Assembly (NCBI GenBank): GCA_050250375.1
Contig: JBFWOS010000001.1
Coordinates: forward strand, 471,090-535,089
Direction of reading: 5' to 3'
Source: Candidatus Omnitrophota bacterium
GTDB lineage: Bacteria; Omnitrophota; Gorgyraeia; Zapsychrales; Zapsychraceae
DNA length: 64,000 nt
In this document: positions 1 to 64,000 of the stretch, piece by piece
Position numbering within the stretch: the first letter of the stretch is position 1
Layout of the letters: each line of letters starts with the position of its first letter
The notes under the pieces: generated by a model
Told to the model about the DNA's origin: nothing
Databases searched by the model: none
Seen by the model: only the letters and a program-made list of their open reading frames with translations
Made by a program: the position numbers and the translations under genes

Positions 1-162
1 CTCGATCCCAACAATAGCTTGCTCCAAACCGTCTTCTACATTTTTCTGAAATAGACCATTTTGTGTAATTACTACAACAATGATTACTATTATCCCAGTG
101 ACTAATAACATAAACTCAATGGTCTGTTGAGCAATCCTATTACAAAATATCTCCAGTTTCAT
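1..162 (-). CDS. Flp/Tad-type prepilin-like protein, 3'-truncated by the window edge; paralog of the N-terminus of the 190..3321 protein
   Basis: Translating the reverse complement of 1..162 gives MKLEIFCNRIAQQTIEFMLLVTGIIVIIVVVITQNGLFQKNVEDGLEQAIVGIE. This is near-identical in layout to residues 1-54 of the upstream giant protein (RAGQQTIEYVVLFAGIISVIVVAVSQNGLLQRNVEDGLEQAVVGVE). The start codon lies 28 nt downstream of the stop of that gene on the same strand. It is absent from the ORF track only because fewer than 60 aa are visible. Confidence 0.6.
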   Translation of the reverse strand, partial: MKLEIFCNRIAQQTIEFMLLVTGIIVIIVVVITQNGLFQKNVEDGLEQAIVGIE

Positions 163-189
163 CTATTAATTATAGAATAATTTATGTTC

Positions 190-3100
190 TTACTGACAGT
201 CATAATTAGAATATACAGGAGTGGAATAAGGACCCACAAAGACCACATACCGGCACGGTCCTTGGGTTAAAAGACAAGCTGTTCCAACGGCAGGATCAGT
301 ACCAGGACATCCTGGACCACCTAAAGCGCCTCCACCTGATCCAGTATATACCCATGTTCCGGGCGCTGGAACGCAGGAATTTCCTGAGCACATGTAATCA
401 GGCCCACAAGTGTTCGGACATGTCCCGGTCACCCCACAATTATTAGTCGCAGGGCCACAGGCTATTCCGGAACAAGTAACTCCGATTGGGTCAGGATTAC
501 AAAAGCATGTATTGCCAGAGCAGGCATTATTAGGAAGAGTACAAGTAAACGGGCAACTAACTACATTCCCACAATTATTCGTTGTATTTCCACAAGGAAT
601 ACTGGCACAAGTAACTCCTATGGGATCAGGGACGCAGATACATGTATTCCCTGAACAGGAGTTCATTGGTGGTGGGCAGGCAAACGGACATGCGACCACA
701 TTTCCACAATTGTTTGTCGCAGGACCGCAAGGCACACCGGCACATGTTGCCCCCAGTGAATCGGGCGTACAAATGCATGTATTTCCTGAACAATTGTTAT
801 TAGGCGCAATACATGTAAAAGGACATGTAACCGTATTCCCACAATTATTAACCGCGGTTCCGCAGGCAATCCCTGAACAAGTTACATTCAACGGCTCAGC
901 AACACATTTACACTGATTATCGATACAAGCAGTATACGGAGGCGTGACACAAGTATTACCACAATTGACAGGGAAACCACAATTATTTAAAACAGTTCCG
1001 CATTGAATACCTGCACATGTCGTCGCAGCAGGTTCAGGTGTACATCCACAAAAATTCCCTTGGCAAGTTTCCGGTAATACACAAGTATTGGGACAGGTCG
1101 TTAAATTGCCGCAATTATCGCGCGCAGTTCCGCAGTCCTTACCCGCACAGGTGACGTTGAGCTGATCTGGTACACACCCGGCACAGCCATTTCCAACACA
1201 GGCTTGTGGAGCACACGTATTGGGGCAACTTACAGTATTACCACAATTATTAGTTACTGAACCACATGGAACACCTGCGCATGTTATTTGAATAGGATCA
1301 GCAATACATGCACTACATGTGTTTCCATTACATGCGTTTGGCAATGAACATGTGTTCGGACAAGTCACGGGATCATTACAGTTGTTAGTAACAACCCCGC
1401 ACTGAACTCCGGCACAAGTTACTGATGCAGGCTCAGGGGCACAGAAGCAAATATTCGAAATACAAGCAGTATTTGGCGGCGAACAAGTATCTGGGCAATT
1501 AACTGGATTACCACAGTTGTTAAAAACGGCCCCGCACTCAACGCCAGAACAAGTACTTGCAGGAGTTTGGGCAATACACTCACACTGATTATTTACGCAA
1601 GCTAATGGTGTACAAGTATTCGGACAAATAACAGTCTGACCACAATTATTAACTGTTGGACCACACGCTAAACCAGCACAAGCTGACGCAACGGACTCAG
1701 GGACACAATTGGAACAAGTATTATCCGTACATATCGCAGGGGAAACACATGTATTTGGACATATAACATTATTTCCGCAATTATCAACCGCCGGCCCACA
1801 AGCGATTCCAGCGCAAGTTACTCCTATTGGATCTGGAGCACACCCTGCACAAGTTGTTCCAGAACATACCTGGGGCGAAACACAAGTATCCGGACAAGCC
1901 ACAGGAATACCACAGTTATTAGTCACAGTGCCACATTGAGCGGAGGCACAAGTTACTGAATCCGGATTAGGTATACATGTGCAGGCATTGGCGACACAAT
2001 CTAAATTTGGGGGGGTACAGGAATCAGGACATAGAACGGGATCAAAACAATTATCAAGTGCATATCCGCATTGAATTCCTAAACATGTTACAGAGATGTC
2101 ATCTGATGGACAAACACAAAGATTCCCGGGACTATTCCCTTGAACACATTGATCAGGGGCTATACAACTACCGCAATCAACGACTTGAAAACAATTATTT
2201 GCGGCTGGCCCACATTCATGATTAAAGCATGTAACCGCTATCGGGTCGGGAGTACAATTCAAACAAGCACTTCCAGTACAAACTTGAGGAGGAATTTGTA
2301 AAGGACATGTATCTGGACATGTAACGATATTCCCACAGTTATCTAATCGATTTCCACAAGGGACACCGGCACAAGTGGTTGCTATAGGATTTGGAATACA
2401 TCCTCCACAAGTATTTCCAGTACAAACTTCAGGAGGAACCAAGCTAGCACAAGTATTTGGACATGTAACCGTATTGCCACAATTGTTCGTTCTTGGTCCA
2501 CATGCAATTCCCGAGCATGTAACACTAATGGGCTCCGGAACACATCCAGCACATGTATTACCGCTACAAATTTGAGGAGAAACACAGGTATTCGGACATG
2601 TAACGGCCTGACCGCAGTTATTTAAAGTCAATCCGCATTGTACACCCGCACAAGTTGTGGCAGGAGAATTAGGCGTACAACAATTACTCCCGGTACAAAT
2701 AGCTGGCGCCACACACGTATTTGGACATGCAACAGAATTACCGCAATTGTTTAGTCTTACACCACATTGAGCTCCCGCACAGGTAGTTGCAATAGGCTCG
2801 GGGACACATGTACAAACATTACTTTGGCATGTTTGTGGGGCGGTACATCCTCCACAATCAATTGGAGTCCCACAGCCATCATCAATAACACCACAAGCAC
2901 CGACTGTACATGGATTGACAGGCGCACATCCACAAAGATTACCAGGCAAACAAGACTGTCCTACTGGACATCCCCCGCAATAAATGAGAACGCCACATCC
3001 ATTATTCTTATTACCGCATTCTCCAGGGTTACAAGAAACACTCGGAGTACAACTACCACAATCTGCCCCACAAATTCCCGCCTCTCCAGGTTCACAACAA

Positions 3101-3321
3101 CCATTGCCACATACAGTTACACATCCTACGCTATCAAAACAAGCTGATTCAGCCATACATTCGACCCCTACCACAGCCTGCTCCAAACCATCTTCCACAT
3201 TACGTTGAAGCAACCCATTTTGCGATACGGCTACAACAATAACACTAATAATGCCCGCAAAAAGGACGACATATTCAATTGTTTGCTGACCAGCCCTAGT
3301 TATTAAATGTTTTAGCTTCAT
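190..3321 (-). CDS. Giant Flp/Tad-like pilin-domain protein with about 20 tandem cysteine-rich repeats (1043 aa)
   Basis: The N-terminus MKLKHLITRAG|QQTIEYVVLFAGIISVIVVAV has a basic leader, a Gly, then Glu at +5 and Tyr at +6, followed by a hydrophobic helix. This is the class III / Flp-type prepilin signature (compare G|xTAIEYGLIAxLIAV). The remainder is about 20 imperfect repeats of roughly 45 aa, each with 8 Cys, with the consensus TCAGxxCGxxxNNCGxxVxCPNTCxxPxxCxGNTCxCxPxP. Confidence 0.75.
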   Translation of the reverse strand: MKLKHLITRAGQQTIEYVVLFAGIISVIVVAVSQNGLLQRNVEDGLEQAVVGVECMAESACFDSVGCVTVCGNGCCEPGEAGICGADCGSCTPSVSCNPGECGNKNNGCGVLIYCGGCPVGQSCLPGNLCGCAPVNPCTVGACGVIDDGCGTPIDCGGCTAPQTCQSNVCTCVPEPIATTCAGAQCGVRLNNCGNSVACPNTCVAPAICTGSNCCTPNSPATTCAGVQCGLTLNNCGQAVTCPNTCVSPQICSGNTCAGCVPEPISVTCSGIACGPRTNNCGNTVTCPNTCASLVPPEVCTGNTCGGCIPNPIATTCAGVPCGNRLDNCGNIVTCPDTCPLQIPPQVCTGSACLNCTPDPIAVTCFNHECGPAANNCFQVVDCGSCIAPDQCVQGNSPGNLCVCPSDDISVTCLGIQCGYALDNCFDPVLCPDSCTPPNLDCVANACTCIPNPDSVTCASAQCGTVTNNCGIPVACPDTCVSPQVCSGTTCAGCAPDPIGVTCAGIACGPAVDNCGNNVICPNTCVSPAICTDNTCSNCVPESVASACAGLACGPTVNNCGQTVICPNTCTPLACVNNQCECIAQTPASTCSGVECGAVFNNCGNPVNCPDTCSPPNTACISNICFCAPEPASVTCAGVQCGVVTNNCNDPVTCPNTCSLPNACNGNTCSACIADPIQITCAGVPCGSVTNNCGNTVSCPNTCAPQACVGNGCAGCVPDQLNVTCAGKDCGTARDNCGNLTTCPNTCVLPETCQGNFCGCTPEPAATTCAGIQCGTVLNNCGFPVNCGNTCVTPPYTACIDNQCKCVAEPLNVTCSGIACGTAVNNCGNTVTCPFTCIAPNNNCSGNTCICTPDSLGATCAGVPCGPATNNCGNVVACPFACPPPMNSCSGNTCICVPDPIGVTCASIPCGNTTNNCGNVVSCPFTCTLPNNACSGNTCFCNPDPIGVTCSGIACGPATNNCGVTGTCPNTCGPDYMCSGNSCVPAPGTWVYTGSGGGALGGPGCPGTDPAVGTACLLTQGPCRYVVFVGPYSTPVYSNYDCQ
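441..3162 (-). repeat. Coding tandem repeat array (about 135-bp unit, about 20 diverged copies) encoding the 8-Cys module of the pilin-like protein
   Basis: The protein shows a periodic CG...NNCG..V.CP.TC motif. Spurious plus-strand ORFs (410..916, 1709..1939, 2375..2575) with similar periodic composition are antisense artifacts of the same repeats. Confidence 0.7.
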
Positions 3322-3467
3322 GTGACAGTTTTAGGGGTGCATTTTACGAAAGCCATAACCTTTAGAATTCACATCTTCCATCGAAATTATTACCTGGGTC
3401 GATTAAAAGTATAACATATCTATTAGTTAATAGAAATAGATTTTTAATAAGTTAAAAAATGCAATGG

Positions 3468-4013
3468 TTACGATAGTTTATAGCATTTATCACCGACTTG
3501 AACAGATTTTGAAACCTTTAACCCTACTAATTGCCCTCGTTTTGCAACCTTTACATCAACACTTTCAATTTGCAAAGAATTAACTTTCTGTATAAAGTCG
3601 GTCACTTTCCCTTTAATATTTATCTTATCACCAATTTTTAACTCCAATTTCTCAATTTTCAAAACAACAACATTGATTTTTGAAAAATAATGAGTGACGC
3701 TCCCCACCAAAGGACTACTTACCTCATTCTTCAACACAATTTTTTTTAGTGGACCTAGTTTTCGATTTGAGTGAGGGACTTTTCGGTTGGGAGATTTCTT
3801 CTTTTTTTGTGCAGGTTTTGTTTTAACCTTTTTTGGGGCGGTCTTTTTGACAGGACCTTTTGTGGGGGGCTGAGTAACTCGGGGACGACTTCTTGTTGTT
3901 TGCTTTTTCTTTGTTTTTGGACCAGCACCAATTGTTCTACTTTTCTTCCTTTTTCGCTTGGGGGGTATAAATAATTTTCGGATCTCCTTAATAATTTCTT
4001 TTATAAACTGCAT
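3468..4013 (-). CDS. Hypothetical protein: Lys/Pro-rich basic N-terminal half plus C-terminal beta-strand-rich domain
   Basis: ORF of 181 aa. The N-terminal 110 aa are low-complexity and basic (KRKRKKSR...KKVKTKPAQKKKK). The C-terminal approx 70 aa (HYFSKINVVVLKIEKLELKIGDKINIKGKV...) alternate hydrophobic and charged residues like a small beta-barrel. I do not recognise a named family. Confidence 0.4.
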   Translation of the reverse strand: MQFIKEIIKEIRKLFIPPKRKRKKSRTIGAGPKTKKKQTTRSRPRVTQPPTKGPVKKTAPKKVKTKPAQKKKKSPNRKVPHSNRKLGPLKKIVLKNEVSSPLVGSVTHYFSKINVVVLKIEKLELKIGDKINIKGKVTDFIQKVNSLQIESVDVKVAKRGQLVGLKVSKSVQVGDKCYKLS

Positions 4014-4213
4014 TTTATAAAGAAATCCCCTGTTAAAATTAAAGGAACACCTTCATTTGCGACGACTGACAAAATTTTCTTCCCATGCGCAAATGTAAAA
4101 GTGTTATCGTTTTTGAAAATTAAAGGAATGGCACAAAGAATAAAAAGATATGACACTGCGGCGAAGATTTTTCCATCGAGGATTTTTTTATCTTCAGCTG
4201 ATTTTTTGTTCAT
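4001..4213 (-). CDS. Small membrane protein, DUF4870-like
   Basis: 70 aa. AVSYLFILCAIPLIFKNDNTFTFAHGKKILS resembles the conserved core of the DUF4870 small membrane protein family (YLxILxxIPLL..KDDEFVKFHAKQ). It overlaps the downstream ORF by 13 nt. Confidence 0.45.
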   Translation of the reverse strand: MNKKSAEDKKILDGKIFAAVSYLFILCAIPLIFKNDNTFTFAHGKKILSVVANEGVPLILTGDFFIKCSL

Positions 4214-5444
4214 CCCCCGCCTTTACTTCAATAAGCGAGTTTATATCTCCAAAAGAATTGCGTTCTTTCCGGTTATTTTTTGGGTCTTCTTTCCAAACAC
4301 CATCGACGATAAACTGATATTTGTATAACCCTGGCTTAAGAGGTATTTCTGCTTCCCACTGACCGTCTTTTTCTCTCATGCGACAAGTATCATCAAGCGA
4401 CCAGTCATTAAAACTTCCAGTAACATATACTGATTTTGCCTCAGGCGCTTCGATAGAAAAGCAGATCGTCGTTAATCCGCTCATTTCTTGTTTGACAATT
4501 TCTTTCATTTGATCCGACATAGGCGCAAATGTGTCTTTTGCAGAAACCGGCTGTTCTTCCGTTGTTGGCTTCCCTTGTAAACTTTGCGTTTCTTCCACAA
4601 ATTCTTGAGAAAAGCGCTCCGTCGTCTTTGCAGTTTTTTTCTCGGCCTTCAGCTCAACAAAAACCTTTTCAAATTCCTGTTTATCCTGCTTATCCATCAA
4701 TATCAATTCTTTCGCCAAACTGAAATAATCTTTTGATCCTCGGCAATATTTATCATACGCAGAAACCGTTTTTCCCATGACGGCCGACTCTTTTAATTTC
4801 ACATTGATGTGAATAATCGTATCGAACATCATTTTCTCAAATCGCTCTTTGAAAGTGGCCAACATCGCAAAAGAATGCCTTAGCCGGGAGTCAAACATAG
4901 TTACTAAAACCTTGCATTTCACCTCATGGTTAAGCCTGTCTTTAACTAAGTTTACAATATCCATAAGGTGGTCTACCCCTTGCATCGAAAAACGGCTTGT
5001 TTCAACCGGGATGATCAACTCATCGCTGACACGAATCGCATTTACAGTTAAAATGCCGAGACTCGGGGGGCAGTCAATAATAACGTAATCATACATCCCG
5101 CGCAAAGGCTGAACAACTTCTTTTAACTTTAACTCTCGTCCGATTTCATCGGAAAGTTCCTGTTCCAGAGTCCCAACCAATACGTTGGAAGGCACAATAT
5201 CGAAGCTTTCTTCTACTCGCCGTATAATATTATCAATCCTCAATTTTCGGGGGGTAAGCTTAGAAATCACATTATAAATACTGTCCTGGCTTTCTATGTC
5301 CAATCCTAATGAAGCATGTGCCTGCGGGTCTAGATCTAATAGGAGCACTTTTTGCCCATTTTGACTCAAGGCTGAAGCCAAGTTGATAGCTGTTGTGGTC
5401 TTACCACAACCACCTTTTTGGTTTGCTATTGAAATTATTTTCAT
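4194..5444 (-). CDS. ParA/MinD-family P-loop ATPase fused to a C-terminal AMPK-beta/CBM48-type glycogen-binding domain
   Basis: The N-terminus MKIISIANQKGGCGKTTTAINLASALSQNGQKVLLLDLDPQAHAS carries the deviant Walker A (KGGxGKT) of ParA/Soj. After a charged linker (KQDKQEFEKVFVELKAEKK) the C-terminus reads TTICFSIEAPEAKSVYVTGSFNDWSLDD...GQWEAEIPLKPGLYKYQFIVDGVWKEDPKN...GDINSLIEV. This matches the AMPK-beta GBD / CBM48 consensus (VY..GSFN.WS....G.Y.YKF.VDG.W..DP). Confidence 0.75.
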   Translation of the reverse strand: MKIISIANQKGGCGKTTTAINLASALSQNGQKVLLLDLDPQAHASLGLDIESQDSIYNVISKLTPRKLRIDNIIRRVEESFDIVPSNVLVGTLEQELSDEIGRELKLKEVVQPLRGMYDYVIIDCPPSLGILTVNAIRVSDELIIPVETSRFSMQGVDHLMDIVNLVKDRLNHEVKCKVLVTMFDSRLRHSFAMLATFKERFEKMMFDTIIHINVKLKESAVMGKTVSAYDKYCRGSKDYFSLAKELILMDKQDKQEFEKVFVELKAEKKTAKTTERFSQEFVEETQSLQGKPTTEEQPVSAKDTFAPMSDQMKEIVKQEMSGLTTICFSIEAPEAKSVYVTGSFNDWSLDDTCRMREKDGQWEAEIPLKPGLYKYQFIVDGVWKEDPKNNRKERNSFGDINSLIEVKAGDEQKIS

Positions 5445-5471
5445 ACTAAATTGCCCCCTAATAGTTTTAGG

Positions 5472-6053
5472 TTAATTGGTTGTTGCAAAATTCAAATTAT
5501 CAATTAATACCATTCCCCTTTTGTTATCGACGTTCCACGATTCCAAGACAAAGGAAATATCGGTAATACTTGTCCAGTCAGAAATTTGTTTAAATTCATC
5601 CAGAGGTATCCGGTACTGCTGCCAGTTCAAATTGACCCCTTGGATGTAGAAATAGGAGGATTCATTATACCGGTTGTTCATAACAACCTTAACAATACCA
5701 GGAACACCCTCTTCCTTCCCCCTCATCGTAAACTCCAAACTACCATACCGGCTGATGTCCATCGGCGGGATGGACAACGCAAACGTCTCTACCGGATTTG
5801 CCGAGGTTTTAAAATCGTATTCAAAGCGCAACGGTCCCTGGTGAAGCGAATAGATAACATTGTTTTTTAGGGTCTTTTTTTGCTGAGTCAGAAAAGCTGT
5901 TAGCCCATAAAAAGCACTGGCAAAAATGACGGCCGTTATTAAACCGTTTATGAGAAGCCAAGCATTAAACTGCTTCTTTGTTCTGGCGTCATCTTTTTTT
6001 CGCTTACCCAAATAGACCTGAGCTAAATGGTCATATATATCATCTTTGGTCAT
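5472..6053 (-). CDS. Hypothetical membrane-anchored protein
   Basis: 193 aa with a basic cytoplasmic N-terminus, one TM helix (WLLINGLITAVIFASAFYGLTAFL) and an extracytoplasmic domain. No recognisable family. Confidence 0.4.
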   Translation of the reverse strand: MTKDDIYDHLAQVYLGKRKKDDARTKKQFNAWLLINGLITAVIFASAFYGLTAFLTQQKKTLKNNVIYSLHQGPLRFEYDFKTSANPVETFALSIPPMDISRYGSLEFTMRGKEEGVPGIVKVVMNNRYNESSYFYIQGVNLNWQQYRIPLDEFKQISDWTSITDISFVLESWNVDNKRGMVLIDNLNFATTN

Positions 6054-6302
6054 CGCAAAATCTTTTGTAAGATTACTATTAGATAAGATTAAAGGAATTG
6101 AGAAGAAAAATATTTATCTAATTATTTTTATCATAACAAATTAATGATAAAAGAAAACTATAATTTCACTTTTTTTCATTAACCGTATTAAAATTTACCG
6201 ACGAGAATAATTTTCTATCAATCAATAAAATATTAATCATAGAAAATAACTTCCGTCGTAGAATAATATTTGCAGAATTGTCGAGAAGAATACCCATAAA
6301 TC

Positions 6303-6338
6303 AAAAAGCCCTTGCCGAATTTTCGGCAAGGGCTTTTT
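6303..6338 (-). terminator. Rho-independent terminator (bidirectional hairpin) downstream of the porin-like gene
   Basis: AAAA-AGCCCTTGCCGAA-tt-TTCGGCAAGGGCT-TTTTT: a perfect 13-bp stem flanked by an A-run and a T-run, immediately after the stop codon at 6357. Confidence 0.8.
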
Positions 6339-6356
6339 AATAAAAACTTATATTAG

Positions 6357-7715
6357 TTAGAACGCAACATTCATACTAACTAATGCTTGTTTTGCTGTTG
6401 AATTGTTTTCATTATCAAAAACACTTCCGGCAAAGAACCAGCCTATTGATGTTCCGATCGTAACATCTTCGGTGTAATCATAGGTCAGATCAAAATTAAT
6501 TTCTTTACCAAGGAAACTGCTGTCTGTTTTCGCTAACAATTCCTGAGTGCCACCTGTTGGCAATCGTGTTTCAATATCAGGTGATTTCAAGTCTCTCTCT
6601 AACCATATGGCAGTAAGTGCCAGCCGAGCGGTGACATCTTCCATCGGCTCAGCAGTAAAATAGAAAGAGTGAATAACTGAATTGGTCAGGTCAAACAAAG
6701 TATTGTAGATATGGCCTCCACCTTGCGCTTCATAGAACGGATCCCAACCAGTATAATCAGTATTGTTAACATCTGTATCGGTATCCCCTGTTGTTTTGGT
6801 GAAGATGTATTGAGCAACAGGCTTGTATTCTTCAAGAACAGGTAATTGGTAATTCACGATACCCTGAACAGCCCAGGCATCTCTTTTTCTGTTATCACCG
6901 GGGCCACCCACTCTATGGGTGCCACCTTGATGGGCAACTTCCGCTTGGAGATTCAACCCTTCAATCGGGTTTGTACTGGCACGGACGCCTGTAACTTTTA
7001 TCCAATTTGTCTTAGCGCCTGTAGCACTAACATTACCTGATTTATCGCGTTGCTTAAAGAAATACGCTTCAAGAACGGAATCCATGTCATCACCCAATTG
7101 ATAATTGGCGTTGACGCCCCACAGATCCTTGTCGTCATCCAAATGGTTAATCGTAACTGTATTTTGATCAATCTTCGCATAAAATACAGTCACGGTCAAC
7201 GGGTTGTAGTCAAAGATGGCACGGATCGCATCCAAAGATGTTTGTTTAGTCAAATCTTGCGCGATTGATCTGATACCTGAATCACCAGGAGCAACGTTGT
7301 TGGCTCCGGTTGCATCAAACACCAGACCATTCCCAAAAGAAAATACCTGACGACCGACGACTAAAGTCAACGGCGAATAAAGCATTTCTTTTAAGGTTAC
7401 ATAAGCAAGATAGATGTCTACTTCAGATGTTGATTCACTTTCACCACCATCAGCTCCCCATCCTCGTTCGCCGATAAGAGCGATCGTGACATAGACTTGG
7501 TCGGTCAAATCCGCATCGACTTGAAGACCGGTCTGATTGATAAAAACATCTTGGGTATCTGTTCCGCCTGATCCTTTACCAAGATCAAACTCTTGACGGT
7601 GTACAAACGTATTGTTTGTCCATCCGCCAATTTTTACGTTTTGAACGCTAGCAAATGCTGGAGCAGCTGTTGCCGCCATGGCCAATGCTACCGCTAATAC
7701 GATTAATTTTCTCAT
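6357..7715 (-). CDS. Outer-membrane beta-barrel protein (porin-like) with signal peptide
   Basis: Signal peptide MRKLIVLAVALAMAATAAPAFA. Alternating amphipathic beta-strand pattern throughout, and a C-terminal ...SMNVAF ending in Phe as in OMP beta-barrels. Confidence 0.55.
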   Translation of the reverse strand: MRKLIVLAVALAMAATAAPAFASVQNVKIGGWTNNTFVHRQEFDLGKGSGGTDTQDVFINQTGLQVDADLTDQVYVTIALIGERGWGADGGESESTSEVDIYLAYVTLKEMLYSPLTLVVGRQVFSFGNGLVFDATGANNVAPGDSGIRSIAQDLTKQTSLDAIRAIFDYNPLTVTVFYAKIDQNTVTINHLDDDKDLWGVNANYQLGDDMDSVLEAYFFKQRDKSGNVSATGAKTNWIKVTGVRASTNPIEGLNLQAEVAHQGGTHRVGGPGDNRKRDAWAVQGIVNYQLPVLEEYKPVAQYIFTKTTGDTDTDVNNTDYTGWDPFYEAQGGGHIYNTLFDLTNSVIHSFYFTAEPMEDVTARLALTAIWLERDLKSPDIETRLPTGGTQELLAKTDSSFLGKEINFDLTYDYTEDVTIGTSIGWFFAGSVFDNENNSTAKQALVSMNVAF

Positions 7716-8129
7716 TTTTCCCCTCCAAAAAGGTAGATATAATAACGCTTAAAGTTGTATATCAATCAACTAGATATTTTCATGGGCATTAATCTAGATA
7801 ATTACATTATGAATCGACCAGCTCTATCGATGATCCTGAATATATTTTTTTACCATCCCCCCTTTCTTATTAAAAAGTAGGATCATCACTGGTTTGTTTT
7901 TACCGACCTAGTCAAACTTCACAGAAAGACCAGGCCCAATAAAAACTTTGGGTATTGTTGAATTTTTTACCATAGCCAACAGATGGTGTCAACATTTTTT
8001 AAATATTTTTTCAATCGCGTTGAATTTCTGCAAATTATTGAAAATCCGAAATATAGGATTTTCTTATCAACTCTCATTTTGATCTGCCATAACCCCTTTT
8101 ACAACTTGATTTTTGATGCCTGTTAAAAG

Positions 8130-8202
8130 TGCGCCTAGGTGGACTCGAACCACCCCCCCAGCCTTAGGAGAGCCGTGCTCTATCCATCTGAGCTATAGGC
8201 GC
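8130..8202 (-). tRNA. tRNA-Arg (anticodon CCT)
   Basis: The reverse complement folds as a canonical cloverleaf. Acceptor GCGCCTA/TAGGCGC, D-stem GCTC/GAGC, anticodon stem CGGCT/GGCTG with loop CU-CCU-AA, T-stem GGTGG/CCACC with loop TTCGAGT, discriminator A. No CCA is encoded. Confidence 0.85.
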
Positions 8203-8228
8203 ACGAAGATTTTTCAACCATACCCCTA

Positions 8229-10658
8229 CTAATGAATCGCTTCAAACGTCCGCATTAAATCGGATGATGGCTCAAACCCCAACATAACTGCTTCATTATA
8301 ATATTTCTTGGCTTCCAACCGGTCGCCTTTGTTATAACTTGTTATTGCCAGGTTGATCCATGCGTTCAGATGATTCGGGTTTAATTCCACTGTCTTTTGA
8401 TAAGACTTAATAGCGTCCTGCTCTTTCTCTAGCTTTAGGTAGACATTACCCAGATTGTAATACGCTTCCGGGTTGTCCGGATTGTACTGTAAAGTCGTCT
8501 TATATTTGTTAACCGCTTCCGAATATTTTCCGGACGTCTCAAAGGTATAAGCCAGATTGAAATAAGCCCGAGAATTTCTGGGATTTACTGTTATTGCTTT
8601 TTGATAATACTCCTGGGATTTTTCCAGACTGCCCCTTTGGTTATATATATTTCCTATTTTGACCAATGCATCTGAATGGCCGGGGTCATACCGGATTACC
8701 CGTGTAAAAAAATCCAACGCATCATTCCAGTTCTTGGCCTCCAGGTTAATATTCCCCAACGCATATAATGCCCTGATGTGTTTCGGATTAATCGCAAGAA
8801 CCCTTTCAAAAGTGGATTTCGCCCGAGAAAAATCATTCATTTTTGAATAGATTGATCCAAGGTTATAATAGGAATCTGCGTTCGGGGAACCTTTATTAAT
8901 GAATTTTACATAATTATCGAGTATCTGATAAATGGCAGAACGTAGCCTGATGTTGTCGGGATCAAAACGATACGCATCGTTATAAACATCAATCACTGAA
9001 ACAAACTCTTTTTCACGTATCGGCGGTAAGGCAAGATACTGATTAAAGGCCAAATAAGCTTTTTCATCCTCTTTCAAATTGGTGTACATAAGTCCCATTC
9101 GATAATAGACTATTTTATAAAAAGGATCAATGGCAATTGCCTGACGATACATTTCGATCGCGTTCATATACAATCCTAAATCCTGATAAAGACTGCCTAA
9201 CTTGAATGGAATATCGACATAGTCCGGGGCCACCAGCCTGGCTCTTTCTAAAAGGTTGATTAGATAATTAACCTTTTTAATGTTTTTCTGTGTTTCTTCC
9301 GTAAAATGCAATTCATACCCTTCCAACTTTAATTTAACAATTTTTCTAAACTCTCCTTCAGCCAGTCTGAAATCGTCATATTTTCTCAAAGCCGCCACCA
9401 ATCCATTAAGAGCAATCGGTTCGTTCGGGTAATGGATTAATTGATGCCGCCAAAGGGCCACATCATTCTGCCACACCTGGGTCTGTTTATAGGTTGTCAT
9501 GCCCATCATTGCAAAGAGAACAAAAACCAGGGCAACAGATACCGCCTTACCTGCAACCGCATATTTTTTTCCGTTCAACCATACAAATGCCCTTTGTACG
9601 GCATACCCAAACAGCAAACAAATTCCTAGGCTTGGTAAATACATAAATCTGTCGGCAACAATATTGGTATCTTTAGCCGCATCAAACCTGATCAAAAAGA
9701 ATATGGATAGCAGAAAATATAAAAAAGCAAACCGGATCCACTTGGATTTTCGCATCCGGATGAAACTAAAAATCACGATCAAAGTTACAATTACAGAAAA
9801 TAAATATTCAGGATTGTCGGCTGAGAGCGGCACTGGCAATCTGACGATCGGAACCATAATTAAGGGCAGCATAAACTGCCGAAGATAAAAAAGAAATGAC
9901 CAGCAAGACACCAGTACGGCCTGTCCGATATCCGCGAACGGCACCCGAGAATGTTCCATGTAGGTCAAAAATGTAACGGCCGCAATCATAACGAACAATG
10001 CTATTTTCTCAAGAAAAATACTTTTATCCATTCGTCTTGATTTAAACCAATCAATCAATAGAAGGATTAGCGGCAAACTCATAGCCATTGGTTTCGCAAG
10101 AATACTAAGAAGCCCGAACAAATGGGTTAAGAAATAATATATTTTCCCCGAATAACTACTTTTGTCCCGCCCCAGACAATATAACCTGCGCTCATAACAC
10201 AAAAGTGCAAGCATATAAAACAAAGAATAGAGCACATCCTTGCGTTCCGTGATCCAGGCCACTGATTCAACATGCATCGGGTGCAGTCCAAATAATAAAG
10301 CTGCCAATGCAGCAGGCGCCGAGTTCAGGCCAAACCGCACGGCCAAGAAATAAACCAATATTGTCACCAAAAGATGCAATATTAAATTGTTCACATGATA
10401 AATATAAGGATTATCTTGGAAAAAGTGGTATTCCACGGCAAAACTTAAAATTGTGAGTGGAATATATGTATGATGAACTTTCTGTGAAAATATTCTTTGA
10501 ACATTATCCTGAGTCAAAGACAATACAGATTCATTCTCATAAAGATGCGTATGGTCGTCCCATCGTAAAAAATCGGCCTTTAGAGACGGCAGGAATGAAC
10601 AAAAGATTACACCCGTCACAAATATAAGGATAAAAAAATGTTTTATAAGATTTTTCAC
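8229..10658 (-). CDS. TPR-repeat protein with N-terminal polytopic membrane domain (TMTC/DUF1736-like glycosyltransferase-39-type architecture)
   Basis: 809 aa. The first approx 400 aa hold many hydrophobic helices. The C-terminal half has many TPR-like repeats (AxxYYNLGxxY..G.xxxAIxxYQKAL...P). Confidence 0.6.
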   Translation of the reverse strand: MKNLIKHFFILIFVTGVIFCSFLPSLKADFLRWDDHTHLYENESVLSLTQDNVQRIFSQKVHHTYIPLTILSFAVEYHFFQDNPYIYHVNNLILHLLVTILVYFLAVRFGLNSAPAALAALLFGLHPMHVESVAWITERKDVLYSLFYMLALLCYERRLYCLGRDKSSYSGKIYYFLTHLFGLLSILAKPMAMSLPLILLLIDWFKSRRMDKSIFLEKIALFVMIAAVTFLTYMEHSRVPFADIGQAVLVSCWSFLFYLRQFMLPLIMVPIVRLPVPLSADNPEYLFSVIVTLIVIFSFIRMRKSKWIRFAFLYFLLSIFFLIRFDAAKDTNIVADRFMYLPSLGICLLFGYAVQRAFVWLNGKKYAVAGKAVSVALVFVLFAMMGMTTYKQTQVWQNDVALWRHQLIHYPNEPIALNGLVAALRKYDDFRLAEGEFRKIVKLKLEGYELHFTEETQKNIKKVNYLINLLERARLVAPDYVDIPFKLGSLYQDLGLYMNAIEMYRQAIAIDPFYKIVYYRMGLMYTNLKEDEKAYLAFNQYLALPPIREKEFVSVIDVYNDAYRFDPDNIRLRSAIYQILDNYVKFINKGSPNADSYYNLGSIYSKMNDFSRAKSTFERVLAINPKHIRALYALGNINLEAKNWNDALDFFTRVIRYDPGHSDALVKIGNIYNQRGSLEKSQEYYQKAITVNPRNSRAYFNLAYTFETSGKYSEAVNKYKTTLQYNPDNPEAYYNLGNVYLKLEKEQDAIKSYQKTVELNPNHLNAWINLAITSYNKGDRLEAKKYYNEAVMLGFEPSSDLMRTFEAIH

Positions 10659-10737
10659 TCAACTGCCCGCATATATATTTGGTTTGTGATCAAGAATGTT
10701 TATAACGAAGAAAACTAGGAATGTTACCCGGAACTAT

Positions 10738-11271
10738 TTAATATTTCAAAACGGAATAAACGTCGAAATCTTTTAGCCGGTCTTTGCCTTTCAAAAACTG
10801 TAATTCGATCAAAAAAGCGATTCCGGCCACTACCGCCTTTTGCTCGCGAATCAGTTTGGAAACAGCCTCTATCGTTCCTCCCGTGGCGAGAAGATCATCA
10901 ACGATTAATACCCGAGATTTAGGCTTAATCGCATCTTCGTGAATTTCCAGACTATCTGTTCCGTACTCCAGCGCATAGGTGACACTTTTGGTCTTCCCGG
11001 GCAATTTTCCCTTTTTACGGACAGGAACAAATCCGACTCCCAGTTTGTAAGCTAACGCCGCCCCAAAAATAAACCCGCGGGCTTCAACGCCGACGACCTG
11101 AGCAATTTTCTCATTTTTGAATTTCCGGGCTAACAGATCAATTGACTTCTTAAACGCGTCTTTATCTTTTAATAAAGTTGTTATATCTTTAAAAAGAATC
11201 CCTTCTTTCGGAAAGTCCGGAATATCCCGGATATGCCCCTTCAAATCACTTTTTCGCATTTTTGTCTTCAT
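10738..11271 (-). CDS. apt: Adenine phosphoribosyltransferase
   Basis: [18 protein letters not shown]...[34 protein letters not shown]...[16 protein letters not shown], the type I PRTase PRPP-binding motif. Confidence 0.85.
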
Positions 11272-12190
11272 GATCTTTTATTTTCTGGGTTGATTCACGC
11301 TTGACGAATTTGGTAGCCAGCACCTGTTTATACGGCAATTTTACTTCCCCCCGTGAAATTTGAAACAACTTCTCAGTACCTAACCGGCCCATTTCAAGCA
11401 ATGGCTGGGAAACAGTCGTCAATTTCACGGTACTGCTTTGAATCAGCGGATTATCGTCAAAACCGATAATCGATAATTCTTCGGGTGTTTTAATCCCCAT
11501 CGTCCTAGCCACATCCCATAATTCGAGTGCCATAACATCGGAACCCGCAAAAACGGCCGTCGGACGATTTTTCAAATTTAATAATTTACGGGCGGCCGTA
11601 CGCGCTGGGGTCCTTAAAAAATCACCAAAGGTGATATACGACCTGGGAATCGTTATCCCTTTATTATCCAAAGCCTCGCGAAACCCCTCAAGTCTTTTTA
11701 AACCCGCCTGCGTTGAAACATCCCCCGCGATAGTCGCTATTTGTTTATGCCCCAGTTTTAAAAAATGCTCCACAACATTATAAGCGGCTTTCCAATTGTC
11801 GACGGCCACATAATTGATCGGCTCATCCAGAATATTGTTCAATACCATGCACGGCATGCCTCGTTGAATCGCTTTCTTGACGATAGCAACGTCATTGTCT
11901 ATATCAGCAAATATAATCCCATCAATATAATTCTTATCCATAAGCGTGGAATCCAGCCAGCCGCGATGGTCGGAACGGTCGACAATATGAATGAGATAAT
12001 CGGCACTTAACCGGCTTGCGGAAAGGCTCACCCCGCGGATAATTTCTCCGGCATAGTAAGAATGGAAGATGTCTTCAAAACGGGGTATGACTAATACAAA
12101 TGTGGGTTTTCGTTTTCGACTAATCAACTTCTTGATTTTTTTCTTTTTGTTCGATGATTTGTCTAATTTTTTTAATGGTCCCGGCTTCAA
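11246..12190 (-). CDS. LacI/PurR-type periplasmic-binding-fold (sugar-binding) domain protein; start codon uncertain
   Basis: [50 protein letters not shown] is the typical LacI C-terminal sensor-domain motif. The annotated N-terminus overlaps the sigma-factor gene by about 70 nt and is low-complexity basic instead of an HTH_LacI domain. The ORF track accepts GTG/TTG starts, so the true start is probably internal. Confidence 0.55.
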
Positions 12191-12944
12191 TCTGGCGAAC
12201 GCGTTCTCTTGATATACCCAATGCCTTGGCTATTTCTGCGAGCGTTCTGGCCTCACCATCCGACAGGCCGTAACGCATTTCAAGAATTTTTCGTTCGCGC
12301 TCATTGAGCATTTCAAGAAATCCCATCGCCCGCTCTTTATTAAAGAATTTTTCCAATTCTTCATCGGGAGCGACGATATTATGATCCTGAATAATATCTT
12401 TGACCTGTCCGTCCCCCTCTTCCCCGATTGGGGCGTCAAGGCTCGACATCTTGGCGATTGAATTCTCAAGTTCACGGACTTTATCAACCGGAACTTTCAA
12501 TTTTTTAGCAATCTCACCGACTCTGGGTTTTCGTTTAAATTGATGTGTTAATTTCTCAACCACTTTTTTATATTTAAGAATGTCCTCGTTCATATAAACC
12601 GGGACACGTATCATCTTCCCTTGATCAATGATCGCCCGGGAAATACCCTGCTTAATCCACCAAGCGGCATAGGTAGAGAAGCGGAATCCTTTTTCGGGAT
12701 CAAACTTTTCCACACTTTTCATCAAACCGATGTTTCCCTCTTCGATTAAATCACTTAGAGGGACCCCCAAATTTACATATCTTTTGGCAATACTGATAAC
12801 CAAACGTAAATTTGAGCGAATCATCTGATTACGAGCGTCCTGGTCTCCTTTTTGCACTTTCCGAGACAAAGTCACTTCTTCTTCCGCCGTCAAAAGGGGT
12901 ATCGGTCTGACATCTTTCAAATATGCTTTTATAGGATCTGTCAT
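12120..12944 (-). CDS. RNA polymerase sigma-70 family factor (RpoD/RpoS-like; regions 1.2, 2, 3, 4)
   Basis: DPIKAYLKDVRPIPLLTAEEE (region 1.2); NLRLVISIAKRYVNLGVPLSDLIEEGNIGLMKSVEKFDPEKGFRFSTYAAWWIKQ (region 2); [29 protein letters not shown] (region 4.2). Confidence 0.85.
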   Translation of the reverse strand: MTDPIKAYLKDVRPIPLLTAEEEVTLSRKVQKGDQDARNQMIRSNLRLVISIAKRYVNLGVPLSDLIEEGNIGLMKSVEKFDPEKGFRFSTYAAWWIKQGISRAIIDQGKMIRVPVYMNEDILKYKKVVEKLTHQFKRKPRVGEIAKKLKVPVDKVRELENSIAKMSSLDAPIGEEGDGQVKDIIQDHNIVAPDEELEKFFNKERAMGFLEMLNERERKILEMRYGLSDGEARTLAEIAKALGISRERVRQIEAGTIKKIRQIIEQKEKNQEVD

Positions 12945-12950
12945 AAGGGC

Positions 12951-15677
12951 TTATTTCTTTTTCTGGTTAGTCGTTTTACTGCTCCCGTTGGCTTCAATAG
13001 CCGCTTGCGCTGCCGCCAGCCGGGCAATCGGAACTCGATACGGCGAACAACTGACATAATTCAAACCGACACGGGCAAAGAATTTGACAGATTCCTGATC
13101 CCCGCCGTGTTCACCGCAAACTCCGCACTTCAGGTCTTTACGAATCGACCGTCCTCTTTCAACACCGGTCTGAACAAGTTGGCCAACGCCTTCTTGATCA
13201 ATCGATGCAAACGGATCATCCTGAAGTATTTTCTTTTGTAAATATTCAGGCAAGAAAGTACCGATATCATCCCGACTGAAACCGAATGTCATTTGCGTCA
13301 AATCATTGGTTCCAAAAGAAAAGAATTCGGCATCTTTAGCCACTTTATCAGCGATCAAAGTCGCACGCGGAATTTCCATCATTGTTCCAACAAGGTATTT
13401 GATCTTTGAATTTTTCATCTTAATAATTTCATCTGCCGTCTTTCGTGTTATTTCCGCCAGCATTTGAAATTCTTTATCTGTTCCGATCAAAGGTATCATA
13501 ATTTCAGGAATAACTTTGACTCCTTTTTGAGCGACATTACAAGCGGCTTCAATAATGGCCGTAACCTGCATCCGGCAAATTTCCGGATAAGTGATCGATA
13601 ATCGGCACCCCCTGTGTCCTAACATAGGATTAAATTCATGCAGTGCCTCGACCTTATGTTTGACTATGGCCGGAGTCGTATTTAATCTCTTTGCCATTTC
13701 TGCCTGTCCGACCTTATCATGCGGTAAGAACTCGTGCAATGGCGGATCTAATAATCGGATGGTGACCGGGTGGCCATCCATGGCTTTAAAAATCCCTTCG
13801 AAATCTTTTCTCTGATAAGGCAATAATTTGGCCAAGGCTTTTTCTCGACCGGCAATGTCTGATGCTAAAATCATTTCCCGAATAGCCCAAATACGGTCCC
13901 CTTCAAAGAACATATGTTCTGTTCGGCACAATCCGATACCCTCAGCCCCTAATTTCCGGGCATTCAGGGAATCCTTTGGCGAATCCGCGTTGGTTCGTAT
14001 GTCCAATTGTCGATATTTATCCGTCCAACTCATAATTTCGGAATACATCTTGCAAATCGGGTGATTGAGGGCTTTCTTGTCTCCATCAACAATGCCTGAA
14101 ACAACAGGTGACGCTGACGTTTCGACATATCCAACGATAATTTCCCCCGTACTACCATCGATGGAGATTTCGTCCCCTTCGCGCACAATACGAGACCCCA
14201 CGGAGATTAGTTTTTTCTTATAATCAATCTGTAAAGCCCCACATCCAACGACACAACACTTTCCCCATCCACGAGCGACAACAGCGGCATGAGATGTCAT
14301 CCCGCCGGTTGAGGTCAGGATTGCCTGCGCGGCCCACATCCCGCTGACATCTTCCGGAGATGTCTCTTTTCGGACAAGGATTACTTTCTCCCCTTTGGCC
14401 GCCCATTTTACCGCTTCATCGGCGGAAAAAACAACCAAGCCACTGGCTGCACCAGGACCTGCTGGGAGACCTTTAGCCAATAATCGATTTTCCGTTAAGG
14501 CGGATTGTTTGGCTTTAGGATTAAAAATCGGGAATAACAGCTGGTTCAATTGATCCCCATGAATTCGTTTTAAAGCCGTTTTTTCATCAATTAATCCTTC
14601 TTTAACCATATCCACTGCGATTTTAATCGCAGCCAGACCTGTCCGTTTACCATTTCTGGTTTGAAGCATAAACAGCTTACCTTCCTGAATGGTAAATTCA
14701 ACGTCCTGCATATCTTTATAATGCCTTTCCAGCATCAACCGAATTTTATTAAGTTCTTCATAAATCACCGGCATCTTTTTCTTAAGTGTGGAAATCGGTT
14801 CTGGCGTCCGAATTCCAGCCACAACGTCTTCACCCTGGGCATTGATCAAATATTCCCCGTAAAATTCATCAGTACCGTCAGCAGGATTGCGGGTAAAGGC
14901 TACTCCTGTACCCGAACTGTCCCCCATATTTCCATAAGCCATGGCCTGTACGTTTACGGCGGTACCTTTTAATCCGCGCAATTTATTAATGTCGCGGTAT
15001 GCAATGGCTCTATCAGCGTTCCAGGAACGGATAACAGCGTTAATAGAATGGGTTAATTGTTCCCGGGCATTTGTCGGAAAATCTTTACCAACATACTTTT
15101 TGTAAACCGCTTTATAGGCGCCTACAACTTCTTTTAACTCAGCGGCCGTTAAATCTGTATCCAACGCTCTGTTATATTTTTTCTTAATGCGGGTTAGCTC
15201 TTCTTCAAAATGATCATGATGGACTTCCATACAAACGTCCCCGAACATGTTGATGAATCTTCGGTAAGAATCCCACGCCATACGTTCATTATTTGTTTTC
15301 TTTGCGAGACCAATGACGGCCTCATCATTAATCCCGAGATTAAGGACTGTATCCATCATGCCGGGCATTGATACCGCTGCCCCGGAACGCACAGAAACCA
15401 AAAGCGGGTTTTCGGCGTCTCCAAACTTTGCATTCATGGCCTTTTCAAGTTTCTTGATATTTGCATCAATTTCTTTATCGAGAGTGTCCGGCTTTTTCTG
15501 ACCATTGGAGTAATAATAATCACAAACCGTCGTCGCAATCGTAAATCCAGGCGGAACAGGAACACCGATTGATGACATTTCCGCCAAATTCGCCCCTTTA
15601 CCACCTAATTCCTCTTTCATACTTGCCTTGCCTTCGGCTGTTCCGTTACCGAAGAAATACACATACTTCTTTGACAT
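12951..15677 (-). CDS. ppdK: Pyruvate, phosphate dikinase
   Basis: 908 aa. N-terminus MSKKYVYFFG.....GGKGANLAEM. Motifs VRSGAAVSMPGMMDTVLNLG, phosphohistidine GGMTSHAAVVARGWGKCCVVGC, and C-terminal GIGLCRTEHMFFEGDRI / FFSFGTNDLTQMTFGFSRDD. Confidence 0.9.
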   Translation of the reverse strand: MSKKYVYFFGNGTAEGKASMKEELGGKGANLAEMSSIGVPVPPGFTIATTVCDYYYSNGQKKPDTLDKEIDANIKKLEKAMNAKFGDAENPLLVSVRSGAAVSMPGMMDTVLNLGINDEAVIGLAKKTNNERMAWDSYRRFINMFGDVCMEVHHDHFEEELTRIKKKYNRALDTDLTAAELKEVVGAYKAVYKKYVGKDFPTNAREQLTHSINAVIRSWNADRAIAYRDINKLRGLKGTAVNVQAMAYGNMGDSSGTGVAFTRNPADGTDEFYGEYLINAQGEDVVAGIRTPEPISTLKKKMPVIYEELNKIRLMLERHYKDMQDVEFTIQEGKLFMLQTRNGKRTGLAAIKIAVDMVKEGLIDEKTALKRIHGDQLNQLLFPIFNPKAKQSALTENRLLAKGLPAGPGAASGLVVFSADEAVKWAAKGEKVILVRKETSPEDVSGMWAAQAILTSTGGMTSHAAVVARGWGKCCVVGCGALQIDYKKKLISVGSRIVREGDEISIDGSTGEIIVGYVETSASPVVSGIVDGDKKALNHPICKMYSEIMSWTDKYRQLDIRTNADSPKDSLNARKLGAEGIGLCRTEHMFFEGDRIWAIREMILASDIAGREKALAKLLPYQRKDFEGIFKAMDGHPVTIRLLDPPLHEFLPHDKVGQAEMAKRLNTTPAIVKHKVEALHEFNPMLGHRGCRLSITYPEICRMQVTAIIEAACNVAQKGVKVIPEIMIPLIGTDKEFQMLAEITRKTADEIIKMKNSKIKYLVGTMMEIPRATLIADKVAKDAEFFSFGTNDLTQMTFGFSRDDIGTFLPEYLQKKILQDDPFASIDQEGVGQLVQTGVERGRSIRKDLKCGVCGEHGGDQESVKFFARVGLNYVSCSPYRVPIARLAAAQAAIEANGSSKTTNQKKK

Positions 15678-15703
15678 TTGAGTTCGACCTTTCTTTAGTG
15701 AGA

Positions 15704-17011
15704 TTAACTGGATAATTTTTCTTGAATAAATTTTTTTAATTGATCAACCGGGATTCGTTCTTGACGCATGGTATCCCTGTCCCGGACTGTAACTTTCTTG
15801 TCTTCTAAAGACTCCACATCAACCGTAACACAAAAAAACGTTCCGACTTCGTCCTGACGCCGGTAAAGTTTTCCAATAGCGGCTGTGTCATCATAGACAC
15901 AGGTATAATTTCTCTGCAAATCCCCTTTAATAGCGTGGGCCAGATTAACGATATCATCATTTTTCTTAAGTAAGGGCAATACCGCAATCTTTGTCGGGGC
16001 TAAATCCTTATGCAACTTTAGAACGACTCTAGGGCGGCCTTCCACTTCTTCTTCATGATACGCATCAGCTAAAAAAGCCAATGTCGCCCGATCCACACCG
16101 CCAGACGGTTCAATTACATAAGGATAAAATTTATCATTCGTAATCTTATCATGATATCTTAAATCTTTGCCTGATAAATTCGCATGTTGTTTCAGGTCAT
16201 AATCCGTACGATTGGCAATTCCTTCCAATTCAGACCATCCAAACGGAAATTTATATTCCACGTCCGTGCAACCCTTGGCATAATGCGCCAATTCATCATC
16301 AGCGTGCTTTCTGAGCTTTAAGTTTTCTTTTCGAATCCCTAAATTCACATACCATAAAAAACGTTCTTCGATCCACTTCTGGTAACAATCATCCGATTGC
16401 TCAGCCGTCGTAAAATATTCGATCTCCATTTGCTCAAATTCACGCATTCTGAAAACAAAATTACCCGCTGTAATTTCATTACGAAAAGATTTGCCGATCT
16501 GGGCAATACCAAATGGCAGGCGTCGGCTTGAAGAGTCCAGAACATTCTTGAAGTTGACAAATATTCCCTGGGCTGTTTCCGGCCTGAGGTACACCTCAGC
16601 ACTAGTATCTTCAACCGCGCCAAGAAAAGTTTTTAACATCAGATTAAATGCCCTCGGCTCGGTGAACTGCGTTCCAACCTTGGCTTTCTCTTCTTCGCTC
16701 AAATGATCGTAACGATACCTTTTCTTGGTTTTCTTATCGTCAACTAAAAGATCGGTAAAGTTTTCAGCATGGCCGGATGCTTTCCAAGTGTCTGGATGCA
16801 TCAATATGGCGGCGTCCAGTCCAACCATGTCATCCCGGCTATGGACAACTCTCTTCCACCAGGCGTTCTTGACATTACGTTTAAGTTCGGCGCCTAAAGG
16901 ACCATAGTCCCAAGCATTGGCTAGACCACCGTAAATTTCCGATGATTGAAAAATGAAACCACGTCTTTTACAAAGTGAAACTAATTTTTCCATTAAATCA
17001 TTGGTGTGCAT
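15704..17011 (-). CDS. glyQS: Glycine--tRNA ligase (dimeric alpha2 type)
   Basis: MHTNDLMEKLVSLCKRRGFIFQSSEIYGGLANAWDYGPLG... with class II aaRS motifs. About 435 aa, typical of alpha2 GlyRS. Confidence 0.85.
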   Translation of the reverse strand: MHTNDLMEKLVSLCKRRGFIFQSSEIYGGLANAWDYGPLGAELKRNVKNAWWKRVVHSRDDMVGLDAAILMHPDTWKASGHAENFTDLLVDDKKTKKRYRYDHLSEEEKAKVGTQFTEPRAFNLMLKTFLGAVEDTSAEVYLRPETAQGIFVNFKNVLDSSSRRLPFGIAQIGKSFRNEITAGNFVFRMREFEQMEIEYFTTAEQSDDCYQKWIEERFLWYVNLGIRKENLKLRKHADDELAHYAKGCTDVEYKFPFGWSELEGIANRTDYDLKQHANLSGKDLRYHDKITNDKFYPYVIEPSGGVDRATLAFLADAYHEEEVEGRPRVVLKLHKDLAPTKIAVLPLLKKNDDIVNLAHAIKGDLQRNYTCVYDDTAAIGKLYRRQDEVGTFFCVTVDVESLEDKKVTVRDRDTMRQERIPVDQLKKFIQEKLSS

Positions 17012-17080
17012 GGAAAGTTATTCTAACAAATGTTTATCAAAAAGCAAGAAATATGTAACTTCTGTATATATTTATTAATA

Positions 17081-18064
17081 TTATATTAATTCACTGACAC
17101 TTCGTTTGCGGGCACCCCTTAGGCGGTCAATGATGACTTGTTCTTCACTAGGCTTGCTTTTCCAGCGCTTATGAATCCACCCTCCCCATTCATGAGGATA
17201 TTTTCTGACATAATTTTCAATTACCCTTGTAATCATAGCCACATTTTTGTGGATAATGTCTTGTTCGTCATATCCTCGTTCTAGAACAAGTTCAGGCTCA
17301 ATAATAATCTTAAAACTTATTTCTCCTTCGTCCTGAAGGCAAAATATCGGCAATATTGGGGACTTGGTCCTTAAGGAAAACACCACCGGGCCGGTGGCCG
17401 TGGCCGCAGGCCGGCCAAAAAAATCCACAAAAACTCTGCCTTGGCTGCCATAATTCTGATCAAGAAGAATAATCAAGACCTCATTATTCCTTAAAGCCTT
17501 AATTGATTCAACAACACATTTCTTTGCAGGCAAGTCATAAATCGTTTTAATTCCCGATTCATCTCGAAGCTCCGAGATATATTGTTCAAAAACCTGGTCA
17601 CGCACCCGGCGCATGATAACGTTTGTCTTGTACCCTGCACGCACGAGTTTCTGATACATGAGTATAAAGTTTCCAAAATGCCCTCCGGTGAGGATAACCC
17701 CGTTTCCTTTGGCAAGTGCCCGGTCCAGATGTTCCTGACCGATAATCCTTATATTCTGGTCAGATAAACCCTGGCGATCAACGTAATAAAGAAGATCGAC
17801 CATTCCGCGGCCAAAATTCTGAAAATACTGCTTTGCAATTTTCTTTATATCCTTATTACTCATTTCCCGTCCAAAGGCGTATTTCAAATTCTGTAAGGCT
17901 GTTTGCCTTTTCTTATACATCACTAGTTTGCCGATTTGTAAAAAAACATGGGAAATAACTCGATAGACCGGATAAGGTAACCGCTTGATGATTCCCCGCA
18001 TAAAAAAAAGCATATTTCTGCCAAGGGCGCGATAAAAAAGTTTAAGGTATTTTGTTATCATCAT
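17081..18064 (-). CDS. Lipid A biosynthesis (lauroyl/myristoyl) acyltransferase, LpxL/HtrB family
   Basis: 327 aa. GRGMVDLLYY..., ILTGGHFGNFILMY, and the overall architecture match the Lip_A_acyltrans family. This implies an LPS-containing outer membrane. Confidence 0.7.
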   Translation of the reverse strand: MMITKYLKLFYRALGRNMLFFMRGIIKRLPYPVYRVISHVFLQIGKLVMYKKRQTALQNLKYAFGREMSNKDIKKIAKQYFQNFGRGMVDLLYYVDRQGLSDQNIRIIGQEHLDRALAKGNGVILTGGHFGNFILMYQKLVRAGYKTNVIMRRVRDQVFEQYISELRDESGIKTIYDLPAKKCVVESIKALRNNEVLIILLDQNYGSQGRVFVDFFGRPAATATGPVVFSLRTKSPILPIFCLQDEGEISFKIIIEPELVLERGYDEQDIIHKNVAMITRVIENYVRKYPHEWGGWIHKRWKSKPSEEQVIIDRLRGARKRSVSELI

Positions 18065-18900
18065 TTAACCTGTAATTGATCCAGCTGTTTCGGGTCAATC
18101 GTAAAACTGTGGTTTCTGTCAGGAAATTTCCCCTTATCCACGTCTGAACAAAATTCATCGAGACTTTTCGCAATTAACTCATTCAACCGATTGTATTGTT
18201 TGACAAATTTCGGATGAAACCGGTCATACAAACCCAACAGATCATGCGTGACCAAAACTTGCCCGTCACAATCAACCCCGGCTCCTATTCCGATGGTGGG
18301 AATCTTTAAAGTCTTTGAAATAATATGGGCGATTTCACTGGGTATACATTCCAGGACAACACTAAAACAACCGCTCGTTTCTAAAATGATGGCCTGATCA
18401 ATAATAGCTTGCGCCGATCGGGCATCCTTACCTTGCACCTTGAAATTCTCAGCGGTTTGTGGGGTTAATCCGACATGCCCCATGACGGCAGTCCCCGAAT
18501 CATGAATGGCCTTGGCTATATCAGGACAATTTTCAAACCATTCCAATTTTACAGCATCACAACCTATTTCAATAAATTTCTTGGCATTTCGGACGGCCAG
18601 TCCTTTATTTTGATACGAACCATAGGGTAAATCTCCAATAACAATCGCTCGCTGAACAGCCCTGCAAACCGCTTTTGCATGATGAAGCATCTCTGCCATA
18701 CCGATTTCTTTAGTTGATTCGAGACCCAACACGACATTCGCCAATGAGTCCCCGACCAGAATTAAATCGACCCCTGATTGATCAATTAATTTCGCCATGG
18801 GATAATCATAAGCTGTGAGCATTTTTATCTTTTGCTTATTTTTTTTCTTCTTAAGGACATTCTGAATCGTATTTTTTTGAAGAGACATCGGCTTACCCAA
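18061..18900 (-). CDS. panB: 3-methyl-2-oxobutanoate hydroxymethyltransferase
   Basis: KIKMLTAYDYPMAKLIDQSGVDLILVGDSLANVVLG...IGDLPYGSYQ...VKLEWFE: PanB motifs. Confidence 0.85.
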   Translation of the reverse strand: MGKPMSLQKNTIQNVLKKKKNKQKIKMLTAYDYPMAKLIDQSGVDLILVGDSLANVVLGLESTKEIGMAEMLHHAKAVCRAVQRAIVIGDLPYGSYQNKGLAVRNAKKFIEIGCDAVKLEWFENCPDIAKAIHDSGTAVMGHVGLTPQTAENFKVQGKDARSAQAIIDQAIILETSGCFSVVLECIPSEIAHIISKTLKIPTIGIGAGVDCDGQVLVTHDLLGLYDRFHPKFVKQYNRLNELIAKSLDEFCSDVDKGKFPDRNHSFTIDPKQLDQLQVK

Positions 18901-20254
18901 CTAAATATCTATGAATTTGTTCGGCCGCCATTTTCCCGGACGCAATGGCATCGACGACCGGACCGGCGTTTGAAACGACATTTCCCGCGGCAAAAATGCC
19001 TTTAACATTTGTCATTCCCGTTTGATCATTGATTTTGATTGTATCATTTTCGTTAATTTTGATATTTTTATATTTCTTTCCTATATTCGAATTCGGTTTA
19101 TGTCCGATGGCGATGATTACGGCATCTGCTTCGATAATAAATTCAGAATCAGGCACCGGGATCAATGACCACATCCCGTCAGATTCGACATCCGCATAAT
19201 CGATCCTCACACATTTAACGCCGCCCACAAAATTATCCTGGGTCGGCAAGATCTCTACAGGCTTTACCAGAGGTTCAAAATTGATCCCCTCTTCCATCGC
19301 CAACTTTTTTTCTTCATCACGGACATATAACTCATCCAGTGTCCGACGAAAAACAAGTGAAACCTCCTTTTGCAGCCTGACCAATACACGCGCGCAGTCC
19401 AAAGCCGTATTCCCTGAGCCGATAACAACCACTTTTTGGGCATACGGAATCAATGATTGTTCCGCATATGAACCTGACAGCCGTTTTTGGTTGATCCGCA
19501 TTAAGAATTCTTCGCCATAAAAAACACCTCCCAGATTCGATCCGGGTATTTCCATAAATTTGGGAACACCGGCCCCCATGGCTAACAATATTGACACATA
19601 TCCCTCCGCCTTCAATTCATCCATCGTTTTCGTATATCCGATCAAACAATTTGTCTCAATCTCAACGCCAAGCGCCCTTATTTCATTAATTTCTGTCTCC
19701 AATATTTTCGTCGGGATTCTAAACTCAGGGATACCATATCGCAAAACCCCTCCTGGTTGATCCATGGATTCAAATATACAGACTTGGTATCCTTTTTGAG
19801 CTAAAACAGCTGCGGCGCTTAAACCCGACGGACCTGATCCTATCACGGCAATTTTCATGCCTTTGCGGGACACACTTTCTTTCCGATTCGACCGTTGCCG
19901 AATATTATCTGAAGCATATCTCTCTAAAGTACGAATCCCGATTGGGTTGCTCTCTTCGTTTAAAATGCAGGCCAATTCACATGGAGCTGAACAAATTCGT
20001 CCACAAACAGAAGGTAATGGATTTTGGTCCCGAATAAGTTCGTAGGCTCCGCCAATATTGCCTTCACGCAACCGCCGGATAAATCCCGGAATATTGATCC
20101 CTACAGGACAAGCACGGACACAGACAGGATCGGTACATTGGGGACATCGTCTTGATTCTTCAACCGCTACCCTTTTAGAATACCCGAGAGAAACTTCGTT
20201 AAAGTTTTTTGTCCGTTTCTGCTTTGGCTGGACAGATCCTTTTGGTTGTCCCAT
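18893..20254 (-). CDS. nfnB: NADH-dependent ferredoxin:NADP oxidoreductase subunit B (GltD-like: glutamate synthase small-subunit fold, 2x[4Fe-4S] + FAD)
   Basis: CPQCTDPVCVRACPVGINIP, CGRICSAPCELAC, and the dinucleotide fold IAVIGSGPSGLSAAAVLAQKGYQVCIFE. It is paired with a PyrK-like subunit immediately upstream. The annotated start overlaps that gene by 88 nt. Confidence 0.75.
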   Translation of the reverse strand: MGQPKGSVQPKQKRTKNFNEVSLGYSKRVAVEESRRCPQCTDPVCVRACPVGINIPGFIRRLREGNIGGAYELIRDQNPLPSVCGRICSAPCELACILNEESNPIGIRTLERYASDNIRQRSNRKESVSRKGMKIAVIGSGPSGLSAAAVLAQKGYQVCIFESMDQPGGVLRYGIPEFRIPTKILETEINEIRALGVEIETNCLIGYTKTMDELKAEGYVSILLAMGAGVPKFMEIPGSNLGGVFYGEEFLMRINQKRLSGSYAEQSLIPYAQKVVVIGSGNTALDCARVLVRLQKEVSLVFRRTLDELYVRDEEKKLAMEEGINFEPLVKPVEILPTQDNFVGGVKCVRIDYADVESDGMWSLIPVPDSEFIIEADAVIIAIGHKPNSNIGKKYKNIKINENDTIKINDQTGMTNVKGIFAAGNVVSNAGPVVDAIASGKMAAEQIHRYLVG

Positions 20255-21042
20255 ACTTGCTCCTTATACGCATTTAATCGTATTTTGTAATCGTCAAAGT
20301 CAACTTTATGACCATCGAATTCCGGACCGTCAATACAGGCCAGAACCAATTTCCCGCCGACTTTGACCCGGCAAGCCCCGCACATCCCCATACAATCAAC
20401 CATAACCGGATTCAAATGCACGAAGGTTTTAATTTTTTTTGTTTTAGTCATTTGACAGACGGCAACCATCATGTCAACCGTTCCAATGGCATGGACCTGG
20501 TTGATCTTATCATTCTCGATTAAAAGCTTTAGAATGTCAGCCGCAAAACCTCTTCTTTCATAACTGCCGTCTTCAGTTGCGATCAACAGTTTATTGCAAG
20601 CAAGCCTCATTTGAGCCTCAAGTAAAACAGCCCGTTTGGTTTTGGCTCCAATAATACCAACAACCTTATTCCCGGCTTCTTTTAACCCGCGACAAATCGG
20701 AAGAATTTGAGCCGTTCCGATTCCTGTTGCGACACAAACCACAATCCCCTTCTTTTTGATATACGCTGGAACTCCCAAGGGCCCTAAAATAGAAAATATC
20801 TCATCCTTAATCGCCATCGCCGCCAGCTTACTGGAGGTATAACCGACTTCTTTTATGATTATTGTGATTGTTCCTTTGATATTGTCGTGATCGACAACGG
20901 ACAAGGGGATGCTTTCATCCGTCTGGTCAGGGCGTAAACTGATAAACTGGCCGGGCAATATCTTTTGGGCTATGTTCGGAGCCAAGATATCCATACGTTT
21001 GATTTTCTTAGCCAGAATTTGTTTATTGACGATTCTAAACAT
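20167..21042 (-). CDS. nfnA: NfnA / sulfide dehydrogenase-type subunit (PyrK-like FAD + [2Fe-2S] electron-transfer subunit)
   Basis: 291 aa. A ferredoxin-reductase-like FAD/NAD-binding fold (GQFISLRP...PLSV) and a C-terminal Cys cluster (CMGMCGACRV). It sits adjacent to the GltD-like partner. Confidence 0.7.
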   Translation of the reverse strand: MFRIVNKQILAKKIKRMDILAPNIAQKILPGQFISLRPDQTDESIPLSVVDHDNIKGTITIIIKEVGYTSSKLAAMAIKDEIFSILGPLGVPAYIKKKGIVVCVATGIGTAQILPICRGLKEAGNKVVGIIGAKTKRAVLLEAQMRLACNKLLIATEDGSYERRGFAADILKLLIENDKINQVHAIGTVDMMVAVCQMTKTKKIKTFVHLNPVMVDCMGMCGACRVKVGGKLVLACIDGPEFDGHKVDFDDYKIRLNAYKEQVWDNQKDLSSQSRNGQKTLTKFLSGILKG

Positions 21043-21439
21043 TCTAAGAAATTATTTTATAAACCAATTTTAACTGATTAAATATCCATATGTTAGAAAT
21101 GTTCTTTTCGCAACCAGACTGACCTAATGATGGTCGGTTTATCTTCACGGTTTCTGATGACAAAATAAGTCATTTGTTTGAAATTTTATAGAAGACTATT
21201 ACACGTGATCGTATCTTATCAACCAATGGCATCCAATGAATATTTCACATTGTAATCCAATTTGCCTTTGGTGTCCATCTCAACTTCGGGCCTTATCAAG
21301 ATGCGGATTATCCCAATATCTGAATCTGCCAATTTATTCCTCCCGTGTTATCAAATCTTGCAACAAGCAAAACACCTAAGACACCACTCAAATAAACGGA
21401 TGATTGTCTCAATAATTTCTTTATTATTAACTGGTTAAA

Positions 21440-21628
21440 TTAGATAAATACCCACGGCGGCGGTGTGGGCATCTTTTTTATGATTCCGAAAATTTGGCCA
21501 AGCACAGAAAACGCCCCGCCAATAATTTGACCGGGAATGGCTAAAAGCGAGCACCCGCTTAATGAAACGACCATCAACAATAAGAGTAGGATTAAGAAAT
21601 ATCTAGATGTGAATTTCATTGACACCAT
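21440..21628 (-). CDS. Small putative lipoprotein
   Basis: 62 aa. Signal with lipobox LSGC, then a Gly-rich amphipathic segment. Nothing but composition supports it. Confidence 0.3.
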   Translation of the reverse strand: MVSMKFTSRYFLILLLLLMVVSLSGCSLLAIPGQIIGGAFSVLGQIFGIIKKMPTPPPWVFI

Positions 21629-21718
21629 TCATGTTTAACATTGTTACTTATACCACTTTGCAGGGCGACACACCATCAAAACTAAAAATAAAATGAATTC
21701 AATAAAATTTAAAATGCG

Positions 21719-22099
21719 CTACTTAACATCCATAGAATTAAAGGCCTCTTTGGCGGCAAACAACGCGTTTAATGCCGCCGGGAATCCGGCATAGACGGAC
21801 ATTTGCATGATAGTTTCAACAATTTCCTCTTTACTGCACCCTGCATTCACCGCATTTGAAACATGCGCCTTTAGTTGGTCCTTGGCATACCCAAGCGTCG
21901 TCAACGAAGCGATCGTTATTAATTCCCTGACTTTAATATCAAGCCCTGGTCTGGAATAAATATCGCCATAAGGAAACTCAATAACAAATTTGGCCATATC
22001 CGGACTGATATCCTTCAATAAATTGAGAATTCTTTCCCCAGCCTCGCTGTTAATTTTATCTAGTGTTGCCAAACCTTTTTTATACCGATCTTCTGTCAT
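21719..22099 (-). CDS. Carboxymuconolactone decarboxylase (CMD/AhpD-like) family protein
   Basis: FVIEFPYGDIYSRPGLDIKVRELITIASLTTLGYAKDQLKAHVSNAVNAGCSKEEIVETIMQMSVYAGFPAALNA: the CMD family core. Confidence 0.75.
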   Translation of the reverse strand: MTEDRYKKGLATLDKINSEAGERILNLLKDISPDMAKFVIEFPYGDIYSRPGLDIKVRELITIASLTTLGYAKDQLKAHVSNAVNAGCSKEEIVETIMQMSVYAGFPAALNALFAAKEAFNSMDVK

Positions 22100-22102
22100 G
22101 GC

Positions 22103-24187
22103 CTACAATTTCATAAATACTCTTGTTTCCATTGATTCAGGGGAAATAACTGAATACATCCCCATACCTTCAATGACTTTAAAACTATTAACAATCGGAA
22201 TTATTACATGATCGAAATATATTTTTCGATTCTCCATATCACTGGAAGCTGCTCCATAAGCCCTAATGGTATCTTCCATATTCATGGCGTCATGAACATT
22301 GGCTTCGAGGTCCCCTTTTATGTCCTGAATAACGGCCTTAATTTCTTTCAATTCAATCTGTTGATCGGAGACGTCCCGTCCTTCTGCTTCCATCTGCGAA
22401 ATCGTCGATTCAAGTTCTGTGAGTTTCTGTTCCTTTTGTTTTAGTTCTCTCTCATCATTTTCAATATCTTTTTGAACCTGCGTCAGGCGCAATTTAGCCC
22501 CATCTTTAAACGCTTCTTTCTTTTGATCATTAGCTGCAACCCAATTATTTGACCACTCCAAAATCGAGGCCATTTTAAAAGCAAGTTCATCAATCTTTAA
22601 AAATTGTACGCCAATATTTTTATTCGTTAAACCTTTGTTTAAAATTTTAAACGATGGATTACTTGTTAACGAGGTTGTCGTTTTCTTTGATGAATCAATA
22701 GAATTCTTTAACAATTCCTTATTAACGGATATAAGCAAATAATCGTTTAGGAAACAGTACCCCGGAGACACATATTCAGCCACCGGAAGATTTATATAAT
22801 TCAAACCTATACCATTATAACTCTCACTTTGGAACATGATCGCAGGCTGGTTTTTTAATAACCCTAATAATTTTTCAACTTTAGCCTGATCTTTAACCTT
22901 TATAAACAAAACTAGTTCCGGAATGGGAAAATTACGGTCAATATGGATATCTTTCATATATCCGCCAATTTCATCTCCAAAGGCCGGGAGAATATCCCCG
23001 TCTATTGTCAAACCGATCATTTGTTCGTATTGTTCAATTTGTTTTGTTACGGAAGGCTGCCCGGGCACACTTGACAATTCTAGTTCTTTCTTCGTCTCCT
23101 CCCAGTAATAACTCAGATCAAAACAATTCCCCCAAGAATACGCAAGAGAATTTGATGGGGTAAAGTTGATACTTTGGTTTTCTTCGTTCTTACAAGCAGA
23201 ATAATACTTTGCCGTAGATTCACTCATACGCTTCAAATCATATAATATATCAAATTTCATTTCAAACAAATCAACCCACGCTAACGAAATATTGACCGAT
23301 TTGAATCCTCTCAGAGAATCAAAAGTTTGTTGCATCTGCCTCTTCATTTCTGCCTGAGCCTCTAATCCTGGCAATTCATCCAATTTTTCCTCTAAACTCA
23401 AAAACAGGGTTTCTATATTGAAGAAAGTTATCATTTCGGGGTTTGCAACGTATTTTTCCTTCGCTAATAAATAATTATTATCTTTCGATAGAGAATTGGC
23501 AGCCCCCTGAAAAATATCAATACTTTTCTGGACTGCGAATTTCCCGACCCCCATAATCATTAAATCCTTTATCCGAGTATATACGAATTTATATGGGACA
23601 CCTTGAATTGACACAATCTTTATTTCTTGGTTTTTATATACTTCGTCCTCAATGGTTACGTTATCACCTAATTGCCCGAATGAACCGGAAATAAATTCTG
23701 CTATCTGTGATTGGGCATCAAGCCTGGTAACCAAAGATAAATTCGAAAAAACTTCGTCCAACAAAAGCTGAAGTCCTTGAGTCCCAGCCTGAGAAAGTGT
23801 CGAAAAATCAAAATCAGGTTCATATATGGCAAATGCGACATCTTTACTAAAGAATTTTCTAAATATTTCATTTTCTTTAGGATTTTCCAACGACTTTTTC
23901 AATATCTGGTAAACCATTGCTTCCTGCTTACTTAAAAGATTATTCTTAAGCAATACATCGAAATCGACAGCACTCAATCTTTTCCAAAAAGATGTGCTTA
24001 AAATCTTATCGATATTTTTCTTTGTATTTCTTAATTCCAAATAGAAAAGCGGTTTCTGGGGCATAATATTTTCTATTTCGAATTGGGATGAAACGAATAA
24101 ATTAACGCCCCCTTTTTTCATAAAGAAATATGTTACACCTCCCGCCATTAATAACACAATTAAAACAATCAAAACTACTTTCTTCAT
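22103..24187 (-). CDS. Hypothetical protein, N-terminal TM anchor, large extracytoplasmic domain, C-terminal coiled coil
   Basis: 694 aa. The N-terminal helix is MKKVVLIVLIVLLMAGGVTYFFM. A heptad-rich stretch reads KDIENDERELKQKEQKLTELESTISQMEAEGRD. It is translationally coupled (ATGA overlap) to tatD upstream. No recognised family. Confidence 0.45.
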   Translation of the reverse strand: MKKVVLIVLIVLLMAGGVTYFFMKKGGVNLFVSSQFEIENIMPQKPLFYLELRNTKKNIDKILSTSFWKRLSAVDFDVLLKNNLLSKQEAMVYQILKKSLENPKENEIFRKFFSKDVAFAIYEPDFDFSTLSQAGTQGLQLLLDEVFSNLSLVTRLDAQSQIAEFISGSFGQLGDNVTIEDEVYKNQEIKIVSIQGVPYKFVYTRIKDLMIMGVGKFAVQKSIDIFQGAANSLSKDNNYLLAKEKYVANPEMITFFNIETLFLSLEEKLDELPGLEAQAEMKRQMQQTFDSLRGFKSVNISLAWVDLFEMKFDILYDLKRMSESTAKYYSACKNEENQSINFTPSNSLAYSWGNCFDLSYYWEETKKELELSSVPGQPSVTKQIEQYEQMIGLTIDGDILPAFGDEIGGYMKDIHIDRNFPIPELVLFIKVKDQAKVEKLLGLLKNQPAIMFQSESYNGIGLNYINLPVAEYVSPGYCFLNDYLLISVNKELLKNSIDSSKKTTTSLTSNPSFKILNKGLTNKNIGVQFLKIDELAFKMASILEWSNNWVAANDQKKEAFKDGAKLRLTQVQKDIENDERELKQKEQKLTELESTISQMEAEGRDVSDQQIELKEIKAVIQDIKGDLEANVHDAMNMEDTIRAYGAASSDMENRKIYFDHVIIPIVNSFKVIEGMGMYSVISPESMETRVFMKL

Positions 24188-25008
24188 AACTCCTCCACAT
24201 TTATCCCAAAAAAACTTTTGGCATTTTGATTAAATTGAATCACGGCATTCTCATGTTTTATTTTTTTTAGTTCACAGTAAGCATCCAACGTTTTAAACAC
24301 ATCTTTAGGCTCAGACTTAAAGCCTACTCCTTTATCTTTATCATTAAAAAAGACCGGACAATCTGTCTCAATCATTGTTTGTTCGATCGGAGCATATTCC
24401 ACGGCCTCCCTCGATTGAGGACTGTAGGCCAGGCTAGGCGTGGTCGAGATATAATATCCTTGCTCCAATATATCTTTAAGGACGTCCAGCGGACCGCTGT
24501 ACCAGTGAAATTCCGCTTTCTTCAAACCAATGCCCTTAACCGTATCAAAACATTCCCGCCAGGCCCCCCTTGAATGGACTACAACCGGCAGATTATATTC
24601 ATGGGCGAGCAAAAGAAAATCTTTGAATACTTTCCTTTGTTCGTCTTTCTTTTCCTGATCTTTACGAACCCATTTATACCAAAAATCCAATCCGATTTCA
24701 CCAATAACAGTCAGTTCAGATATATGCTCTCGGATAAAATCTAAACACGGGTTTAAACTGATGAGACTTGCTTCCGATGGATGCATCCCCATCCCCAAAT
24801 AAATTCTGGGCTTCAAATACTCTTGTTTTATTTTCAGAGAATTCTTGCACGATTCAAGATCCATGCTCACGGCTACAATAGCCTTCACTCCTGATTGATA
24901 CGCGCTGTTTAAAGCCGATTCCAAATTTTCCAGATGATCAAGGTGTGCATGCGTGTCAAAAGTGATCATTCCGTTAACTTTCCAATATAAACGTAACCGG
25001 TCCGTCAT
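24184..25008 (-). CDS. tatD: TatD-family metal-dependent hydrolase/DNase
   Basis: ITFDTHAHLDHLE..., ...EIGLDF...., VVVHSRGAW..., IETDCP: TatD motifs. The true start is probably the internal Met at about 24969. Confidence 0.8.
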   Translation of the reverse strand: MTDRLRLYWKVNGMITFDTHAHLDHLENLESALNSAYQSGVKAIVAVSMDLESCKNSLKIKQEYLKPRIYLGMGMHPSEASLISLNPCLDFIREHISELTVIGEIGLDFWYKWVRKDQEKKDEQRKVFKDFLLLAHEYNLPVVVHSRGAWRECFDTVKGIGLKKAEFHWYSGPLDVLKDILEQGYYISTTPSLAYSPQSREAVEYAPIEQTMIETDCPVFFNDKDKGVGFKSEPKDVFKTLDAYCELKKIKHENAVIQFNQNAKSFFGINVEEL

Positions 25009-25411
25009 TAACCAGCGACACTTCCATCATCGCCCTAAACCGGCCGGATTCTACTTTAACCGTTTGTTGCTTAAGCTGTTTAATAAAATAATCATACAGC
25101 ATTTCTGCTTGGGCAGGTTCCGCAGCCTGATCGAAAGAAGGCCGGCGGCCTTTGCGGCAATCGCCATAAAGCGTAAATTGCGACACGACCAAAAAATCGG
25201 CCGTTATGTCTAAGGCGGACAAATTCATCTTACCTTGAGCGTCTTCAAACATCCTCAATTGACATATTTTCTGAACAAAATAATCAGCCAATTCGGACGA
25301 ATCGTCTTTGGAGATCCCCAGAAAAACCAAAACCCCAACCCCAATAGCCCCGACGATTTCAGAATCTACTTTTACATCTGCCTGTTTTACTCTTTGAAGA
25401 ACTAATTTCAT
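24974..25411 (-). CDS. dtd: D-aminoacyl-tRNA deacylase
   Basis: MKLVLQRVKQADVKVDSEIVGAIGVGVLVFLGISKDD...SQFTLYGDCRKGRRPSF: Dtd signature including SQFTL. Confidence 0.85.
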   Translation of the reverse strand: MKLVLQRVKQADVKVDSEIVGAIGVGVLVFLGISKDDSSELADYFVQKICQLRMFEDAQGKMNLSALDITADFLVVSQFTLYGDCRKGRRPSFDQAAEPAQAEMLYDYFIKQLKQQTVKVESGRFRAMMEVSLVNDGPVTFILES

Positions 25412-25484
25412 AATTAATATTACTAATATATCGTAGACTTTAGCATATTTGTACTTTATCGGTCAATTATAAAATCTGTATTTA

Positions 25485-25513
25485 TTGACAGCACCTTGCT
25501 TTTATGTTAGAAA
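25485..25513 (+). promoter_or_regulatory. Putative sigma-70-type promoter for the helicase gene
   Basis: TTGACA (25485..25490), a 17-nt spacer, then TAGAAA (25508..25513), 8 nt upstream of the ATG at 25521. The ORF-track start at 25485 coincides with the -35 hexamer and is probably spurious. Confidence 0.35.
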
Positions 25514-25520
25514 AACCATC

Positions 25521-27749
25521 ATGAAACTTAAAAAAGTTTTGGAAGACCATGCCTTTTCTCAGGCCGCTTGTGATACATTCCTCAGTTTTGGCATACAAGA
25601 TCTTTACCCTCCCCAATCCCAAGCCATTCAAAAAGGAATCCTGAAAGGAAAAAGCCTGCTCATGGCCGTACCTACTGCTGCGGGCAAGACCCTGATCGCT
25701 GAACTTTGCATGGTCCATTCTATCTTAGAGAATAACGGACGGTGTCTTTATATTGCACCTTTAAAAGCATTGGCGAGTGAGAAATATAATGACTTCAAGA
25801 AAAAATATGAACATCTGGGAATTCGAGCTGGACTGGCTATCGGTGATAACGACACCCCCAACCGCCAGCTTAACCGATATAATATTGTCATTGCCACTGC
25901 CGAAAAGGTGGATTCTCTCATGCGGTCAAAGGCCAAATGGCTGGTTGATGACCTGACGGTCGTCGTTCTGGATGAAATACATTTTATCAATGATGGATCC
26001 AGAGGGCCTACGATGGAAATCCTAACCGCCAGAATCAAAGAATTAAATCCTGACATTCAAATACTTGCGCTCAGCGCAACAATCAGTAATGCCGATGAAA
26101 TGGCTCAGTGGCTTGGGGCAAATCTCGTGACCAGCAAATGGCGTCCGATTCCCTTAAAAGAAGGCGTCTATTTTAACGGGCAGATTGATTTCGGTGATTC
26201 GGCAAACCGTGTTATTACCGAGGAGGCCCCCGATGATGTCAGCAAATTGACACTGGATACTCTACGCGCCAAAGGTCAGGTCCTGATTTTTGTCGGCTCA
26301 AGACGGTCCGCTCAATCCGTCAGCCGTGAAGTCTGTCGTTCCGTAGCAAAAACCCTGAGTGAAGATGAGAAAAAAAAACTTTCCGATTTAGCCAAAAAAA
26401 TCTTAGGGTCTTCTTCCGATTCTACCAAAATCTGCGAAAAGCTCGCAGAGGTTATTAAACATGGCGTCGCTTTTCACCATGCTGGGCTTAAACCCCGGCA
26501 ACGGGAATTGATCGAAGAAAATTTCAAAAGTAATCTCATTAAAGTTATTGGATGCACCCCAACCTTGGCTGCTGGAGTAAACCTCCCTGCGAGACGGGCT
26601 ATTATCCGCGATTGCAAACGATATGAAAGCGGCCTCGGTAGCGCCTATATACCAACTTCCGAATATAAACAATGCGCGGGCCGGGCCGGACGACCTCAAT
26701 ATGATGACTATGGAGAGGCCGTCCTTGTCGCCAAGACCTTGTCCGAATCGGCAACATTATTTGAACGGTATATCCTTGCAGAGCCCGAACCTGTTATTTC
26801 CAAGCTGGCGAATGAATCTGCCTTGCGTATCCATATTCTGTCTTCGATTGCCGGAGGTTACGTCTTTGACGTCAAAGGCATGCTTAACTTTATTACGCAC
26901 ACGTTTTTACATCACCAGAATCTTGAACCCAACCTTTTGGAAATGATCACGGATATCTTTGATTTTCTATACAGAGAACAATTTATTGAAAAAACCGGCG
27001 ACCGTTTTTTTGCAACGCCATTGGGAAGTTTAACCAGCCGGATTTATATAGATCCAATTACGAGCATCCTAATCCGACAAGGAATAAATCAAATCACGGA
27101 CGATAAGCCTTATTCGGATATCGGCATGCTGCACCTCATCACCTGCACTCCTGATTGCCCGACCCTAAAAGGCCTCGGAAAAGAACTTATTGAAGAACTC
27201 GAGCAATTTTCGACCCATTTCCACAATGAATTCCTTTTAACCCCCGAGAACACCTCCATCTTAGATGACTTTTATTTTTATTTATCTTCAATCAAGACTA
27301 CGTGGATGCTGAATCAATGGATGGAGGAAGACCGGGATGATGCCATATGTGACAAATTTAATATCGGGCCAGGAGATATTTACCGGCATGTTGAATCTAC
27401 ACAATGGTTATTATATGCAGCCACAACGATAGCCGACCTGTATTTAAAGAAATCCCTGACTTTCAAAATAGATAACTTGAGAAACCGTATCCGTTACGGA
27501 ATAAAAGAAGACTTGCTTGAGCTTGTCCAACTCAAGGGCATCGGAAGAGTCCGCGCCCGTCATTTATTAAACAACGGGATCATCAAACTCAAAGATCTAC
27601 AATTTGTCTCTACGGAACAATTAGCAGAAATACCGACCATAGGAATCGGGCTGGCCAAAGACATTAAACAGCAATTAATTAAGAATTCCATCAAAAGCCC
27701 CCTCGTTTCAGCAACAAGAAACAGTACTGGTGACTCTTGGGATGAGTGA
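25521..27749 (+). CDS. Hel308/Ski2-like superfamily 2 DNA helicase
   Basis: Motif I AVPTAAGKT, motif II VLDEIH, the SAT-equivalent LSAT, motif VI QCAGRAGRP, and a C-terminal helix-hairpin-helix domain (LVQLKGIGRVRARHLLNNGIIKLKDL) typical of Hel308 domain 5. Overall length is about 740 aa. Confidence 0.75.
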   Translation: MKLKKVLEDHAFSQAACDTFLSFGIQDLYPPQSQAIQKGILKGKSLLMAVPTAAGKTLIAELCMVHSILENNGRCLYIAPLKALASEKYNDFKKKYEHLGIRAGLAIGDNDTPNRQLNRYNIVIATAEKVDSLMRSKAKWLVDDLTVVVLDEIHFINDGSRGPTMEILTARIKELNPDIQILALSATISNADEMAQWLGANLVTSKWRPIPLKEGVYFNGQIDFGDSANRVITEEAPDDVSKLTLDTLRAKGQVLIFVGSRRSAQSVSREVCRSVAKTLSEDEKKKLSDLAKKILGSSSDSTKICEKLAEVIKHGVAFHHAGLKPRQRELIEENFKSNLIKVIGCTPTLAAGVNLPARRAIIRDCKRYESGLGSAYIPTSEYKQCAGRAGRPQYDDYGEAVLVAKTLSESATLFERYILAEPEPVISKLANESALRIHILSSIAGGYVFDVKGMLNFITHTFLHHQNLEPNLLEMITDIFDFLYREQFIEKTGDRFFATPLGSLTSRIYIDPITSILIRQGINQITDDKPYSDIGMLHLITCTPDCPTLKGLGKELIEELEQFSTHFHNEFLLTPENTSILDDFYFYLSSIKTTWMLNQWMEEDRDDAICDKFNIGPGDIYRHVESTQWLLYAATTIADLYLKKSLTFKIDNLRNRIRYGIKEDLLELVQLKGIGRVRARHLLNNGIIKLKDLQFVSTEQLAEIPTIGIGLAKDIKQQLIKNSIKSPLVSATRNSTGDSWDE

Positions 27750-27754
27750 GCGCC

Positions 27755-28486
27755 TTAAAGATATTTTGAAGATTTTACTTTTCTTTCAAGATGATAAACA
27801 AAAAAATTATTAAGAATATATTTTAACTCGGCCTTTACTTTCTTAGTCAGCCCCAAACGCAGACACTCCTCCCATTTGCTTAATTCTACATGAAGTATCG
27901 TCGAGATCGCCCCCTTGGAAATTATCGTAAAACTTGTTTCAATCGTGGGACATTCCTGACAGACAAGGCCGCCCGAAACCATACTAAACCGGACCTTACC
28001 ATCAATTTTTTTATCACATTTGACACAGCTGTCCAGATGAGGGCTAAATCCCGAAAGCTGTAACATTTTAATCTGATAAATATAAATCAGCCTGTCTATA
28101 TCCGTTTCCATCTGGAGTCGTTCAAAAAACCTGTTCATCAGGCTGTACACATCCTGGTTCACCTGTTCTGTCTGCATAATCTTATCAACGAGTTCTAGCG
28201 CATAATTGGCCGCTATGTTTTTCTCATAATTTTCCCTGATCCGAAAATAATACTGTTTAAGGTCACAATGGCTGATCAGGTGCAAATCAGAGTTTCTGTA
28301 ATGATAATACACAAGGTCATTGACGGAATATTTGTCGACGCTGCTTCCGAATTTCTTTGGATCCTTCCTTATACCTTTCATAATACCGGTTATTTTCCCA
28401 TATTCTTTCGTAAAAAAAGTGACAATACGACTAGTCTCTCGATAATCGAATGATTTAAGCACGATGGCTTCAGTTTTTGGGATCAT
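27755..28486 (-). CDS. recO: DNA repair protein RecO
   Basis: An N-terminal OB fold (EAIVLKSFDYRETSRIVTFFTKEYGKITGIMKGIRK) and a C4 zinc motif (CVKCDKK...CQEC). Confidence 0.8.
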   Translation of the reverse strand: MIPKTEAIVLKSFDYRETSRIVTFFTKEYGKITGIMKGIRKDPKKFGSSVDKYSVNDLVYYHYRNSDLHLISHCDLKQYYFRIRENYEKNIAANYALELVDKIMQTEQVNQDVYSLMNRFFERLQMETDIDRLIYIYQIKMLQLSGFSPHLDSCVKCDKKIDGKVRFSMVSGGLVCQECPTIETSFTIISKGAISTILHVELSKWEECLRLGLTKKVKAELKYILNNFFVYHLERKVKSSKYL

Positions 28487-28499
28487 AGAAGAGAATCGT

Positions 28500-28973
28500 C
28501 TAAGCGATTACTTTATTGATTAAAACATCTAGATGGCTAAGAACTTCCTGCTCTTTGATACGCATCCGGCGAATATCAGCCGCTTCGTGGTCATCATATC
28601 CTAACAAATGGAGTATGCCGTGGACAATATACAGCACTAATTCATGCTGTTCCGTCGTTTTGAACTTTTGAGAATTTTGTTTAGCCGCGTCCGTAGATAT
28701 TACAATATCCCCAATAACTTTTCCGTGAAGTTCTTTGCCCGATTTGGCGTGGACAAGCCCATTACCCCCCAGATTAAAAGCCAATACGTCTGTGGCATAA
28801 CTTCGGTTGAGAAATTTCTTATTGAGGGCTCGAATTTTCTGGCTGGAAACAAAAACTATCGACAAAACAGAATTCTTGATCTTAAGATATTGAAGAATCA
28901 CCTGGACGATGTTCTTGATCTGATTGGTCTGAAGAGGAATCTTTTTCTGAAGGTTTGTTATGACGATTTCCAT
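28500..28973 (-). CDS. ybeY: rRNA maturation endoribonuclease YbeY
   Basis: HGILHLLGYDDHEAADIRRM is the YbeY zinc-binding H3xH5xH motif. The ORF-track start at 29054 adds an approx 27-aa extension overlapping the upstream gene. The internal Met (MEIVITNLQ...) at 28973 is more likely. Confidence 0.75.
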   Translation of the reverse strand: MEIVITNLQKKIPLQTNQIKNIVQVILQYLKIKNSVLSIVFVSSQKIRALNKKFLNRSYATDVLAFNLGGNGLVHAKSGKELHGKVIGDIVISTDAAKQNSQKFKTTEQHELVLYIVHGILHLLGYDDHEAADIRRMRIKEQEVLSHLDVLINKVIA

Positions 28974-30393
28974 CCTTGAACGCACTCCTGTTCTTTCGCT
29001 GTAATCCGGTTTTTTCTGTCCCGTTCTTTTTTTCTGGGTACTTGACCCTGCCATGATACATTGCCGTCAGAACCCGAATAAATGTAGAAGAAATTTTATC
29101 AATTTCCTTAAGTGTCAAAGGACATTCATCCAGTTGTCCATCAATAAATTTATTATTAATCACTTTCTTGACGGTTACTTCAATATTCGAAGGATTTGGG
29201 TCATCCAACGCCCGAGTTGCCCCTTCGACCGAGTCAGCAAGGAGCGTAATGGCCGTCTCCCTGCTTTGAGGTTTTGGACCGGGATAACGGAACGTCTCTT
29301 CATCAACCCGTTCCCCGTCTTGAGCCTCCTCAACGGATTTTTGATAAAAATAATAAATCAAACTTGTTCCGTGGTGTTGCGGGATAAAATCAATAATAAC
29401 AGGATTCAATTTATTCTTTCGGGCTAACTCAATCCCCTCTTTTACATGATTTATAATGACAAGCCGACTCATTGAGGGTTCAATGTTATCATGTTTGTTT
29501 GGGCCCATCATTTGATTCTCAGTGAAGTATTCCGGTTTGACCATTTTTCCGATGTCATGATAATAGGCCCCCACGCGGGTTAATAACGAGTGTGCCCCGA
29601 TGGCATCGGCCGCTGTCTCCGCAAGATTACTTACGACCAAACTGTGATGATATGTCCCCGGCGCTTCCAAGATCATTCGTTTTAATAAAGGCTGGTTAAA
29701 ATCCGAAAGTTCAAGCAGGCTGAAATTTGTTAACACCCCAAATAAATATTCAAATACTTTTAATGTCGCTGCAACAATAAATGTACTGATATAACCGTTT
29801 AAGATCAACGGAAGCAGATATTGGTCTAAAAAAGGTCTCGACATTAGCAAACTCGGGTGTGGATTGAGCAGGAAAATGCAAACTGTGTGCATGATTGATA
29901 TTAAAAATCCGGCTAATATCAGACGGCCGCGGGTACGGGCCTCCCTGACTGAATACGCACCAACCAATCCTCCCATAAAATACGTCAGCATCATATCCAG
30001 GCCGCCGTTTAAGATAAGACTCACCAAGGTACTACTGATAAAGGCCATGACAAAAGTCAGCGTCCGGCTGTTAAATAGCAGCATTGTCAGCAACGCAATG
30101 GCTGGGACAGGGACATAATAAAGGGAAAGGGTTGTATATGATTTTGTGGTATGGGCAAAAAATATGATAATAACAAGCAATAAACCGAGATTTAGAAATA
30201 ATTTGAAACTTCCATGATTTGAATAACTTAAATGAAACGCCAACAGCATCAGCAAAATAGGAATAATCAGACTATATCCTAAGAATTGACAATAAAAAAT
30301 AAGTCCGCCGATAAATATACTTAACAGACTTACCCGAAAAAAACTATCTTTAATACCGTCGTTACTTTTTTTGATTAAGATCATAGGCCTCAA
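28882..30393 (-). CDS. 7TM receptor with intracellular HD hydrolase (YqfF-like HDIG membrane phosphohydrolase)
   Basis: The N-terminal half has 7 or more TM helices. The C-terminal HD domain reads HSLVVSNLAETAADAIGAHSLLTRVGAYYHDIGK. The phoH - 7TM-HD - ybeY order is the conserved arrangement. Confidence 0.8.
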   Translation of the reverse strand: MRPMILIKKSNDGIKDSFFRVSLLSIFIGGLIFYCQFLGYSLIIPILLMLLAFHLSYSNHGSFKLFLNLGLLLVIIIFFAHTTKSYTTLSLYYVPVPAIALLTMLLFNSRTLTFVMAFISSTLVSLILNGGLDMMLTYFMGGLVGAYSVREARTRGRLILAGFLISIMHTVCIFLLNPHPSLLMSRPFLDQYLLPLILNGYISTFIVAATLKVFEYLFGVLTNFSLLELSDFNQPLLKRMILEAPGTYHHSLVVSNLAETAADAIGAHSLLTRVGAYYHDIGKMVKPEYFTENQMMGPNKHDNIEPSMSRLVIINHVKEGIELARKNKLNPVIIDFIPQHHGTSLIYYFYQKSVEEAQDGERVDEETFRYPGPKPQSRETAITLLADSVEGATRALDDPNPSNIEVTVKKVINNKFIDGQLDECPLTLKEIDKISSTFIRVLTAMYHGRVKYPEKKNGTEKTGLQRKNRSAFKDGNRHNKPSEKDSSSDQSDQEHRPGDSSIS

Positions 30394-31312
30394 TAATTCT
30401 TTGAACTAACTCGTGGCGCACAACGTCCTTGCCCGTCAAATGAACAAATTTTATACCTTCAATCCCTTTAAGAATATTTTGTGCGTCCGATAATCCGTTA
30501 GGCGCTCCTTTGGGCAAATCACTCTGTGTGATGTCCCCCGTGATCACCGTCTTCGAGTCAAATCCCAACCTCGTTAAAAACATTTTCATCTGGAAAGGTG
30601 TTGAGTTTTGGGCCTCATCAAGAATAACAAAAGCATCATTTAAAGTTCTACCGCGCATAAACGCCAGCGGGGCTACTTCAATAAGACCTTGTTCCGAAAG
30701 CTCATCCACTTTTTGTGCGTCCATCATTTCATACAAGGCATCATAAAGCGGCCTCAAATAAGGCGATACCTTCTCAACCATATCACCGGGGAGAAACCCA
30801 AGATTTTCTCCCGCTTCAATAGCCGGCCTGGTAAGAATAATTCTTTTGATTAACCCTTTGCGAAACGCATTGACCGCCATCGCCATGGCGAGATATGTTT
30901 TTCCTGTTCCCGCCGGCCCCATCCCAAAAACAATATCATTTTCTTTTATTGCCTCGACATATTCAATCTGCCCTTTAGATTTCGGAGTTACGAGCATTCC
31001 TTTCACAGATACGTCGATTTTCTCTTTTGCCAACCGCTTAAAATCAACCCCTTCATCCGGCTGTGCGAGACGCAACGCATAAATAATATCACGGGTCTTT
31101 ATTTCTGACCCTTTCTCTATCACATCAAGCAAATAATCAAAAAGTTCAACCGTTTTATCGACTTGTATCCGAGAACCTGAAATCTTGAAACCATTGCTTT
31201 TTTGAATAATCTTTATATGAAGTTCCTTCTCTATAAGACGAAGATTTTCGTCATACTTTCCGCAAATCATCTGTAATTCTTTATTATTATTGAATTGTAT
31301 TGTTCGATCCAT
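30362..31312 (-). CDS. phoH: PhoH-like ATPase
   Basis: Walker A VFGMGPAGTGKTYLAMAMAV, Walker B FVILDEAQN, and the ITGDITQSDLP motif. Confidence 0.85.
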   Translation of the reverse strand: MDRTIQFNNNKELQMICGKYDENLRLIEKELHIKIIQKSNGFKISGSRIQVDKTVELFDYLLDVIEKGSEIKTRDIIYALRLAQPDEGVDFKRLAKEKIDVSVKGMLVTPKSKGQIEYVEAIKENDIVFGMGPAGTGKTYLAMAMAVNAFRKGLIKRIILTRPAIEAGENLGFLPGDMVEKVSPYLRPLYDALYEMMDAQKVDELSEQGLIEVAPLAFMRGRTLNDAFVILDEAQNSTPFQMKMFLTRLGFDSKTVITGDITQSDLPKGAPNGLSDAQNILKGIEGIKFVHLTGKDVVRHELVQRIIEAYDLNQKK

Positions 31313-31338
31313 AAAGACGAGACATTCGGGTGGTGAAA

Positions 31339-31956
31339 CTATTCAACGGGAATTTTAAGATTTACACCGGGCTTTAGCACATCAGGGCTTTTCAGCACAT
31401 CTTTATTCGCCTCGTAAATCCTTGGCCATTTGCTGTACGAATTATAGAATTTCATGGATATCTTCTGGAGGGTATCATTTTTGTCGACGGTGTAATCGAC
31501 GAATCGTTGATTGGTTGTTTTAGCAGCACTATTTTCAACATACGGCTCATCAAAAGAGGGGATTTCAATCTTCCCTTTTGTATTCGAAGAATTTCCATGG
31601 TTCTTGGCTGTTCCGGAGAAATTATTTTTTACCGGCTTGTTTGTCGAACTTTGTGGAATTTCTTTTTCGGGTTTATCATTTTTTTCATCATTAATGAAGA
31701 AATCTAAACTCGGTTCTGCCGGTGGTTCTTTGATAAACTCAAGAAAGTATACTTTTCTTGTTTCTTTGACCTGTTTCGAGGTAGCCTGGGGAGCATTTTC
31801 CCAATTCCCGACCGTTCCTTCGACAATTTGATCAACCCGCTTTTTGTCTTGTTTATAACTACGGACACTAATATCATTGGCAACGCTGCATCCTAAGAAC
31901 CCGGAAAAGCAGACTAATATTAACGTTCCTTTAAGAAGTTTCTTAGGCATTATCAT
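31339..31956 (-). CDS. LysM-domain lipoprotein
   Basis: Lipobox LGCS. The C-terminal LysM is DYTVDKNDTLQKISMKFYNSYSKWPRIYEANKDVLKSPDVLKPGVNLKIP. Confidence 0.65.
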   Translation of the reverse strand: MIMPKKLLKGTLILVCFSGFLGCSVANDISVRSYKQDKKRVDQIVEGTVGNWENAPQATSKQVKETRKVYFLEFIKEPPAEPSLDFFINDEKNDKPEKEIPQSSTNKPVKNNFSGTAKNHGNSSNTKGKIEIPSFDEPYVENSAAKTTNQRFVDYTVDKNDTLQKISMKFYNSYSKWPRIYEANKDVLKSPDVLKPGVNLKIPVE

Positions 31957-33343
31957 CTCCTTTTTTTAGAGTCATGAGCCCTAAATCTTTCAACTGTTTA
32001 TCATCTACCGTCGAAGGAGCATCTGTAATCAAACAGTTTCCCTTTTGAGTTTTTGGAAACGCGATTGTATCTCTAATTGAATCCAAACCGGTTAACAATG
32101 CAACCAACCGGTCAATACCGTAAGCTACGCCGGCATGTGGTGGCGCCCCATATTCAAATGCCTGGAGTAAGAATCCAAACCGGTTTTGCGCTTCTAATTC
32201 ATTAAAACCTATTATATCAAAAATTTTCTTTTGCATATCCTTTTTATGTATACGAACAGACCCGCTTCCGATCTCATTACCGTTAAATACCAAATCATAC
32301 GACCGGGCTCTGATTTTTTCAAATTCACCACTGTCTAAATACTTAGAGTCTTCCTCTTTAATGGATGTAAACGGGTGATGTTCACTTTCCCAGCGCTTTT
32401 CATCTTTATTATATTTAAACATCGGAAAATCAATGATCCATGTTAAATTAAATTCTTCACCTTCTTTCCTTAAATCAGGCTTATCACTGTTATATTTCTC
32501 TTTCGCCTCTTTATGCGTCATTCTCGGAAAAGGTGTGACTAAATCAATCCCTTTGATTTCTTTAAAAATCTCCTTATATAATAACTCTGTCACGGCAAAA
32601 ACATCTTCCTCATCAACAAAAGACATCTCCATATCCAGTTGGGTAAATTCGGGTTGGCGGTCAGCCCTCAAATCTTCGTCCCGAAAACATTTTACAATTT
32701 GGTAATACTTGTCCAACCCCGAAACCATGAGCATTTGCTTAAATAACTGGGGCGATTGAGGTAACGCAAAAAATTTTCCGGGGTTTAAACGCGCGGGCAC
32801 TAGAAAATCCCTTGCGCCTTCAGGTGTCGATTTGGTCAGAACAGGCGTTTCAACTTCAGTAAAACCCTGCTTGTCAAGCACTTGCCTAATCACCGAACAT
32901 AATTTGTGTCTTGTCCGTAAAGAATTAAGCATCTTGGTTCTTCGAATATCTAAATACCGATAAGTCAGACGTAAATCCTCTGAAACCTCCCCATTGTCAT
33001 CAATAGGAAAAACCGGCACTTTACTCGGGTTCAGAATTTCCAATTCTGTGGCACATAATTCGATTTCACCTGTCGGGATATCCTGGTTGATCATTTTATC
33101 AGGACGAACATTGACCGTTCCTGTGACTTTTATAACAAATTCGGGCCCAAGCTTTGAAGCCACATCATGCGCTTGTTTGCTGACAGAAGGAACAAATACC
33201 ACTTGGGTAATCCCGTACCTATCACGAATATCAATAAAGATAAGTTTACCGTGATCTCTCCTCGCAGCCACCCAGCCACATAACGTCACCGTCTGATTCC
33301 CCTGTTGTTTTCTTAATTCCCCGCAAGTATGTGTACGTAACAT
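31943..33343 (-). CDS. aspS: Aspartate--tRNA ligase, bacterial-type N-terminus but lacking the GAD insertion domain (466 aa)
   Basis: MLRTHTCGELRKQQGNQTVTLCGWVAARRDHGKLIFIDIRDRYGITQVVF (anticodon-binding OB). Motif 2 FRDEDLRADRQPEFTQLDMEMSF. Motif 3 GIDRLVALLTG. No sequence lies between motifs 2 and 3 where bacterial AspRS carries the approx 120-aa GAD domain. Confidence 0.8.
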   Translation of the reverse strand: MLRTHTCGELRKQQGNQTVTLCGWVAARRDHGKLIFIDIRDRYGITQVVFVPSVSKQAHDVASKLGPEFVIKVTGTVNVRPDKMINQDIPTGEIELCATELEILNPSKVPVFPIDDNGEVSEDLRLTYRYLDIRRTKMLNSLRTRHKLCSVIRQVLDKQGFTEVETPVLTKSTPEGARDFLVPARLNPGKFFALPQSPQLFKQMLMVSGLDKYYQIVKCFRDEDLRADRQPEFTQLDMEMSFVDEEDVFAVTELLYKEIFKEIKGIDLVTPFPRMTHKEAKEKYNSDKPDLRKEGEEFNLTWIIDFPMFKYNKDEKRWESEHHPFTSIKEEDSKYLDSGEFEKIRARSYDLVFNGNEIGSGSVRIHKKDMQKKIFDIIGFNELEAQNRFGFLLQAFEYGAPPHAGVAYGIDRLVALLTGLDSIRDTIAFPKTQKGNCLITDAPSTVDDKQLKDLGLMTLKKGDDNA

Positions 33344-33350
33344 AGTCGAT

Positions 33351-34694
33351 TTACAACCTTTCTGTGGTTAATTCAAGTAATTGTGTATAATTATCATTTT
33401 TAATCGAAATTTCCTGCTGTGATCCATCCTGAAAATTCTTAATAGTGATTACCCCTCGATCCAATTCATTTTCTCCGATAATAATAACTCTCTCTGCTTT
33501 TGATTTATTCGCCTGACGCATAAGGCTTTTGACAGATGCTATGTTATAACAAATATCACAGGAAATAGAATGCTGCCGGAGTATATTTGTAATCACCCAC
33601 GCCCGAGAAAATGACTTTTCATCCAAAGCAATGACATAAATATCCGGATGGATACTCAAAACTTCCTGGTCTTGTGGGAGAGCCAAAAGTATGCGCTCAA
33701 TCCCTAAAGCAAATCCAACCGCTCCAACATTAGGCCCCCCTAGTTGATTGACCAGGTTATTATAGCGCCCACCCGCGCCAAGCGCATCCTGGCTCCCCAA
33801 TGATGTACTGGTGATTTCAAAGACGGTATGCGTATAATAATCAAGTCCTCGAACCAATTTTGAATCTAATTCAAAATCTATATTCATATCTTTCAATGCC
33901 TTCTGGACTTTATCAAAATAAATCCGGCTTTCAGCACCTAAAGCTGAAGATTCAATCGCCAATGAATCAATAACAGCCCGAGTTTTCTTGTTCTTGCTGT
34001 CTAATACCCGAAAAACATTCCTTTCAAATCGACTCTGGTCTTCTTCGTCTAATTCCAATATTCGATCTTTTAACTCCCGACGCAACCAGTTTGAAAAATT
34101 CTCCTTGTCTTCAGCTGATCCCAGAGAATTTAACTTGATGGTAAAATTTTTCAACCCTAAAGTTTTCAGAATATCCACGCTTAGGGCGATTACCTCCGCA
34201 TCCAGATACGGTGAATCAGCAAAGGGTCCGATCGCCTCGACTCCAACCTGATGAAACTGCCGCAAACGTCCCTTTTGCGGACGCTCCCCACGAAACATAG
34301 GACCGATATAATATAACTTACTCAACCCCTCAAGTTTGTCTAAATTCTGCAAAATGTAGGACCTCACGACTGAAGCCGTATTTTCAGGCCTTAAGGATAA
34401 TCCTGAAAGCTTAAGTTCCGCATTTTTCTCAGCGGGCTGAGCGGCCAGGTTAAGCATTTGTTTCATCACAACATCGCTGCTTTGGCCCATAGAACGGGCA
34501 AAGAGTTCCGTCTCTTCAAATATTGGCGTTCGGATCTCCTGATAATTGTAAACATGCAGAATTTCCCGCATTAAGTTTTCAACCGTTTGCCATTGATAGA
34601 TTTCCGGAAAAACTATATCAGAACAACCTCGGGGGATTGATAATTTATTCGACATATTTCCCACTAAAAATGATCTAACCCCGTCCTCCCACAA
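33351..34694 (-). CDS. hisS: Histidine--tRNA ligase
   Basis: RGCSDIVFPEIYQWQTVENLMREILHVYNYQEIRTPIFEETELF..., YYIGPMFRGERPQKGRLRQFHQVGVEAIG, GGGRYNNLV: HisRS motifs 1-3. Confidence 0.85.
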   Translation of the reverse strand: MWEDGVRSFLVGNMSNKLSIPRGCSDIVFPEIYQWQTVENLMREILHVYNYQEIRTPIFEETELFARSMGQSSDVVMKQMLNLAAQPAEKNAELKLSGLSLRPENTASVVRSYILQNLDKLEGLSKLYYIGPMFRGERPQKGRLRQFHQVGVEAIGPFADSPYLDAEVIALSVDILKTLGLKNFTIKLNSLGSAEDKENFSNWLRRELKDRILELDEEDQSRFERNVFRVLDSKNKKTRAVIDSLAIESSALGAESRIYFDKVQKALKDMNIDFELDSKLVRGLDYYTHTVFEITSTSLGSQDALGAGGRYNNLVNQLGGPNVGAVGFALGIERILLALPQDQEVLSIHPDIYVIALDEKSFSRAWVITNILRQHSISCDICYNIASVKSLMRQANKSKAERVIIIGENELDRGVITIKNFQDGSQQEISIKNDNYTQLLELTTERL

Positions 34695-34787
34695 TAATTG
34701 GGCTGGCGGGGCAATGATCGTAATAAATTTAAATGTTTGAAATTATTAAATTTACGATATAAGTATAAAAGCAGATATAAAATACTT

Positions 34788-35060
34788 TTATTTAATTTTT
34801 TGCTTCATTTCTAACCCAGGCTTAAAAACAACAACTTTACGAGGAGGGACTGGAACGCTTTCCCCAGTACGCGGATTTCGACCGAAACGAGCTCTACGTT
34901 CTTTGATTTTAAAAACACCAAAATTACGCAACTCAACCTTCTCATTCCTTACCAAACTGTCAACAATGACATCAAATGTCTTCTGAACGATTTTCTTGAC
35001 ATCCACTTGTTTGATCCCGGTCATATCGGTTATTTTGAGTACTATATCTTTTTTAGTCAT
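34788..35060 (-). CDS. HU/IHF-family DNA-binding protein
   Basis: MTKKDIVLKI...VELRNFGVFKIKERRARFGRNPRTGESVPVPPRKVVVFKPG: the HU/IHF arm motif. Confidence 0.85.
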   Translation of the reverse strand: MTKKDIVLKITDMTGIKQVDVKKIVQKTFDVIVDSLVRNEKVELRNFGVFKIKERRARFGRNPRTGESVPVPPRKVVVFKPGLEMKQKIK

Positions 35061-35172
35061 TTAAACTACCTCCTAATGCTAAGTATAGTAACAACAAGGC
35101 GTTACAGTGTCAAGAAATTATTTCTTCATAGTCCCTTTTCCCCAAGCTCTAAAAAACGCGGACTATTTTGTT

Positions 35173-38100
35173 TTAAAACTTCAAAGAACAACATTCATTT
35201 CCCACTAATTCTTTAATTTCATTCATTAAATCTTCATTCGGAGCAACAAAAAGGTCTTCTCCGACTAGGATTTCAATACTTTTATTTGACTGGGTGGACA
35301 ACCGCAAATAGACCGGGATCTTTCCCGGAGAACTCGACAATTTATTCTTTAAGTGATCAATGCCATTTTGCTCAAGACTTGATAAATCTAAGTTTATGGA
35401 TTTTATTGATTTATAGACATCCTGAATTTGTCCGATATCGTTGGCTATAATCTTCGCCTCATCATCCCGTAAACTAACCTTTCCTTTTAGAAAAACAACC
35501 TCTCCCTCTCTCAAAAATGGGGCTAGATTGACATAAGCTGATGGAAAGACAACTACTTCGATCGCCCCCTCCGCGTCCTCAAGCCTGATAATCGCCATTC
35601 GTTCATTTGTCTTACGCGTGTTGGTTAGCTTTATTTTACTAATTAACCCCACAATTCTTACCTCTTCTCCATCAACCGCTTTCGTAAGATTTCTTGTCGA
35701 AAAATCTGTAAATTGTTTGATTTCAGTACGATAATGCGACAAAGGATGCCCGCTGACATAATACCCCAACACTTCCTTTTCATATGTTAAAATCTGGTTC
35801 TGCGGCCACTCTTTTATATCCGGCAATTTCTCTGATTCTTTTACAAATCCTGATCCCATATCCATCATGTCAAAAAACGATACTTGCCCGGAAGCCTTTT
35901 CTTTTTGCAGTTTTGCACTGATTTCTAATGTACGGTCCAAAACAGTCATCATCTGCGACCGATAAATCTTAAAATCATCCAAAGCCCCGCATTTAATCAA
36001 ACTTTCTAGAACTTTTCGATTAGTTGTCCTTAAATCGACCCGCTCGCACAGTTCCTGTAAAGACAAAAACTCGCCGTTTTCCCTCTGCTCAACAATCGAA
36101 TCAATGGCGGAAGAACCGACATTTTTAACAGCCAACAAGCCGTACTGAATTGTTTTCTTATCAACGACACTGAACTTCTTTAAACTTCGATTGACATGAG
36201 GCGACAATATTTTAATTCCGTTGGCCTCGCATTCTTTAATATATTCCACCAGCTTGTCTGTATTATTTAATTCACTATTTAGAATTGAGCACATAAACTC
36301 CACTGGATAATTGGCTTTGAGATACGCTGTCCTATACGTAATCAGGGCATACGCAGCCGAATGACTTCGATTAAAACCATAACCCGAGAAATAGTCGATA
36401 AGATCAAATAGTTTATTGGCTTTTTCAGAAGATATCTGACTTGTCCGCTCACAACCTTCCACGAAATCCTTACGCATTTGATCCATAACCGACTGGATCT
36501 TTTTACTCATCGCCCGTCTCAAATGATCAGCCTGAACAAGGGTAAAACCGGCCAAAGCAACTGGAATTTGCATAACCTGCTCTTGATAAACAATAATCCC
36601 ATACGTTGCTTTAAGGATCGGCTCCAGTTTCGGATGATCATAGACAACAGCAATCTCGCCCCGCTTGCGCTTGATAAAATCGTCCAACATACCGCTGCCC
36701 ATCGGCCCTGGACGATAAAGGGCCAGTATGGAGATAAGGTCTTCAAATTCCGAAGGTTTTATTTTCTTAAGCAATTCCCTCATCCCCGCACTTTCCAACT
36801 GAAAAACACCAAAACTTTTGGCCTTGCCCAGCATCTCATAAGTCTTCCGGTCGTCTAATGCGGCTCGATCCATATCTAAATCAATATGATGTCGCTGTTT
36901 CACTAATTTTACGGCTTCATCAATTACCGTCAATGTCCTCAGCCCGAGGAAATCCATTTTTAATAGCCCGATTTTGGCAATACTATTCATCGAATATGCG
37001 GTTGTTATCTGATCGTCACTTGTCTTAAAAAGCGGAACATATTCCGTCAACGGTTTATCAGAGATAACAACACCGGCGGCGTGAATTGAGGCGTGACGGG
37101 TCAACCCCTCCAACACTCTGGCCATTTCATATACATCATTGGACACCTTATCTGATTTACATAATTGATCCAATTGGGGTTCTTTTTTGACGGCTTCCTC
37201 CAAACTGATGCCTAAATCATTTGGAATCAATTTGGCTATCCGGTCAACATCTCCGTAAGAAACACCCATGACACGGCCAACATCTCGAATCGCCGCGCGA
37301 GCCTGCATCGTTCCGAACGTAATAATCTGGGCCACATTGGACTTGCCATACTTCCTGGTCACATATTCAATAACTTCCCCTCGTCGCTCATAACAAAAAT
37401 CAATATCAATATCAGGCATACCGCTCCGGTCTGGATTCAAAAACCGTTCAAAAAGAAGGCCATAATAAAGTGGGTCTAAGTCGGTAATCCCCAACAGGTA
37501 ACTGACCAAACTCCCTGCCGCAGAACCACGACCGGGCCCAACAGGTATATTATTTTCCTTGGCAAAATTGATAAAATCCCAGACAATCAAGAAATAGGCG
37601 ATAAATCCCATTTTCTCAATAATATTCAGCTCCTGCGCTAATCGGCTTCGAACTTCTTCAGAAACAGTCGTATAGCGCCGCCTTAAACCTTCCTGACAAA
37701 GTTGGATTAAATAATCTTTTTGTGATTGTCCGGCAGGAGGTACAAACCGCGGCAAATGGTATGTGTCAAAATTTAATTTTAGGTCGCACTTGTCCGCAAT
37801 CTCCACCGTATTAGAGATCGCTTCCGGGACTTCGCTAAATAAATTCTTCATGGCAATTTGATCTTTAAAATAGAACTCTCCGGACTGAAGTTTCATACGG
37901 CCTGGATCACTTAACATGGACTGGGTTTGAATACATAACAATGCATCATGGGCGTGTGATTGGTGGGGTTCTAAATAATGCACATCATTGGTAGCGACAA
38001 GGGGGATGTTTAATTCTTTGGAAATCTTTACAATCAGCGGGTTTACTTTTTTCTGTATTTCAATCCCATGATCCATCAACTCAAGATAAAAATTACCTTT

Positions 38101-38607
38101 ACCAAATATATTCTGAAAATCATCAGCGGATTTTAAGGCTGCATTGTAGTTTCCCTGCATAAGGTTCCACGCTACCTCGCCCTTTAAACAGGCTGAACTG
38201 CAGATCAGCCCCTGAGAATGTTGAGACAAAATTTCTTTGTCGATGCGCGGATGATAATAAAACCCCTCAAGATAGCCCGCCGAAATCAATTTCATTAAAT
38301 TTCTATATCCGGTGAGATCCTTCGACAACAATAATAAATGGGAGGTGGCTTTATTCTGAGGGGATTTATCCATCCGTGAGCCATTAACGGATAAATAGGC
38401 TTCGACACCTATAATCGGTTTTATTTTGGCTTTATTGGCCGCCAGGTAAAAATCAATCGCTCCAAACATATTGCCGTGATCCGTCATGGCAACGGCCGGC
38501 ATTTGATATTCAACAGCTTTCTCTATTAATTTGTTGATGCGGCAGGTCCCGTCGAGAAGACTGTACTGGGTGTGAACGTGAAGATGGACAAAATCCATAG
38601 ATTTCAT
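35173..38607 (-). CDS. dnaE: DNA polymerase III alpha subunit
   Basis: N-terminal PHP domain FVHLHVHTQYSLLDG. 1144 aa, with the polymerase core, an OB fold and beta-binding regions. Confidence 0.9.
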   Translation of the reverse strand: MKSMDFVHLHVHTQYSLLDGTCRINKLIEKAVEYQMPAVAMTDHGNMFGAIDFYLAANKAKIKPIIGVEAYLSVNGSRMDKSPQNKATSHLLLLSKDLTGYRNLMKLISAGYLEGFYYHPRIDKEILSQHSQGLICSSACLKGEVAWNLMQGNYNAALKSADDFQNIFGKGNFYLELMDHGIEIQKKVNPLIVKISKELNIPLVATNDVHYLEPHQSHAHDALLCIQTQSMLSDPGRMKLQSGEFYFKDQIAMKNLFSEVPEAISNTVEIADKCDLKLNFDTYHLPRFVPPAGQSQKDYLIQLCQEGLRRRYTTVSEEVRSRLAQELNIIEKMGFIAYFLIVWDFINFAKENNIPVGPGRGSAAGSLVSYLLGITDLDPLYYGLLFERFLNPDRSGMPDIDIDFCYERRGEVIEYVTRKYGKSNVAQIITFGTMQARAAIRDVGRVMGVSYGDVDRIAKLIPNDLGISLEEAVKKEPQLDQLCKSDKVSNDVYEMARVLEGLTRHASIHAAGVVISDKPLTEYVPLFKTSDDQITTAYSMNSIAKIGLLKMDFLGLRTLTVIDEAVKLVKQRHHIDLDMDRAALDDRKTYEMLGKAKSFGVFQLESAGMRELLKKIKPSEFEDLISILALYRPGPMGSGMLDDFIKRKRGEIAVVYDHPKLEPILKATYGIIVYQEQVMQIPVALAGFTLVQADHLRRAMSKKIQSVMDQMRKDFVEGCERTSQISSEKANKLFDLIDYFSGYGFNRSHSAAYALITYRTAYLKANYPVEFMCSILNSELNNTDKLVEYIKECEANGIKILSPHVNRSLKKFSVVDKKTIQYGLLAVKNVGSSAIDSIVEQRENGEFLSLQELCERVDLRTTNRKVLESLIKCGALDDFKIYRSQMMTVLDRTLEISAKLQKEKASGQVSFFDMMDMGSGFVKESEKLPDIKEWPQNQILTYEKEVLGYYVSGHPLSHYRTEIKQFTDFSTRNLTKAVDGEEVRIVGLISKIKLTNTRKTNERMAIIRLEDAEGAIEVVVFPSAYVNLAPFLREGEVVFLKGKVSLRDDEAKIIANDIGQIQDVYKSIKSINLDLSSLEQNGIDHLKNKLSSSPGKIPVYLRLSTQSNKSIEILVGEDLFVAPNEDLMNEIKELVGNECCSLKF

Positions 38608-38696
38608 GGGTATATTATAACAAAAAAGTTGCGGTTCACAAGATTCATGATTGAACCCAACTTATAAGCTTGTTAAACGCGATAAAATCTCTCGGA

Positions 38697-40478
38697 TTAT
38701 TCCCACTCGATTGTAGCCGGAGGTTTAGAACTGATATCGAAAACCACCCTATTAACTCCGGGAACTTCGTTGATGACACGGTTAGAAATCCTGCCTAACA
38801 CTTCATATGGTATTTGAGCCCAATCGGCAGTCATTCCGTCAGTACTGGTCACACATCTCAAGGCAATAACATTTTCATACGTTCGTTTGTCTCCCATGAC
38901 GCCGACCGTATTTATCGGAAGCAGCACCCCGAAAGCTTGCCATATTTCATTGTATAATCCGGCCTTTTTAATTTCATCCACGATGCGTTCATCCGCCTCT
39001 CGTAAAATTTCCAAGCGTTCTTTGGTAATTTCCCCTAAAATACGGATGGCCAATCCCGGTCCGGGGAAAGGCTGACGTTTAAGGATAGAATCCGGAAGGC
39101 CCAAGTGCTTTCCGATCTCTCTGACTTCATCCTTAAACAACTCCCTAAACGGCTCAATCAATTCCAATTTCATATTTTTAGGGAGTCCACCGACATTATG
39201 ATGGCTCTTAATGACTGATGACGGCCCTCCGGTGGGAGAAACCGATTCTATAACGTCCGGATAAAGTGTTCCCTGAGCCAAAAATGCAATATTCTTTACT
39301 CTTTTTGATTTATCCATGAATACCTGCACAAACTCATCCCCAATAATCTTTCGTTTTTCTTCCGGATCAACGATGCCTTTTAAGCGGTCTAAAAACCGAT
39401 TCTCGGCTGAAGCAACCGTTAAATTTATTTTAAAATTTCCTTTGAAATTACGCTCAACTTTAGCGACTTCATTCTTTCTTAAAAGACCGTTATCGACAAA
39501 AATACAATGGAGTTTCCCCCCTACGGCCTTATGGATCAACATGGCGGCAACGGAAGAATCCACCCCTCCGCTCAACCCCAGAACAACTTTCTTACTGCCG
39601 ACTTTTTCTTTTATCTGCTTTATTGTGCTGTTAATGAATTTATCCATTGTCCAACGAGGTAAACACCCGCAAATTTGAAACACAAAATTTAACAATAGCT
39701 GGGTTCCGCGTTGAGTGTGGACAACTTCCGGGTGAAATTGAACAGCGTAAATCTTCTTTGCCCGGTTGGCCGTCGCAGCAATAGAGGCGTTTAATGTGTG
39801 CGCTATTTTAACAAATCCGGCAGGGAGTTTCTTTATTTCGTCGCTGTGGCTCATCCAGCAAGTAAGGTTGGACGGCAAGTTGGCAAACAAATCTTTATTA
39901 TTATCCACAAATAATTCGGCCCGCCCGAACTCTCTCTCCTGACTTGGCTTAACACTACCCCCAAAATGATGGACAATGGCCTGCATGCCGTAACAGATAC
40001 CAAAGATAGGGAGCCCCAACTTAAAAACTTCTTCTTTCGGCATCGGGGCATTTTGGTCATATACACTCAACGGCCCACCTGATAAGATAAGCCCCTTTGG
40101 TTTCAAAGCCTGGATCTCTTCAACCGAAATATTATAGGGAACAATTTTGCTGAAAACCTTGTTTTCTCTGATACGCCTGGCGATCAGCTGAGTATATTGT
40201 GACCCAAAATCAAGAATTAATATAACATCCTTGCTTTTGATTTTGCTGACTTTAATTGATGCTGCGATTCTGCTTCTTACCTTTTTAAGCTTAGGAACAC
40301 GTCCCATTCTTTTCTTGGATTTGTGTGTTAACCGCGTCTGTAAACTCAATTTTCTTTTTGGGATTTTTTTAGTTACTGGCTTCACTTTAGATTTCTTAAC
40401 TTTCTTTTGTTTGGAGGCTATGGCTGAGTTATTTCCTGAATCTTCCGGGCTTTTAATAGTTTTTGTTCTAGGCGCCAT
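38697..40478 (-). CDS. guaA: GMP synthase (glutamine-hydrolysing) with approx 85-aa Lys-rich N-terminal extension in the annotated ORF
   Basis: GATase [21 protein letters not shown]... with the catalytic ICYGMQ. ATP-PPase SGGVDSSV. C-terminal ...PPATIEWE. The extension ([19 protein letters not shown]...) precedes the conserved start. It may be real or an artifact of an upstream in-frame start. Confidence 0.85.
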
Positions 40479-40517
40479 TATGTACCTTAAAATAGATCAT
40501 GTTTACGGTTGTTTAAT

Positions 40518-41678
40518 TTATTTTCCCATCCCAACTCTTTGTCCGACTTGAAAAACCTTACCTTCCGTTTGTATAGAAGGCGCGATAATCATCTCAACAT
40601 CGTGCATTTCTTTTATGTTGCTTGCCCCTAATGAACCCATGGAGGTTTGTAATGCCCCCACCAAATTTTGTGATCCGTCATCGACTTTAGCCGGTCCGAA
40701 AAGAACCTCTTGTAATGAACCTGTTGTACCTACCCGAATGCGTGTTCCTCTTGGAAGATTTGCATGTGATGTGGCCATTCCCCAATGGTATCCCTGCCCG
40801 GGAGCTTCATTGGTTTTGGCAAAAGCTGAACCAACCATACAGGCGTCCGCACCGGCAGCAAAGGCTTTGCATATTTCGCCCCCAATCCTCATCCCGCCGT
40901 CCGTGATTATGGATACATATCTTCCCGTTTTCTTATAATAATGATCTCTTGCAGCGGAACAATCAACGGTGGATGTTATTTGTGGTACACCTATACCAAG
41001 CACACCTCGAGTTGTACAGGCTGCCCCCGGACCGATTCCCACCAGAAGACCAGAAACACCGATCTCTATTAGCTCTGAGGCCATTTCATAAGTCACACAA
41101 TTTCCCAAAACGATAGGCATTTTAGCTTCTCGAATTAATTTCTCTAAATCAACGATCTTGTATTCCGTGGCAATATGCTTAACAGTAGCGACCGTCGATT
41201 GAATGACAAATATGTCACACCCTGCATCTTCCGCGATTTGACCAAACTTTTTGGAATTTTGTGGGATACAACTTACAACGGCAGGTACTTTCTTCGATTT
41301 TATTTCTAAGATTCTTTTCGCAATTAAATCTTCTTTAACTGGCTGCAAATAAACAGATTGAACAAGCTTTGTGGCTTCCTCGGGTGATGCATTCGCAATC
41401 TGACCCAAAACTTCAGCCGGATTTTCATACCGGGTTTGAATACCATCAAGATTCAATACAGCAATTCCACCCAACTTTCCCATTTTAACAGCAAAATTAA
41501 CATCAACAACACCATCCATCGCCGCCGCTAGTATTGGTACTTTGAACTTTTTTCCACCAATGGACCAGCTCGTATCTACTTCGTTTGGATTAACCGTTAA
41601 CATGCCAGGAACAAGGGCAACTTCATCAAAGCCATAACAACGTCTGGCACGTCTTCCTATACCAATCCATTCGGCCAT
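40518..41678 (-). CDS. IMP dehydrogenase-family protein lacking CBS subdomain (GuaB3-like)
   Basis: 386 aa. MAEWIGIGRRARRCYGFDEVALVPGM..., VPILAAAMDGV, and an IMPDH TIM-barrel without the CBS pair. It resembles the short mycobacterial GuaB3-type paralogs. Confidence 0.65.
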   Translation of the reverse strand: MAEWIGIGRRARRCYGFDEVALVPGMLTVNPNEVDTSWSIGGKKFKVPILAAAMDGVVDVNFAVKMGKLGGIAVLNLDGIQTRYENPAEVLGQIANASPEEATKLVQSVYLQPVKEDLIAKRILEIKSKKVPAVVSCIPQNSKKFGQIAEDAGCDIFVIQSTVATVKHIATEYKIVDLEKLIREAKMPIVLGNCVTYEMASELIEIGVSGLLVGIGPGAACTTRGVLGIGVPQITSTVDCSAARDHYYKKTGRYVSIITDGGMRIGGEICKAFAAGADACMVGSAFAKTNEAPGQGYHWGMATSHANLPRGTRIRVGTTGSLQEVLFGPAKVDDGSQNLVGALQTSMGSLGASNIKEMHDVEMIIAPSIQTEGKVFQVGQRVGMGK

Positions 41679-41854
41679 GTCTTTCCTTTCTTAGATCCAA
41701 TGAGTTGTAAATTATTATTTCTGAAATGTTTAGAGTTGAATATCAACAATGCACCTAACATTAAACTAAGCTGGAGTGTGATTAAAGTAATAATATAGTC
41801 ATTTTGGCTGGAATTGTCAAGAACGAAAAATCGAAAAGATTAATTGTCAACTGA

Positions 41855-41894
41855 ATAGATCAGCTTAGTTCACAATCGAACTAAGCTGATCTAT
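41855..41894. repeat. Perfect 17-bp inverted repeat (ATAGATCAGCTTAGTTC-acaatc-GAACTAAGCTGATCTAT) spanning the stop codon of the giant gene
   Basis: Read directly from the sequence. The giant ORF's TAA stop (41865..41867) lies inside the left arm. A partial copy (AACTAAGCTGGAG) occurs at about 41763. Confidence 0.8.
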
Positions 41895-44800
41895 TTCTCG
41901 TTTTGCTTTCCTATCTCTTGGATTTAGGGAATCGTAACTGATGGTGTTTGATTCATCTTCAGTCGTGTCTGAAAACCCTAACAACAAAGGCAAGCTGTTA
42001 ATCGGGGTTACATTTATTATAACCGGAATTAATCCGTTAATATTTATTGTATTAATCGAACCATTAAATTTTGGAAAAATAAGCGATCCATCCCCTTTTC
42101 TTTCAATCTCAAACAAATTTGGGTCAAGATCAATACCCCCAAGTTCTTTTTTATTCGCTGTCATGGCGGCATCACTCACACCGATGGCTTCTCGATTAAC
42201 ATTTGCTATCGCAGGATAATTGATTCCGGACGGATCGGCTTGATAAGTCAGCGCCACTAACGCCCCGCTTAACTGGTCATCCGGATAAATGTTCCAAAGT
42301 CCTAACAACTTTCCGGCCGCAAGTATTACGTAAGCCCGATCCCTCCCGGCGACTGTCTCCAACGCGCCAAAGGATAGACCGCTTTCAAGGTTTATCTTCC
42401 GTTCTTTAAGCAGAGATTCCCGTAATGCTCTGATGCCTTCCGTAAACTCAGCGCGATGGGCAAGAACATATTCTTTATTTAAACTCAATAGGATTACTTC
42501 TTCCTTCTCCCACTGAAATGACTCACCTTCACCGGGATTTGCTATTGCATCTTCGAGCAACATAACAAAATCCTCGGATAACATGGATTGATCTTGCTTC
42601 ACAGCTTGGTCGTAATCTATCGTTTGAATTACAACATTCCGTTCTGCTGCGGCTCTTTTAATCATTGCAATTGGTCTTCGCAAATTGGGCATTACTTTTT
42701 CTTTTGTGTAAAAATCAATAACTCTGGGATTCTTATATAAATCAGCAGATAAATAAGCTTGCGCAAGTTTTCTTTCATCTAATGTGACAAAAGATAATCC
42801 TTTATCCAAAAACTGTTCTAAGAATAAATAATTTCCTGGCCAAGCGGTATTCATCCCCACTTGAGAATCTATTTCAATGCCCACTCTAGTAATAACATCT
42901 AACGCTTTTTCTATTGTTTCTGGAACTTTTACACTGTTCAGTTGAATTGCGATATTGTACCCATCGTTCATTAATTCCGAAACTACTTCCATTTCCAATT
43001 GAAACAATTGTTTCCACTTTGCATCATTGACCAAAGCATCTAGGCCGGAATACCCTAAAGCAGGGTTAACTTCTTCCGACAAAAAGGCTTCATGGTTGTC
43101 TAAAGCATCTAGATCGTCCGATTGAAGATCAAAAGTTTCATAAACCAGCCTGGATTGCCGGTCCTTTATCTCAGTTAATATTTTCTCCTTTAATAACTTT
43201 TTGAGTGTTTCTTTTCTCGCTTGAGAATTCTCGCCTACAAAATAACTTAACGGATGAACGCCCTGTTCTTTATGAAAATTGGACGAACTGAAGCGCTGGT
43301 TAAAATTGACAGAAATTGTATCCACACTTTCTTCCATAACTTCAATTTCACTGGCAAGATCTACGACATTAACTCTAACATCCTGGCGGTCTCGGAAAAT
43401 TATCCCGCTGTTAAAATCAATGGTTAATAAGTCACCATCTTTTTTTCTACGCTCCATTCTTTTCGTCACCTCAACTTGCGTTCGAATGACGGGCACCCCT
43501 AATTGTTCAATGGCCGCGATATATTTCTCCTGACCATGAAAATGCTCGACCGCCCCATAAATAACTGCTCCTAACCGGCTAAGTTTTTCACGCACACCTT
43601 CATCGGCCACTTGATAATTTACGACCACTTTACCATCAACTACGTGAGATGATTCTTTTAATTCAAATTTTAATTCACCGGTTAACACAACAAAATCCCC
43701 GATATAACTTTTCCCTAATTCGGTCACACCGTTCACCATGTAAACAGGCCGGGTCGCTGCACCTTTTGACACTGTTGATGAAAATTGTTCACCTATGGCA
43801 AAATTTACAGCCCCTTCCTCTAATTCAACCGGGCTGTCCACGACTCCATGTTTTAATGTAGCACTTGCGGATCGTATAATTGACGCCAAAGTCCCCAAAT
43901 AATCTGTCCCGGCGTACCCTCCCGTCTGACCTAACATTATAAGGATTGTTTCCGCCGCTTCCGGATTGATATTAACCAAATTGACTAACGCCTGCCCGCA
44001 GAGCCCGCATTTCGCTTCCGCTTCTTTAGCGATGTTGGCCACATGTCGAATTGACTCGATAACAAATGGATGCGCTTCACTGAATAAGTAACGCATCGCC
44101 GGATTATCACGGTCAGCTCCCAAGGTCAACTGGGTCAAATCATTCGTCCCGAAAGAGAGAAAACTCTTTCGATAAATTGTTTTGCCAAATTCCCGAACAA
44201 ACCAATCCTTTTGGTTCTGTTCATGGTCTTTTAGTACCTGGATAAACTCATCGGCCTGAATGACGTTACTGGGTAATTCCGTCATTTGCCCGACCTCACG
44301 CAAATTAACAACACGTCCCAACTGTTTGCTCATATTACGTTCTTCTTCATCCAGAATATTCATCAATTGGTCCAACTCTCCCGGAGTAGAAACAAACGGA
44401 AAGAAAAACCCTATATTGTTATACCCACGGACAACCTGCCTGAGAATCATCCTGATTTCTTCGCGTAAAATTATTTCATTCTCCGGCTGAAGCAGCCAGC
44501 GAGCTCCGCGTTCACCAATCATAGTGGAGACTTCCGGGACCGGGTCGAAAATTATAGACCCGATCAATTCTCGTGCTTCGTTCTTCTTGAAATCTATACT
44601 CCGATACAAGACAGTATTGTCATCAACATTATTGGCTGCCGCCATGCTGGCAATTGCACCCCCATGAACCGCTTCAAAAAATTCATTATATGATAAATAC
44701 CCCAACATTTGTTTCGTTGCCGCTTCAATCTCGCCGGAATGCTCACGAATTAGTTCGACATCTTTCTGTTCATATTCCCCCAAGCTCTCGAGAAATGCTC

Positions 44801-47800
44801 GTGCATTGGTGTCTTCAAACTCTTTAATTTTTAATTCGGATTCATCAAAAAGAACTTCTACCCCCGAATCCCTTAATTTTGAACGTGAAGTAAGGTGTGC
44901 CCTGAATTTTTCCAAAGCCGCCCTCTCTGCGTCACTTAACCCTTTATTATACCGTCGTGCCGGAGGATTATCTTTCTTCGTTCTAAGGTAATGGTAAACG
45001 AGAAGATTGTCATACGCCCGCCCGAAACGCGGGTTAATATTTTCCTCTGCGTAGGCAAATTCTCCCCGCATCAAAGCGACACCTGAAAAACCTTTATATT
45101 GGGAAATCTTGGACATGGCCAACATAGGGTGCGGCATTCCCATAATATATCCGATCCGAGTATAAATCTCAGGGAGCCTGTCCAGATTGATTTCAATATC
45201 ACGTTTGCTGATGGGCAATTCACCAGCATAAACCATACCAAAACCTGTCTTTTCATTGGCGTTGGCATCTACTGTAACGACATTACCGGTCGTGTTAATG
45301 TAATTGATAATCTTTGTCGCTTCTTCAACTCCAACTTCAGACTCAAGTTTATTGACCCAGGTTTGGATACCGACGACGGTCGCAATTCCAAGCTCCCTGG
45401 ACATGACTGCGGCGTGTGACGTGGCTCCGCCCACATCGGCAATAACTCCCATGACATTCTTGGTTTGCAACACTGCGTTATAATCCGGCGTTGTTTCCCT
45501 GGTCCGGATAATAATCTTTTCACCACTTAACGCCAAAGCTTTAATTTCTTCAAATTGAGAGGGCAAACTTTTATCTTCAGTGATCCTGTATATTATTCCT
45601 GAAAAACTGTTTCTTGTCGCTATCCCCTGGGCAACCAGCTGACCTAAAATCAAACCGGTCTCTTTGCCACTATCGTCCAATACCGGATCCTTCTTTTTCT
45701 GAATTGATTCAAGATCTTTTTCTTTAACATAGGTATAACTGATTTTAATTCTATTTGCTTCTTTCACATCACCATGCACATTCGACGGCCTGCGCTGTAC
45801 AGTTACCGCTGTATTGTCTCGGCCAAAATTTCGCCCGATCGCACCTTCCATGTCGACCAAATGCCCATAACCTTCTGCCTTTTTCATAAATTCTTTTGCA
45901 ATGGCGATTACCTGACTCTCCGTCACGGAAAATGAATTTCTCTTTTCTTCGGAAACGTCCGTAAACATCGTCTTAATTTCTCTATCTTTGAGTCTTGCTT
46001 TCAAAAGATGTATTAACAACTTAACTTCTTCTTGGCTATACGTGAATGACTCCAAATCTTCTTTACTTATTTCATTAATTGTACTATCAACAGTCAACTT
46101 CACTAACCGTTGAAGAACATTGTAAATCTGATCGTTCTCCACGCCATTTTTAACGCCAACTAATGGGCCGGAAACATTTCCTGTTTCTAGTAAGATTAAA
46201 TATCTTTCGAAAGACTCATCGGAAAGCCCAAGGCGTTCGTAAACCGGAAACGTGTATACAGCCTGCACCGTTTTTGTCCCAAGCTGTCTGTTTAATATGT
46301 TGACATGTTGCCCGGTCTCATCCTCGAAAATATGAACCAGGAAAGAATCAGGAGTCGTTACCCCCTGGACGATAGATTCTCCGATTCCATAATTCGTTGT
46401 AATTGTAGCCACCCGCCCTCTGTTTGAATATTGCTCTTTCGGTATACCCTGAAACCCAAGAGCAGTCCACTCACTGGCAATATCATGCCCCATAATGACA
46501 AAAGAACTATCAACCCCGGCCATAGGCATAACAGTCACACCCATGGCAATGTTTTCAACATCAAGATAAAACTTCCGATTCTTACTCACTATTCCTGCCT
46601 CATGAGAAAAACCATTTCTTAGTAATGCATCGCGCAATTTGACGGACGTAACGATATTAAAATTGTGGTCTCGCAGCGCCTCTCCCACCAATAAATCTAC
46701 GGCATTGGAACTCTGATTCAATTTTTCAATAATTTCTGCCGCCCGTTCTTTTTCAGTAAGGATTTCATCAAAAGACACGATAACCATCAATGTATCTCTG
46801 TATTTCAGTACTTGTTCCGTATACAAAGATGAAATATCATCCCTCCAGCGTCTAACCGTAGCCTCTTCTCCCCCCTCTCCTAAATAACTGTCATGCTGTC
46901 CGGCATTGGACCCAACATTTACATTGGTCAGTACTTTAAACGCATACGCGTTATCTTCTGCTTTTCCTGAACTCCGGATGGCAACTAATTCTTGGCTCGT
47001 AAGATTAACTAACTCTGTATAAGCCTCACGCAGATCTTTTTGAATGTCCTCGGGAATATCATAACTCACAACTAACTTACGAATCTGCTCTTCTGCCTGC
47101 ACGCGCCCAAAATCATCGGCAACATCTAAATTATCAAGGATAGCATCAATTTGCGGCAAAAGATCCGGATGGAATTTCATAAATTTTGTTGATGCCGTGG
47201 TCGTTCCACCGAAACTGCGCAAATTGTTGTTCGGATCATCCGACCAATAAACACCTTGCTGGTATGTCTTCCCACCGACTAGTTCTTTTCCTCTGACTTC
47301 ATCAAGAATGGAAGATTCGTAATCCCACACTACGTTTTTCTGGAGAAGGTCTTGATAATACCGGTCAAGAAAACGCCCAACCGCTTGTTTAATTACCTCA
47401 TCTAACCGATTATCAACTAGTTCTTTTTCAATTTTCTCGGCTTTCGTTTCTCCCGTCTCAACCGCCAAATCATAATTTTGTGGCTGACCGTCATAAACAT
47501 CACTGGCCATCATGTAAGCCACAAATTCTCGAAGCAATAAATAATCCAGCATTTGTTCATCACCGGATACTTTTAAATCCTGAATTAATCCCGCTCCGAT
47601 ATAAATGGTTTTATTACTCAAACCAACATGGGCCACTTGATATTGATCAGATTTTCGCATGACCAAAGCAGGTGAGCCATTTTTCAAATCCTCAACCGCA
47701 ACAATCTGTATCCCTTCAAGTAAACTTCCCAAACGAGTTATATCAACCCCATTATTCGCTAATACAACTTTTACCCTAGAATCATTCAATATGGCTCTGA

Positions 47801-50267
47801 TATTACTTTTTCGATCAATCGTCTGTGTTTTGCCCGCATCAAAGGCATTCTTGATCCACCGATTAACACTAAAAAAGCGATTATCTTCCTCTTCGATATC
47901 ACGATGCGGGATTAATCCTAATTTTTTAGCCAAGTTCGCAGTTCTCATTTCGGATAAATCATTTTTGGCCAACATAGCTGTATCAGACGTTGAATCTTCT
48001 TCGTTAATAACTGTATATTTACTCCAAGATAGGCTATATCCCGCGACGAACTGTTCGAGAGGATTCGTAAAGACATTTTCATACGCACGGTCAACCAACT
48101 CTTCCCTTACTTCCAGAAACGGATCTTCGGTTTTGCTGGTTTTGGCCAGTTCCGGAATGATTCTGGACTGGACGTAACTTTGAATTTGCGTGATAAACGG
48201 CTTATAATCGCTTCGCTCTAAGGACACCTGGTTATAATCCACCTGTACCTGGCCCGTTAAGATAGAGCCAAAGCCGGCTTCGTCTAAAGCAGCATAAATA
48301 TCATCCTGGGTATTTGAAGTCGGGAAGGCTGATCGTTTCTTTTCACGAATCTCGGCAGTACCGTACTGATCCATATAATGCGTACGAACAGAATCATATT
48401 TTGAATCCATCGCGATCAAATTCATAACTTCCATGCCAACAAAATCGAATAATTGATGGACTCCAACAGCATTCTCGGGCAAAAGCGTTAAACCTTGAAT
48501 ATCGCCACTCCCCATCGTCAATGTTGCCCCGGGGTTCATGATGTCTTTGATACCTTTGAATGTGCGAACCAATTGGCTTTTGGGAATAAGATGCACAGCA
48601 TTTTCCATCATGATATGATCAGCTTTTAAATCCGGAATGTCCGAAACCGAAGCAAAGACTGGTGTTCCGGCAGAATCAATATCTGTTTGGGGAAGGATAT
48701 AAAATTCAATTTCATTAACGACATCGTCAAATTGTTGATATAGCGCGGCCCGGGCGTACTCCATATAAGCCCGTGATTGGCCATAGCCGACATCCGCTAA
48801 AACCAGTTTCTTAATTCGTTTACCTTCTTCCCTCAATCGGTTTAACAAATAGATTGAAGCGCCACCGGTGCCGGCCGATACATCCAGAACCACATCCTCG
48901 CCGGTAACACGGATGGATTGGACCACACTCTCCAGATCAAACGCCAAATTAGTTTGATACCAGTTCGCCTTGACCACCTTCTCACCATAAATGTATGCTC
49001 CACTTCCTACTCTGAATTTACCTTGATCCGGTTCAAGTCTTTCGACAAAAACATGATCATCCTCTATAACCCTGGCTTCTCCCGTCATGGCATTATCAAG
49101 CCTGACCGTCACATTTCGATTACCTGTTTCACTTAATTGGGTTAATTGTCTTGGAGTCAAATCGTTATGGGAAAAGATTGATTGATCAGGCGTATGGGTA
49201 AAGTCCCCTCCCCCGGAGAAATATTGTCGGGGAATCGCTTGTTGGGTGACGGGATCATAGTCTTCCTTTATGTAATTATAAACACCTTTCTTAAATGATT
49301 CGACATACTGATCATAAATCTTTTGATTTAAACTTTTATCTTGGGTTTCAATCCCGGCAGTCTTATTCCGATCGACATAGGCCTGGCCTATTAAACTTTC
49401 CTGCAAATTTTCTTTATACCAATTGGCAAGGATTACGGCATTATATATTTGACGAAGCTGGCTGAATGTTTTTCCCTGATTGATTTCTTTTTCAATCTCG
49501 GGGATCAAAACTTCCCGCACAACATCCAAAGATACTCCCGTTATAACATCAGCATCTTCCGCCGTCTGCCCATGCTTACCCACCGCTTGATTATTTTCGA
49601 GAGCAAGATAATCTTCCTCTAACAATACTTTTAGTTTACTTTCAACAATAACAGCGCTGTTCCCCTGTTCAAAAACAACGGCCTTTTCTGGAACAATCCA
49701 GATCTTATTAAATGTATTCATTGGTATTTCCGTAGTACCGAATTTCTCATAGGCCAACTGATGAACTTTCTTCCAGAATTCTTTACCGGTTTCATCTTCC
49801 GGATACATCATGGATGAAGTTAATTGCTTCAACATGTAATCTTGAGCTAAAAGATCAAGACCCATTTGAGTTTTACCAAAACTTTCCGGAACCATCCGAT
49901 TTTCTTCAAAAGGGGATAAATTAACCCAAAGTTCATTTTCGGGGATTGTTAAAGAGGCAAGAAAATATTTTATGAGCCGGTTGGATTCTTGCTGAAACTG
50001 ACTGTCATTAAGATTTTCTTCTCCCGGATTTATAATAAAACTCATCTGCAACGGATCGTTAGGATGGATCGTAATTCCTTTAATGATTGGCGGTGTATAT
50101 ATTCCAGTCGGGACAACCAAAGTGCCTGGAACGGGCAAGTTCATCGCATTCGCCTGAAACACTTGCGCATAGGAGGGGGGAATCACTGAAGTCACACCAA
50201 ACGCAGTTAAAATAAAACTATTGATGATTTTGCAAATCAGACCGTTTTTAAAATTGGAAAAACTCAT
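41865..50267 (-). CDS. Giant (2800 aa) multidomain protein with predicted signal peptide, class I SAM-methyltransferase motif, and an embedded PEP-synthase/PPDK-like module (PPDK_N ATP-grasp, phosphohistidine swivel, PEP-utilizers TIM barrel)
   Basis: One uninterrupted ORF. The N-terminus is [35 protein letters not shown]. Motifs, by aa position: approx 460, [17 protein letters not shown] (MTase motif I); approx 1095, [17 protein letters not shown] (PEP synthase VAVRSSATAED signature); approx 1612, [21 protein letters not shown] (swivel His); approx 1730, [11 protein letters not shown] and approx 2037, [20 protein letters not shown] (TIM-barrel motifs; compare ppdK in this window [20 protein letters not shown]). 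Confidence 0.85.
   Translation of the reverse strand: [2800 protein letters not shown]
43368..43700 (-). other. Second, degenerate PEP-utilizers swivel-like segment (aa approx 2190-2300)
   Basis: [35 protein letters not shown]...[14 protein letters not shown] parallels G.V.E.GG.TSHAAI.ARE.GIP.VVG....DGD.V.VDG..G.V, with the catalytic His region altered. Confidence 0.4.
43908..47270 (-). other. PEP synthase/PPDK-like catalytic module of the giant protein (aa approx 1000-2120: ATP-grasp, swivel His domain, TIM barrel)
   Basis: The order and motifs match PPDK/PEPS. See the CDS entry for the motifs. Confidence 0.7.
48468..48950 (-). other. Class I SAM-dependent methyltransferase-like domain of the giant protein (aa approx 440-600)
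   Basis: A Gly-rich motif I, [9 protein letters not shown], followed by an acidic residue at the end of beta-2 (LVLADVG). Confidence 0.5.
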
Positions 50268-50532
50268 GAATTACACCCCTTTTTTCTTTAATCGTTTCAA
50301 TCAGGATATCTTTAAAAATAAAATTACCGCCTGAGACAAAAAAAATCAGACAGAATCAAAAAATATTTGATCTGAAACTAAAGTTTTGAAATGTAATTCT
50401 GAATTGATTGGGGAATGTTGTCTTTTTTAAAGACAAAATTAGTATACTATATTAATTTAATTAGTCAATGGGAATTACTATGACTTACCCGGACAGCTGT
50501 TAGCTCTAATTTAAAAAAGTTATTTTTCTCAT

Positions 50533-50566
50533 AAAAAAGGGCAAGGATTATTATAAATCCTTGCCC
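50533..50566 (-). terminator. Rho-independent terminator downstream of groEL
   Basis: On the minus strand: GGGCAAGGATT-tataat-AATCCTTGCCC followed by TTTTTT. Confidence 0.8.
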
Positions 50567-50602
50567 TTTAATAACTTAAATTAAACTTCGATCAAGAAGT
50601 TA

Positions 50603-52270
<1,668 letters not shown>

Positions 52271-52300
52271 TTAAAATTCAATACTTTTGATTAATATGTT

Positions 52301-52591
52301 TTATCTGACTACAGCGAAAACATCATCTTCGCGCATGATTAAGAGTTCTTCACCCTCGTTTGTTGTTATTTCAGTGCCGCTGTATTTTCCATACAGAACA
52401 CGATCGCCCTTTTTTAATTCCAGAGCTTTTACTTTACCATCATCACCAACTTTTCCTTTTCCTACAGCAACGACTTTACCTTCTTGCGGTTTTTCCTTAG
52501 CTGTTTCCGGAAGAACAATACCACCTTTTGTTTTTTCTTCTGCCTCTAAAGGCCGTACAATGATTCTGTCTGCTAATGGTTGAATATCCAT
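52301..52591 (-). CDS. groS: Co-chaperonin GroES
   Basis: [44 protein letters not shown]... Confidence 0.95.
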
Positions 52592-52645
52592 TCCTTTTTT
52601 CCTCCTATTGATAAAGGTTTAAACAGATTTATTAAAAAACTTTCT

Positions 52646-52672
52646 TTTAGCACTATCATCCTAAGAGTGCTA
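52646..52672. promoter_or_regulatory. CIRCE operator (HrcA binding site) upstream of groES
   Basis: TTAGCACTA-TCATCCTAA-GAGTGCTAA has the 9-N9-9 CIRCE layout, with one mismatch to the consensus TTAGCACTC-N9-GAGTGCTAA. It lies 55 nt upstream of the groES start. Confidence 0.8.
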
Positions 52673-52764
52673 ATTTACCAAAGATTTGCATTTTGTCAAG
52701 CTGTTTTTTATGCAGTCGTAAATTGTCTAATTGTAGTTGTTTGTGGATCTAAACTGGAAAGGCG

Positions 52765-53535
52765 CTAATGTGATTGAGAATGCTTGTATAATAAAGCCAT
52801 ACCTTTAAAAACCAAAAAACGGTCAATCTTTGTAATTTTAGCTGCAATAAACCGCTTCATAACAGTGGTGTAACCGCCCGTAACAATAATTTTAGGATTT
52901 CCTTTCACATTGCTTGAAATCCTGTCAATTAATCCATTACACATTTCCCCATATCCGTAAAATATCCCGCTAAGGATACTCTCTTGAGTATTCTTACCGA
53001 TCAATAATTTTGGTGATTTAACGGATTCGACTCTCGGCAACAGGGCCGTTTTTAAATATAACGATTCTATTGATAGCCGTATTCCAGGGACAATCAAGCC
53101 TCCTTCATAATGGCCTTTGGAAGATAGAACGTCAAATGTGATCGCCGTCCCGAAGTCTATCACAATCGCCGGATATCCATACAACATTTTCACCGCATAG
53201 GCAACAATAAGACGGTCCTGCCCCACTTGCTTGGGATTGTGATATCTGTTTACAACCGGAACCTCCAAGTCTTTACCAACGACCCGGGCAGGAACACCCA
53301 GTTCTCTCTTTATCAAACGAACAATTAAATTCGTCTTGTCCGGCACGACACTACAAACTATTGCTTCAGAAATTTTAATCTTCCCTCGGAAAATAGTGGT
53401 TATAATTTTCTGGAACCTACCGCTTAGATCCTTGGCGGTCAGTTGCACGTCAAGATTGCCGACCCATTTTACCCGCATTCCATTCAGGAGTGCGACTGAA
53501 ATTGAGGTGTTACCGATATCGATAGCTAAGATCAT
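52765..53535 (-). CDS. coaX: Type III pantothenate kinase
   Basis: MILAIDIGNTSISVALLNG... and the actin-fold ASKHA motifs (VIDFGTAITFDV, IVTGGY). Confidence 0.85.
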   Translation of the reverse strand: MILAIDIGNTSISVALLNGMRVKWVGNLDVQLTAKDLSGRFQKIITTIFRGKIKISEAIVCSVVPDKTNLIVRLIKRELGVPARVVGKDLEVPVVNRYHNPKQVGQDRLIVAYAVKMLYGYPAIVIDFGTAITFDVLSSKGHYEGGLIVPGIRLSIESLYLKTALLPRVESVKSPKLLIGKNTQESILSGIFYGYGEMCNGLIDRISSNVKGNPKIIVTGGYTTVMKRFIAAKITKIDRFLVFKGMALLYKHSQSH

Positions 53536-53640
53536 GATTCCTGCCCCGCTTCTTCATAAACATTTGGTTATTGATAAAAAATACCATTTTAATCATCCTG
53601 CATGGGACGTTGGCTTCCCAATTTGTTATAAATATTTTCC

Positions 53641-55665
53641 TTATGTCTTTCTCTTACGATTCTTTGGGGGACCCGATTTTTGAGAGCCCGCATCCATCCC
53701 CTCCTTGAGTTCCTGGATCTTATCACGAATACGAGCGGCTTTCTCAAATTGCAAATTTCTCGCTGCCGACTCCATCTCGCCTTCCAACTCAGACAAGAAA
53801 TTTGACAACGCATACTCCTCTTGTTTTTGTCCAACAACTCCCAGGATCGTTTCTTCAGCCTTTTCATAGGCCAAATCTTCAATTCCTTCCCGAATCATTT
53901 TCTTAATTGTTGATGGGGTAATGTTGTGTTTTTGATTAAAAGCACTTTGAATCTTTCTCCTGCGATCACACTCATACATGGTTGCTTTCATGGCTTCAGA
54001 GATGGTATCCGCATACATGATGACTAAACCATCAACATTTCGTGCCGCCCGTCCGGCTGTCTGAATTAAAGAAGTTTGTGACCTTAAAAATCCTTGTTTG
54101 TCGGCATCAAAAATTGCGACCAGGGTTACTTCGGGCAAATCCAATCCCTCCCTCAATAAGTTCACACCGACAAGACAATCAAACTTCTTTGTTCTGAGAT
54201 CTTTTAAGATTCTCGACCGGTCAATCGTATCAATATCAGAATGAAGATACTTGACGCTCAGACCTTGTTCGGTTAAATAATCGGTCAAATCCTCCGACAT
54301 TCGCTTAGTTAATGTGGTCACTAAAACACGTTGATTTATCTTAGAGCGTTTTTTTACCTCTTCAACCAAATCATCAACCTGCCCTTTAGTGGGCCTGACT
54401 TCTATCGGAGGATCAATAATGCCGGTCGGACGGATAATCTGTTCAATTATGTGCTTCCCGCTTATTTTTTTCTCATACAAACCCGGCGTCGCTGATACAT
54501 ATATTGTTTGATTGGTAATGGATTCAAACTCTTTAAATCTTAATGGACGATTATCCAAACAGGACGGTAGACGGAATCCATAATTAACTAATGTTTGTTT
54601 CCTGGCTTTATCGCCTTCATACATCCCGTTTAATTGCGGAATGGTGACATGCGATTCATCAATCAATGTTAAAAAATCTTGTGGGAAATAATCGATAAGA
54701 CAGTATGGCCTGCAGCCAGCGGGCCTCCCGGACAAAGATCGCGAATAATTTTCGATCCCGTGACAATAACCCATTTCTTTGAGCATCTCCAAGTCATAAC
54801 GCGTGCGCGAATTCAACCGCTGGGCTTCCGCATATTTCCCTTGGTCTTTAAACAACTTTAATTGACCCGTTAACTCTCCCTCGATTTCTTTCAAGGATTC
54901 TTCAATGCGAGGATGTGAAATAATAAAATGCTTGGCCGGATAAATGGCCACCTGGTCTAACGGCTGGATTTCGTTCCCTGAAACCGATTCAATCTGAGTA
55001 ATCTTCTCAATTTCATCTCCAAAAAACTGTACACGAACGGCATCCTGGCGATAAGCAGGGTAGATTTCCAATGTGTCGCCGCGCACGCGGACTTTCCCAC
55101 GGGAGAATTCATAGTCATTGCGTTCATACTGTATATCCACCAATCTTAAAAGAACTTCATCCCGGTCAATAACCTGACCAATCTTCAAGAAAAGCAGAAA
55201 CTCCTGATAATCCTGAGGAGATCCAAGATTATAAATACAAGACACGCTGGCAACAATAATGACGTCCCGCCTGGACATCAATGAAGTTGTCGAAGAAAGC
55301 CTGAGCCTATCCAGACGATCGTTGATGGAGGCATCTTTCTCAATATAAATATCCGTTTGAGGAATATATGCCTCCGGCTGATAGTAGTCATAATAACTCA
55401 CAAAATACTCTACTGCATTATGCGGAAAAAATTCCTTAAATTCGCTGTATAACTGGGCTGCCAAGGTTTTATTATGGGAAATAACCAGTGTCGGCCGATT
55501 GATTTTCTCGATCACATTGGCCAAAGTAAAAGTCTTACCACTCCCCGTAACACCTAACAGCACCTGGGATTTAATATTATTATTTATCCCCTCAACAAGT
55601 TTCCCAACCGCATCCAGCTGTTCGGTTACTGGTTTAAATTTACTCTCGAGCTTAAAGGATTCCAT
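53641..55665 (-). CDS. uvrB: Excinuclease ABC subunit B
   Basis: LGVTGSGKTFTLANVI, YFVSYYDYYQPEAYIP, the helicase motifs, and the C-terminal UVR domain (AARNLQFEKAARIRDKIQELK). Confidence 0.9.
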   Translation of the reverse strand: MESFKLESKFKPVTEQLDAVGKLVEGINNNIKSQVLLGVTGSGKTFTLANVIEKINRPTLVISHNKTLAAQLYSEFKEFFPHNAVEYFVSYYDYYQPEAYIPQTDIYIEKDASINDRLDRLRLSSTTSLMSRRDVIIVASVSCIYNLGSPQDYQEFLLFLKIGQVIDRDEVLLRLVDIQYERNDYEFSRGKVRVRGDTLEIYPAYRQDAVRVQFFGDEIEKITQIESVSGNEIQPLDQVAIYPAKHFIISHPRIEESLKEIEGELTGQLKLFKDQGKYAEAQRLNSRTRYDLEMLKEMGYCHGIENYSRSLSGRPAGCRPYCLIDYFPQDFLTLIDESHVTIPQLNGMYEGDKARKQTLVNYGFRLPSCLDNRPLRFKEFESITNQTIYVSATPGLYEKKISGKHIIEQIIRPTGIIDPPIEVRPTKGQVDDLVEEVKKRSKINQRVLVTTLTKRMSEDLTDYLTEQGLSVKYLHSDIDTIDRSRILKDLRTKKFDCLVGVNLLREGLDLPEVTLVAIFDADKQGFLRSQTSLIQTAGRAARNVDGLVIMYADTISEAMKATMYECDRRRKIQSAFNQKHNITPSTIKKMIREGIEDLAYEKAEETILGVVGQKQEEYALSNFLSELEGEMESAARNLQFEKAARIRDKIQELKEGMDAGSQKSGPPKNRKRKT

Positions 55666-55723
55666 TTGGACACCAAAAAAAAAGCGGGTTTTTGGCCCGC
55701 CCTACGCAATAAAACTTGTTAGT

Positions 55724-56215
55724 TTATTTTATGTAATTCTTAATAACTGTAAATATTCTTTCTGAAGCGATGGGATGTTTATAATTTTTAAACTCAGCAA
55801 AAGCAATCGAATTCACAGTAAGATATCGAATCTCAACTTCGGTCTCATTCGGCTGACTGGTACTTCTCAAATAAATATTAACTCTGGCAAAGCGTGTACC
55901 TAAAAATAACGGTAAATCTTTAATGTCTGAGAACAATAACAACTGCTTACCATTTGGATCTTTAATAGCGCTATGTTCAAATACATTTGGATCAGACATT
56001 GATACGATCTCCCACCCCGCTTCATTCAACGCCTTGGTAGTGGCTTCCAATGTCTTTTCAAAATTGGCATAAAGAACCTGTTTATAGGGATTCTCATCCT
56101 TAATATATTTGGGGACATTTACGGTTGAACACCCCAACAAACAACCCGTCATTAATAATGATAAAAATCTTCTACGCATATGTAATTTTAAAAGGAAATT
56201 AACAAATCTTGCCAT
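55724..56215 (-). CDS. Hypothetical lipoprotein
   Basis: A signal with lipobox (LLGCS). 163 aa. No family recognised. Confidence 0.4.
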   Translation of the reverse strand: MARFVNFLLKLHMRRRFLSLLMTGCLLGCSTVNVPKYIKDENPYKQVLYANFEKTLEATTKALNEAGWEIVSMSDPNVFEHSAIKDPNGKQLLLFSDIKDLPLFLGTRFARVNIYLRSTSQPNETEVEIRYLTVNSIAFAEFKNYKHPIASERIFTVIKNYIK

Positions 56216-56600
56216 GTTTATACGGCCGGGATTTATTTTTTATTGATTTTCTGACGATTTCCTCTTCGATATCAATACCTAACCCCCCGCACAGGTCAAA
56301 CAAACGGATAAATGCATCGGCGATTTCTTCTTTAAAATTTGCAGTATCCTTAATACGATGCCCCTCCATCGCTTCGGCCAATTCGGTGACAACCAGCATC
56401 AATGCCTCTCCAATATTTCTTTCCTGATCCCAAAATCCCTTTTCTTTGGCGATGCCATGGCATATTGCACACATTTCTGAAATCGTTTTCCCTTTCAATT
56501 CAGTTTCTTGCACGGAAGACCTCCATATCTTTAGGTAATTTTGAACTGACTTTAATCTTTTGACTGGTGACTGGATCGACCCATTCCAGTGATGCTGCAT
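56199..56600 (-). CDS. MazG-like nucleotide pyrophosphohydrolase domain protein (start probably internal)
   Basis: ICHGIAKEKGFW....ALMLVVTELAEAMEGHR.....EEIADAFIRLFDLCGGLGIDIEEEIVRK matches the MazG/NTP-PPase helix pattern (E..E.....E..D). The N-terminal approx 35 aa overlap the rluA-family gene. Confidence 0.55.
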   Translation of the reverse strand: MQHHWNGSIQSPVKRLKSVQNYLKIWRSSVQETELKGKTISEMCAICHGIAKEKGFWDQERNIGEALMLVVTELAEAMEGHRIKDTANFKEEIADAFIRLFDLCGGLGIDIEEEIVRKSIKNKSRPYKHGKIC

Positions 56601-57249
56601 GCAGGGCTGTCCGGTTGAATTTTAACGGAAAGCGGCGAACAATGGAATACTTTCTGTCCCCAACAATCGGGTGCCCCACTTGGCTGAACTGAATGCGGAT
56701 TTGGTTTGTTCGGCCCGTAATCGGTTGAACTTCTACTATACTGAACTGTCTTTTTTGTTCCAAAACACGAAAATGCGATTTTGCAAACTTAGGCGACTTT
56801 TGCTTATTATACTTTAAATGGTCAACATCTGAAATAAAACCTTGAATCTCTCCCGCATTTCTTTTTAAATTCCCTTGGACAAAAGCGATATATTTCTTTC
56901 CTACTTCCTGCTTCTTAAACAAATCCATCATAGTCTGTTGATACTTTTTGCCTTTAGCAAACATAATTACACCCGATGTTTCCCGGTCAAGGCGATGGCA
57001 TGGATGTAACTTGAAAGACTGGGCGAATTCCTGAAATTGCCGATTAACGGCAGCCACCATTGTCGTTGTTTCATTTCTGGGAGATGGAATCACAATCATC
57101 CCTGACGGCTTATCAAATATCACCACAATATCATTTTCAAAAAGAACAGGGATTTTATTCTTGATTATTCTCGAAGGCGCAGTCTCACCTTCCAGATCAT
57201 TCCGTTTGCGATTCATTTTCTGGGGACAATCTATCTTCAATAATCGCAA
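56500..57249 (-). CDS. RluA-family pseudouridine synthase
   Basis: The catalytic motif HRLDRETSGVIMFAKG. No S4 domain. Confidence 0.75.
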   Translation of the reverse strand: MRLLKIDCPQKMNRKRNDLEGETAPSRIIKNKIPVLFENDIVVIFDKPSGMIVIPSPRNETTTMVAAVNRQFQEFAQSFKLHPCHRLDRETSGVIMFAKGKKYQQTMMDLFKKQEVGKKYIAFVQGNLKRNAGEIQGFISDVDHLKYNKQKSPKFAKSHFRVLEQKRQFSIVEVQPITGRTNQIRIQFSQVGHPIVGDRKYSIVRRFPLKFNRTALHAASLEWVDPVTSQKIKVSSKLPKDMEVFRARN

Positions 57250-57418
57250 TTAAATAATTTAACTTTCGAATCAATACAATCGGAAACACGATAAACCACA
57301 TTAACAAAAATGTTTGTAATATCATCGCAAAATATAACTGTCCTTCCGTCAAGGGGACGCTCATCGTATGTTCCATTGTGAGTTTATAAAAATATCATTA
57401 TTAAATTTAAAATAGAAT

Positions 57419-57784
57419 TTAATTATCTAGGTATGAACTGACATAATCGGCGATACTTTCGGCATCACGTTTGGAGATGTCATTAAAAAAAATGGCGATG
57501 TTATGATCATTGCTATCTCCCACATGTTCTGCGCGCACGACAACACCATGAGCGGAAATCTGTTTCGTTACATCTTTACCATTTTTACGGATCGGCAACA
57601 ACAGACAGATCTTAATCTTAGTCATTGGTTCAATATACCGATCAACTTTACAATAAATGCCAGAACGGCTGATATTTGATGTCTCAGTAACAACATCCCC
57701 ATCGGTCTGCGAAATTCGAATCGGAACATTATTACTTAACCGCGGGTCTCTTCTTCTTTCCTGAGAAGGTTCATTCGTAACCAA
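57419..57784 (-). CDS. PilZ-domain protein (c-di-GMP receptor candidate)
   Basis: RRDPRLSNNVPIRI ... TSNISRSGIYCKV matches RxxxR ... (D/N)xSxxG. Confidence 0.65.
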   Translation of the reverse strand: MVTNEPSQERRRDPRLSNNVPIRISQTDGDVVTETSNISRSGIYCKVDRYIEPMTKIKICLLLPIRKNGKDVTKQISAHGVVVRAEHVGDSNDHNIAIFFNDISKRDAESIADYVSSYLDN

Positions 57785-57847
57785 GAAAACTCCTCTAATA
57801 TAATCTTGTATTTAGATCTATTTGAATTCTCAATAGTAGGCTGGGAC

Positions 57848-58024
57848 TTAAGCTTGTTGGGCAGTTTCTTCGGCTGCTTTTTTTAAACGCGCTTCTTCAA
57901 ATAATTTAAAGGCATTCTTATTCACGAAATATTTTCCATTTCGATAATATCGTTTGGCACGTTTTAGGGTTGTTCCCGTTTGTGCACATTTCTTGCTAAT
58001 ATCTTCTTTTTCTGCTTCCGCCAT
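57848..58024 (-). CDS. Small ORF (58 aa), hypothetical basic protein
   Basis: Translating the reverse complement gives MAEAEKEDISKKCAQTGTTLKRAKRYYRNGKYFVNKNAFKLFEEARLKKAAEETAQQA. It lies between the two PilZ genes and is below the 60-aa cutoff of the ORF track. Confidence 0.3.
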   Translation of the reverse strand: MAEAEKEDISKKCAQTGTTLKRAKRYYRNGKYFVNKNAFKLFEEARLKKAAEETAQQA

Positions 58025-58069
58025 GATGTATAAACTCTCCTTTCAAAAATTATTGGTCAATCAATATGA

Positions 58070-58408
58070 TTAGTTTTCATAGATTAATTGACGCATCTTT
58101 TTTTGAGATTCTACAGCCAAACTAGGGTTAAAAAACTCTACTCCAACCTGATAATGATCCATAAATGGGATTTGTGAAATCCAGGCAATCCGCCCCGTAT
58201 ACTCAATAAATGATCCGCCTCTAAGCTGAATATTTAGAACAAGTTCCGTATTAATTGGAAGAAATTCGGCCAATCGTAGTCTTACGCCTGTTTCTGACAA
58301 ATCATACGCCACGCACCCTCTAAAATAAGCAGGGTCTTTTAATTCGTAGCGAACCGCTTCTTTAAATGCTATCCTTTTAGAAATGCGTCTTTCATCGACC
58401 GTGTTCAT
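58070..58408 (-). CDS. PilZ-domain protein (second copy)
   Basis: RRISKRIAF ... AYDLSETGVRLRL: the RxxxR and DxSxxG motifs. Confidence 0.6.
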   Translation of the reverse strand: MNTVDERRISKRIAFKEAVRYELKDPAYFRGCVAYDLSETGVRLRLAEFLPINTELVLNIQLRGGSFIEYTGRIAWISQIPFMDHYQVGVEFFNPSLAVESQKKMRQLIYEN

Positions 58409-58504
58409 TGATCTATACCTTTTTGTTCATTCTCAAGCCGCTAATTTTCAGCATTATAGCACAATCCATACCACGCACAACGTTTTTTTTGCCCCGGACA
58501 GGAG

Positions 58505-58533
58505 ACACCACCTATTGACATAAAAACTTTAAC
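58505..58533 (+). promoter_or_regulatory. Putative sigma-70 promoter for the exeA-like operon
   Basis: TTGACA, a 17-nt spacer, then TATTTT in the divergent intergenic region. An alternative is TTTACC-N17-TATAAT at about 58590..58618. Confidence 0.3.
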
Positions 58534-58627
58534 CCGTTATTTTTCAACAAATTAAGCTTAGTAGGCTTATCAATAAATCACAAAACATAGTTTACCATAT
58601 ATCACCAGCATGATATAATTCCACCAA

Positions 58628-59446
58628 ATGTATAAAGAATATTACCATCTTAAAGAAAATCCTTTCAATATAACGGCCGATCCTGATTTTTTCTTTTCGA
58701 GCGCGCAACATCGAGAGGCGATCACACATCTGATTTATGGCATACAGCAAAGAAAAGGAATAATCGCCATAACCGGTGAAATTGGCACAGGGAAAACTAC
58801 ACTCTGCCGAACCGTTTTAAGTAAATTAGACGATACGATTAAAACGGCGTTAATCTTAAATCCGAATTTCTCCGACTTACAGCTCCTCCGGCTGATCCTT
58901 CAAGATCTTGGAATCAAATCAAACGCTCGCAGTAAATATGAAATGATTGATGCTCTCAACGAATTTCTGCTGGAAGAAACGAATTCAGGAAATAATGTTG
59001 TCCTTATCATTGATGAAGCCCAAAACCTCAAAGTCAACCAGCTCGAACAGATCCGCCTTCTTTCTAACCTTGAAACAGAAAAAGAAAAACTGCTTCAAAT
59101 CGTATTAGTCGGCCAACCTGAACTTATTGATAAATTAAAACTAAATTCATTGCGACAATTAAACCAAAGAATAACGGTAAGATTCCATATAGGGTCTTTA
59201 TCCATAGACGAAATGAAAGAGTATGTCCGTCATCGAATGAAGATTGCCCAGAATTCTGACTTTACCCGGTACAGCATTCACTTTACGGATGACGCGTTCC
59301 AGAGCATTTTTGATATCTCAAAAGGCACACCCCGCATGGTCAATATTCTCTGTGACCGCGCACTTTTAGCCGGTTATGCGGCCGAAACATTCACGATCGA
59401 TCAAAATATTATCCATCGATGTTCAAGGGAGGTTGGACAAAAATGA
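58628..59446 (+). CDS. ExeA/GspA-like AAA ATPase (type II secretion / MSHA pilus MshM-like)
   Basis: YKEYYHLKENPFNITADPDFFFSSAQHREAITHLIYGIQQRKGIIAITGEIGTGKTTLCR and the Walker B VVLIIDEAQNL. ATGA-coupled to the next ORF. Confidence 0.75.
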   Translation: MYKEYYHLKENPFNITADPDFFFSSAQHREAITHLIYGIQQRKGIIAITGEIGTGKTTLCRTVLSKLDDTIKTALILNPNFSDLQLLRLILQDLGIKSNARSKYEMIDALNEFLLEETNSGNNVVLIIDEAQNLKVNQLEQIRLLSNLETEKEKLLQIVLVGQPELIDKLKLNSLRQLNQRITVRFHIGSLSIDEMKEYVRHRMKIAQNSDFTRYSIHFTDDAFQSIFDISKGTPRMVNILCDRALLAGYAAETFTIDQNIIHRCSREVGQK

Positions 59447-59973
59447 GTATAATTAATGATGCTTTAAAACGCGCACAAAAAAATCTTGAAAAAATCGGCA
59501 AACAGCCCGAAAAGCAAGAAGAAGAAAAGGTTTCCGATTTAACCAAAGATCATCGGCCAAGAATTCACCCATCCCCTATGCCACCTGAGAAAAAAGGGGC
59601 TTCCCATAAGAAGAAAAAAATGTGGTATCAGACCGTGTCGGTATTGGTTGTTATATTTTTTCTTGTAACAGGTGCGTTATTAGCCACATTATTCTTCTTG
59701 ATGAAACGTTCTTCGTCCGGAGAGACGGAAGCTGAAAGAATCAGACGCAATTATATGCCCAAAAAAATAAATCAAACGTATAAACCCGGAGAATTAGTAC
59801 TAAGCGGAACGTCTATCATAGAAAACAAACGGGTCGCCTTAATTAATGGGGATATTTACGAACAAGGTGATATTGTTGAAGGTTACCGAATAATAAAAGT
59901 TGATTTAAGCAAGGTAGAACTTCAAAGCTTAAAAGGTGATACATTAATCCTGAAAGTTTCAAATCCGGGATAA
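59443..59973 (+). CDS. GspB/ExeB-like (or PilP-like) membrane-anchored protein
   Basis: The start overlaps the exeA stop (ATGA). It has a single TM helix (VLVVIFFLVTGALLATLFFL). The C-terminal beta-rich region (LVLSGTSIIENKRVALINGDIYEQGDIVEGYRIIKVDLSKVELQ) resembles the GspB/PilP C-terminus. Confidence 0.5.
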   Translation: MSIINDALKRAQKNLEKIGKQPEKQEEEKVSDLTKDHRPRIHPSPMPPEKKGASHKKKKMWYQTVSVLVVIFFLVTGALLATLFFLMKRSSSGETEAERIRRNYMPKKINQTYKPGELVLSGTSIIENKRVALINGDIYEQGDIVEGYRIIKVDLSKVELQSLKGDTLILKVSNPG

Positions 59974-60017
59974 TTGTGGGGCTTTGACTTCAAACTTTCG
60001 TGTGGATGTAGACATTA

Positions 60018-61106
60018 TCATTCCATGTAACGACGAATGGCTGCCTTGATGACATTTACAGATATATCTTCCACAATCTTTACTGCTCCAATTTTAGAGA
60101 CCAGAACGAATCTATTTCTCCCGGAAATAAATTTCTTGTCGTGCGACATTAACTTTATTATCTGGCTTACTTTCTGCTTTTTAACTTTCTCCGGCAAACC
60201 AACCTGACTTAATAAGCCATTAACCCTGACAACCGTTTGCTGGCTGACCATTCTTAGCCGAAGAGAGATATCTGTGGCCATCCTCATCCCGAGGGCTATG
60301 GCCTGACCATGGTCGTACTGTTTAAATCCGCCGACAGCTTCAATGGCGTGCCCAATCGTATGGCCAAAATTTAGAATCGTACGTATCCCCTTAGTTTCTT
60401 TTTCATCGGCCAATACGACTTCTGTTTTTATCCGGCTGCATTGACTTACCAAATGTGACAGAACCGACTCATCGCCGTTAAAGACTTTGGAATAATTCTT
60501 CTCTATATAATCAAACAGCTTAGCGTCGTAGATAATCCCGTATTTTATGGCTTCCGCAAAACCGTTTTGAATCTGGCGTTTCGCTAATGTTTGCAAGACG
60601 GAAACATCGCTAAAGACCATTCTTGGTTGATAAAATGCTCCCAGCAAGTTCTTTCCGACAGATAAATCAACAGCGACTTTACCTCCAATCGATGAATCAA
60701 TCTGAGCAAGAAAAGTTGTCGGCACCTGTATATATGGAACGCCTCTTTTATAAGTAGCGGCCACAAATCCCGCTAAATCACCGATGACTCCCCCGCCGAA
60801 CGCTACTATAAATATTTTTTTAAATACATCATAGCGGGCAATCTTCTCAATTAACGGGATAACGACATTTGCGGATTTACTCTGTTCCCCGTCAGGGACA
60901 ATAAACTCTTTGACCGTAAACCCGTGTTTTTTCAAACTCTCAGTCAATCCCCCCCCATGCAATCGTTTAATAATGGGGGAAGTGATCAGCACGGCATCAT
61001 TCCCGACATTTAATGATTTCACATACCGCCCAATGGAGGACAACATGTTTTGTCCGATAAAGATTTTATACGGATTGTCCTTAAGAGATACGGTTATTGT
61101 TTTCAT
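60018..61106 (-). CDS. aroB: 3-dehydroquinate synthase
   Basis: FGGGVIGDLAGFVAATYKRGVPYIQVPTTFLAQIDSSIGGKVAVDL and the metal-ligand motif FGHTIGHAIE. Confidence 0.85.
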   Translation of the reverse strand: MKTITVSLKDNPYKIFIGQNMLSSIGRYVKSLNVGNDAVLITSPIIKRLHGGGLTESLKKHGFTVKEFIVPDGEQSKSANVVIPLIEKIARYDVFKKIFIVAFGGGVIGDLAGFVAATYKRGVPYIQVPTTFLAQIDSSIGGKVAVDLSVGKNLLGAFYQPRMVFSDVSVLQTLAKRQIQNGFAEAIKYGIIYDAKLFDYIEKNYSKVFNGDESVLSHLVSQCSRIKTEVVLADEKETKGIRTILNFGHTIGHAIEAVGGFKQYDHGQAIALGMRMATDISLRLRMVSQQTVVRVNGLLSQVGLPEKVKKQKVSQIIKLMSHDKKFISGRNRFVLVSKIGAVKIVEDISVNVIKAAIRRYME

Positions 61107-61741
61107 AGACCTTGCACTCCCAAATAATTAGCACTAATTGTCACGATTGGCCAAATTATCTTGGAATACAATCCAAATGGAAGCAAGACAAAAACGATAA
61201 GTATACCAAAAGGTTCCAATCGACTGTATACCGAGGCGATTTTGTTCGGCAATAGCCCCATGACAAGACGAGATCCATCCAAAGGCGGGATAGGAACCAT
61301 ATTAAAAACAGCCAACAATAGATTAATAACAATTGTATACTCTATGACCATTTTTGGATATGCTCCTAAATTTAAATCCAAAAGGTAACTCGCTATCAAT
61401 GCAATAAAAATGTTTATAAGTGGTCCGGCCATGCCCACATAAATTATGCCGCGTTTGGGATTCCTTAACCGGCTAAAATTAACCGGCACAGGTTTTGCCA
61501 GAATTATTGGCATTAAAGGACTTCCAAGAATACTTAAGAGAATGAGGAATGCGGGCAAAATGATCGTACCGAATAAATCCACGTGTTTTAATGGGTTTAA
61601 CGTCAGCCGCCCCATCAGCTTGGCTGTCGGATCGCCCAATCTATTGGCCATCCAACCGTGGGCATACTCATGCACCACAAAGGAAAGTAAAAGAACAATA
61701 AAAACGATGGTGTGTTCAATATATTGGCCTTGAATACTCAT
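61103..61741 (-). CDS. Peptidase M50-family (site-2 protease-like) membrane metalloprotease
   Basis: HEYAHGWMANRLGD (HExxH) within a polytopic membrane protein. The second zinc-ligand region reads NLLLAVFNMVPIPPLDGS (LDG motif). Confidence 0.7.
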   Translation of the reverse strand: MSIQGQYIEHTIVFIVLLLSFVVHEYAHGWMANRLGDPTAKLMGRLTLNPLKHVDLFGTIILPAFLILLSILGSPLMPIILAKPVPVNFSRLRNPKRGIIYVGMAGPLINIFIALIASYLLDLNLGAYPKMVIEYTIVINLLLAVFNMVPIPPLDGSRLVMGLLPNKIASVYSRLEPFGILIVFVLLPFGLYSKIIWPIVTISANYLGVQGL

Positions 61742-61762
61742 TTTGAATTATGTGGGCTTATA

Positions 61763-62638
61763 TTAGAGGATTAATTGGATTCGGGTAACGACAACGACCG
61801 GATACATATAAGCGTCCTTCGGAACATCTTTTATATATCCTTCAATCTTTACTTTATAATTAATGAAAGGATTAAGCAGTTGGCTAAAACCGTCAAGATA
61901 ATAAATCTTTTCAGAATCGTTGTTCAGTAAATACTGGAAACCACTATCTTTAGTGTTCTTATTTGCGGTTAAGATTCCCTGAAATGATGTCGGTGAAACT
62001 TCGGGAATTAATTCTTCAGGTTCAGGAGTTGTTTCCGCCGTTTCCTCAAGTGCAGCTTCAAACAAATCTTGCTCTACCTCTCCAGGTATATACTTACTTA
62101 CATCACTAGAGACAAAGTCGATTAAGTCTTCTGATATCCACCCATAACTGCCTTTAACCGGTTGGATCTTATACCAGCTGTCCAACTGATTTAATATGAG
62201 AATTCTATCCCCTTTATTGACTTGACCCAAAACCGTAAAATTAATACCAGCTCCCGCACGTATATTGACCCTATTGGAGGTTATTTCCCCCACTTCATGA
62301 TTGATCATTGTTACGAACTCGTTGCTGATAAAACTATTGGCGTGTTGAGGCAGACGAATTTTATACCAACTATAACTCTTGTCCTCAACAACGACATTCT
62401 GATCCAGATTCAATCGGCCCAAACTCTCAAAACTTTTACTCTGGCCTGCCCGGATATGCACGGATTTCTCTTTAATTTTTCCTAAGAAAGGGAAGAAATC
62501 CTGTTGAGCCGAAACGCCTGAATTGATTAATAGGAAGAATAGAACCAGAGATGTGATTCTGAAGTTCATATTACGCGGGAGATGATAAAGTGCAACACCT
62601 GAAAGATTACTTTTTTGCAGGGGCCTTCTCTTTCTCAT
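61763..62638 (-). CDS. Secreted protein with two bacterial SH3 (SH3b) domains
   Basis: Signal peptide. Then KSYSWYKIRLPQHANSFISNEFV and LDSWYKIQPVKGSYGWISEDLI (SH3_3-type motifs). Confidence 0.6.
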   Translation of the reverse strand: MRKRRPLQKSNLSGVALYHLPRNMNFRITSLVLFFLLINSGVSAQQDFFPFLGKIKEKSVHIRAGQSKSFESLGRLNLDQNVVVEDKSYSWYKIRLPQHANSFISNEFVTMINHEVGEITSNRVNIRAGAGINFTVLGQVNKGDRILILNQLDSWYKIQPVKGSYGWISEDLIDFVSSDVSKYIPGEVEQDLFEAALEETAETTPEPEELIPEVSPTSFQGILTANKNTKDSGFQYLLNNDSEKIYYLDGFSQLLNPFINYKVKIEGYIKDVPKDAYMYPVVVVTRIQLIL

Positions 62639-62834
62639 CTGCTTTTTCTTCTGCCTTCTTCACTTTTTTCCCAGCTTTTACTCTGACAATCTTAACTTTT
62701 GGCAGACCGATAACTGTTTGTTCATCGCTCCACTGACCCTTTTTCATCAAATCTTTAATGCGCTCAATACGGGTTAAAACCGATCTTTGTTGAGCCCCGG
62801 CCGAATCTACTCTGAGTGACGGATGTAACGACAT
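62607..62834 (-). CDS. Small basic hypothetical protein
   Basis: 75 aa, with a Lys/Glu-rich tail. The coordinate overlap with the SH3b gene is in a different frame. Confidence 0.3.
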   Translation of the reverse strand: MSLHPSLRVDSAGAQQRSVLTRIERIKDLMKKGQWSDEQTVIGLPKVKIVRVKAGKKVKKAEEKADEKEKAPAKK

Positions 62835-62835
62835 T

Positions 62836-63438
62836 TTAAAATCTCCTTACTAAGCAGTCTTTATAACGATTTTTTAGTCTTTCAGAAAACTGTTTCGCTT
62901 CTTGATGAGCAGAAAACTTACCCACACAAACAATCGAGTATTTTCCTTTCTGCATAATCGAGGTCTCATATCCCTTTTTTCTTAGATTGACTTCCTCTTT
63001 AAGCGCGCTCTGTTCCTCTTTAAAAGAAGCGACTTGAATGGTGTATTTCAACTCATCCATAACCTCTTTGGGAAGCTCGATTTCAAGAACTTCTACGGAT
63101 TTCTGCCCTGAAGGAATGTCCTCTTCCTGAACAAGGGAGGATTCCAACTCGTCTGGCTTGGGTTCTCCAGAGCGGACTATTATAGCACTTTCTTTATTTT
63201 TGTCAGCAACATTTTTTTCGATGGTAGTCTGGCTGTTTTTATGAACCTGCCCCTTCTTCACCCCCAAACAAAACACCACCACATTAGTGACAATAAATAT
63301 AATACATATCCCCACAATATGTTCGACTAATAAACTTACACTTTTTGACTGAAAATTCTGAATTGACGGCTGGTACTCGCGTTTCGTGCCATCCGGGAAA
63401 AGTTCAAACTGAGTATAGCTTTTATAAGGTTTTGACAT
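62836..63438 (-). CDS. SPOR-domain membrane protein (septal peptidoglycan-binding)
   Basis: An N-terminal TM helix. The C-terminal YTIQVASFKEEQSALKEEVNLRKKGYETSIMQKGKYSIVCVGKFSAHQEAKQFSERLK matches the SPOR fold pattern. Confidence 0.65.
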   Translation of the reverse strand: MSKPYKSYTQFELFPDGTKREYQPSIQNFQSKSVSLLVEHIVGICIIFIVTNVVVFCLGVKKGQVHKNSQTTIEKNVADKNKESAIIVRSGEPKPDELESSLVQEEDIPSGQKSVEVLEIELPKEVMDELKYTIQVASFKEEQSALKEEVNLRKKGYETSIMQKGKYSIVCVGKFSAHQEAKQFSERLKNRYKDCLVRRF

Positions 63439-63454
63439 AGAATCAATTATAATA

Positions 63455-64000
63455 CTACTTTTTATCCGAGCACAAGTAATTTCTAAATTTTTTCTGCTTG
63501 GTCAACCCTATAAACGCTTCCGCAACCTTCGGATCGAACTGAGTCCCGCTGTTGAACTTGACCTCTTTAACAGCTTCCTGAAAAGACAACCGTTTCTTAT
63601 ATGGCCGGTCAGAGGTCATTGCCAAAAAGGCATCGACCACAGATATTATTCTTGCGCCCAGCGGTATCTGTTCTTTCTTCAGTCCCGACGGATAACCCGA
63701 ACCATCATATTTCTCGTTATAATAAAGAATAATAGGCAACACAGGCTTCAGAAAATCAACCGGCTTAATAAGCTCGACGGCCCGGGCCGGCTGATCACGG
63801 ATCAGTTTAAATTCCTCAGGAGTCAATTGACTTGATTTTGATAAAACATTATATGGAATATCAATAGCCCCCGCCTCCCGCAGAATGCTGGCGTAAAAGA
63901 GATTATTGATTTGTTCTTTTGAGATCTTAAGCTCCTCGCCGAGAGAATGTACAATATTAAAATAAACAGATGAATTTCTTTTTTGTAACACCGCACTATG
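63455..64000 (-). CDS. HD-GYP-like domain protein (5'-truncated by the window edge); HD dyad apparently substituted
   Basis: YYNEKYDGSGYPSGLKKEQIPLGARIISVVDAFLAMTSDRPYK is the HD-GYP hallmark region. Where LHDIGK is expected the sequence reads ILREAGAIDIP. The frame stays open upstream to position 64000. Confidence 0.6.
   Translation of the reverse strand, partial: HSAVLQKRNSSVYFNIVHSLGEELKISKEQINNLFYASILREAGAIDIPYNVLSKSSQLTPEEFKLIRDQPARAVELIKPVDFLKPVLPIILYYNEKYDGSGYPSGLKKEQIPLGARIISVVDAFLAMTSDRPYKKRLSFQEAVKEVKFNSGTQFDPKVAEAFIGLTKQKKFRNYLCSDKK

What the first reader, a model, noticed from the sequence alone, without database searches (positions are those of the whole stretch)
4194..5444. ParA-like partition ATPase fused to a glycogen-binding (AMPK-beta/CBM48) domain
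ParA/MinD ATPases position cargo (plasmids, chromosomes, carboxysomes, chemoreceptor arrays) through a separate adaptor protein. Here the deviant-Walker-A ATPase is covalently joined, via a Lys/Glu-rich linker, to a domain matching the AMPK-beta GBD/CBM48 consensus nearly residue for residue (SVYVTGSFNDWS…GLYKYQFIVDGVWKEDP). No parB or other known cargo adaptor is adjacent. The obvious hypothesis is a self-contained system for positioning or segregating glycogen or polyglucan granules, or for tethering the ATPase to them. This has not, to my knowledge, been described.
Basis: partly seen in the sequence, partly recalled or inferred. Interest (0 to 1): 0.75.

Follow-up and report, generated by a model that had tools for sequence, protein, structure and literature searches.

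The report
ParA ATPase fused to glycogen-binding module
An uncultured Omnitrophota bacterium, and hundreds of related species, encode a cargo-positioning ATPase of the ParA type that is permanently joined to a glycogen-binding module, which suggests that bacteria may actively organise their sugar-storage granules, something not yet described.

Summary
Window 4194..5444 (-) encodes a 416-aa protein: a Soj/ParA-type ATPase (AAA_31, 188 bits, all catalytic residues present), a variable Lys/Glu-rich linker, and a C-terminal AMPK-beta-type CBM48 (PF16561, 57.7 bits against a cut-off of 26.8). It is not a chimera. The same architecture occurs in more than 592 species-level genomes and in 124 of the top 150 clusters at 50% identity. 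Most are Omnitrophota, but some are Planctomycetota and a few other lineages.

The sugar-binding tryptophans and the asparagine are conserved. The AMPK Lys126 position is Gln here (K126Q abolishes binding in AMPK), but a Lys sits two residues earlier, and 313 of 323 family members keep a basic residue at one of the two positions.

The gene lies in a tight conserved operon with three partners: a membrane-anchored CBM11-like protein, a DUF4870-like membrane protein and a Lys-rich beta-barrel protein. In 26 related genomes a GH57 alpha-glucan enzyme lies directly upstream.

No ParB was found nearby and no publication describes the fusion. The most likely role is coupling glycogen particles to a ParA ATP cycle, but this is inferred. 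I rate it a new variant of a known kind.

The parts
4194..5444 (-). Gene for the 416-aa ParA-CBM48 fusion protein (the stop codon is 4194-4196).
   Evidence: ORF. Pfam AAA_31 + CbiA + AMPK1_CBM. Identical protein P0001 on independent assemblies.
4695..5444 (-). ATPase domain, residues 1-250. It has a deviant Walker A (NQKGGCGKTT) with signature Lys10 and P-loop Lys15, Walker A' Asp37/Asp39, and Walker B Asp124. The conserved basic cluster is R187, R189, K216 and K218.
   Evidence: Closest solved structures are 8RAY ParA and H. pylori / T. thermophilus Soj. The catalytic residues are invariant in every aligned fusion sequence, and the basic cluster is conserved as K/R. Only 1 of the 4 HpSoj DNA-contacting lysines is kept.
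4479..4694 (-). Linker, residues 251-322. It is Lys/Glu/Gln/Thr-rich, variable in sequence and length, and predicted to be part helix and part disordered.
   Evidence: Conservation profile. 30% K+E. Linker length across the family runs from -5 to 353 residues, median 51. AF2 pLDDT is below 50 for residues 270-307, with helices at 240-274 and 311-321.
4215..4478 (-). C-terminal CBM48 / AMPK-beta-type glycogen-binding module, residues 323-410. Key positions are W348, K375, Q377, W384, F398 and N402.
   Evidence: PF16561 at 57.7 bits. Alignment to 1Z0M/1Z0N. Family conservation of the key positions. AF2 pLDDT 74-87, all beta. The CBM is always C-terminal, with a median of 1 residue after it.
5472..6053 (-). 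Upstream operon partner, 193 aa. It has an almost invariant N-terminal cytoplasmic motif (IYDHLAQVYLGKRKK), one TM helix (about residues 31-55), and a beta-jelly-roll CBM11/CBM30-like domain (67-190) predicted to face the periplasm.
4001..4213 (-). Small DUF4870-like (PF09685, shown as MamF_MmsF in the precomputed table) membrane protein. It overlaps the 3' end of the ParA gene by 20 nt. Here it is only 70 aa, against about 107 aa in relatives, so it is probably truncated.
   Evidence: ORF. The 107-aa orthologue in L001 has a weak PF09685 match. Directly downstream in 29 loci. DUF4870 at 20 bits, below cut-off. Sequence read.
3468..4013 (-). Downstream operon partner, 181 aa. It has a Lys-rich, low-complexity N-terminal region of about 90 residues followed by a conserved beta-barrel that is weakly similar to domain II of translation GTPases.
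   Evidence: It overlaps the preceding ORF by 13 nt. Present on the same strand in 39 loci. Conservation profile. Weak GTP_EFTU_D2 and Peptidase_U32_C matches. A profile search of the PDB gives eIF5B / SelB / EF-Tu domain II at E about 1e-3.
6357..7715 (-). Alginate_exp-type outer-membrane porin. This is conserved context; whether it belongs to the unit is uncertain.
   Evidence: PF13372 at 59.9 bits. Found on the same strand 2-4 kb upstream in 31 loci. In the window a 303-bp gap separates it from the 193-aa gene.

Best explanation
The gene encodes a cytoplasmic Soj/ParA-type ATPase that carries its own alpha-glucan (glycogen) binding module on a flexible tether.

Shown: the protein has an intact ParA catalytic core. 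It has a CBM48 with a conserved aromatic sugar-binding platform. The fusion is ancient and widespread. In Omnitrophota it sits in a conserved four-gene operon, next to a GH57 glucan enzyme in one large clade.

Inferred: ATP binding makes a sandwich dimer that presents two CBMs and a basic face. Many such dimers on a glycogen particle would couple that particle to a matrix. The matrix would most probably be the nucleoid, as for ParA, McdA and other family members. Granules would then be spaced out, or inherited by both daughters, instead of being expelled to the poles.

Inferred: the ATPase cycle is set by operon partners and not by ParB. The best candidate activator in this lineage is the invariant cytoplasmic N-terminal tail of the upstream membrane protein (…VYLGKRKK), which resembles the ParA-activating L-G-K/R motif of ParB. 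The Lys-rich beta-barrel protein is a candidate DNA or polyanion anchor. Outside Omnitrophota the fusion is an orphan and may work alone or with unlinked partners.
For: Domain calls and catalytic residues. There is no signal peptide, since the ATPase starts at residue 1, so the CBM is cytoplasmic, where (general knowledge) glycogen is the main alpha-glucan. CBM site: the W100, W133 and N150 equivalents are conserved. The K126 position is K/R in 116 of 124 diverse representatives. In the window's subclade it is Gln with Lys at i-2. Overall 313 of 323 proteins keep a basic residue at one of the two positions. Every sequence hit to the CBM in the PDB is an alpha-glucan-related protein: AMPK beta, pullulanase, GlgB, neopullulanase, LSF1, SIP2. 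Context: GH57 (227 bits) lies directly upstream on the same strand in 26 loci. Omnitrophota are inferred to synthesise glycogen (PMC8542988). Breadth: more than 592 species-level genomes and 124 of 150 representatives, plus a separate Planctomycetota subfamily of more than 120 clusters. The basic cluster R187, R/K189, K/R216, K/R218 is conserved family-wide. Partner lead: an invariant N-terminal tail with an LGK(R) motif, compared with HpParB 'MAKNKVLGRG' and BsSpo0J Lys3/Lys7 (PMC11229316). Operon coupling: overlaps or gaps of 27 bp or less.
Against: No binding, ATPase or localisation data exist. The window protein has Gln at the AMPK K126 position, and K126Q abolishes glycogen binding in AMPK beta1. 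Only one of HpSoj's four DNA-contacting lysines is retained (F192, I213, Y233 replace the other three), so nucleoid binding is uncertain in this subclade. A ParA that is permanently attached to its cargo cannot work as a classical Brownian ratchet unless hydrolysis is stimulated locally. The window subclade itself lacks the GH57 neighbour, and no glg gene lies in the annotated ~60 kb of the 64-kb window. No other glycogen gene is enriched near the fusion in any clade. The upstream partner's CBM-like domain is predicted to be periplasmic, which the granule model does not explain. The LGK motif is three residues long; my rough estimate is about a 2-3% chance of occurring in such a tail. All GH57-linked loci belong to one clade and may reflect a single ancestral arrangement.
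Confidence: 0.4

Rival explanations
1. This is the cell's chromosome-partitioning ParA (Soj), working with a ParB encoded elsewhere. The CBM would be an anchoring or regulatory appendage. It could sequester ParA on glycogen bodies, for example at the poles (from memory: much as PadC/bactofilin or TipN do in other bacteria). Or it could gate segregation or replication control by carbon-reserve status, as glycogen binding inhibits AMPK.
For: The ATPase domain is closest to chromosomal ParA/Soj: 8RAY 177 bits, with 36% identity and TM 0.85 by Foldseek; HpSoj; TtSoj. The signature Lys is present, and the Arg I take (from memory) to be the BsSoj Arg189 equivalent is invariant. Sources annotate the protein as 'chromosome partitioning protein'. 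No second Soj-like ParA was seen in the window or the loci, apart from one weak hit. AMPK is inhibited by glycogen through this type of CBM (PMC2642990/PMC6274970). Glycogen accumulates at the poles and shifts nucleoids in E. coli (PMC12706056, abstract).
Against: No ParB-like signature lies next to it in the window or in any of 80 loci (crude regex) and no ParB family appears among the top-25 Pfam families of the neighbour censuses, whereas (general knowledge) chromosomal parA is normally followed by parB. NCBIfam ParA_partition scores below its cut-off (117 against 180). Three of the four HpSoj DNA lysines are replaced. The operon partners are membrane and unknown proteins.
Confidence: 0.22
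2. The operon is an envelope or glycan-handling module. On this view the ParA-like ATPase localises or regulates a membrane complex made of the CBM11-like bitopic protein, the DUF4870-like protein and perhaps the porin, much as the ParA/MinD-family protein BcsQ places cellulose synthase (from memory). The CBM48 would bind a cytoplasmic alpha-glucan substrate or primer rather than storage granules.
For: The tightly coupled neighbours are two membrane proteins, one with a periplasm-facing CBM fold. An Alginate_exp porin is conserved upstream in 31 loci. Pfam CBP_BcsQ matches the full length at 44.9 bits. GH57 sits in the same gene string.
Against: These partners are found only in the Omnitrophota-type loci (L001-L047; one further locus, L053, has the upstream partner), whereas the fusion itself is conserved in Planctomycetota and others with unrelated neighbours. 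There are no synthase or glycosyltransferase genes in the operon. BcsQ and BY-kinase models score far below their cut-offs (70.5 against 157.85, and 44 against 108). The porin is separated by 303 bp in the window.
Confidence: 0.15
3. The C-terminal module has lost carbohydrate binding in this subclade and acts as a protein-protein interaction (Ig-like) domain.
For: The K126 equivalent is Gln in 119 of 120 close relatives, and K126Q abolishes binding in AMPK beta1. The L146 and T148 equivalents differ (F398, D400). An NCBIfam T9SS plug Ig-like model also matches weakly.
Against: Both tryptophans, Asn150, Gly147 and the surrounding motifs are invariant across 120 close relatives, which is conservation of exactly the ligand-contacting set. 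Lys375 compensates at i-2 on the same strand in 114 of 120. AKINbeta2 lacks both K126 and N150 yet binds starch (PMC4032982). The Pfam score is twice the gathering cut-off.
Confidence: 0.1

Closest known systems
Chromosomal ParA/Soj (H. pylori Soj 6IUB/8JMJ, T. thermophilus Soj 2BEK, ParA 8RAY)
   Same: Same fold and catalytic machinery: deviant Walker A with signature Lys, Asp37/Asp39, Walker B. These are the best sequence and structure matches. A conserved basic cluster lies on helices alpha8-alpha9.
   Different: It carries a C-terminal CBM48 on a long linker. No parB is adjacent in about 80 genomes. Three of four HpSoj DNA lysines are replaced. It has a family-specific Cys in the P-loop (GGCGKT). 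It scores below the NCBIfam ParA_partition cut-off.
McdA/McdB carboxysome positioning and other orphan ParA/MinD cargo systems (PpfA, ParC, PomZ, MipZ)
   Same: A ParA-family ATPase devoted to a non-DNA cytoplasmic cargo. The partner proteins are unrelated to ParB. The charged, disordered Lys-rich protein encoded next to the ATPase recalls McdB (PMC9178275).
   Different: In all of those systems the cargo is recognised by a separate adaptor. Here the cargo-binding module is part of the ATPase itself. McdA lacks the signature Lys (PMC9178275), while this protein has it. The PDB McdA match is weak (62 bits).
AMPK beta-subunit CBM (glycogen-binding domain, CBM48; 1Z0M/1Z0N)
   Same: Same Pfam family. 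37.5% identity. The W100, W133, N150 and G147 equivalents are kept.
   Different: It is attached to a ParA ATPase rather than a kinase scaffold. K126 is Gln, with Lys at i-2. L146 is Phe and T148 is Asp.
CBM48 as a targeting module: plant PTST1 (targets GBSS to starch) and yeast Atg45 (glycogen autophagy receptor)
   Same: A non-catalytic AMPK1_CBM-type module is used to bring another activity to a polyglucan particle (PMC6322578 and PMC11145338, listed).
   Different: These are eukaryotic proteins with coiled-coil or Atg-interaction partners. None involves a P-loop positioning ATPase.
BcsQ (ParA/MinD-family protein of cellulose secretion)
   Same: A ParA/MinD-fold protein linked to polysaccharide biology. 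Pfam CBP_BcsQ matches the full length.
   Different: TIGR03371 scores 70.5 against a cut-off of 157.85. There are no bcs genes nearby. BcsQ has no CBM.

Membership tests
ParA/MinD (deviant Walker A, SIMIBI) ATPases, Soj/ParA branch | Deviant Walker A xKGGxxK[ST] with the N-terminal signature lysine | tested here: met
   NQKGGCGKTT. K10 and K15 are invariant in every aligned sequence of the 120 close relatives, about 120 diverse representatives and 79 loci.
ParA/MinD (deviant Walker A, SIMIBI) ATPases, Soj/ParA branch | Walker A' aspartates and Walker B aspartate | tested here: met
   D37 and D39 (D39 aligns with HpSoj D41) and D124 are invariant.
ParA/MinD (deviant Walker A, SIMIBI) ATPases, Soj/ParA branch | Curated HMM and fold match | tested here: met
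   Pfam AAA_31 187.9 bits (cut-off 27) and CbiA 66.5 bits. Foldseek top hits are ParA/Soj with target TM 0.77-0.85.
Chromosome/plasmid partition ParA (ParABS) | NCBIfam equivalog score (ParA_partition NF041546) | tested here: not met
   117 bits against a cut-off of 180. RepA, SopA and PrgP models are also far below their cut-offs.
Chromosome/plasmid partition ParA (ParABS) | Cognate parB (and parS) encoded next to parA | tested here: not met
   No ParB domain in the precomputed annotation covering about 60 kb of the window. No ParB-box signature in the window or in 80 loci. No ParB family among the top-25 families of the neighbour Pfam censuses. A distant parB elsewhere in the genome could not be checked.
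Chromosome/plasmid partition ParA (ParABS) | Basic patch for ATP-dependent non-specific DNA binding | tested here: inconclusive
   HpSoj K199/K227/K230/K247 map to F192/I213/K216/Y233 (residues from PMC6393308). However R187, R/K189, K/R216 and K/R218 are conserved family-wide, and position 192 is R/K in 91 of 126 diverse members.
CBM48 / AMPK1_CBM glycogen-binding module | Pfam gathering threshold | tested here: met
   PF16561 57.7 bits against 26.8, and PF02922 27.2 against 22.4.
CBM48 / AMPK1_CBM glycogen-binding module | Two stacking tryptophans (AMPK beta1 W100 and W133) | tested here: met
   W348 and W384. W348 is invariant in 322 of 322 family CBMs and W384 in 319 of 322.
CBM48 / AMPK1_CBM glycogen-binding module | Lys126 (K126Q abolishes binding in AMPK beta1) | tested here: not met
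   Q377 in the window protein and in 119 of 120 close relatives. It is K/R in 116 of 124 diverse representatives. Lys375 at i-2 is present in 114 of 120, and 313 of 323 have a basic residue at 375 or 377.
CBM48 / AMPK1_CBM glycogen-binding module | Asn150 | tested here: met
   N402 is invariant in close relatives and is N or D in 112 of 124 diverse representatives.
CBM48 / AMPK1_CBM glycogen-binding module | Demonstrated binding to glycogen, starch or cyclodextrin | not testable with these tools
   Needs a pull-down or ITC with the purified domain.
MinD | C-terminal amphipathic membrane-targeting helix; MinD equivalog score | tested here: not met
   The C-terminus is the CBM, with a median of 1 residue after it. 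TIGR01968 scores 56.9 against 212.9.
McdA (carboxysome positioning) | Absence of the signature Lys (stated for McdA in PMC9178275); McdB/carboxysome gene context | tested here: not met
   The signature Lys is present. No carboxysome genes in the window. McdA structures match at only 62 bits. PMC9178275 read.
BcsQ / BY-kinase (polysaccharide-linked P-loop proteins) | Curated model cut-offs | tested here: not met
   TIGR03371 70.5 against 157.85. TIGR01007 44 against 108. TIGR03018 34 against 230.

The most novel reading that the evidence does not exclude
A previously unrecognised, widespread 'glycogen partition system'. On this reading a ParA ATPase recognises its cargo directly through a fused CBM48. 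It would use the nucleoid (or, with the membrane-anchored CBM11-like partner, the envelope) as a matrix to space and hand down glycogen granules. In Omnitrophota it would be driven by a ParB-unrelated activator whose N-terminal tail mimics the ParB LG(K/R) peptide. This would be the first positioning ATPase with a built-in cargo receptor, and the first active organisation of glycogen in bacteria.
Probability: 0.3. Interest if true: 0.85.

Novelty: new variant of a known kind. Interest (0 to 1): 0.68.

Why it matters
ParA/MinD ATPases are the general solution bacteria use to place chromosomes, plasmids, carboxysomes, chemoreceptor arrays and division sites. In every studied case a separate adaptor links the ATPase to its cargo.

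A family found in more than 590 species, in which the cargo receptor is fused to the ATPase, would be a different design. It would also point to glycogen as an actively organised cargo. Glycogen has recently been shown to form nucleoid-excluded bodies that skew division in E. coli.

The family offers a simple, testable case for asking how a ParA cycle can work without a ParB-like adaptor. It also gives three uncharacterised partner families a functional context. One of them is a membrane protein with a ParB-like tail.

All hosts seen so far are uncultured (Omnitrophota, Phycisphaerae and relatives), so the first tests would be biochemical or in a surrogate host.

Tried and rejected
- **Chimeric misassembly.** Rejected. 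The identical protein is on independent assemblies, and hundreds of orthologues have the same two domains.
- **Generic Ig/E-set fold without sugar residues.** Rejected for the family. The K126-to-Gln change in this subclade is recorded as a real caveat.
- **A CBM-less close paralogue in Omnitrophota** (P0125, 301 aa). This turned out to be the same gene split into ParA and CBM ORFs in the same operon.
- **parB nearby.** None found by annotation, regex or Pfam census.
- **glg genes in the window.** None found in the annotated ~60 kb.
- **Other glycogen genes enriched around the fusion.** None apart from GH57.
- **Conserved neighbours outside Omnitrophota.** HMMs of the partners find nothing there except one locus. 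The only recurrent neighbour is a ~477-aa protein with no Pfam domain, in 9 loci.
- **A cultured host.** None seen among 120 Planctomycetota-type hits or 20 cluster look-ups.
- **Promoter and terminator scan of the operon.** Counts equal the shuffled expectation, so it is uninformative.
- **Foldseek with the full-length model.** It reported only ParA-type hits among the top 50, so it said nothing about the CBM.
- **MinD, McdA, BcsQ and BY-kinase membership.** All rejected on curated cut-offs and missing hallmarks.
- **Literature.** Several full-text searches found no description of a ParA-CBM or ParA-glycogen link. One search failed on syntax.
- **One look-up of a window protein** was not on record.
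- **TRF on the Cys-rich gene** found no DNA-level repeats.
Full report
**1. The observation**

Window 4194..5444 (-) is a 416-aa ORF.
- Pfam finds AAA_31 (residues 1-176, 187.9 bits) and CbiA (4-225). At the C-terminus it finds AMPK1_CBM/PF16561 (335-410, 57.7 bits against a gathering cut-off of 26.8). CBM_48 also passes its cut-off.
- Against the PDB, residues 2-251 match ParA/Soj proteins: 8RAY 177 bits, H. pylori Soj 138 bits, T. thermophilus Soj 129 bits. Residues 336-411 match the AMPK beta1/beta2 carbohydrate-binding modules.
- The intervening roughly 75 residues are 30% Lys+Glu, against 18% for the whole protein.

The description is therefore accurate.

**2. Not an artefact, and not rare**

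- The identical protein is called on independent assemblies.
- The 120 best database clusters (61-100% identity) all carry both domains.
- In an alignment of those sequences, the ATPase core and the CBM are strongly conserved. The linker varies in sequence and length. That is the signature of a real two-domain protein.
- A scan of one genome per species found at least 592 genomes with a relative. The best 80 are nearly all full-length matches.
- Most are labelled Omnitrophota. Full-length matches at 33-40% identity come from MAGs that different submitters labelled Phycisphaerae, Sedimentisphaerales, Tepidisphaerales, Pirellulales, Thermodesulfobacteriota/'delta proteobacterium' and Eisenbacteria. 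One is a closed 5.06-Mb Phycisphaerales genome. Some automatic 'Planctomycetales' labels on 60%-identical loci with the Omnitrophota operon are probably mislabelled.
- An exhaustive profile search of 1.84 billion representatives returned 124 ParA+CBM proteins among the top 150 clusters at 50% identity.
- The CBM is always C-terminal. The linker ranges from about 0 to 353 residues, median 51.

**3. The ATPase half**

- The signature Lys10, P-loop Lys15, Asp37/Asp39 (Asp39 aligns with HpSoj Asp41) and Walker B Asp124 are invariant in every aligned family sequence. These should be active, dimerising ParA ATPases.
- An AlphaFold model (pLDDT 71) superposes best on ParA 8RAY and Soj structures.
- DNA binding is less clear. 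Of the four lysines that contact DNA in HpSoj (K199, K227, K230, K247; PMC6393308), only K230 is kept, as K216. The other three are F192, I213 and Y233.
- Against that, R187, R/K189, K/R216 and K/R218 are conserved across the whole fusion family. From memory, unverified, R187 aligns with B. subtilis Soj Arg189. Position 192 is Arg/Lys in most non-Omnitrophota members.
- The Omnitrophota clade has an invariant FDSRLRHSF segment here. That is also the clade with the extra operon partners.
- A Cys in the P-loop (GGCGKT) is a family hallmark.

**4. The CBM half**

- The alignment to rat AMPK beta1 (1Z0M/1Z0N) is gap-free around the binding site, and its numbering is internally consistent. The mapping is W100=W348, K126=Q377, W133=W384, L146=F398, T148=D400, N150=N402. 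Identity is 27/72.
- W100, K126, W133 and N150 are the critical residues in the cyclodextrin complex (PMC4032982).
- W100G and K126Q each abolish glycogen binding (PMC6274970).
- The family pattern argues against loss of function. The two Trp and the Asn are essentially invariant. Position 377 is Lys or Arg in 116 of 124 diverse representatives. Gln occurs only in the window's subclade, where Lys375, two residues earlier on the same strand, is present in 114 of 120. Overall 313 of 323 proteins have a basic residue at 375 or 377.
- AKINbeta2 lacks both K126 and N150 yet binds starch.
- There is no signal peptide, so the module is cytoplasmic. Every sequence hit to the domain in the PDB is an alpha-glucan-related protein.

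**5. Genomic context**

- The annotated ~60 kb of the window is housekeeping: PPDK, sigma-70, tRNA synthetases, DnaE, GroEL, UvrB and so on. It has no glg gene and no parB.
- Around the fusion, the 45 Omnitrophota-type loci share a same-strand, translationally coupled block:
  - a 191-193-aa protein immediately upstream (44 loci);
  - the fusion itself;
  - a DUF4870-like small membrane protein of about 107 aa (29 loci; truncated to 70 aa in the window);
  - a protein with a Lys-rich disordered N-terminus and a conserved beta-barrel (39 loci).
- In 26 loci, all from a clade about 44-56% identical to the window protein, a 519-aa GH57 enzyme sits directly upstream of this block (Pfam 227 bits; closest PDB entries are GH57 proteins at 290 bits).
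- An Alginate_exp porin is conserved further upstream in 31 loci.
- The charge distribution around its single TM helix puts the first 30 or so residues in the cytoplasm and the CBM-like domain outside. This topology is an inference.
- Those first residues, IYDHLAQVYLGK(R), are invariant across sequences that are otherwise 55-90% identical. They contain an L-G-K/R motif like the ParA-activating tip of ParB: HpParB MAKNKVLGRG, with Leu7/Arg9 conserved, and BsSpo0J Lys3/Lys7 (PMC11229316). This is a lead only, because the motif is short.
- The barrel of the Lys-rich protein resembles domain II of translation GTPases only weakly.
- Outside Omnitrophota these partners are absent, apart from one locus that has the upstream partner. 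The neighbourhood there is variable, with no ParB, no glycogen genes and nothing enriched.

**6. Interpretation**

- Shown: a ParA-type ATPase with a conserved alpha-glucan-type binding site, fused in one polypeptide, ancient and widespread.
- Inferred: the ATP dimer bridges glycogen particles to a matrix, most probably the nucleoid, to distribute them. In Omnitrophota the cycle would be controlled by operon partners and not by ParB. I give this 0.4.
- The main rival (0.22) is that this is the chromosomal ParA itself, anchored or gated by glycogen. It cannot be excluded, because I could not search whole genomes for parB or for a second parA.
- An envelope-glycan role, suggested by the membrane partners and the porin, gets 0.15. 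It is weakened by the partners being restricted to the Omnitrophota-type loci.
- A non-carbohydrate role for the C-terminal module gets 0.1.

**7. Comparison with known systems and novelty**

- The protein works like, and is a member of, the ParA/MinD superfamily on the Soj side. It fails the curated ParA_partition, MinD, BcsQ and BY-kinase thresholds, and it lacks the adjacent parB.
- Its CBM is a bona fide PF16561 member with one non-canonical position.
- Known cargo-positioning ParAs (McdA, PpfA, ParC, PomZ) use separate adaptors (general knowledge; PMC9178275).
- Known uses of AMPK1_CBM as a targeting device (PTST1, Atg45) are eukaryotic and involve no ATPase.
- Full-text searches found no description of a ParA-CBM fusion or of ParA-dependent glycogen organisation. 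Databases name the protein only 'AAA family ATPase' or 'chromosome partitioning protein'.
- I classify it as a new variant of a known kind, with interest 0.68. The architecture is real, broad and undescribed, and it makes a clear prediction. The function is still inferred, and all hosts seen are uncultured.

Noticed in passing
window 190..3321 (-): This is a 1043-aa protein with no Pfam hit. Its N-terminus (…GQQTIEYVVLFAGI…) looks like a Flp/Tad-type pilin leader and hydrophobic segment (recognised from memory). The rest is about 20 diverged Cys-rich repeats of roughly 45 aa (…C.G..CG...NNCG..V.CP.TC…). Its N-terminal segment clusters with 80-87-aa proteins conserved downstream of the operon in 9-10 loci, so this may be a pilin that has grown a giant Cys-rich extension. 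TRF finds no DNA-level repeats.
   Followed up: partly
window 41865..50267 (-): This is a 2800-aa protein whose only Pfam domains are those of pyruvate phosphate dikinase, confined to residues about 995-2093. Roughly 990 N-terminal and 700 C-terminal residues are unannotated. A normal 908-aa PPDK is also present at 12951..15677 (-).
   Followed up: partly
window 4001..4213 (-): The DUF4870/MamF_MmsF-like gene downstream of the fusion is 70 aa here, against about 107 aa in relatives. It diverges after 'HGKK'. The next gene has gained an N-terminal extension that overlaps it. This looks like a local deletion or decay of this operon member in this genome.
   Followed up: partly
L086 6001..7085: In one Omnitrophota MAG the fusion is split into a 301-aa ParA ORF and an overlapping 97-aa AMPK1_CBM ORF, inside the same operon. 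It is either a natural split into two polypeptides or a frameshift error.
   Followed up: no
P0122, P0136, P0141, P0200, P0216, P0217, P0238, P0239, P0263, P0266 (representative search): These proteins consist largely of 4-18 tandem CBM48/AMPK1_CBM modules whose CBMs are close to the one in the fusion. P0122, for example, is 1812 aa with 17 Pfam repeats. They may be polyvalent glucan-binding scaffolds.
   Followed up: partly
L049, L050, L058, L061, L065, L070, L072, L074, L076 (directly downstream of the fusion): In nine non-Omnitrophota loci a protein of about 477 aa follows the fusion on the same strand. The two examples scanned have no Pfam domain. It is a candidate lineage-specific partner.
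   Followed up: partly
L081 5953..7230: A Desulfobacteraceae MAG encodes a 425-aa ParA that is 47% identical over the ATPase domain. It has a different C-terminal extension of about 165 aa with no Pfam domain and no CBM. The same ATPase lineage may therefore carry alternative C-terminal modules.
   Followed up: no
window 5406..5408 (codon 13 of the fusion) and the family alignment: The P-loop reads GGCGKT. Cys13 is present in all 120 close relatives, all 79 loci and 112 of about 120 diverse fusion representatives, whereas HpSoj and 8RAY ParA have Val at this position. Its significance is unknown; a redox role is one possibility.
   Followed up: no
window 1..64000: Nearly all long ORFs are on the minus strand. 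Cumulative GC skew falls monotonically across the whole window, so no replication origin or terminus lies within it.
   Followed up: no

Follow-up and report, generated by a model that had tools for sequence, protein, structure and literature searches.

An archaeal-type Hel308 helicase in Omnitrophota, probably captured anciently from a Hadarchaeota-related archaeon and conserved next to recO

The window analyzed here, a 64-kb stretch of DNA from a Candidatus Omnitrophota MAG, contains a complete coding sequence for a helicase of the Hel308/Hjm family (25521..27749, plus strand; 742 aa plus stop in the ORF translation), flanked by ordinary bacterial genes (dtd, tatD, recO, ybeY, phoH, dnaE and uvrB, with groEL also present in the window). 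A protein with 100% identity to it is annotated in a Candidatus Omnitrophota MAG, on a contig of 1.2 Mb. The best explanation of this gene, in which we have good though not full confidence, is that it encodes a functional archaeal-type Hel308 that was captured from a Hadarchaeota-related archaeon, has been kept by vertical descent, is expressed as a leaderless mRNA and serves in the repair of forks or gaps. Hel308 is described in reviews as occurring in archaea and metazoans and as absent from bacteria (PMC7776575), in agreement with the preliminary description of this DNA, which held that bacteria generally lack it. Literature searches turned up no earlier account of a Hel308 in bacteria, and those of full texts returned nothing that connects Hel308 to Omnitrophica/Omnitrophota, Ratteibacteria, Bipolaricaulota or Acetothermia. 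The gene was also found in MAGs labelled Ratteibacteria and Bipolaricaulota.

The open reading frame extends over 25485..27749 on the plus strand (754 codons counted from a TTG), and 25485 had originally been listed as its start. This TTG is, however, the first triplet of a TTGACA -35 box, and the real start is therefore assigned to the in-frame ATG at 25521, where all orthologues have their N-termini. The NCBIfam Hel308 model NF002654 matches the protein with 818 bits across aa 14-725. Both relevant equivalog cut-offs are missed (NF002654, 818 vs 887; NF040935, 584 vs 1200), these being annotation thresholds of models trained on archaeal sequences and not biological features; the protein thus lies outside the archaeal training range of NF002654, and its generic public annotation as 'DEAD/DEAH box helicase' follows from these sub-threshold scores. 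Sequence matches in the PDB include Pyrococcus Hjm (2zj2, E=1.4e-152) and Hel308 (2p6r, E=8.4e-142). An AlphaFold model of the protein (pLDDT 86.5, pTM 0.80) was compared by Foldseek and superposes on the solved archaeal Hel308 structures 2zj8, 2zj5, 2zj2, 2p6r and 2va8 with TMt of 0.92-0.95. Profile and structure matches extend over the full length, including the DEIH box, ratchet and helix-hairpin-helix (HhH) regions proposed initially, and the protein is a full-length Hel308/Hjm composed of RecA1, RecA2, winged helix, ratchet and HhH domains. By identity, architecture and conserved residues it is a genuine orthologue of the archaeal enzymes.

RecA-like domain 1 (25608..26096, plus strand; aa 30-192; Pfam DEAD, E=1.1e-32) carries motif I AAGKT (G55 K56 T57), motif II DEIH (D151-E152-I153-H154) and motif III SAT (185-187), and residues G55, K56, T57, D151, E152, H154, S185, A186 and T187 are invariant in an alignment of 35 bacterial and Hadarchaeota sequences (A1). 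RecA-like domain 2 (26430..26696, plus strand; aa 304-392; Pfam Helicase_C, E=1.3e-11) contains motif VI (QcaGRAGRP, 384-392), with Q384, G387, R388, A389, G390 and R391 invariant in A1, and a beta-hairpin made up in the predicted model of strands 366-369 and 373-376, in which Y368 aligns with A. fulgidus F351 (2p6r alignment). A phenylalanine wedge has been described in the Hel308 beta-hairpin (PMC5758891). Winged-helix domain 3 (26712..26990, plus strand; aa ~398-490) was placed by full-chain structural superposition, the region being covered when the predicted model is laid on 2zj2, 2p6r and 2va8 (TMt 0.92-0.95), and Pfam HTH_61 remains sub-threshold in it (19.1 bits, cut-off 24.3). In the ratchet, domain 4 (27120..27500, plus strand; aa 534-660; Pfam PF21280, E=1.6e-29), the ratchet-helix residues R622 and W629, both invariant in A1, align with R592 and W599, the ratchet residues of the A. 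fulgidus structure (2p6r). Domain 5, the HhH domain (27516..27677, plus strand; aa 666-719; Pfam HHH_5 PF14520, 31.3 bits, cut-off 27), includes at 675-680 the sequence GRVRAR, an RxRAR motif that aligns with IGRVRARKL of the A. fulgidus protein and in which G675, R676, R678 and R680 are invariant in A1. Domain 5 of Hel308 is described as autoinhibitory and DNA-specific, and the RxRAR motif has been tied to DNA specificity (PMC10946056). The chain closes with a disordered tail (27687..27746, plus strand; aa 723-742, pLDDT <50) ending in GDSWDE. Tryptophan at -2 or -3 from the C-terminus was found in 24 of 118 proteins of Omnitrophota type and in 0 of 116 of Hadarchaeota type, and a W-x-[DE] tip at the end of the chain is confined to part of the bacterial clade.

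Characterized archaeal Hel308/Hjm proteins (P. furiosus Hjm 2ZJ2/2ZJ8, A. fulgidus 2P6R, Saccharolobus solfataricus 2VA8) share with the bacterial copy the five-domain architecture (TMt 0.92-0.95, 36-38% identity), motifs I-VI, the beta-hairpin aromatic, the ratchet R/W pair and RxRAR. The bacterial copy differs from them in its host, in which RPA, PCNA and Hjc are not expected, in the disordered, W-x-[DE]-tipped tail of part of its clade, and in scoring below the equivalog cut-offs. Metazoan HELQ and the POLQ helicase-like domain share the fold of the Hel308 superfamily (TM 0.71-0.81, about 24% identity), but are much more distant and have no specific relationship to the bacterial clade. POLQ combines its helicase-like domain with a polymerase in one chain and is oligomeric. 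Lhr likewise belongs to SF2, translocates 3'-5' and has RecA1, RecA2 and winged-helix domains, but its C-domain bears no relation to the ratchet and HhH of Hel308 and it has no beta-hairpin wedge (PMC5758891); the Mycobacterium Lhr core (5v9x) matches the window's protein over the RecA core only (E=1e-14), the C-terminal half of the window's protein corresponding instead to the ratchet and HhH domains of Hel308. RecQ serves as the helicase of the bacterial RecFOR pathway, and its role as a 3'-5' helicase at gaps and stalled forks is proposed to be analogous, but it belongs to a different family: TIGR00614 gives 35.7 bits vs a cut-off of 219.8, and no RQC or HRDC domain was detected by Pfam. 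The closest homologues are accordingly Hel308 proteins, with the ratchet and HhH matches (PF21280, PF14520) in place, and not ordinary Lhr or RecQ-like helicases.

The best PADLOC matches of the protein are Hachiman HamB models (E=1.6e-52), the HamB structure 8vx9 also matches (E=3e-24) and the neighbouring TatD has a weak QatD-like match, so that a HamB-like or other Ski2-like anti-phage defence helicase was considered. We regard this as highly improbable. The likeness to HamB is confined to the shared Ski2-like RecA core (177 bits vs 818 for Hel308), there is no HamA/DUF1837 partner at the locus, TatD scores 94.6 against a QatD cut-off of 230, and the gene is bordered by dtd and recO in a housekeeping context that is conserved across the phylum, unlike defence islands.

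Only three of the 45 plausible genes in the window lie on the plus strand, Hel308 and two small genes at 58628-59973, which bears out the early observation of a lone large plus-strand gene set against its neighbours. The position between dtd and recO was likewise confirmed. The divergent neighbour dtd (D-aminoacyl-tRNA deacylase; 24974..25411, minus strand; TIGR00256, 190 bits) heads a dtd-tatD-DUF3352 minus-strand block, and the convergent neighbour recO (27755..28486, minus strand; TIGR00613, 160 bits) is the last gene of a LysM-phoH-HD-ybeY-recO minus-strand block, its stop codon being 5 nt from that of Hel308. No terminator-like hairpin was found between Hel308 and recO, Rfam and tRNA scans gave nothing near the locus, and profile searches of the window revealed no mobile-element genes flanking Hel308.

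Relatives carry Hel308 at the same locus, with synteny kept at 17 GTDB species loci and, where identity is 46-50%, in deep subclades as well. The divergent dtd(-)/Hel308(+) pair occurs in 14 related loci and in L052, and recO lies downstream of Hel308 in L001-5, L010, L012-14, L050 and L052-54, the two 3' ends overlapping by 54 nt in L052. The overall layout (dtd, Hel308, recO-ybeY-HD-phoH) and the opposite orientation persist to ~47% protein identity. Since recO is convergent, and hence not co-transcribed with Hel308, the adjacency of the two genes could be a historical accident. ORFs of 534-545 aa that follow Hel308 in L001, L002, L003 and L005 were evaluated as co-transcribed partners and set aside; they have no Pfam or PADLOC hits and, as neither the window nor the deep subclades contain them, are interpreted as later insertions.

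In every Omnitrophota subclade examined, the gene is found where the phoH-HD-ybeY-recO block ends, a location that could also suit an RNA helicase working with the RNA-maturation cluster next to it (YbeY RNase, PhoH, 7TM-HD protein), the more so as many RNA helicases belong to the Ski2-like superfamily and RNA is the substrate of the archaeal sister group, ASH-Ski2 (PMC10946056). Such a function is nonetheless unlikely, given that the protein falls in the Hel308 branch and not with ASH-Ski2 or Brr2, that it has retained domain 5 and its RxRAR motif, linked to DNA specificity in the same study, that convergence with the cluster precludes co-transcription, and that its immediate neighbour, recO, is a DNA-repair gene. 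By analogy with the archaeal enzymes, the most likely activity of the bacterial Hel308 would be the unwinding of DNA at forks, gaps or D-loops.

Base composition of Hel308 is within the range of the window, both in GC (0.443, z=+1.4) and in GC3 (4th of 45 genes). Its GC3 skew is -0.25 vs about +0.2 in the minus-strand genes and matches the gene's own strand, indicating that third positions have equilibrated. The codon-usage distance of 0.100 is the highest among window genes >400 aa, a deviation that is explained by the strand-specific skew, so that the comparison with flanking genes called for in the preliminary description leaves no anomaly. Orthologue comparisons gave pS of 0.76-0.86 and pN of 0.12-0.27, reported in place of dN/dS because synonymous sites are saturated. 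Hel308 is thus a stable, syntenic part of Omnitrophota genomes that evolves under purifying selection.

These data bear on the idea that Hel308 arrived recently, as a foreign gene or as an island, which would explain an orientation opposite to 42 of the 45 window genes and might find support in the codon-usage distance. It is scarcely credible and already contradicted: the same locus and orientation recur in relatives down to ~47% protein identity, GC and GC3 are unexceptional and the codon deviation is that of the strand, mobile-element genes are missing from the flanks, and the bacterial copies constitute one old clade. The several deep subclades, the conserved synteny and the lack of compositional anomaly together indicate that the odd orientation is not the scar of a recent insertion. 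An archaeal fragment stitched into a bacterial MAG during assembly or binning can practically be dismissed. Errors of this kind do occur, as exemplified by a 'Binatia'-labelled contig (L041) with CDP-archaeol synthase, but here, and in >20 independent assemblies produced by different studies, Hel308 is enclosed by bacterial genes on a single contig, some of these contigs measuring 0.3-2 Mb, and the conserved synteny already contradicts such an origin.

Upstream of the gene, the near-leaderless TTGACA-N17-TAGAAA promoter was recovered exactly as first described and proved to be conserved among orthologues. It consists of the -35 box TTGACA (25485..25490, plus strand), a 17-nt spacer and TAGAAA (25508-25513), followed after 7 nt by the ATG, with TAGAAA forming part of an extended -10 element, TGT-TAGAAA (25505..25513, plus strand). 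In the 17 orthologous upstream regions, TTGAC at 17-19 nt from the -10 element is present in 10 (0.005 expected from shuffles) and TGnTAnAAn ending 5-11 nt before the ATG in 13 (shuffle mean, 0.08); the -35 and extended -10 elements also occur at the deep subclade loci L052 and L054. Within the window alone the TTGACA/-10 hexamer pair is statistically unremarkable (5 matches vs 2.5 expected), and a sigma-70 scan gave matches at chance frequency, its rule (T at -10 position 6) missing the Hel308 site. Single-sequence statistics being uninformative, the promoter signal derives from cross-species conservation only. There is no Shine-Dalgarno motif upstream of the Hel308 ATG, and the transcription start that we infer from the promoter elements would imply a near-leaderless or leaderless mRNA. 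The same layout is found at dnaE, hisS and other genes of the window, and is a habit of this genome and not special to Hel308. Hel308 would thus have a sigma-70-type extended -10 promoter to itself and yield a leaderless mRNA, presumably the usual mode in which the host expresses operon-head genes.

The phylogeny consists of unrooted neighbour-joining trees of bacterial and archaeal Hel308 sequences, based on simple distances. In these trees the bacterial proteins are sister to Hadarchaeota Hel308. Omnitrophota-type Hel308 is monophyletic (bootstrap 1.0 with 31 sequences, 0.90-1.0 with 68 sequences including Ratteibacteria), the bacterial clade spanning several deep Omnitrophota subclades and a Ratteibacteria MAG. 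Its grouping with Hadarchaeota (Hadesarchaea/MSBL1; about 47-50% identity) has support of 0.90-1.0 under five distance corrections, and deeper archaeal nodes are poorly resolved. Five alignment columns are exclusive to the bacterial and Hadarchaeota clades, with none shared with Asgard. The best non-bacterial match, P0122, lies in an archaeal context (GatD, ELP3), unlike the Omnitrophota locus, and its relatives are named Hadarchaeota. In some Hadarchaeota copies motif VI contains an intein (of LAGLIDADG type and 460 aa in P0122, a 150-aa mini-intein in P0124), and the bacterial copies have none. Other named top representatives are all archaeal Hel308, except for one cluster labelled Bipolaricaulota/Acetothermia (P0135). 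The 'Binatia'-labelled contig L041 was rejected as a bacterial carrier, being evidently archaeal, and a 'Bacteroidales'-labelled contig with Hel308 (L020) offers an uninformative context of a Zot-like protein and unknowns.

This distribution supports an ancient acquisition of the bacterial Hel308 from archaea, with vertical inheritance since and Hadarchaeota as the closest archaeal relatives. The horizontal acquisition suggested at first is therefore upheld as regards its archaeal source, though not as a recent event. As the tree is unrooted, as the Bipolaricaulota/Acetothermia cluster adds a further bacterial phylum and as divergence within the bacterial clade is as deep as in Hadarchaeota, Hel308 could instead be ancestral to Bacteria (LUCA) and lost save in a few candidate phyla, or Hadarchaeota could have received their copy from bacteria. 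We consider both very unlikely. An ancestral gene demands very many independent losses, the bacterial clade pairs with one archaeal phylum (0.9-1.0) and does not fall outside all archaea, and Hel308 is reported to be near-ubiquitous and vertically inherited in Archaea (PMC10946056). Moreover, with stronger rate correction the monophyly of Hadarchaeota drops to 0.43, the outcome that nesting of bacteria inside Hadarchaeota would give.

The history of the gene would then have begun with a Hadarchaeota-related donor and a recipient ancestral to Omnitrophota and to a Ratteibacteria lineage. The gene would have been inserted, with its orientation reversed, where the dtd-tatD block meets the end of phoH-HD-ybeY-recO, and then inherited vertically at that site under purifying selection. 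A cultured Omnitrophota representative preys on archaea (10.1101/2023.11.21.568195), which offers a possible route of transfer. The enzyme is predicted to be an SF2 ATP-driven 3'-to-5' single-strand DNA translocase and helicase. By analogy with its archaeal counterparts, which unwind forks and D-loops and act mainly on DNA (PMC7776575; PMC10946056), it would load onto single-stranded DNA where forks have stalled or where gaps or D-loops occur, draw the 3' tail through a ring made up of RecA domains, winged helix and ratchet domain, and split the duplex on the beta-hairpin (Y368), thereby unwinding lagging strands or recombination intermediates for repair or restart. A RecQ-like role feeding the RecFOR/RecA pathway may be envisaged; Hel308 and RecQ are cited in PMC8301817 as phenotypically alike in a genetic assay in E. 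coli. RPA, PCNA and Hjc, the partners of archaeal Hel308, are not bacterial proteins, and the Hel308 pathway in bacteria must therefore differ in detail.

The finding extends a known family to new hosts and reveals no new mechanism. It brings to light a bacterial Hel308 hidden in public annotation under 'DEAD/DEAH box helicase' and provides a natural experiment, in which an archaeal replication-repair helicase would work without RPA, PCNA and Hjc. It also offers a datable archaea-to-bacteria transfer, with a Hadarchaeota-like donor and a recipient phylum that includes predators of archaea. A more far-reaching combination of proposals is doubtful when taken as a whole. If true, an entire bacterial phylum would use an archaeal Hel308 as its standard helicase for stalled forks and gap repair, possibly standing in for RecQ or RecG and feeding RecFOR, and this would explain why it has stayed next to recO. 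In part of the clade, the new acidic tail with its W-x-[D/E] end might couple the enzyme to bacterial partners such as SSB, and convergent, terminator-less transcription into recO might result in antisense cross-regulation. Capture of the gene from Hadarchaeota-like archaea would, in that case, be a consequence of the archaea-preying lifestyle of Omnitrophota.

The open reading frame scan of the window called 754 codons on the plus strand (25485..27749), with TTG as first codon. This frame exists as had been reported, yet inspection of the sequence showed the TTG at 25485 to be the opening triplet of a TTGACA promoter box. An in-frame ATG at 25521 opens a protein of 742 aa whose N-terminus (MKLKKVLEDH...) aligns with that of every orthologue, and the Hel308 gene is therefore assigned to 25521-27749 (+). 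It is flanked by dtd (24974-25411, -) and recO (27755-28486, -) and runs against both, as described from the sequence, being one of three plus-strand genes among the 45 plausible genes of the window. The convergent stop codons of Hel308 and recO (27747-27757) lie 5 nt apart, no terminator-like hairpin was found between them in the window, and in a related deep-subclade locus (L052:9146-9199) their coding regions share 54 nt. Convergent transcription of this pair could have mutual antisense effects.

Pfam, NCBIfam, PDB sequences and structural superposition agree with the initial identification of the product as a Hel308-type helicase with DEIH box, ratchet and HhH. Pfam matches comprise DEAD (aa 30-192), Helicase_C (aa 304-392), a weakly matched winged helix (aa 398-490), 'Archaeal helicase, domain 4' (aa 534-660, E=1.6e-29) and HHH_5 (aa 666-719). 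The top NCBIfam models are four archaeal Hel308 equivalogs; NF002654 scores 818 bits over residues 14-725, below its cut-off of 887 bits, which accounts for the generic public annotation of the protein. Among PDB sequences, P. furiosus Hjm is best (E=1.4e-152), followed by Hel308 of A. fulgidus (8.4e-142) and S. solfataricus (1.7e-139), all over the full length, whereas Brr2, ASCC3 and POLQ are similar in the N-terminal half alone and the Lhr match has an E-value of just 1e-14. All solved Hel308/Hjm structures gave target-normalised TM values of 0.92-0.95 against an AlphaFold model built from a 35-sequence alignment (pLDDT 86.5, pTM 0.80), the POLQ helicase domains coming next at about 0.71-0.81. 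Residue equivalences taken from alignment to 2P6R locate the DEIH box (aa 151-154), the hairpin wedge (Y368, F351 of 2P6R), motif VI (aa 384-392), the ratchet helix (R622 and W629, R592 and W599 of 2P6R) and the GRVRAR of domain 5 (aa 675-680), all invariant in the 35 bacterial and Hadarchaeota sequences. An ordinary Lhr- or RecQ-like helicase lacking ratchet and HhH domains does not fit, since the best matches are Hel308 proteins and both domains are found in Pfam. HamB was also discarded, as PADLOC matches are confined to the RecA core and the partner gene is absent.

The window also encodes DnaE, UvrB, GroEL, GuaA, PPDK, HisRS, RecO, YbeY, PhoH, Dtd and TatD, and a protein 100% identical to its Hel308 is annotated from a 1.2-Mb contig of a Candidatus Omnitrophota MAG, Omnitrophota being a bacterial phylum of the PVC group. 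Each of the best 120 database matches is at least 60% identical and those named are Omnitrophota or Omnitrophica, one bearing the product name 'extensin'. A search of one genome per GTDB species recovered 17 bacterial loci at 55-81% identity, some mislabelled Planctomycetales or Elusimicrobia, and archaeal loci at 45% or less. When 1.84 billion cluster representatives were searched exhaustively with HMMER (E<=1e-30), 3869 proteins were obtained; the top matches beyond the window's own clade were P0122 (50% identity), P0123 (49%) and P0124 (48%), followed at 44-46% by Thorarchaeota, Baldrarchaeota, Ranarchaeia and Methanomassiliicoccales. The context of P0123 is bacterial (lipid-A acyltransferase, with recO and a 7TM-HD gene downstream) and its closest named relative is from Omnitrophota; that of P0122 is archaeal (GatD, ELP3), with relatives at 62-85% identity named Hadarchaeota, Hadesarchaea or MSBL1. 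Motif VI is interrupted by a 460-aa LAGLIDADG intein in P0122 (L049:10001-13579) and by a 150-aa mini-intein in the Hadarchaeota-type P0124, both after the residue aligned with window aa 385, while the bacterial copies are intein-free.

In neighbour-joining trees (690-705 trimmed columns, 100-200 bootstraps), the window's Omnitrophota clade (31 sequences) had support of 1.0, all 68 bacterial sequences, in four deep subclades of which one holds a Ratteibacteria MAG, grouped at 0.90, and the bacterial clade joined Hadarchaeota at 0.895 and 0.98 in two trees. Across p, Poisson and gamma distances, support was 0.98-1.0 for the latter group and 0.90-1.0 for monophyly of the bacteria; the bacterial copies group as sister to Hadarchaeota Hel308. 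Hadarchaeota monophyly fell to 0.43 under strong rate correction, as would be expected if the bacteria nest inside Hadarchaeota. Five alignment columns are exclusive to bacteria and Hadarchaeota, and none in the same comparison to bacteria and Asgard. Given that nearly all Archaea have Hel308 and inherit it vertically (PMC10946056), the parsimonious reading is a single ancient archaea-to-bacteria transfer from a donor related to Hadarchaeota. The horizontal acquisition considered in the preliminary description is supported, with the correction that it was ancient. Archaea are prey of some Omnitrophota (10.1101/2023.11.21.568195), a plausible route for such a transfer.

The Ratteibacteria protein (P0451, L051:7001-9136) is placed within the bacterial clade; its gene, likewise oriented against its neighbours, has different and clearly bacterial surroundings (holA, lptE, a bamD-like gene, murJ, uvrC). 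The P0135 cluster (L055:8001-10190; 42% identity), with four NCBI records named Bipolaricaulota/Acetothermia and contigs carrying GntR regulator, ABC transporter and OTCase genes, may represent a second, independent transfer. At L055 the helicase is a lone gene pointing against the flanking blocks on both sides. 'Binatia' was rejected as a carrier: the contig (L041:697-1197) has a CDP-archaeol synthase beside a Hel308 fragment, a sign that an archaeal contig was placed in a bacterial bin. On a 'Bacteroidales' contig (L020), Hel308 shares its strand with an adjoining Zot-like ATPase gene and unknown genes, and the region may be a mobile element.

Residence at the locus was assessed by tblastn of the window's neighbours against related loci. 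The dtd(-), Hel308(+) arrangement occurs in 14 of these, and recO(-) lies downstream in nine. The layout persists down to about 47% identity, the deep subclades (L052/L053, about 49%; L054 and L050, about 47-49%) retaining the order TatD-dtd-(ApbA), Hel308, recO-ybeY-7TM-HD-phoH-LysM. Their Hel308 and recO 3' ends nearly touch or overlap, pointing to the 5-nt window arrangement as the ancestral one. The nearest relatives carry one or two ORFs of 534-545 aa behind Hel308 on its strand (L001:8227-9852 and 9934-11556; L002:8217-9821; L003:8217-9821; L005:8220-9857; all +), their start overlapping its stop; these had zero Pfam or PADLOC matches, are missing in the window and deeper subclades, and are later insertions. 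At the far end of the dtd-tatD block lies a gene (22103-24187, -) for a 694-aa DUF3352 protein that has a coiled-coil segment with weak Rad50- and SMC-like matches and is 23-56% identical in relatives, no higher.

The compositional comparison proposed at the outset gave a GC of 0.443 (z=+1.4) and a GC3 of 0.447 (rank 4 of 45), in agreement with long residence. Its codon-usage distance is the greatest among the window's long genes, a deviation ascribed to strand skew: GC3 skew is -0.25 versus near +0.2 in minus-strand genes, the outcome of lengthy exposure to the mutational bias acting on the opposite strand. Cumulative GC skew declines steadily along the window, so that the minus strand would be leading and Hel308 transcribed head-on to replication. 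Comparison with six orthologues (pS 0.76-0.86, saturated; pN 0.12-0.27) indicates strong purifying selection.

The promoter reads exactly as claimed: TTGACA (25485-25490, +), 17 nt, TAGAAA (25508-25513, +) and 7 nt to the ATG. As a lone sequence the pattern has no statistical significance. Of 17 upstream regions from orthologous loci, 13 have a TGnTAnAAn whose end lies 5-11 nt ahead of the ATG (mean of shuffles 0.08) and 10 have a TTGAC box 17-19 nt further upstream (mean of shuffles 0.005), the remaining spacer sequence having diverged; L052 and L054 share the layout. No Shine-Dalgarno motif was found upstream of Hel308, nor at four further genes, hisS and dnaE among them (15704-17011, -; 35173-38607, -; 58628-59446, +; 62836-63438, -), where a TGnTAnAAT or TATAAT box ends 6-8 nt before the ATG. 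This shared spacing points to frequent leaderless mRNAs in the organism, leaderless expression being a host-wide habit and Hel308 fully adapted to host signals, with a transcription start that we infer.

The archaeal Hel308 enzymes are 3'-5' helicases with a preference for forks and D-loops; they also displace proteins and have been linked to stalled-fork restart and crosslink repair (PMC7776575), and their activity is chiefly on DNA (PMC10946056). Because the ATP-contacting and tracking-strand-contacting residues are all conserved, the window protein would be expected to share this chemistry, necessarily with different partners. According to work cited in PMC8301817, Hel308 behaves RecQ-like in E. 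coli; this account, taken with the lasting recO adjacency, suggests that the window protein acts in the manner of RecQ, ahead of RecFOR and RecA. The C-terminal tail (aa 723-742; 27687-27746, +) is disordered and has ...DSWDE as its last residues. Of 118 Omnitrophota-type proteins, 24 finish in W-x-[D/E], versus 0 of 116 from Hadarchaeota, and the tail so tipped may, speculatively, be a bacterial adaptation.

Elsewhere in the window, a 1043-aa protein with a prepilin-like N-terminus (MKLKHLITRAGQQTIEYVVLFAG; 190-3321, -) gave zero Pfam matches; it is 16.5% cysteine, has many repeated C/G/N/T/P-rich units, and its gene shows an unusual codon composition (GC2 0.615, GC3 0.27). Besides a PPDK of normal size (12951-15677, -), a 2800-aa protein (41865-50267, -) carries pyruvate-phosphate-dikinase-like domains (PPDK_N, mobile and PEP-binding) across residues ~995-2093; very long proteins are a known trait of Omnitrophota (10.1101/2023.11.21.568195).

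Reviews hold Hel308 to be absent from bacteria (PMC7776575), a full-text literature search found no paper linking it with Omnitrophota, Ratteibacteria or Bipolaricaulota, and two recent Omnitrophota genome papers leave it unmentioned. The window protein plainly belongs to a well-studied family, and what is new is its bacterial, phylum-wide occurrence, which extends the known family to a bacterial phylum without implying a new mechanism. After an ancient transfer, Hel308 has become fixed in the genome and adapted to its host.

What the first reader, a model, noticed from the sequence alone, without database searches (positions are those of the whole stretch)
41865..50267. 2800-aa signal-peptide protein carrying a complete PEP-synthase/PPDK-like phosphotransfer module plus a SAM-methyltransferase-like domain
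The ORF is continuous for 8.4 kb on the minus strand. After a Sec-type leader (…[11 protein letters not shown]) come approx 400 aa of unassigned sequence. This is followed by a class I MTase motif (LDVSAGTGG) and a further approx 400 aa of unassigned sequence. A full three-domain PEP-utilizing enzyme unit follows, in the canonical order: ATP-grasp with the PEPS signature [15 protein letters not shown], then a swivel domain with GGATSHAAV, then a TIM barrel with FGTNDLTQL. Another approx 700 aa follow, including a second swivel-like segment whose His motif is altered ([22 protein letters not shown]…[14 protein letters not shown]). The genuine housekeeping ppdK sits elsewhere in the window (12951..15677), so this is not the metabolic enzyme. 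A predicted secreted or membrane-anchored giant that retains ATP/PEP-dependent His-phosphotransfer machinery is paradoxical. This suggests an undescribed function, for example a phosphorylating or methylating modifier of a surface or host target. Alternatively it could be a cytoplasmic giant whose apparent leader is an anchor.
Basis: partly seen in the sequence, partly recalled or inferred. Interest (0 to 1): 0.9.

Follow-up and report, generated by a model that had tools for sequence, protein, structure and literature searches.

The report
Exported giant enzyme with shared caps
This real 2800-residue gene from an Omnitrophota bacterium is one of thousands of apparently exported giant proteins that carry normally cytoplasmic enzymes, here an apparently active PEP-synthase unit, between the same N- and C-terminal end pieces, which suggests these bacteria place central-metabolism enzymes outside their own cytoplasm.

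Summary
The ORF (41865..50267, minus strand) is a single intact gene with its own promoter-like site and ribosome-binding site. Orthologues in other Omnitrophota MAGs sit in the same gene neighbourhood. It carries a textbook Sec/SPase-I leader and a complete PEP-synthase-type unit: ATP-grasp, His swivel, then TIM barrel. Every catalytic motif of that unit is conserved across orthologues. The MTase call is only marginal. The 'second swivel' is not supported, but a degenerate second PEP-synthase TIM barrel follows the unit.

The main result is that the protein is not a one-off. Its first ~355 residues (leader plus a domain with no Pfam, NCBIfam or PDB relative) and a ~57-residue C-terminal motif are shared by at least 8,000 protein clusters. 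Almost all are Omnitrophota, and each genome holds several copies. These end pieces bracket interchangeable cargo, mostly glycolysis, gluconeogenesis and glycogen enzymes.

The family is about 20-fold depleted in cysteine, and in every protein checked residue by residue most of the few remaining cysteines sit in catalytic motifs. That argues for both export and retained catalysis.

Best reading: a Sec-exported modular enzyme carrier, analogous to two-partner-secretion passengers, working on prey- or host-derived metabolites. Export is well supported. The destination and the physiological role are inferred.

The parts
41865..50267 (-). Whole gene: 2800 codons plus stop, transcribed on its own
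   Evidence: Searches show a continuous ORF. An identical protein lies on an NCBI MAG contig. An orthologue at 58% identity sits in the same uvrB-coaX-groES-groEL-[gene]-IMPDH-guaA-dnaE neighbourhood.
50441..50468 (-). Sigma-70-like promoter (TTGACT-16-TATACT) between the groEL terminator and the gene. A consensus match only.
50274..50282 (-). Ribosome-binding site (AAAGGGGTG) 6 nt upstream of ATG 50267. It supports M1 as the start rather than the M42 annotated by NCBI.
   Evidence: Paralogues align from residues 1-10.
50166..50267 (-). Sec/SPase-I signal peptide, aa 1-34, with predicted cleavage at SYA|Q
49200..50165 (-). Family-defining N-terminal cap domain, aa 35-356. Conserved motifs: LNLPxPG, NPLxFDF, KYFLAxLT, WVNLSPYE, MGRDLLAQDYxLKQ, NTFNKxWI, LKVMLEEDY, IPEIExEVNxG, LRQIY, RKYFSGG.
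   Evidence: It is 50-60% identical in all paralogues. It matches 8,002 50%-identity clusters; in each of the 150 best hits listed it starts within ~75 residues of the N-terminus. No Pfam, NCBIfam or PDB sequence match. The AF2 model (pLDDT 66) has no fold match.
49086..49097 (-). DxAM junction motif 1 (DNAM, aa 391-394), between the cap and the next module
   Evidence: The motif is 8-fold enriched in the family (398 observed, 48 expected). Module swap points in paralogues fall here.
47958..49010 (-). Rossmann/class-I-methyltransferase-like module, aa 420-770 (motif I [9 protein letters not shown] 461-469). A probable call, not a proven one.
   Evidence: Pfam DUF938 0.002, Methyltransf_12 0.016, Methyltransf_25 0.018, FtsJ 0.017. 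PDB PksCT C-methyltransferase 0.03-0.07. The module is absent from orthologues P0003 and P0004 and present in P0002, P0005 and P0011.
47973..47984 (-). DxAM junction motif 2 (DTAM, aa 762-765)
47313..47957 (-). Unassigned module 'X', aa 771-985, which precedes the ATP-grasp in the orthologues that span this region
   Evidence: No Pfam hit.
45708..47312 (-). PEP-synthase ATP-grasp (nucleotide-binding) domain with large insertions, aa 986-1520
   Evidence: Pfam PPDK_N 995-1339. Alignment to PEP synthase 2OLS. VGGK, RSSGxAED, AGQHD, GESIVQG, DMEG and VQRRPSN are conserved in orthologues.
45198..45545 (-). Swivel phospho-histidine domain, aa 1575-1690, with the catalytic His1618 in GGATSHAAV
   Evidence: Pfam PEP-utilizers 1584-1669..
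43848..45170 (-). PEP/pyruvate-binding TIM barrel, aa 1700-2140. Key motifs: GERGA 1918, ELPSN 1996, GTNDLTQ 2039, KCGLCGQA 2086 (Cys2087 and Cys2090 are the only cysteines of the mature protein).
43263..43775 (-). Conserved among orthologues, but homology to the swivel is not supported.
   Evidence: hhalign probability 1.5%. Orthologue conservation is shown.
42588..43262 (-). Degenerate second PEP-synthase-type TIM barrel, aa 2336-2560. Catalytic residues are replaced: LGYSGL for GERGA, TAWPGN for ELPSN, TLDERKL for GTNDL.
   Evidence: NCBIfam NF005057 E=2.2e-12. hhalign 89%, E=2.4e-6..
42168..42587 (-). Spacer module 'Y', aa 2561-2700, shared with a few paralogues. It includes DxAM junction motif 3 (DAAM, aa 2699-2702, nt 42162-42173).
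41973..42143 (-). Family-defining C-terminal motif, aa 2709-2765: GGIDLxP...G(F/L)xPVIINxTPxxxLPLLLG
   Evidence: Found in 106 of 120 listed relatives at 33-53% identity. It contains the protein's second hydrophobic stretch, which holds several prolines. AF2 predicts no independent fold (pTM 0.23).
41868..41972 (-). Variable charged C-terminal tail, aa 2766-2800

Best explanation
The gene encodes a Sec-exported modular giant protein. It belongs to a very large protein family found almost only in Omnitrophota.

Architecture. Every member has the same N-terminal cap: a cleavable signal peptide ending in A|Q, followed by a ~320-aa domain with no known relatives. Most also share a ~57-aa C-terminal motif. 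Between these end pieces sit interchangeable cargo modules taken from cytoplasmic metabolism.

Cargo in this member:
- a probable Rossmann/methyltransferase-like module;
- a catalytically intact PEP-synthase-type unit (ATP-grasp, then His1618 swivel, then PEP/pyruvate TIM barrel) that carries about 300 aa of insertions;
- a degenerate second TIM barrel that has lost its catalytic residues.

Proposed mechanism. The chain crosses the inner membrane unfolded through Sec, and the leader is removed at A34|Q35. The conserved cap and C-terminal motif then act as common handles for a shared partner, either an outer-membrane translocator or an anchoring structure. This is analogous to the TPS domain and C-terminal anchor of two-partner-secretion exoproteins. 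The PEP-synthase unit then works outside the producer's cytoplasm, at the surface or inside a prey or host cell. There it interconverts pyruvate + ATP and PEP + AMP + Pi using prey- or host-derived substrates, alongside sister proteins that carry glycolytic, gluconeogenic and glycogen enzymes.

Shown: the gene, the leader features, the domain composition, conservation of catalytic residues, family size and architecture, and cysteine depletion.
Inferred: cleavage of the leader, passage beyond the periplasm, the handle role of the caps, the direction of catalysis and its physiological role.
For: Gene and domains.

Catalytic motifs. All PEP-synthase catalytic motifs are identical in at least 7 of 9 aligned sequences (the query plus 8 orthologues at 46-64% identity). 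The second TIM barrel in the same chain has lost them. This contrast within one protein argues that the first unit is under selection for activity.

Family.
- Caps are shared at 50-60% identity (N-terminal) and 33-53% (C-terminal), with unrelated cargo between them.
- 8,002 clusters at 50% identity match the cap; in the 150 best hits listed it starts within ~75 residues of the N-terminus.
- At least 577 loci were found in species-representative genomes, with six or more copies in single MAGs.
- 18 of 80 loci lie in tandem with another family member.

Export signal. 180 of 192 members have the n/h/c layout with Pro at -7..-3, A at -1 and Q at +1. A +1 Gln is also the hallmark of SPase-I substrates in Bacteroidetes (PMC5837995).

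Cysteine depletion.
- The mature protein has 2 Cys in 2766 aa, both in the catalytic CGLCGQ. The probability is 3e-10 at the 1.01% Cys frequency of neighbouring genes.
- The family pools to 0.047% Cys against 1.01%, Fisher p=1e-123.
- 101 of 176 long members have no Cys at all.
- In the 11 relatives checked residue by residue, most retained Cys sit in catalytic motifs (GAPDH SCTTN, PEPS/PPDK CG, TIM CCGE), with a few elsewhere, some as closely spaced pairs.
- That is the pattern reported for type-5 secretion passengers (PMC8151025).

A leaderless PPDK with 13 Cys lies in the same window.

Cargo in paralogues can pass curated equivalog cut-offs: PGI 678 against 492, class I aldolase 288 against 277.

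Precedent in the same superphylum. Chlamydia secretes glycogen synthase and phosphoglucomutase out of the cell (PMC4829429, PMC3722199, PMC9251005).

Long Omnitrophota proteins with metabolic Pfam domains behind signal peptides have been noted before (bioRxiv 10.1101/2023.11.21.568195 and 10.64898/2026.06.07.730766).
Against: - No ATP, AMP or PEP pool is known outside a bacterial cytoplasm. The enzyme's substrates must therefore come from a prey or host cell or from lysate, and nothing here shows that.
- No secretion partner was found. Apart from other family members, the only recurrent upstream neighbours were scattered biosynthetic genes in 2-5 of 80 loci, and none was a transporter.
- The cap has no homology or fold match to TPS domains or to anything else. 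Its AF2 model has only moderate confidence.
- The C-terminal motif is predicted to be unstructured.
- No signal-peptide predictor was available, and there are no transcript or protein data.
- Cysteine depletion shows selection against Cys. It does not say which extracytoplasmic compartment the protein reaches.
- Some cargo types in paralogues (response-regulator receiver, GGDEF, RelA/SpoT, DnaJ) only make sense inside a living cell.
Confidence: 0.5

Rival explanations
1. Periplasm-resident metabolism. The family is exported by Sec but stays in the periplasm of this PVC-group diderm, possibly an enlarged one. The caps tether the enzymes to the envelope, and the PEP-synthase unit works there on imported metabolites.
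For: The leader is of the signal-peptide-only type, with no further membrane spans. No outer-membrane secretion partner was identified. The C-terminal motif is not a recognisable secretion domain. Cysteine depletion fits any extracytoplasmic location. The window encodes an outer-membrane-type beta-barrel, so a periplasm exists.
Against: By established knowledge, the bacterial periplasm lacks ATP and nucleotide pools. Isolated or closely spaced cysteines are the pattern described for passengers that cross the outer membrane unfolded (PMC8151025). Cargo such as receiver, GGDEF and DnaJ domains has no known periplasmic role.
Confidence: 0.15
2. Cytoplasmic scaffolded metabolon. The hydrophobic N-terminus is an uncleaved anchor or an assembly helix, and the caps assemble enzymes into a membrane-tethered multi-enzyme complex on the cytoplasmic side.
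For: All cargo is cytoplasm-type and needs ATP, NAD or UTP. The enzymes look active. Proteins such as P0018 and P0029 string most of lower glycolysis together, as a substrate-channelling scaffold would. The 2026 preprint reports apparently missing upper-glycolysis steps in many genomes, and those steps could be hidden in such fusions.
Against: The strongly positive n-region and the uncharged region after the h-core predict an N-in, C-out orientation. There is no second span to bring the chain back. The conserved Pro...A|Q cleavage pattern has no purpose in an anchor. The 20-fold cysteine depletion contrasts with 1% Cys in the cytoplasmic proteins of the same window, including the leaderless PPDK.
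Confidence: 0.12
3. One reading: a phosphorylating and/or methylating modifier of a macromolecular surface or host target. The swivel His would pass phosphate to a substrate other than pyruvate, as in rifampicin phosphotransferase or PigC-type enzymes.
For: Weak NCBIfam hits to rifamycin phosphotransferase and to PigC/RedH over the ATP-grasp and swivel. Extra modules of unknown function (X, the insertions and the degenerate TIM barrel) could bind another substrate. A methyltransferase-like module is present.
Against: The domain order is ATP-grasp, swivel, TIM barrel, as in PEP synthase, not the rifampicin-phosphotransferase order. The PEP/pyruvate-site residues are intact and conserved. The PEP synthase models score far higher than any alternative (317 bits against 65 or less). 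The methyltransferase call is marginal, and that module is missing from close orthologues.
Confidence: 0.1
4. A structural or adhesive coat protein. Enzyme folds are reused as building blocks of a surface layer or as binding modules, and catalysis is irrelevant.
For: Giant Omnitrophota proteins have been proposed to form a coat or to mediate attachment (PMC10066038). Surface-exposed glycolytic enzymes act as adhesins in other bacteria (established knowledge). Many paralogues have HEAT repeats or no recognisable domain.
Against: Catalytic residues, including cysteines that the family otherwise avoids, are retained in this protein and in paralogues. The one domain that really is degenerate (TIM barrel 2) shows what relaxed selection looks like in this same chain.
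Confidence: 0.08
5. An artefact: a frameshift or assembly join has fused separate genes.
For: None found.
Against: The same collinear architecture appears in independent assemblies and species: P0002-P0010, and P0003 on 24 or more contigs. Base composition is uniform. The protein has a single leader and a single C-terminal motif, like all other family members.
Confidence: 0.01

Closest known systems
Phosphoenolpyruvate synthase (pyruvate, water dikinase; PpsA; e.g. PDB 2OLS, 8A8E; NCBIfam NF005057 / TIGR01418)
   Same: Same three domains in the same order. The catalytic His lies in a GG-x-T-S-H motif. The Arg, Glu and Asn-Asp PEP/Mg site and the Cys in the CGQ motif are present. It is the best profile match, at 317 and 285 bits.
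   Different: Scores fall far below the equivalog cut-offs of 598 and 740. The unit is about 1190 aa instead of about 790, because of four insertions. A degenerate second TIM barrel follows it. It is embedded in a 2800-aa chain that bears a signal peptide. It has only two cysteines. A separate leaderless PPDK is present in the genome.
TpsA exoproteins of two-partner secretion (type Vb: FHA, HMW1, CdiA)
   Same: A Sec leader, then a conserved N-terminal domain of about 250-350 aa shared by otherwise variable giant passengers. Very low cysteine content, with any pairs closely spaced (PMC8151025). Some TpsA proteins have a short C-terminal anchoring element. Variable functional modules lie downstream.
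   Different: No sequence or predicted-fold similarity to the TPS domain. There is no Pfam hit, and the model is mixed alpha/beta rather than a beta-helix. No TpsB-like gene lies next to family members. The cargo is metabolic enzymes rather than adhesins or toxins.
Secreted glycogen-metabolism enzymes of Chlamydia (GlgA, GlgB, GlgP, phosphoglucomutase CT295)
   Same: A PVC-group bacterium dependent on other cells places carbon-storage and sugar-phosphate enzymes outside its own cytoplasm to process host metabolites (PMC4829429, PMC3722199, PMC9251005). The same enzyme classes (PGM, glycogen synthase, UGPase, phosphorylase) are frequent cargo in this family.
   Different: The Chlamydia enzymes are normal-sized and leave by type III secretion, without a Sec leader or shared caps. 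The Omnitrophota family is Sec-dependent, giant, modular and massively paralogous.
Very long Omnitrophota proteins ('Archaeovorins' and 'multi-enzyme metabolic cluster' giants)
   Same: Same phylum. Metabolic Pfam domains, including PPDK_N, PGM and starch synthase, lie behind signal peptides or transmembrane segments. The same localisation paradox has been noted for them.
   Different: Those are proteins of 10,000 to 147,000 aa with many transmembrane helices. This family is 1,500-5,300 aa with a signal peptide only, and it is defined by a conserved N-terminal cap and C-terminal motif. Those preprints do not mention the caps or the cysteine depletion. Whether the two groups share the cap was not tested.
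MARTX toxins and type IX secretion cargo (architectural analogies only)
   Same: MARTX toxins have conserved N- and C-terminal regions flanking exchangeable effector cassettes. Type IX cargo has a Sec leader plus a conserved C-terminal sorting element of 70-100 aa. Both comparisons rest on established knowledge.
   Different: No homology to either. MARTX toxins use type I secretion without a Sec leader. The C-terminal motif here gives no hit to type IX CTD models, and it is predicted to be unstructured rather than a beta-sandwich.

Membership tests
PEP synthase / pyruvate, water dikinase (PpsA) | ATP-grasp, swivel and PEP/pyruvate TIM barrel, in that order | tested here: met
   Pfam PPDK_N 995-1339, PEP-utilizers 1584-1669, PEP-utilizers_C up to 2093. 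Five collinear blocks align to 2OLS.
PEP synthase / pyruvate, water dikinase (PpsA) | Catalytic phospho-histidine in the swivel, and the Arg/Glu/Asn-Asp/Cys PEP-Mg site in the barrel | tested here: met
   GGATSHAAV (His1618), GERGA, ELPSN, GTNDLTQ and CGLCGQ align to the PEP synthase motifs. They are identical in at least 7 of 9 aligned sequences, query plus 8 orthologues.
PEP synthase / pyruvate, water dikinase (PpsA) | Score above the curated equivalog cut-off | tested here: not met
   NF005057 scores 316.8 against a cut-off of 598. TIGR01418 scores 285.2 against 739.75.
PEP synthase / pyruvate, water dikinase (PpsA) | Pyruvate + ATP -> PEP + AMP + Pi activity | not testable with these tools
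   Needs an enzyme assay.
Pyruvate, phosphate dikinase (PPDK) | Match to the PPDK equivalog model | tested here: not met
   TIGR01828 scores 55.7 against a cut-off of 843. The true PPDK of this genome is the ORF at 12951..15677.
Class I SAM-dependent methyltransferase | Significant profile match covering motifs I to post-I/IV | tested here: inconclusive
   Four MTase-type Pfam families score E=0.002-0.02, all below their gathering scores. A profile built from four orthologues scores E=0.034 against the PksCT methyltransferase. The motif-like strings [16 protein letters not shown] and [14 protein letters not shown] are conserved.
Sec / signal peptidase I substrate | Positive n-region, hydrophobic h-region, helix breaker, small residues at -3 and -1 | tested here: met
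   One search gives the statistics for 192 family members. This protein has K7, K13, an h-core at 11-29, PP, and SYA|Q. No dedicated predictor such as SignalP was available.
Sec / signal peptidase I substrate | Actual cleavage and export | not testable with these tools
   Needs N-terminal proteomics or a reporter fusion.
Two-partner secretion TpsA | TPS domain (Pfam PF05860, beta-helix with NPNL/NPNGI motifs) after the leader | tested here: not met
   No Pfam or NCBIfam hit for residues 1-400, even at E=10. The AF2 model is mixed alpha/beta.
Two-partner secretion TpsA | Adjacent or co-occurring TpsB (Omp85-type) transporter | tested here: not met
   In the 2 kb upstream of 80 family loci, apart from other family members the only recurrent neighbours are scattered biosynthetic genes in 2-5 loci, and none is a transporter. 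A genome-wide search was not possible.
Type IX secretion cargo | C-terminal CTD of the TIGR04183/TIGR04131 type, folding as a beta-sandwich | tested here: not met
   No NCBIfam hit for the last 131 aa. The AF2 model is coil, with pTM 0.23.
Omnitrophota capped enzyme-carrier family (defined here) | N-terminal leader plus the ~320-aa cap with WVNLSPYE / NTFNKxWI / RKYFSGG motifs | tested here: met
   Residues 1-356 are 50-65% identical to the 150 best hits listed, of 8,002 matching clusters.
Omnitrophota capped enzyme-carrier family (defined here) | C-terminal GGIDLxP...PVIINxTP...LPLLLG motif, and a near-absence of cysteine | tested here: met
   Residues 2709-2765 carry the motif. The protein has 3 Cys in 2800 aa.

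The most novel reading that the evidence does not exclude
Omnitrophota, which are ultra-small predators or episymbionts, export a whole toolkit of active central-carbon and energy enzymes. The toolkit covers glycolysis, gluconeogenesis, the glyoxylate shunt, glycogen metabolism and nucleotide kinases. Export would run through a previously unrecognised secretion-handle system, made of the N-terminal cap domain and the C-terminal motif. The bacteria would thus run part of their metabolism outside their own cytoplasm, inside or on the prey or host cell. PEP-synthase carriers such as this one would convert prey PEP/AMP or pyruvate/ATP pools for the predator's benefit.
Probability: 0.35. Interest if true: 0.9.

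Novelty: new variant of a known kind. Interest (0 to 1): 0.74.

Why it matters
If the family is really exported and active, it changes how the reduced metabolism of Omnitrophota should be read. Genome-based pathway reconstructions would be counting enzymes that do not work inside the cell.

It would also be a second and far larger example, after Chlamydia, of a PVC-group bacterium placing carbon-metabolism enzymes in a host compartment.

The cap domain is present in at least 8,000 protein clusters, yet Pfam, NCBIfam and the PDB have nothing like it. It is an obvious target for structural and secretion studies.

The cysteine depletion with most retained cysteines at catalytic sites offers a simple sequence marker for finding such exported enzymes elsewhere.

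In practical terms, NCBI's start call at M42 removes the leader. Automated annotation therefore labels the protein a plain 'PEP-binding protein'.

Tried and rejected
- Pfam and NCBIfam on the isolated cap, C-terminal region, module X and tail gave no hit for the caps.
- A profile search of the cap against PDB sequences found nothing.
- The afdb50 structure library was unavailable.
- The AF2 model of the C-terminal region came out as coil, with no independent fold.
- A linker-joined cap plus C-motif alignment (paired rows) was built to test whether the two ends dock.
- The second swivel claim was tested with hhalign against the true swivel and failed (probability 1.5%).
- A self-BLAST of the tail against the PEP-synthase unit gave only a weak hint. 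This was later confirmed for the TIM barrel by NCBIfam and hhalign.
- A search for a conserved neighbouring transporter in 80 loci found, apart from tandem family members, only scattered biosynthetic genes in 2-5 loci and no transporter.
- Full-text searches for the cap and C-motif sequence strings returned no paper.
- The DxAM motif was considered as a universal processing site. That was rejected as a universal rule, because 51 of 135 long members have none and one occurrence in P0018 lies inside a swivel domain.
- Assembly or frameshift artefact was rejected.

Full report
**1. The observation**

The minus-strand ORF 41865..50267 is continuous for 2800 codons. Its base composition matches its surroundings. 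It is a transcription unit of its own. The groEL stop is followed by a terminator hairpin, then a TTGACT-16-TATACT promoter-like site (50468-50441), and a GGGGTG ribosome-binding site lies 6 nt before ATG 50267.

An identical protein sits on an NCBI Omnitrophota MAG (GCA_050181705.1). There the protein is annotated from M42, which cuts off the leader. Paralogues align from residues 1-10, so M1 is the real start.

Orthologues with the same collinear layout occur in independent assemblies (P0002-P0010, 46-64% identity). P0003 lies in the same uvrB-coaX-groES-groEL-[gene]-IMPDH-guaA-dnaE neighbourhood. The gene is therefore neither an assembly artefact nor a mobile-island passenger.

**2. Domains**

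Pfam finds PPDK_N (995-1339), PEP-utilizers (1584-1669) and PEP-utilizers_C (to 2093) in the canonical order. The best NCBIfam models are PEP synthase (317 and 285 bits). These scores are far above PPDK, enzyme I, rifampicin phosphotransferase or PigC, but below the equivalog cut-offs.

Alignment to the Neisseria PEP synthase 2OLS gives five collinear blocks. It places His1618 (GGATSHAAV), the Arg of GERGA, the Glu of ELPSN, the Asn-Asp of GTNDLTQ and the Cys of CGLCGQ on their PEP synthase counterparts. About 300 extra residues lie in four insertions. All of these motifs are identical in at least 7 of the 9 aligned sequences, the query plus eight orthologues.

Residues ~2370-2545 form a second PEP-synthase-type TIM barrel (NF005057 E=2e-12; hhalign 89% against the first barrel). 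Its catalytic residues have all been replaced: LGYSGL, TAWPGN and TLDERKL. Other PEP-synthase-type cargo in the family shows the same double barrel (P0097, P0016).

The methyltransferase call is marginal. Four MTase-type Pfam families score E=0.002-0.02, and the PksCT methyltransferase scores 0.03-0.07, always over motif I. The module is absent from close orthologues.

The leaderless housekeeping PPDK at 12951..15677 is confirmed.

**3. The surprise: a family with shared caps**

The homology search returned 1,494 hits. After ten orthologues, hundreds of proteins of 1,500-4,800 aa matched only 11-15% of the query. Mapping showed that the shared parts are residues 1-~355 (47-62% identity) and ~2705-2770 (33-53%). 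Everything in between differs.

The N-terminal cap alone matches 8,002 clusters at 50% identity (6,158 at E<=1e-30). In each of the 150 best hits listed it begins within ~75 residues of the protein N-terminus. In species-representative genomes there are at least 577 loci. All lie in MAGs labelled Omnitrophota or 'uncultured Planctomycetales', apart from two labelled only 'bacterium' (L025, L039) and one labelled Elulimicrobium. Single MAGs hold six or more copies among the 80 loci listed.

Of those 80 loci, 18 have another family member immediately upstream on the same strand. The only other recurrent upstream neighbours are scattered biosynthetic genes in 2-5 loci, and none is a transporter.

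A paralogue in the same genome (P0103, 53% identical in the cap; it shares a 1.2-Mb contig record with P0001) is no closer than paralogues from other genomes. The caps are therefore old and constrained rather than homogenised.

The cap has 56 invariant positions in a 30-sequence alignment. It has no Pfam, NCBIfam or PDB relative. A medium-confidence AF2 model (pLDDT 66, mixed alpha/beta) matches no known fold. The C-terminal motif (GGIDLxP...PVIINxTP..LPLLLG) is predicted to lack an independent fold.

Of the 109 listed paralogues, 84 carry a Pfam-recognisable cargo domain. By my count, 52 of these carry glycolysis, gluconeogenesis, glyoxylate-shunt or glycogen enzymes: PGI, PGM, UGPase, PGK, GAPDH, TIM, aldolases, enolase, PEPS/PPDK, PEPCK, isocitrate lyase, malate synthase and glycogen synthase. 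P0018 and P0029 string PEPS, GAPDH, TIM, PGK and enolase between the same caps. Some cargo passes curated equivalog cut-offs: PGI 678 against 492, class I aldolase 288 against 277.

**4. Where does it work?**

Two independent lines point outside the cytoplasm.

(a) The leader. In 192 members starting with Met, the n-region averages 3.7 K/R against 0.4 D/E. The hydrophobic core has a median Kyte-Doolittle value of 2.5. In 180 of them the leader ends in A|Q, with Pro at -7..-3 (179 of 180) and A, S, V or G at -3 (161 of 180). That is a textbook SPase-I site. A +1 Gln is the hallmark of SPase-I substrates in Bacteroidetes (PMC5837995). Apart from the leader, the only hydrophobic stretch in the protein is the proline-containing C-terminal motif. 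The whole chain must therefore lie on one side of the membrane, and the charge distribution predicts the outside.

(b) Cysteine. The protein has 3 Cys in 2800 residues: one in the leader, and Cys2087 and Cys2090 in the catalytic CGLCGQ. The other ORFs of the window average 1.01% Cys, excluding the Cys-rich ORF 190..3321 (16.5% Cys) described in section 7, and the leaderless PPDK has 13 Cys. The probability of two or fewer Cys by chance is 3e-10. Across 224 family proteins (420,116 residues) cysteine is 0.079%, or 0.047% after residue 35 (Fisher p=1e-123). Of 176 long members, 101 have none at all. In the 11 relatives checked residue by residue, most of the cysteines that survive sit in catalytic motifs: GAPDH SCTTN, PEPS/PPDK CG and TIM CCGE. 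A few lie elsewhere, some as pairs 2-5 residues apart. Low cysteine with only closely spaced pairs is the pattern described for type-5 secretion passengers, which cross the outer membrane unfolded (PMC8151025).

The same data show that catalysis is under selection. The family removes almost every cysteine that its enzymes do not need.

**5. Mechanism proposed**

Shown: a modular family defined by an export leader, a conserved cap, variable enzyme cargo and a C-terminal motif. In this member the cargo is an intact PEP-synthase unit plus a dead second barrel.

Inferred: Sec export and cleavage at A34|Q35. The cap and C-terminal motif serve as common handles for a shared translocator or anchor. 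This is functionally like the TPS domain and C-terminal anchor of two-partner-secretion proteins, though not homologous to them. The cargo acts at the surface or inside a prey or host cell, where ATP, AMP, PEP and pyruvate are available.

The dead barrel may supply in cis the barrel-barrel contact through which PEP-utilising enzymes normally dimerise. This is speculation.

There is precedent within the PVC group. Chlamydia secretes glycogen synthase and phosphoglucomutase to process host carbon outside the bacterium (PMC4829429, PMC3722199, PMC9251005).

Omnitrophota are thought to be predators, parasites or episymbionts (PMC10066038, PMC12583861). Two preprints on their very long proteins already note PPDK and other metabolic domains behind signal peptides, and they note the resulting puzzle (10.1101/2023.11.21.568195; 10.64898/2026.06.07.730766). 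In term searches of the two preprints and a sequence-string search of the library, I found no description of the shared caps, and 'cysteine' does not occur in the 2026 preprint.

**6. Rivals**

- A periplasm-resident enzyme set cannot be excluded. No outer-membrane partner was found.
- A cytoplasmic metabolon fits the chemistry. It conflicts with the leader pattern, the predicted topology and the cysteine depletion.
- A purely structural role conflicts with retained catalytic residues.
- An artefact is excluded.

**7. Other observations**

A short D-x-A-M motif is 8-fold enriched in the family (398 observed, 48 expected). In this protein it occurs exactly three times (391, 762 and 2699), each at a junction where paralogues swap modules. 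It is not universal. It may be a linker signature or a processing site.

The window also holds two other unusual genes. One is a 1043-aa pilin-like protein with 16.5% cysteine arranged in about 25 repeats. The other is a ParA-type ATPase fused to a glycogen-binding module.

**8. Verdict**

The paradox is real, but the explanation lies at the level of the family. Novelty: a new variant of a known kind. Omnitrophota long secreted multi-enzyme proteins are known, and mechanistically this resembles Sec-dependent secretion of giant passengers. The family signature, however, is undescribed. Interest is high, because a testable and very large phenomenon lies behind this one ORF.

Noticed in passing
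window 190..3321 (-): A 1043-aa ORF with a type IV pilin-like class III leader (MKLKHLITRAG|QQTIEYVVLFAGIISVIVVAV). It has no Pfam hit. It contains 172 cysteines (16.5%) arranged in about 25 tandem repeats of roughly 37-40 aa, of the form C.P.P...TCAG..CG...NNCGN.V.CPNTC..P..C.GNTC. This is the opposite extreme of cysteine content from the giant.
   Followed up: partly
window 4194..5444 (-): A ParA/MinD-type ATPase (AAA_31, 2e-55) fused to a C-terminal glycogen-binding module (AMPK1_CBM / CBM48 / CBM53). It might position glycogen granules.
   Followed up: no
window 50145..50267 (-): The NCBI annotation of the identical protein (P0001, 2759 aa) starts at M42 and so omits the signal peptide. 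The ribosome-binding site, the promoter-like site and the alignment of paralogues from residues 1-10 all support M1.
   Followed up: yes
window 49086..49097, 47973..47984, 42162..42173 (-); family proteins P0002-P0224: The short motif D-x-A-M-(L/T/I/V)-(A/S/T/G) is 8-fold enriched in the family (398 observed, 48 expected). In this protein it marks exactly the three module junctions. It is absent from 51 of 135 long members, and its function is unknown (linker or processing site).
   Followed up: partly
window 41853..41896: A palindrome with a 19-bp stem spans the stop codon of the giant gene. It is followed by a TTGACA-17-TATATT promoter-like site (41820-41792) for the IMPDH-like gene. It is probably a bidirectional terminator.
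   Followed up: no
P0018 (4729 aa) and P0029 (4793 aa), relatives from other MAGs: Single capped proteins string together PEPS, GAPDH, TIM, PGK and enolase. Precomputed Pfam domains add a class II aldolase in P0029. That is most of lower glycolysis on one leader-bearing, almost cysteine-free chain.
   Followed up: partly
L065 (DYOU01000027.1) and many loci labelled 'uncultured Planctomycetales': One family member lies in a MAG labelled Candidatus Elulimicrobium, which NCBI taxonomy places in the Patescibacteria group. Many others are labelled Planctomycetales. These are either taxonomic mislabels or rare occurrences outside Omnitrophota.
   Followed up: no
L029/L062, L047/L051 and 18 of 80 family loci: Family genes often lie head-to-tail in tandem arrays on the same strand.
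   Followed up: partly
window 6357..7715 (-) and 61763..62638 (-): Other leader-bearing proteins in the window, an Alginate_exp-type beta-barrel and an A|Q-cleaved protein, also contain no cysteine. Cytoplasmic enzymes in the window carry 1-2.7%.
   Followed up: partly
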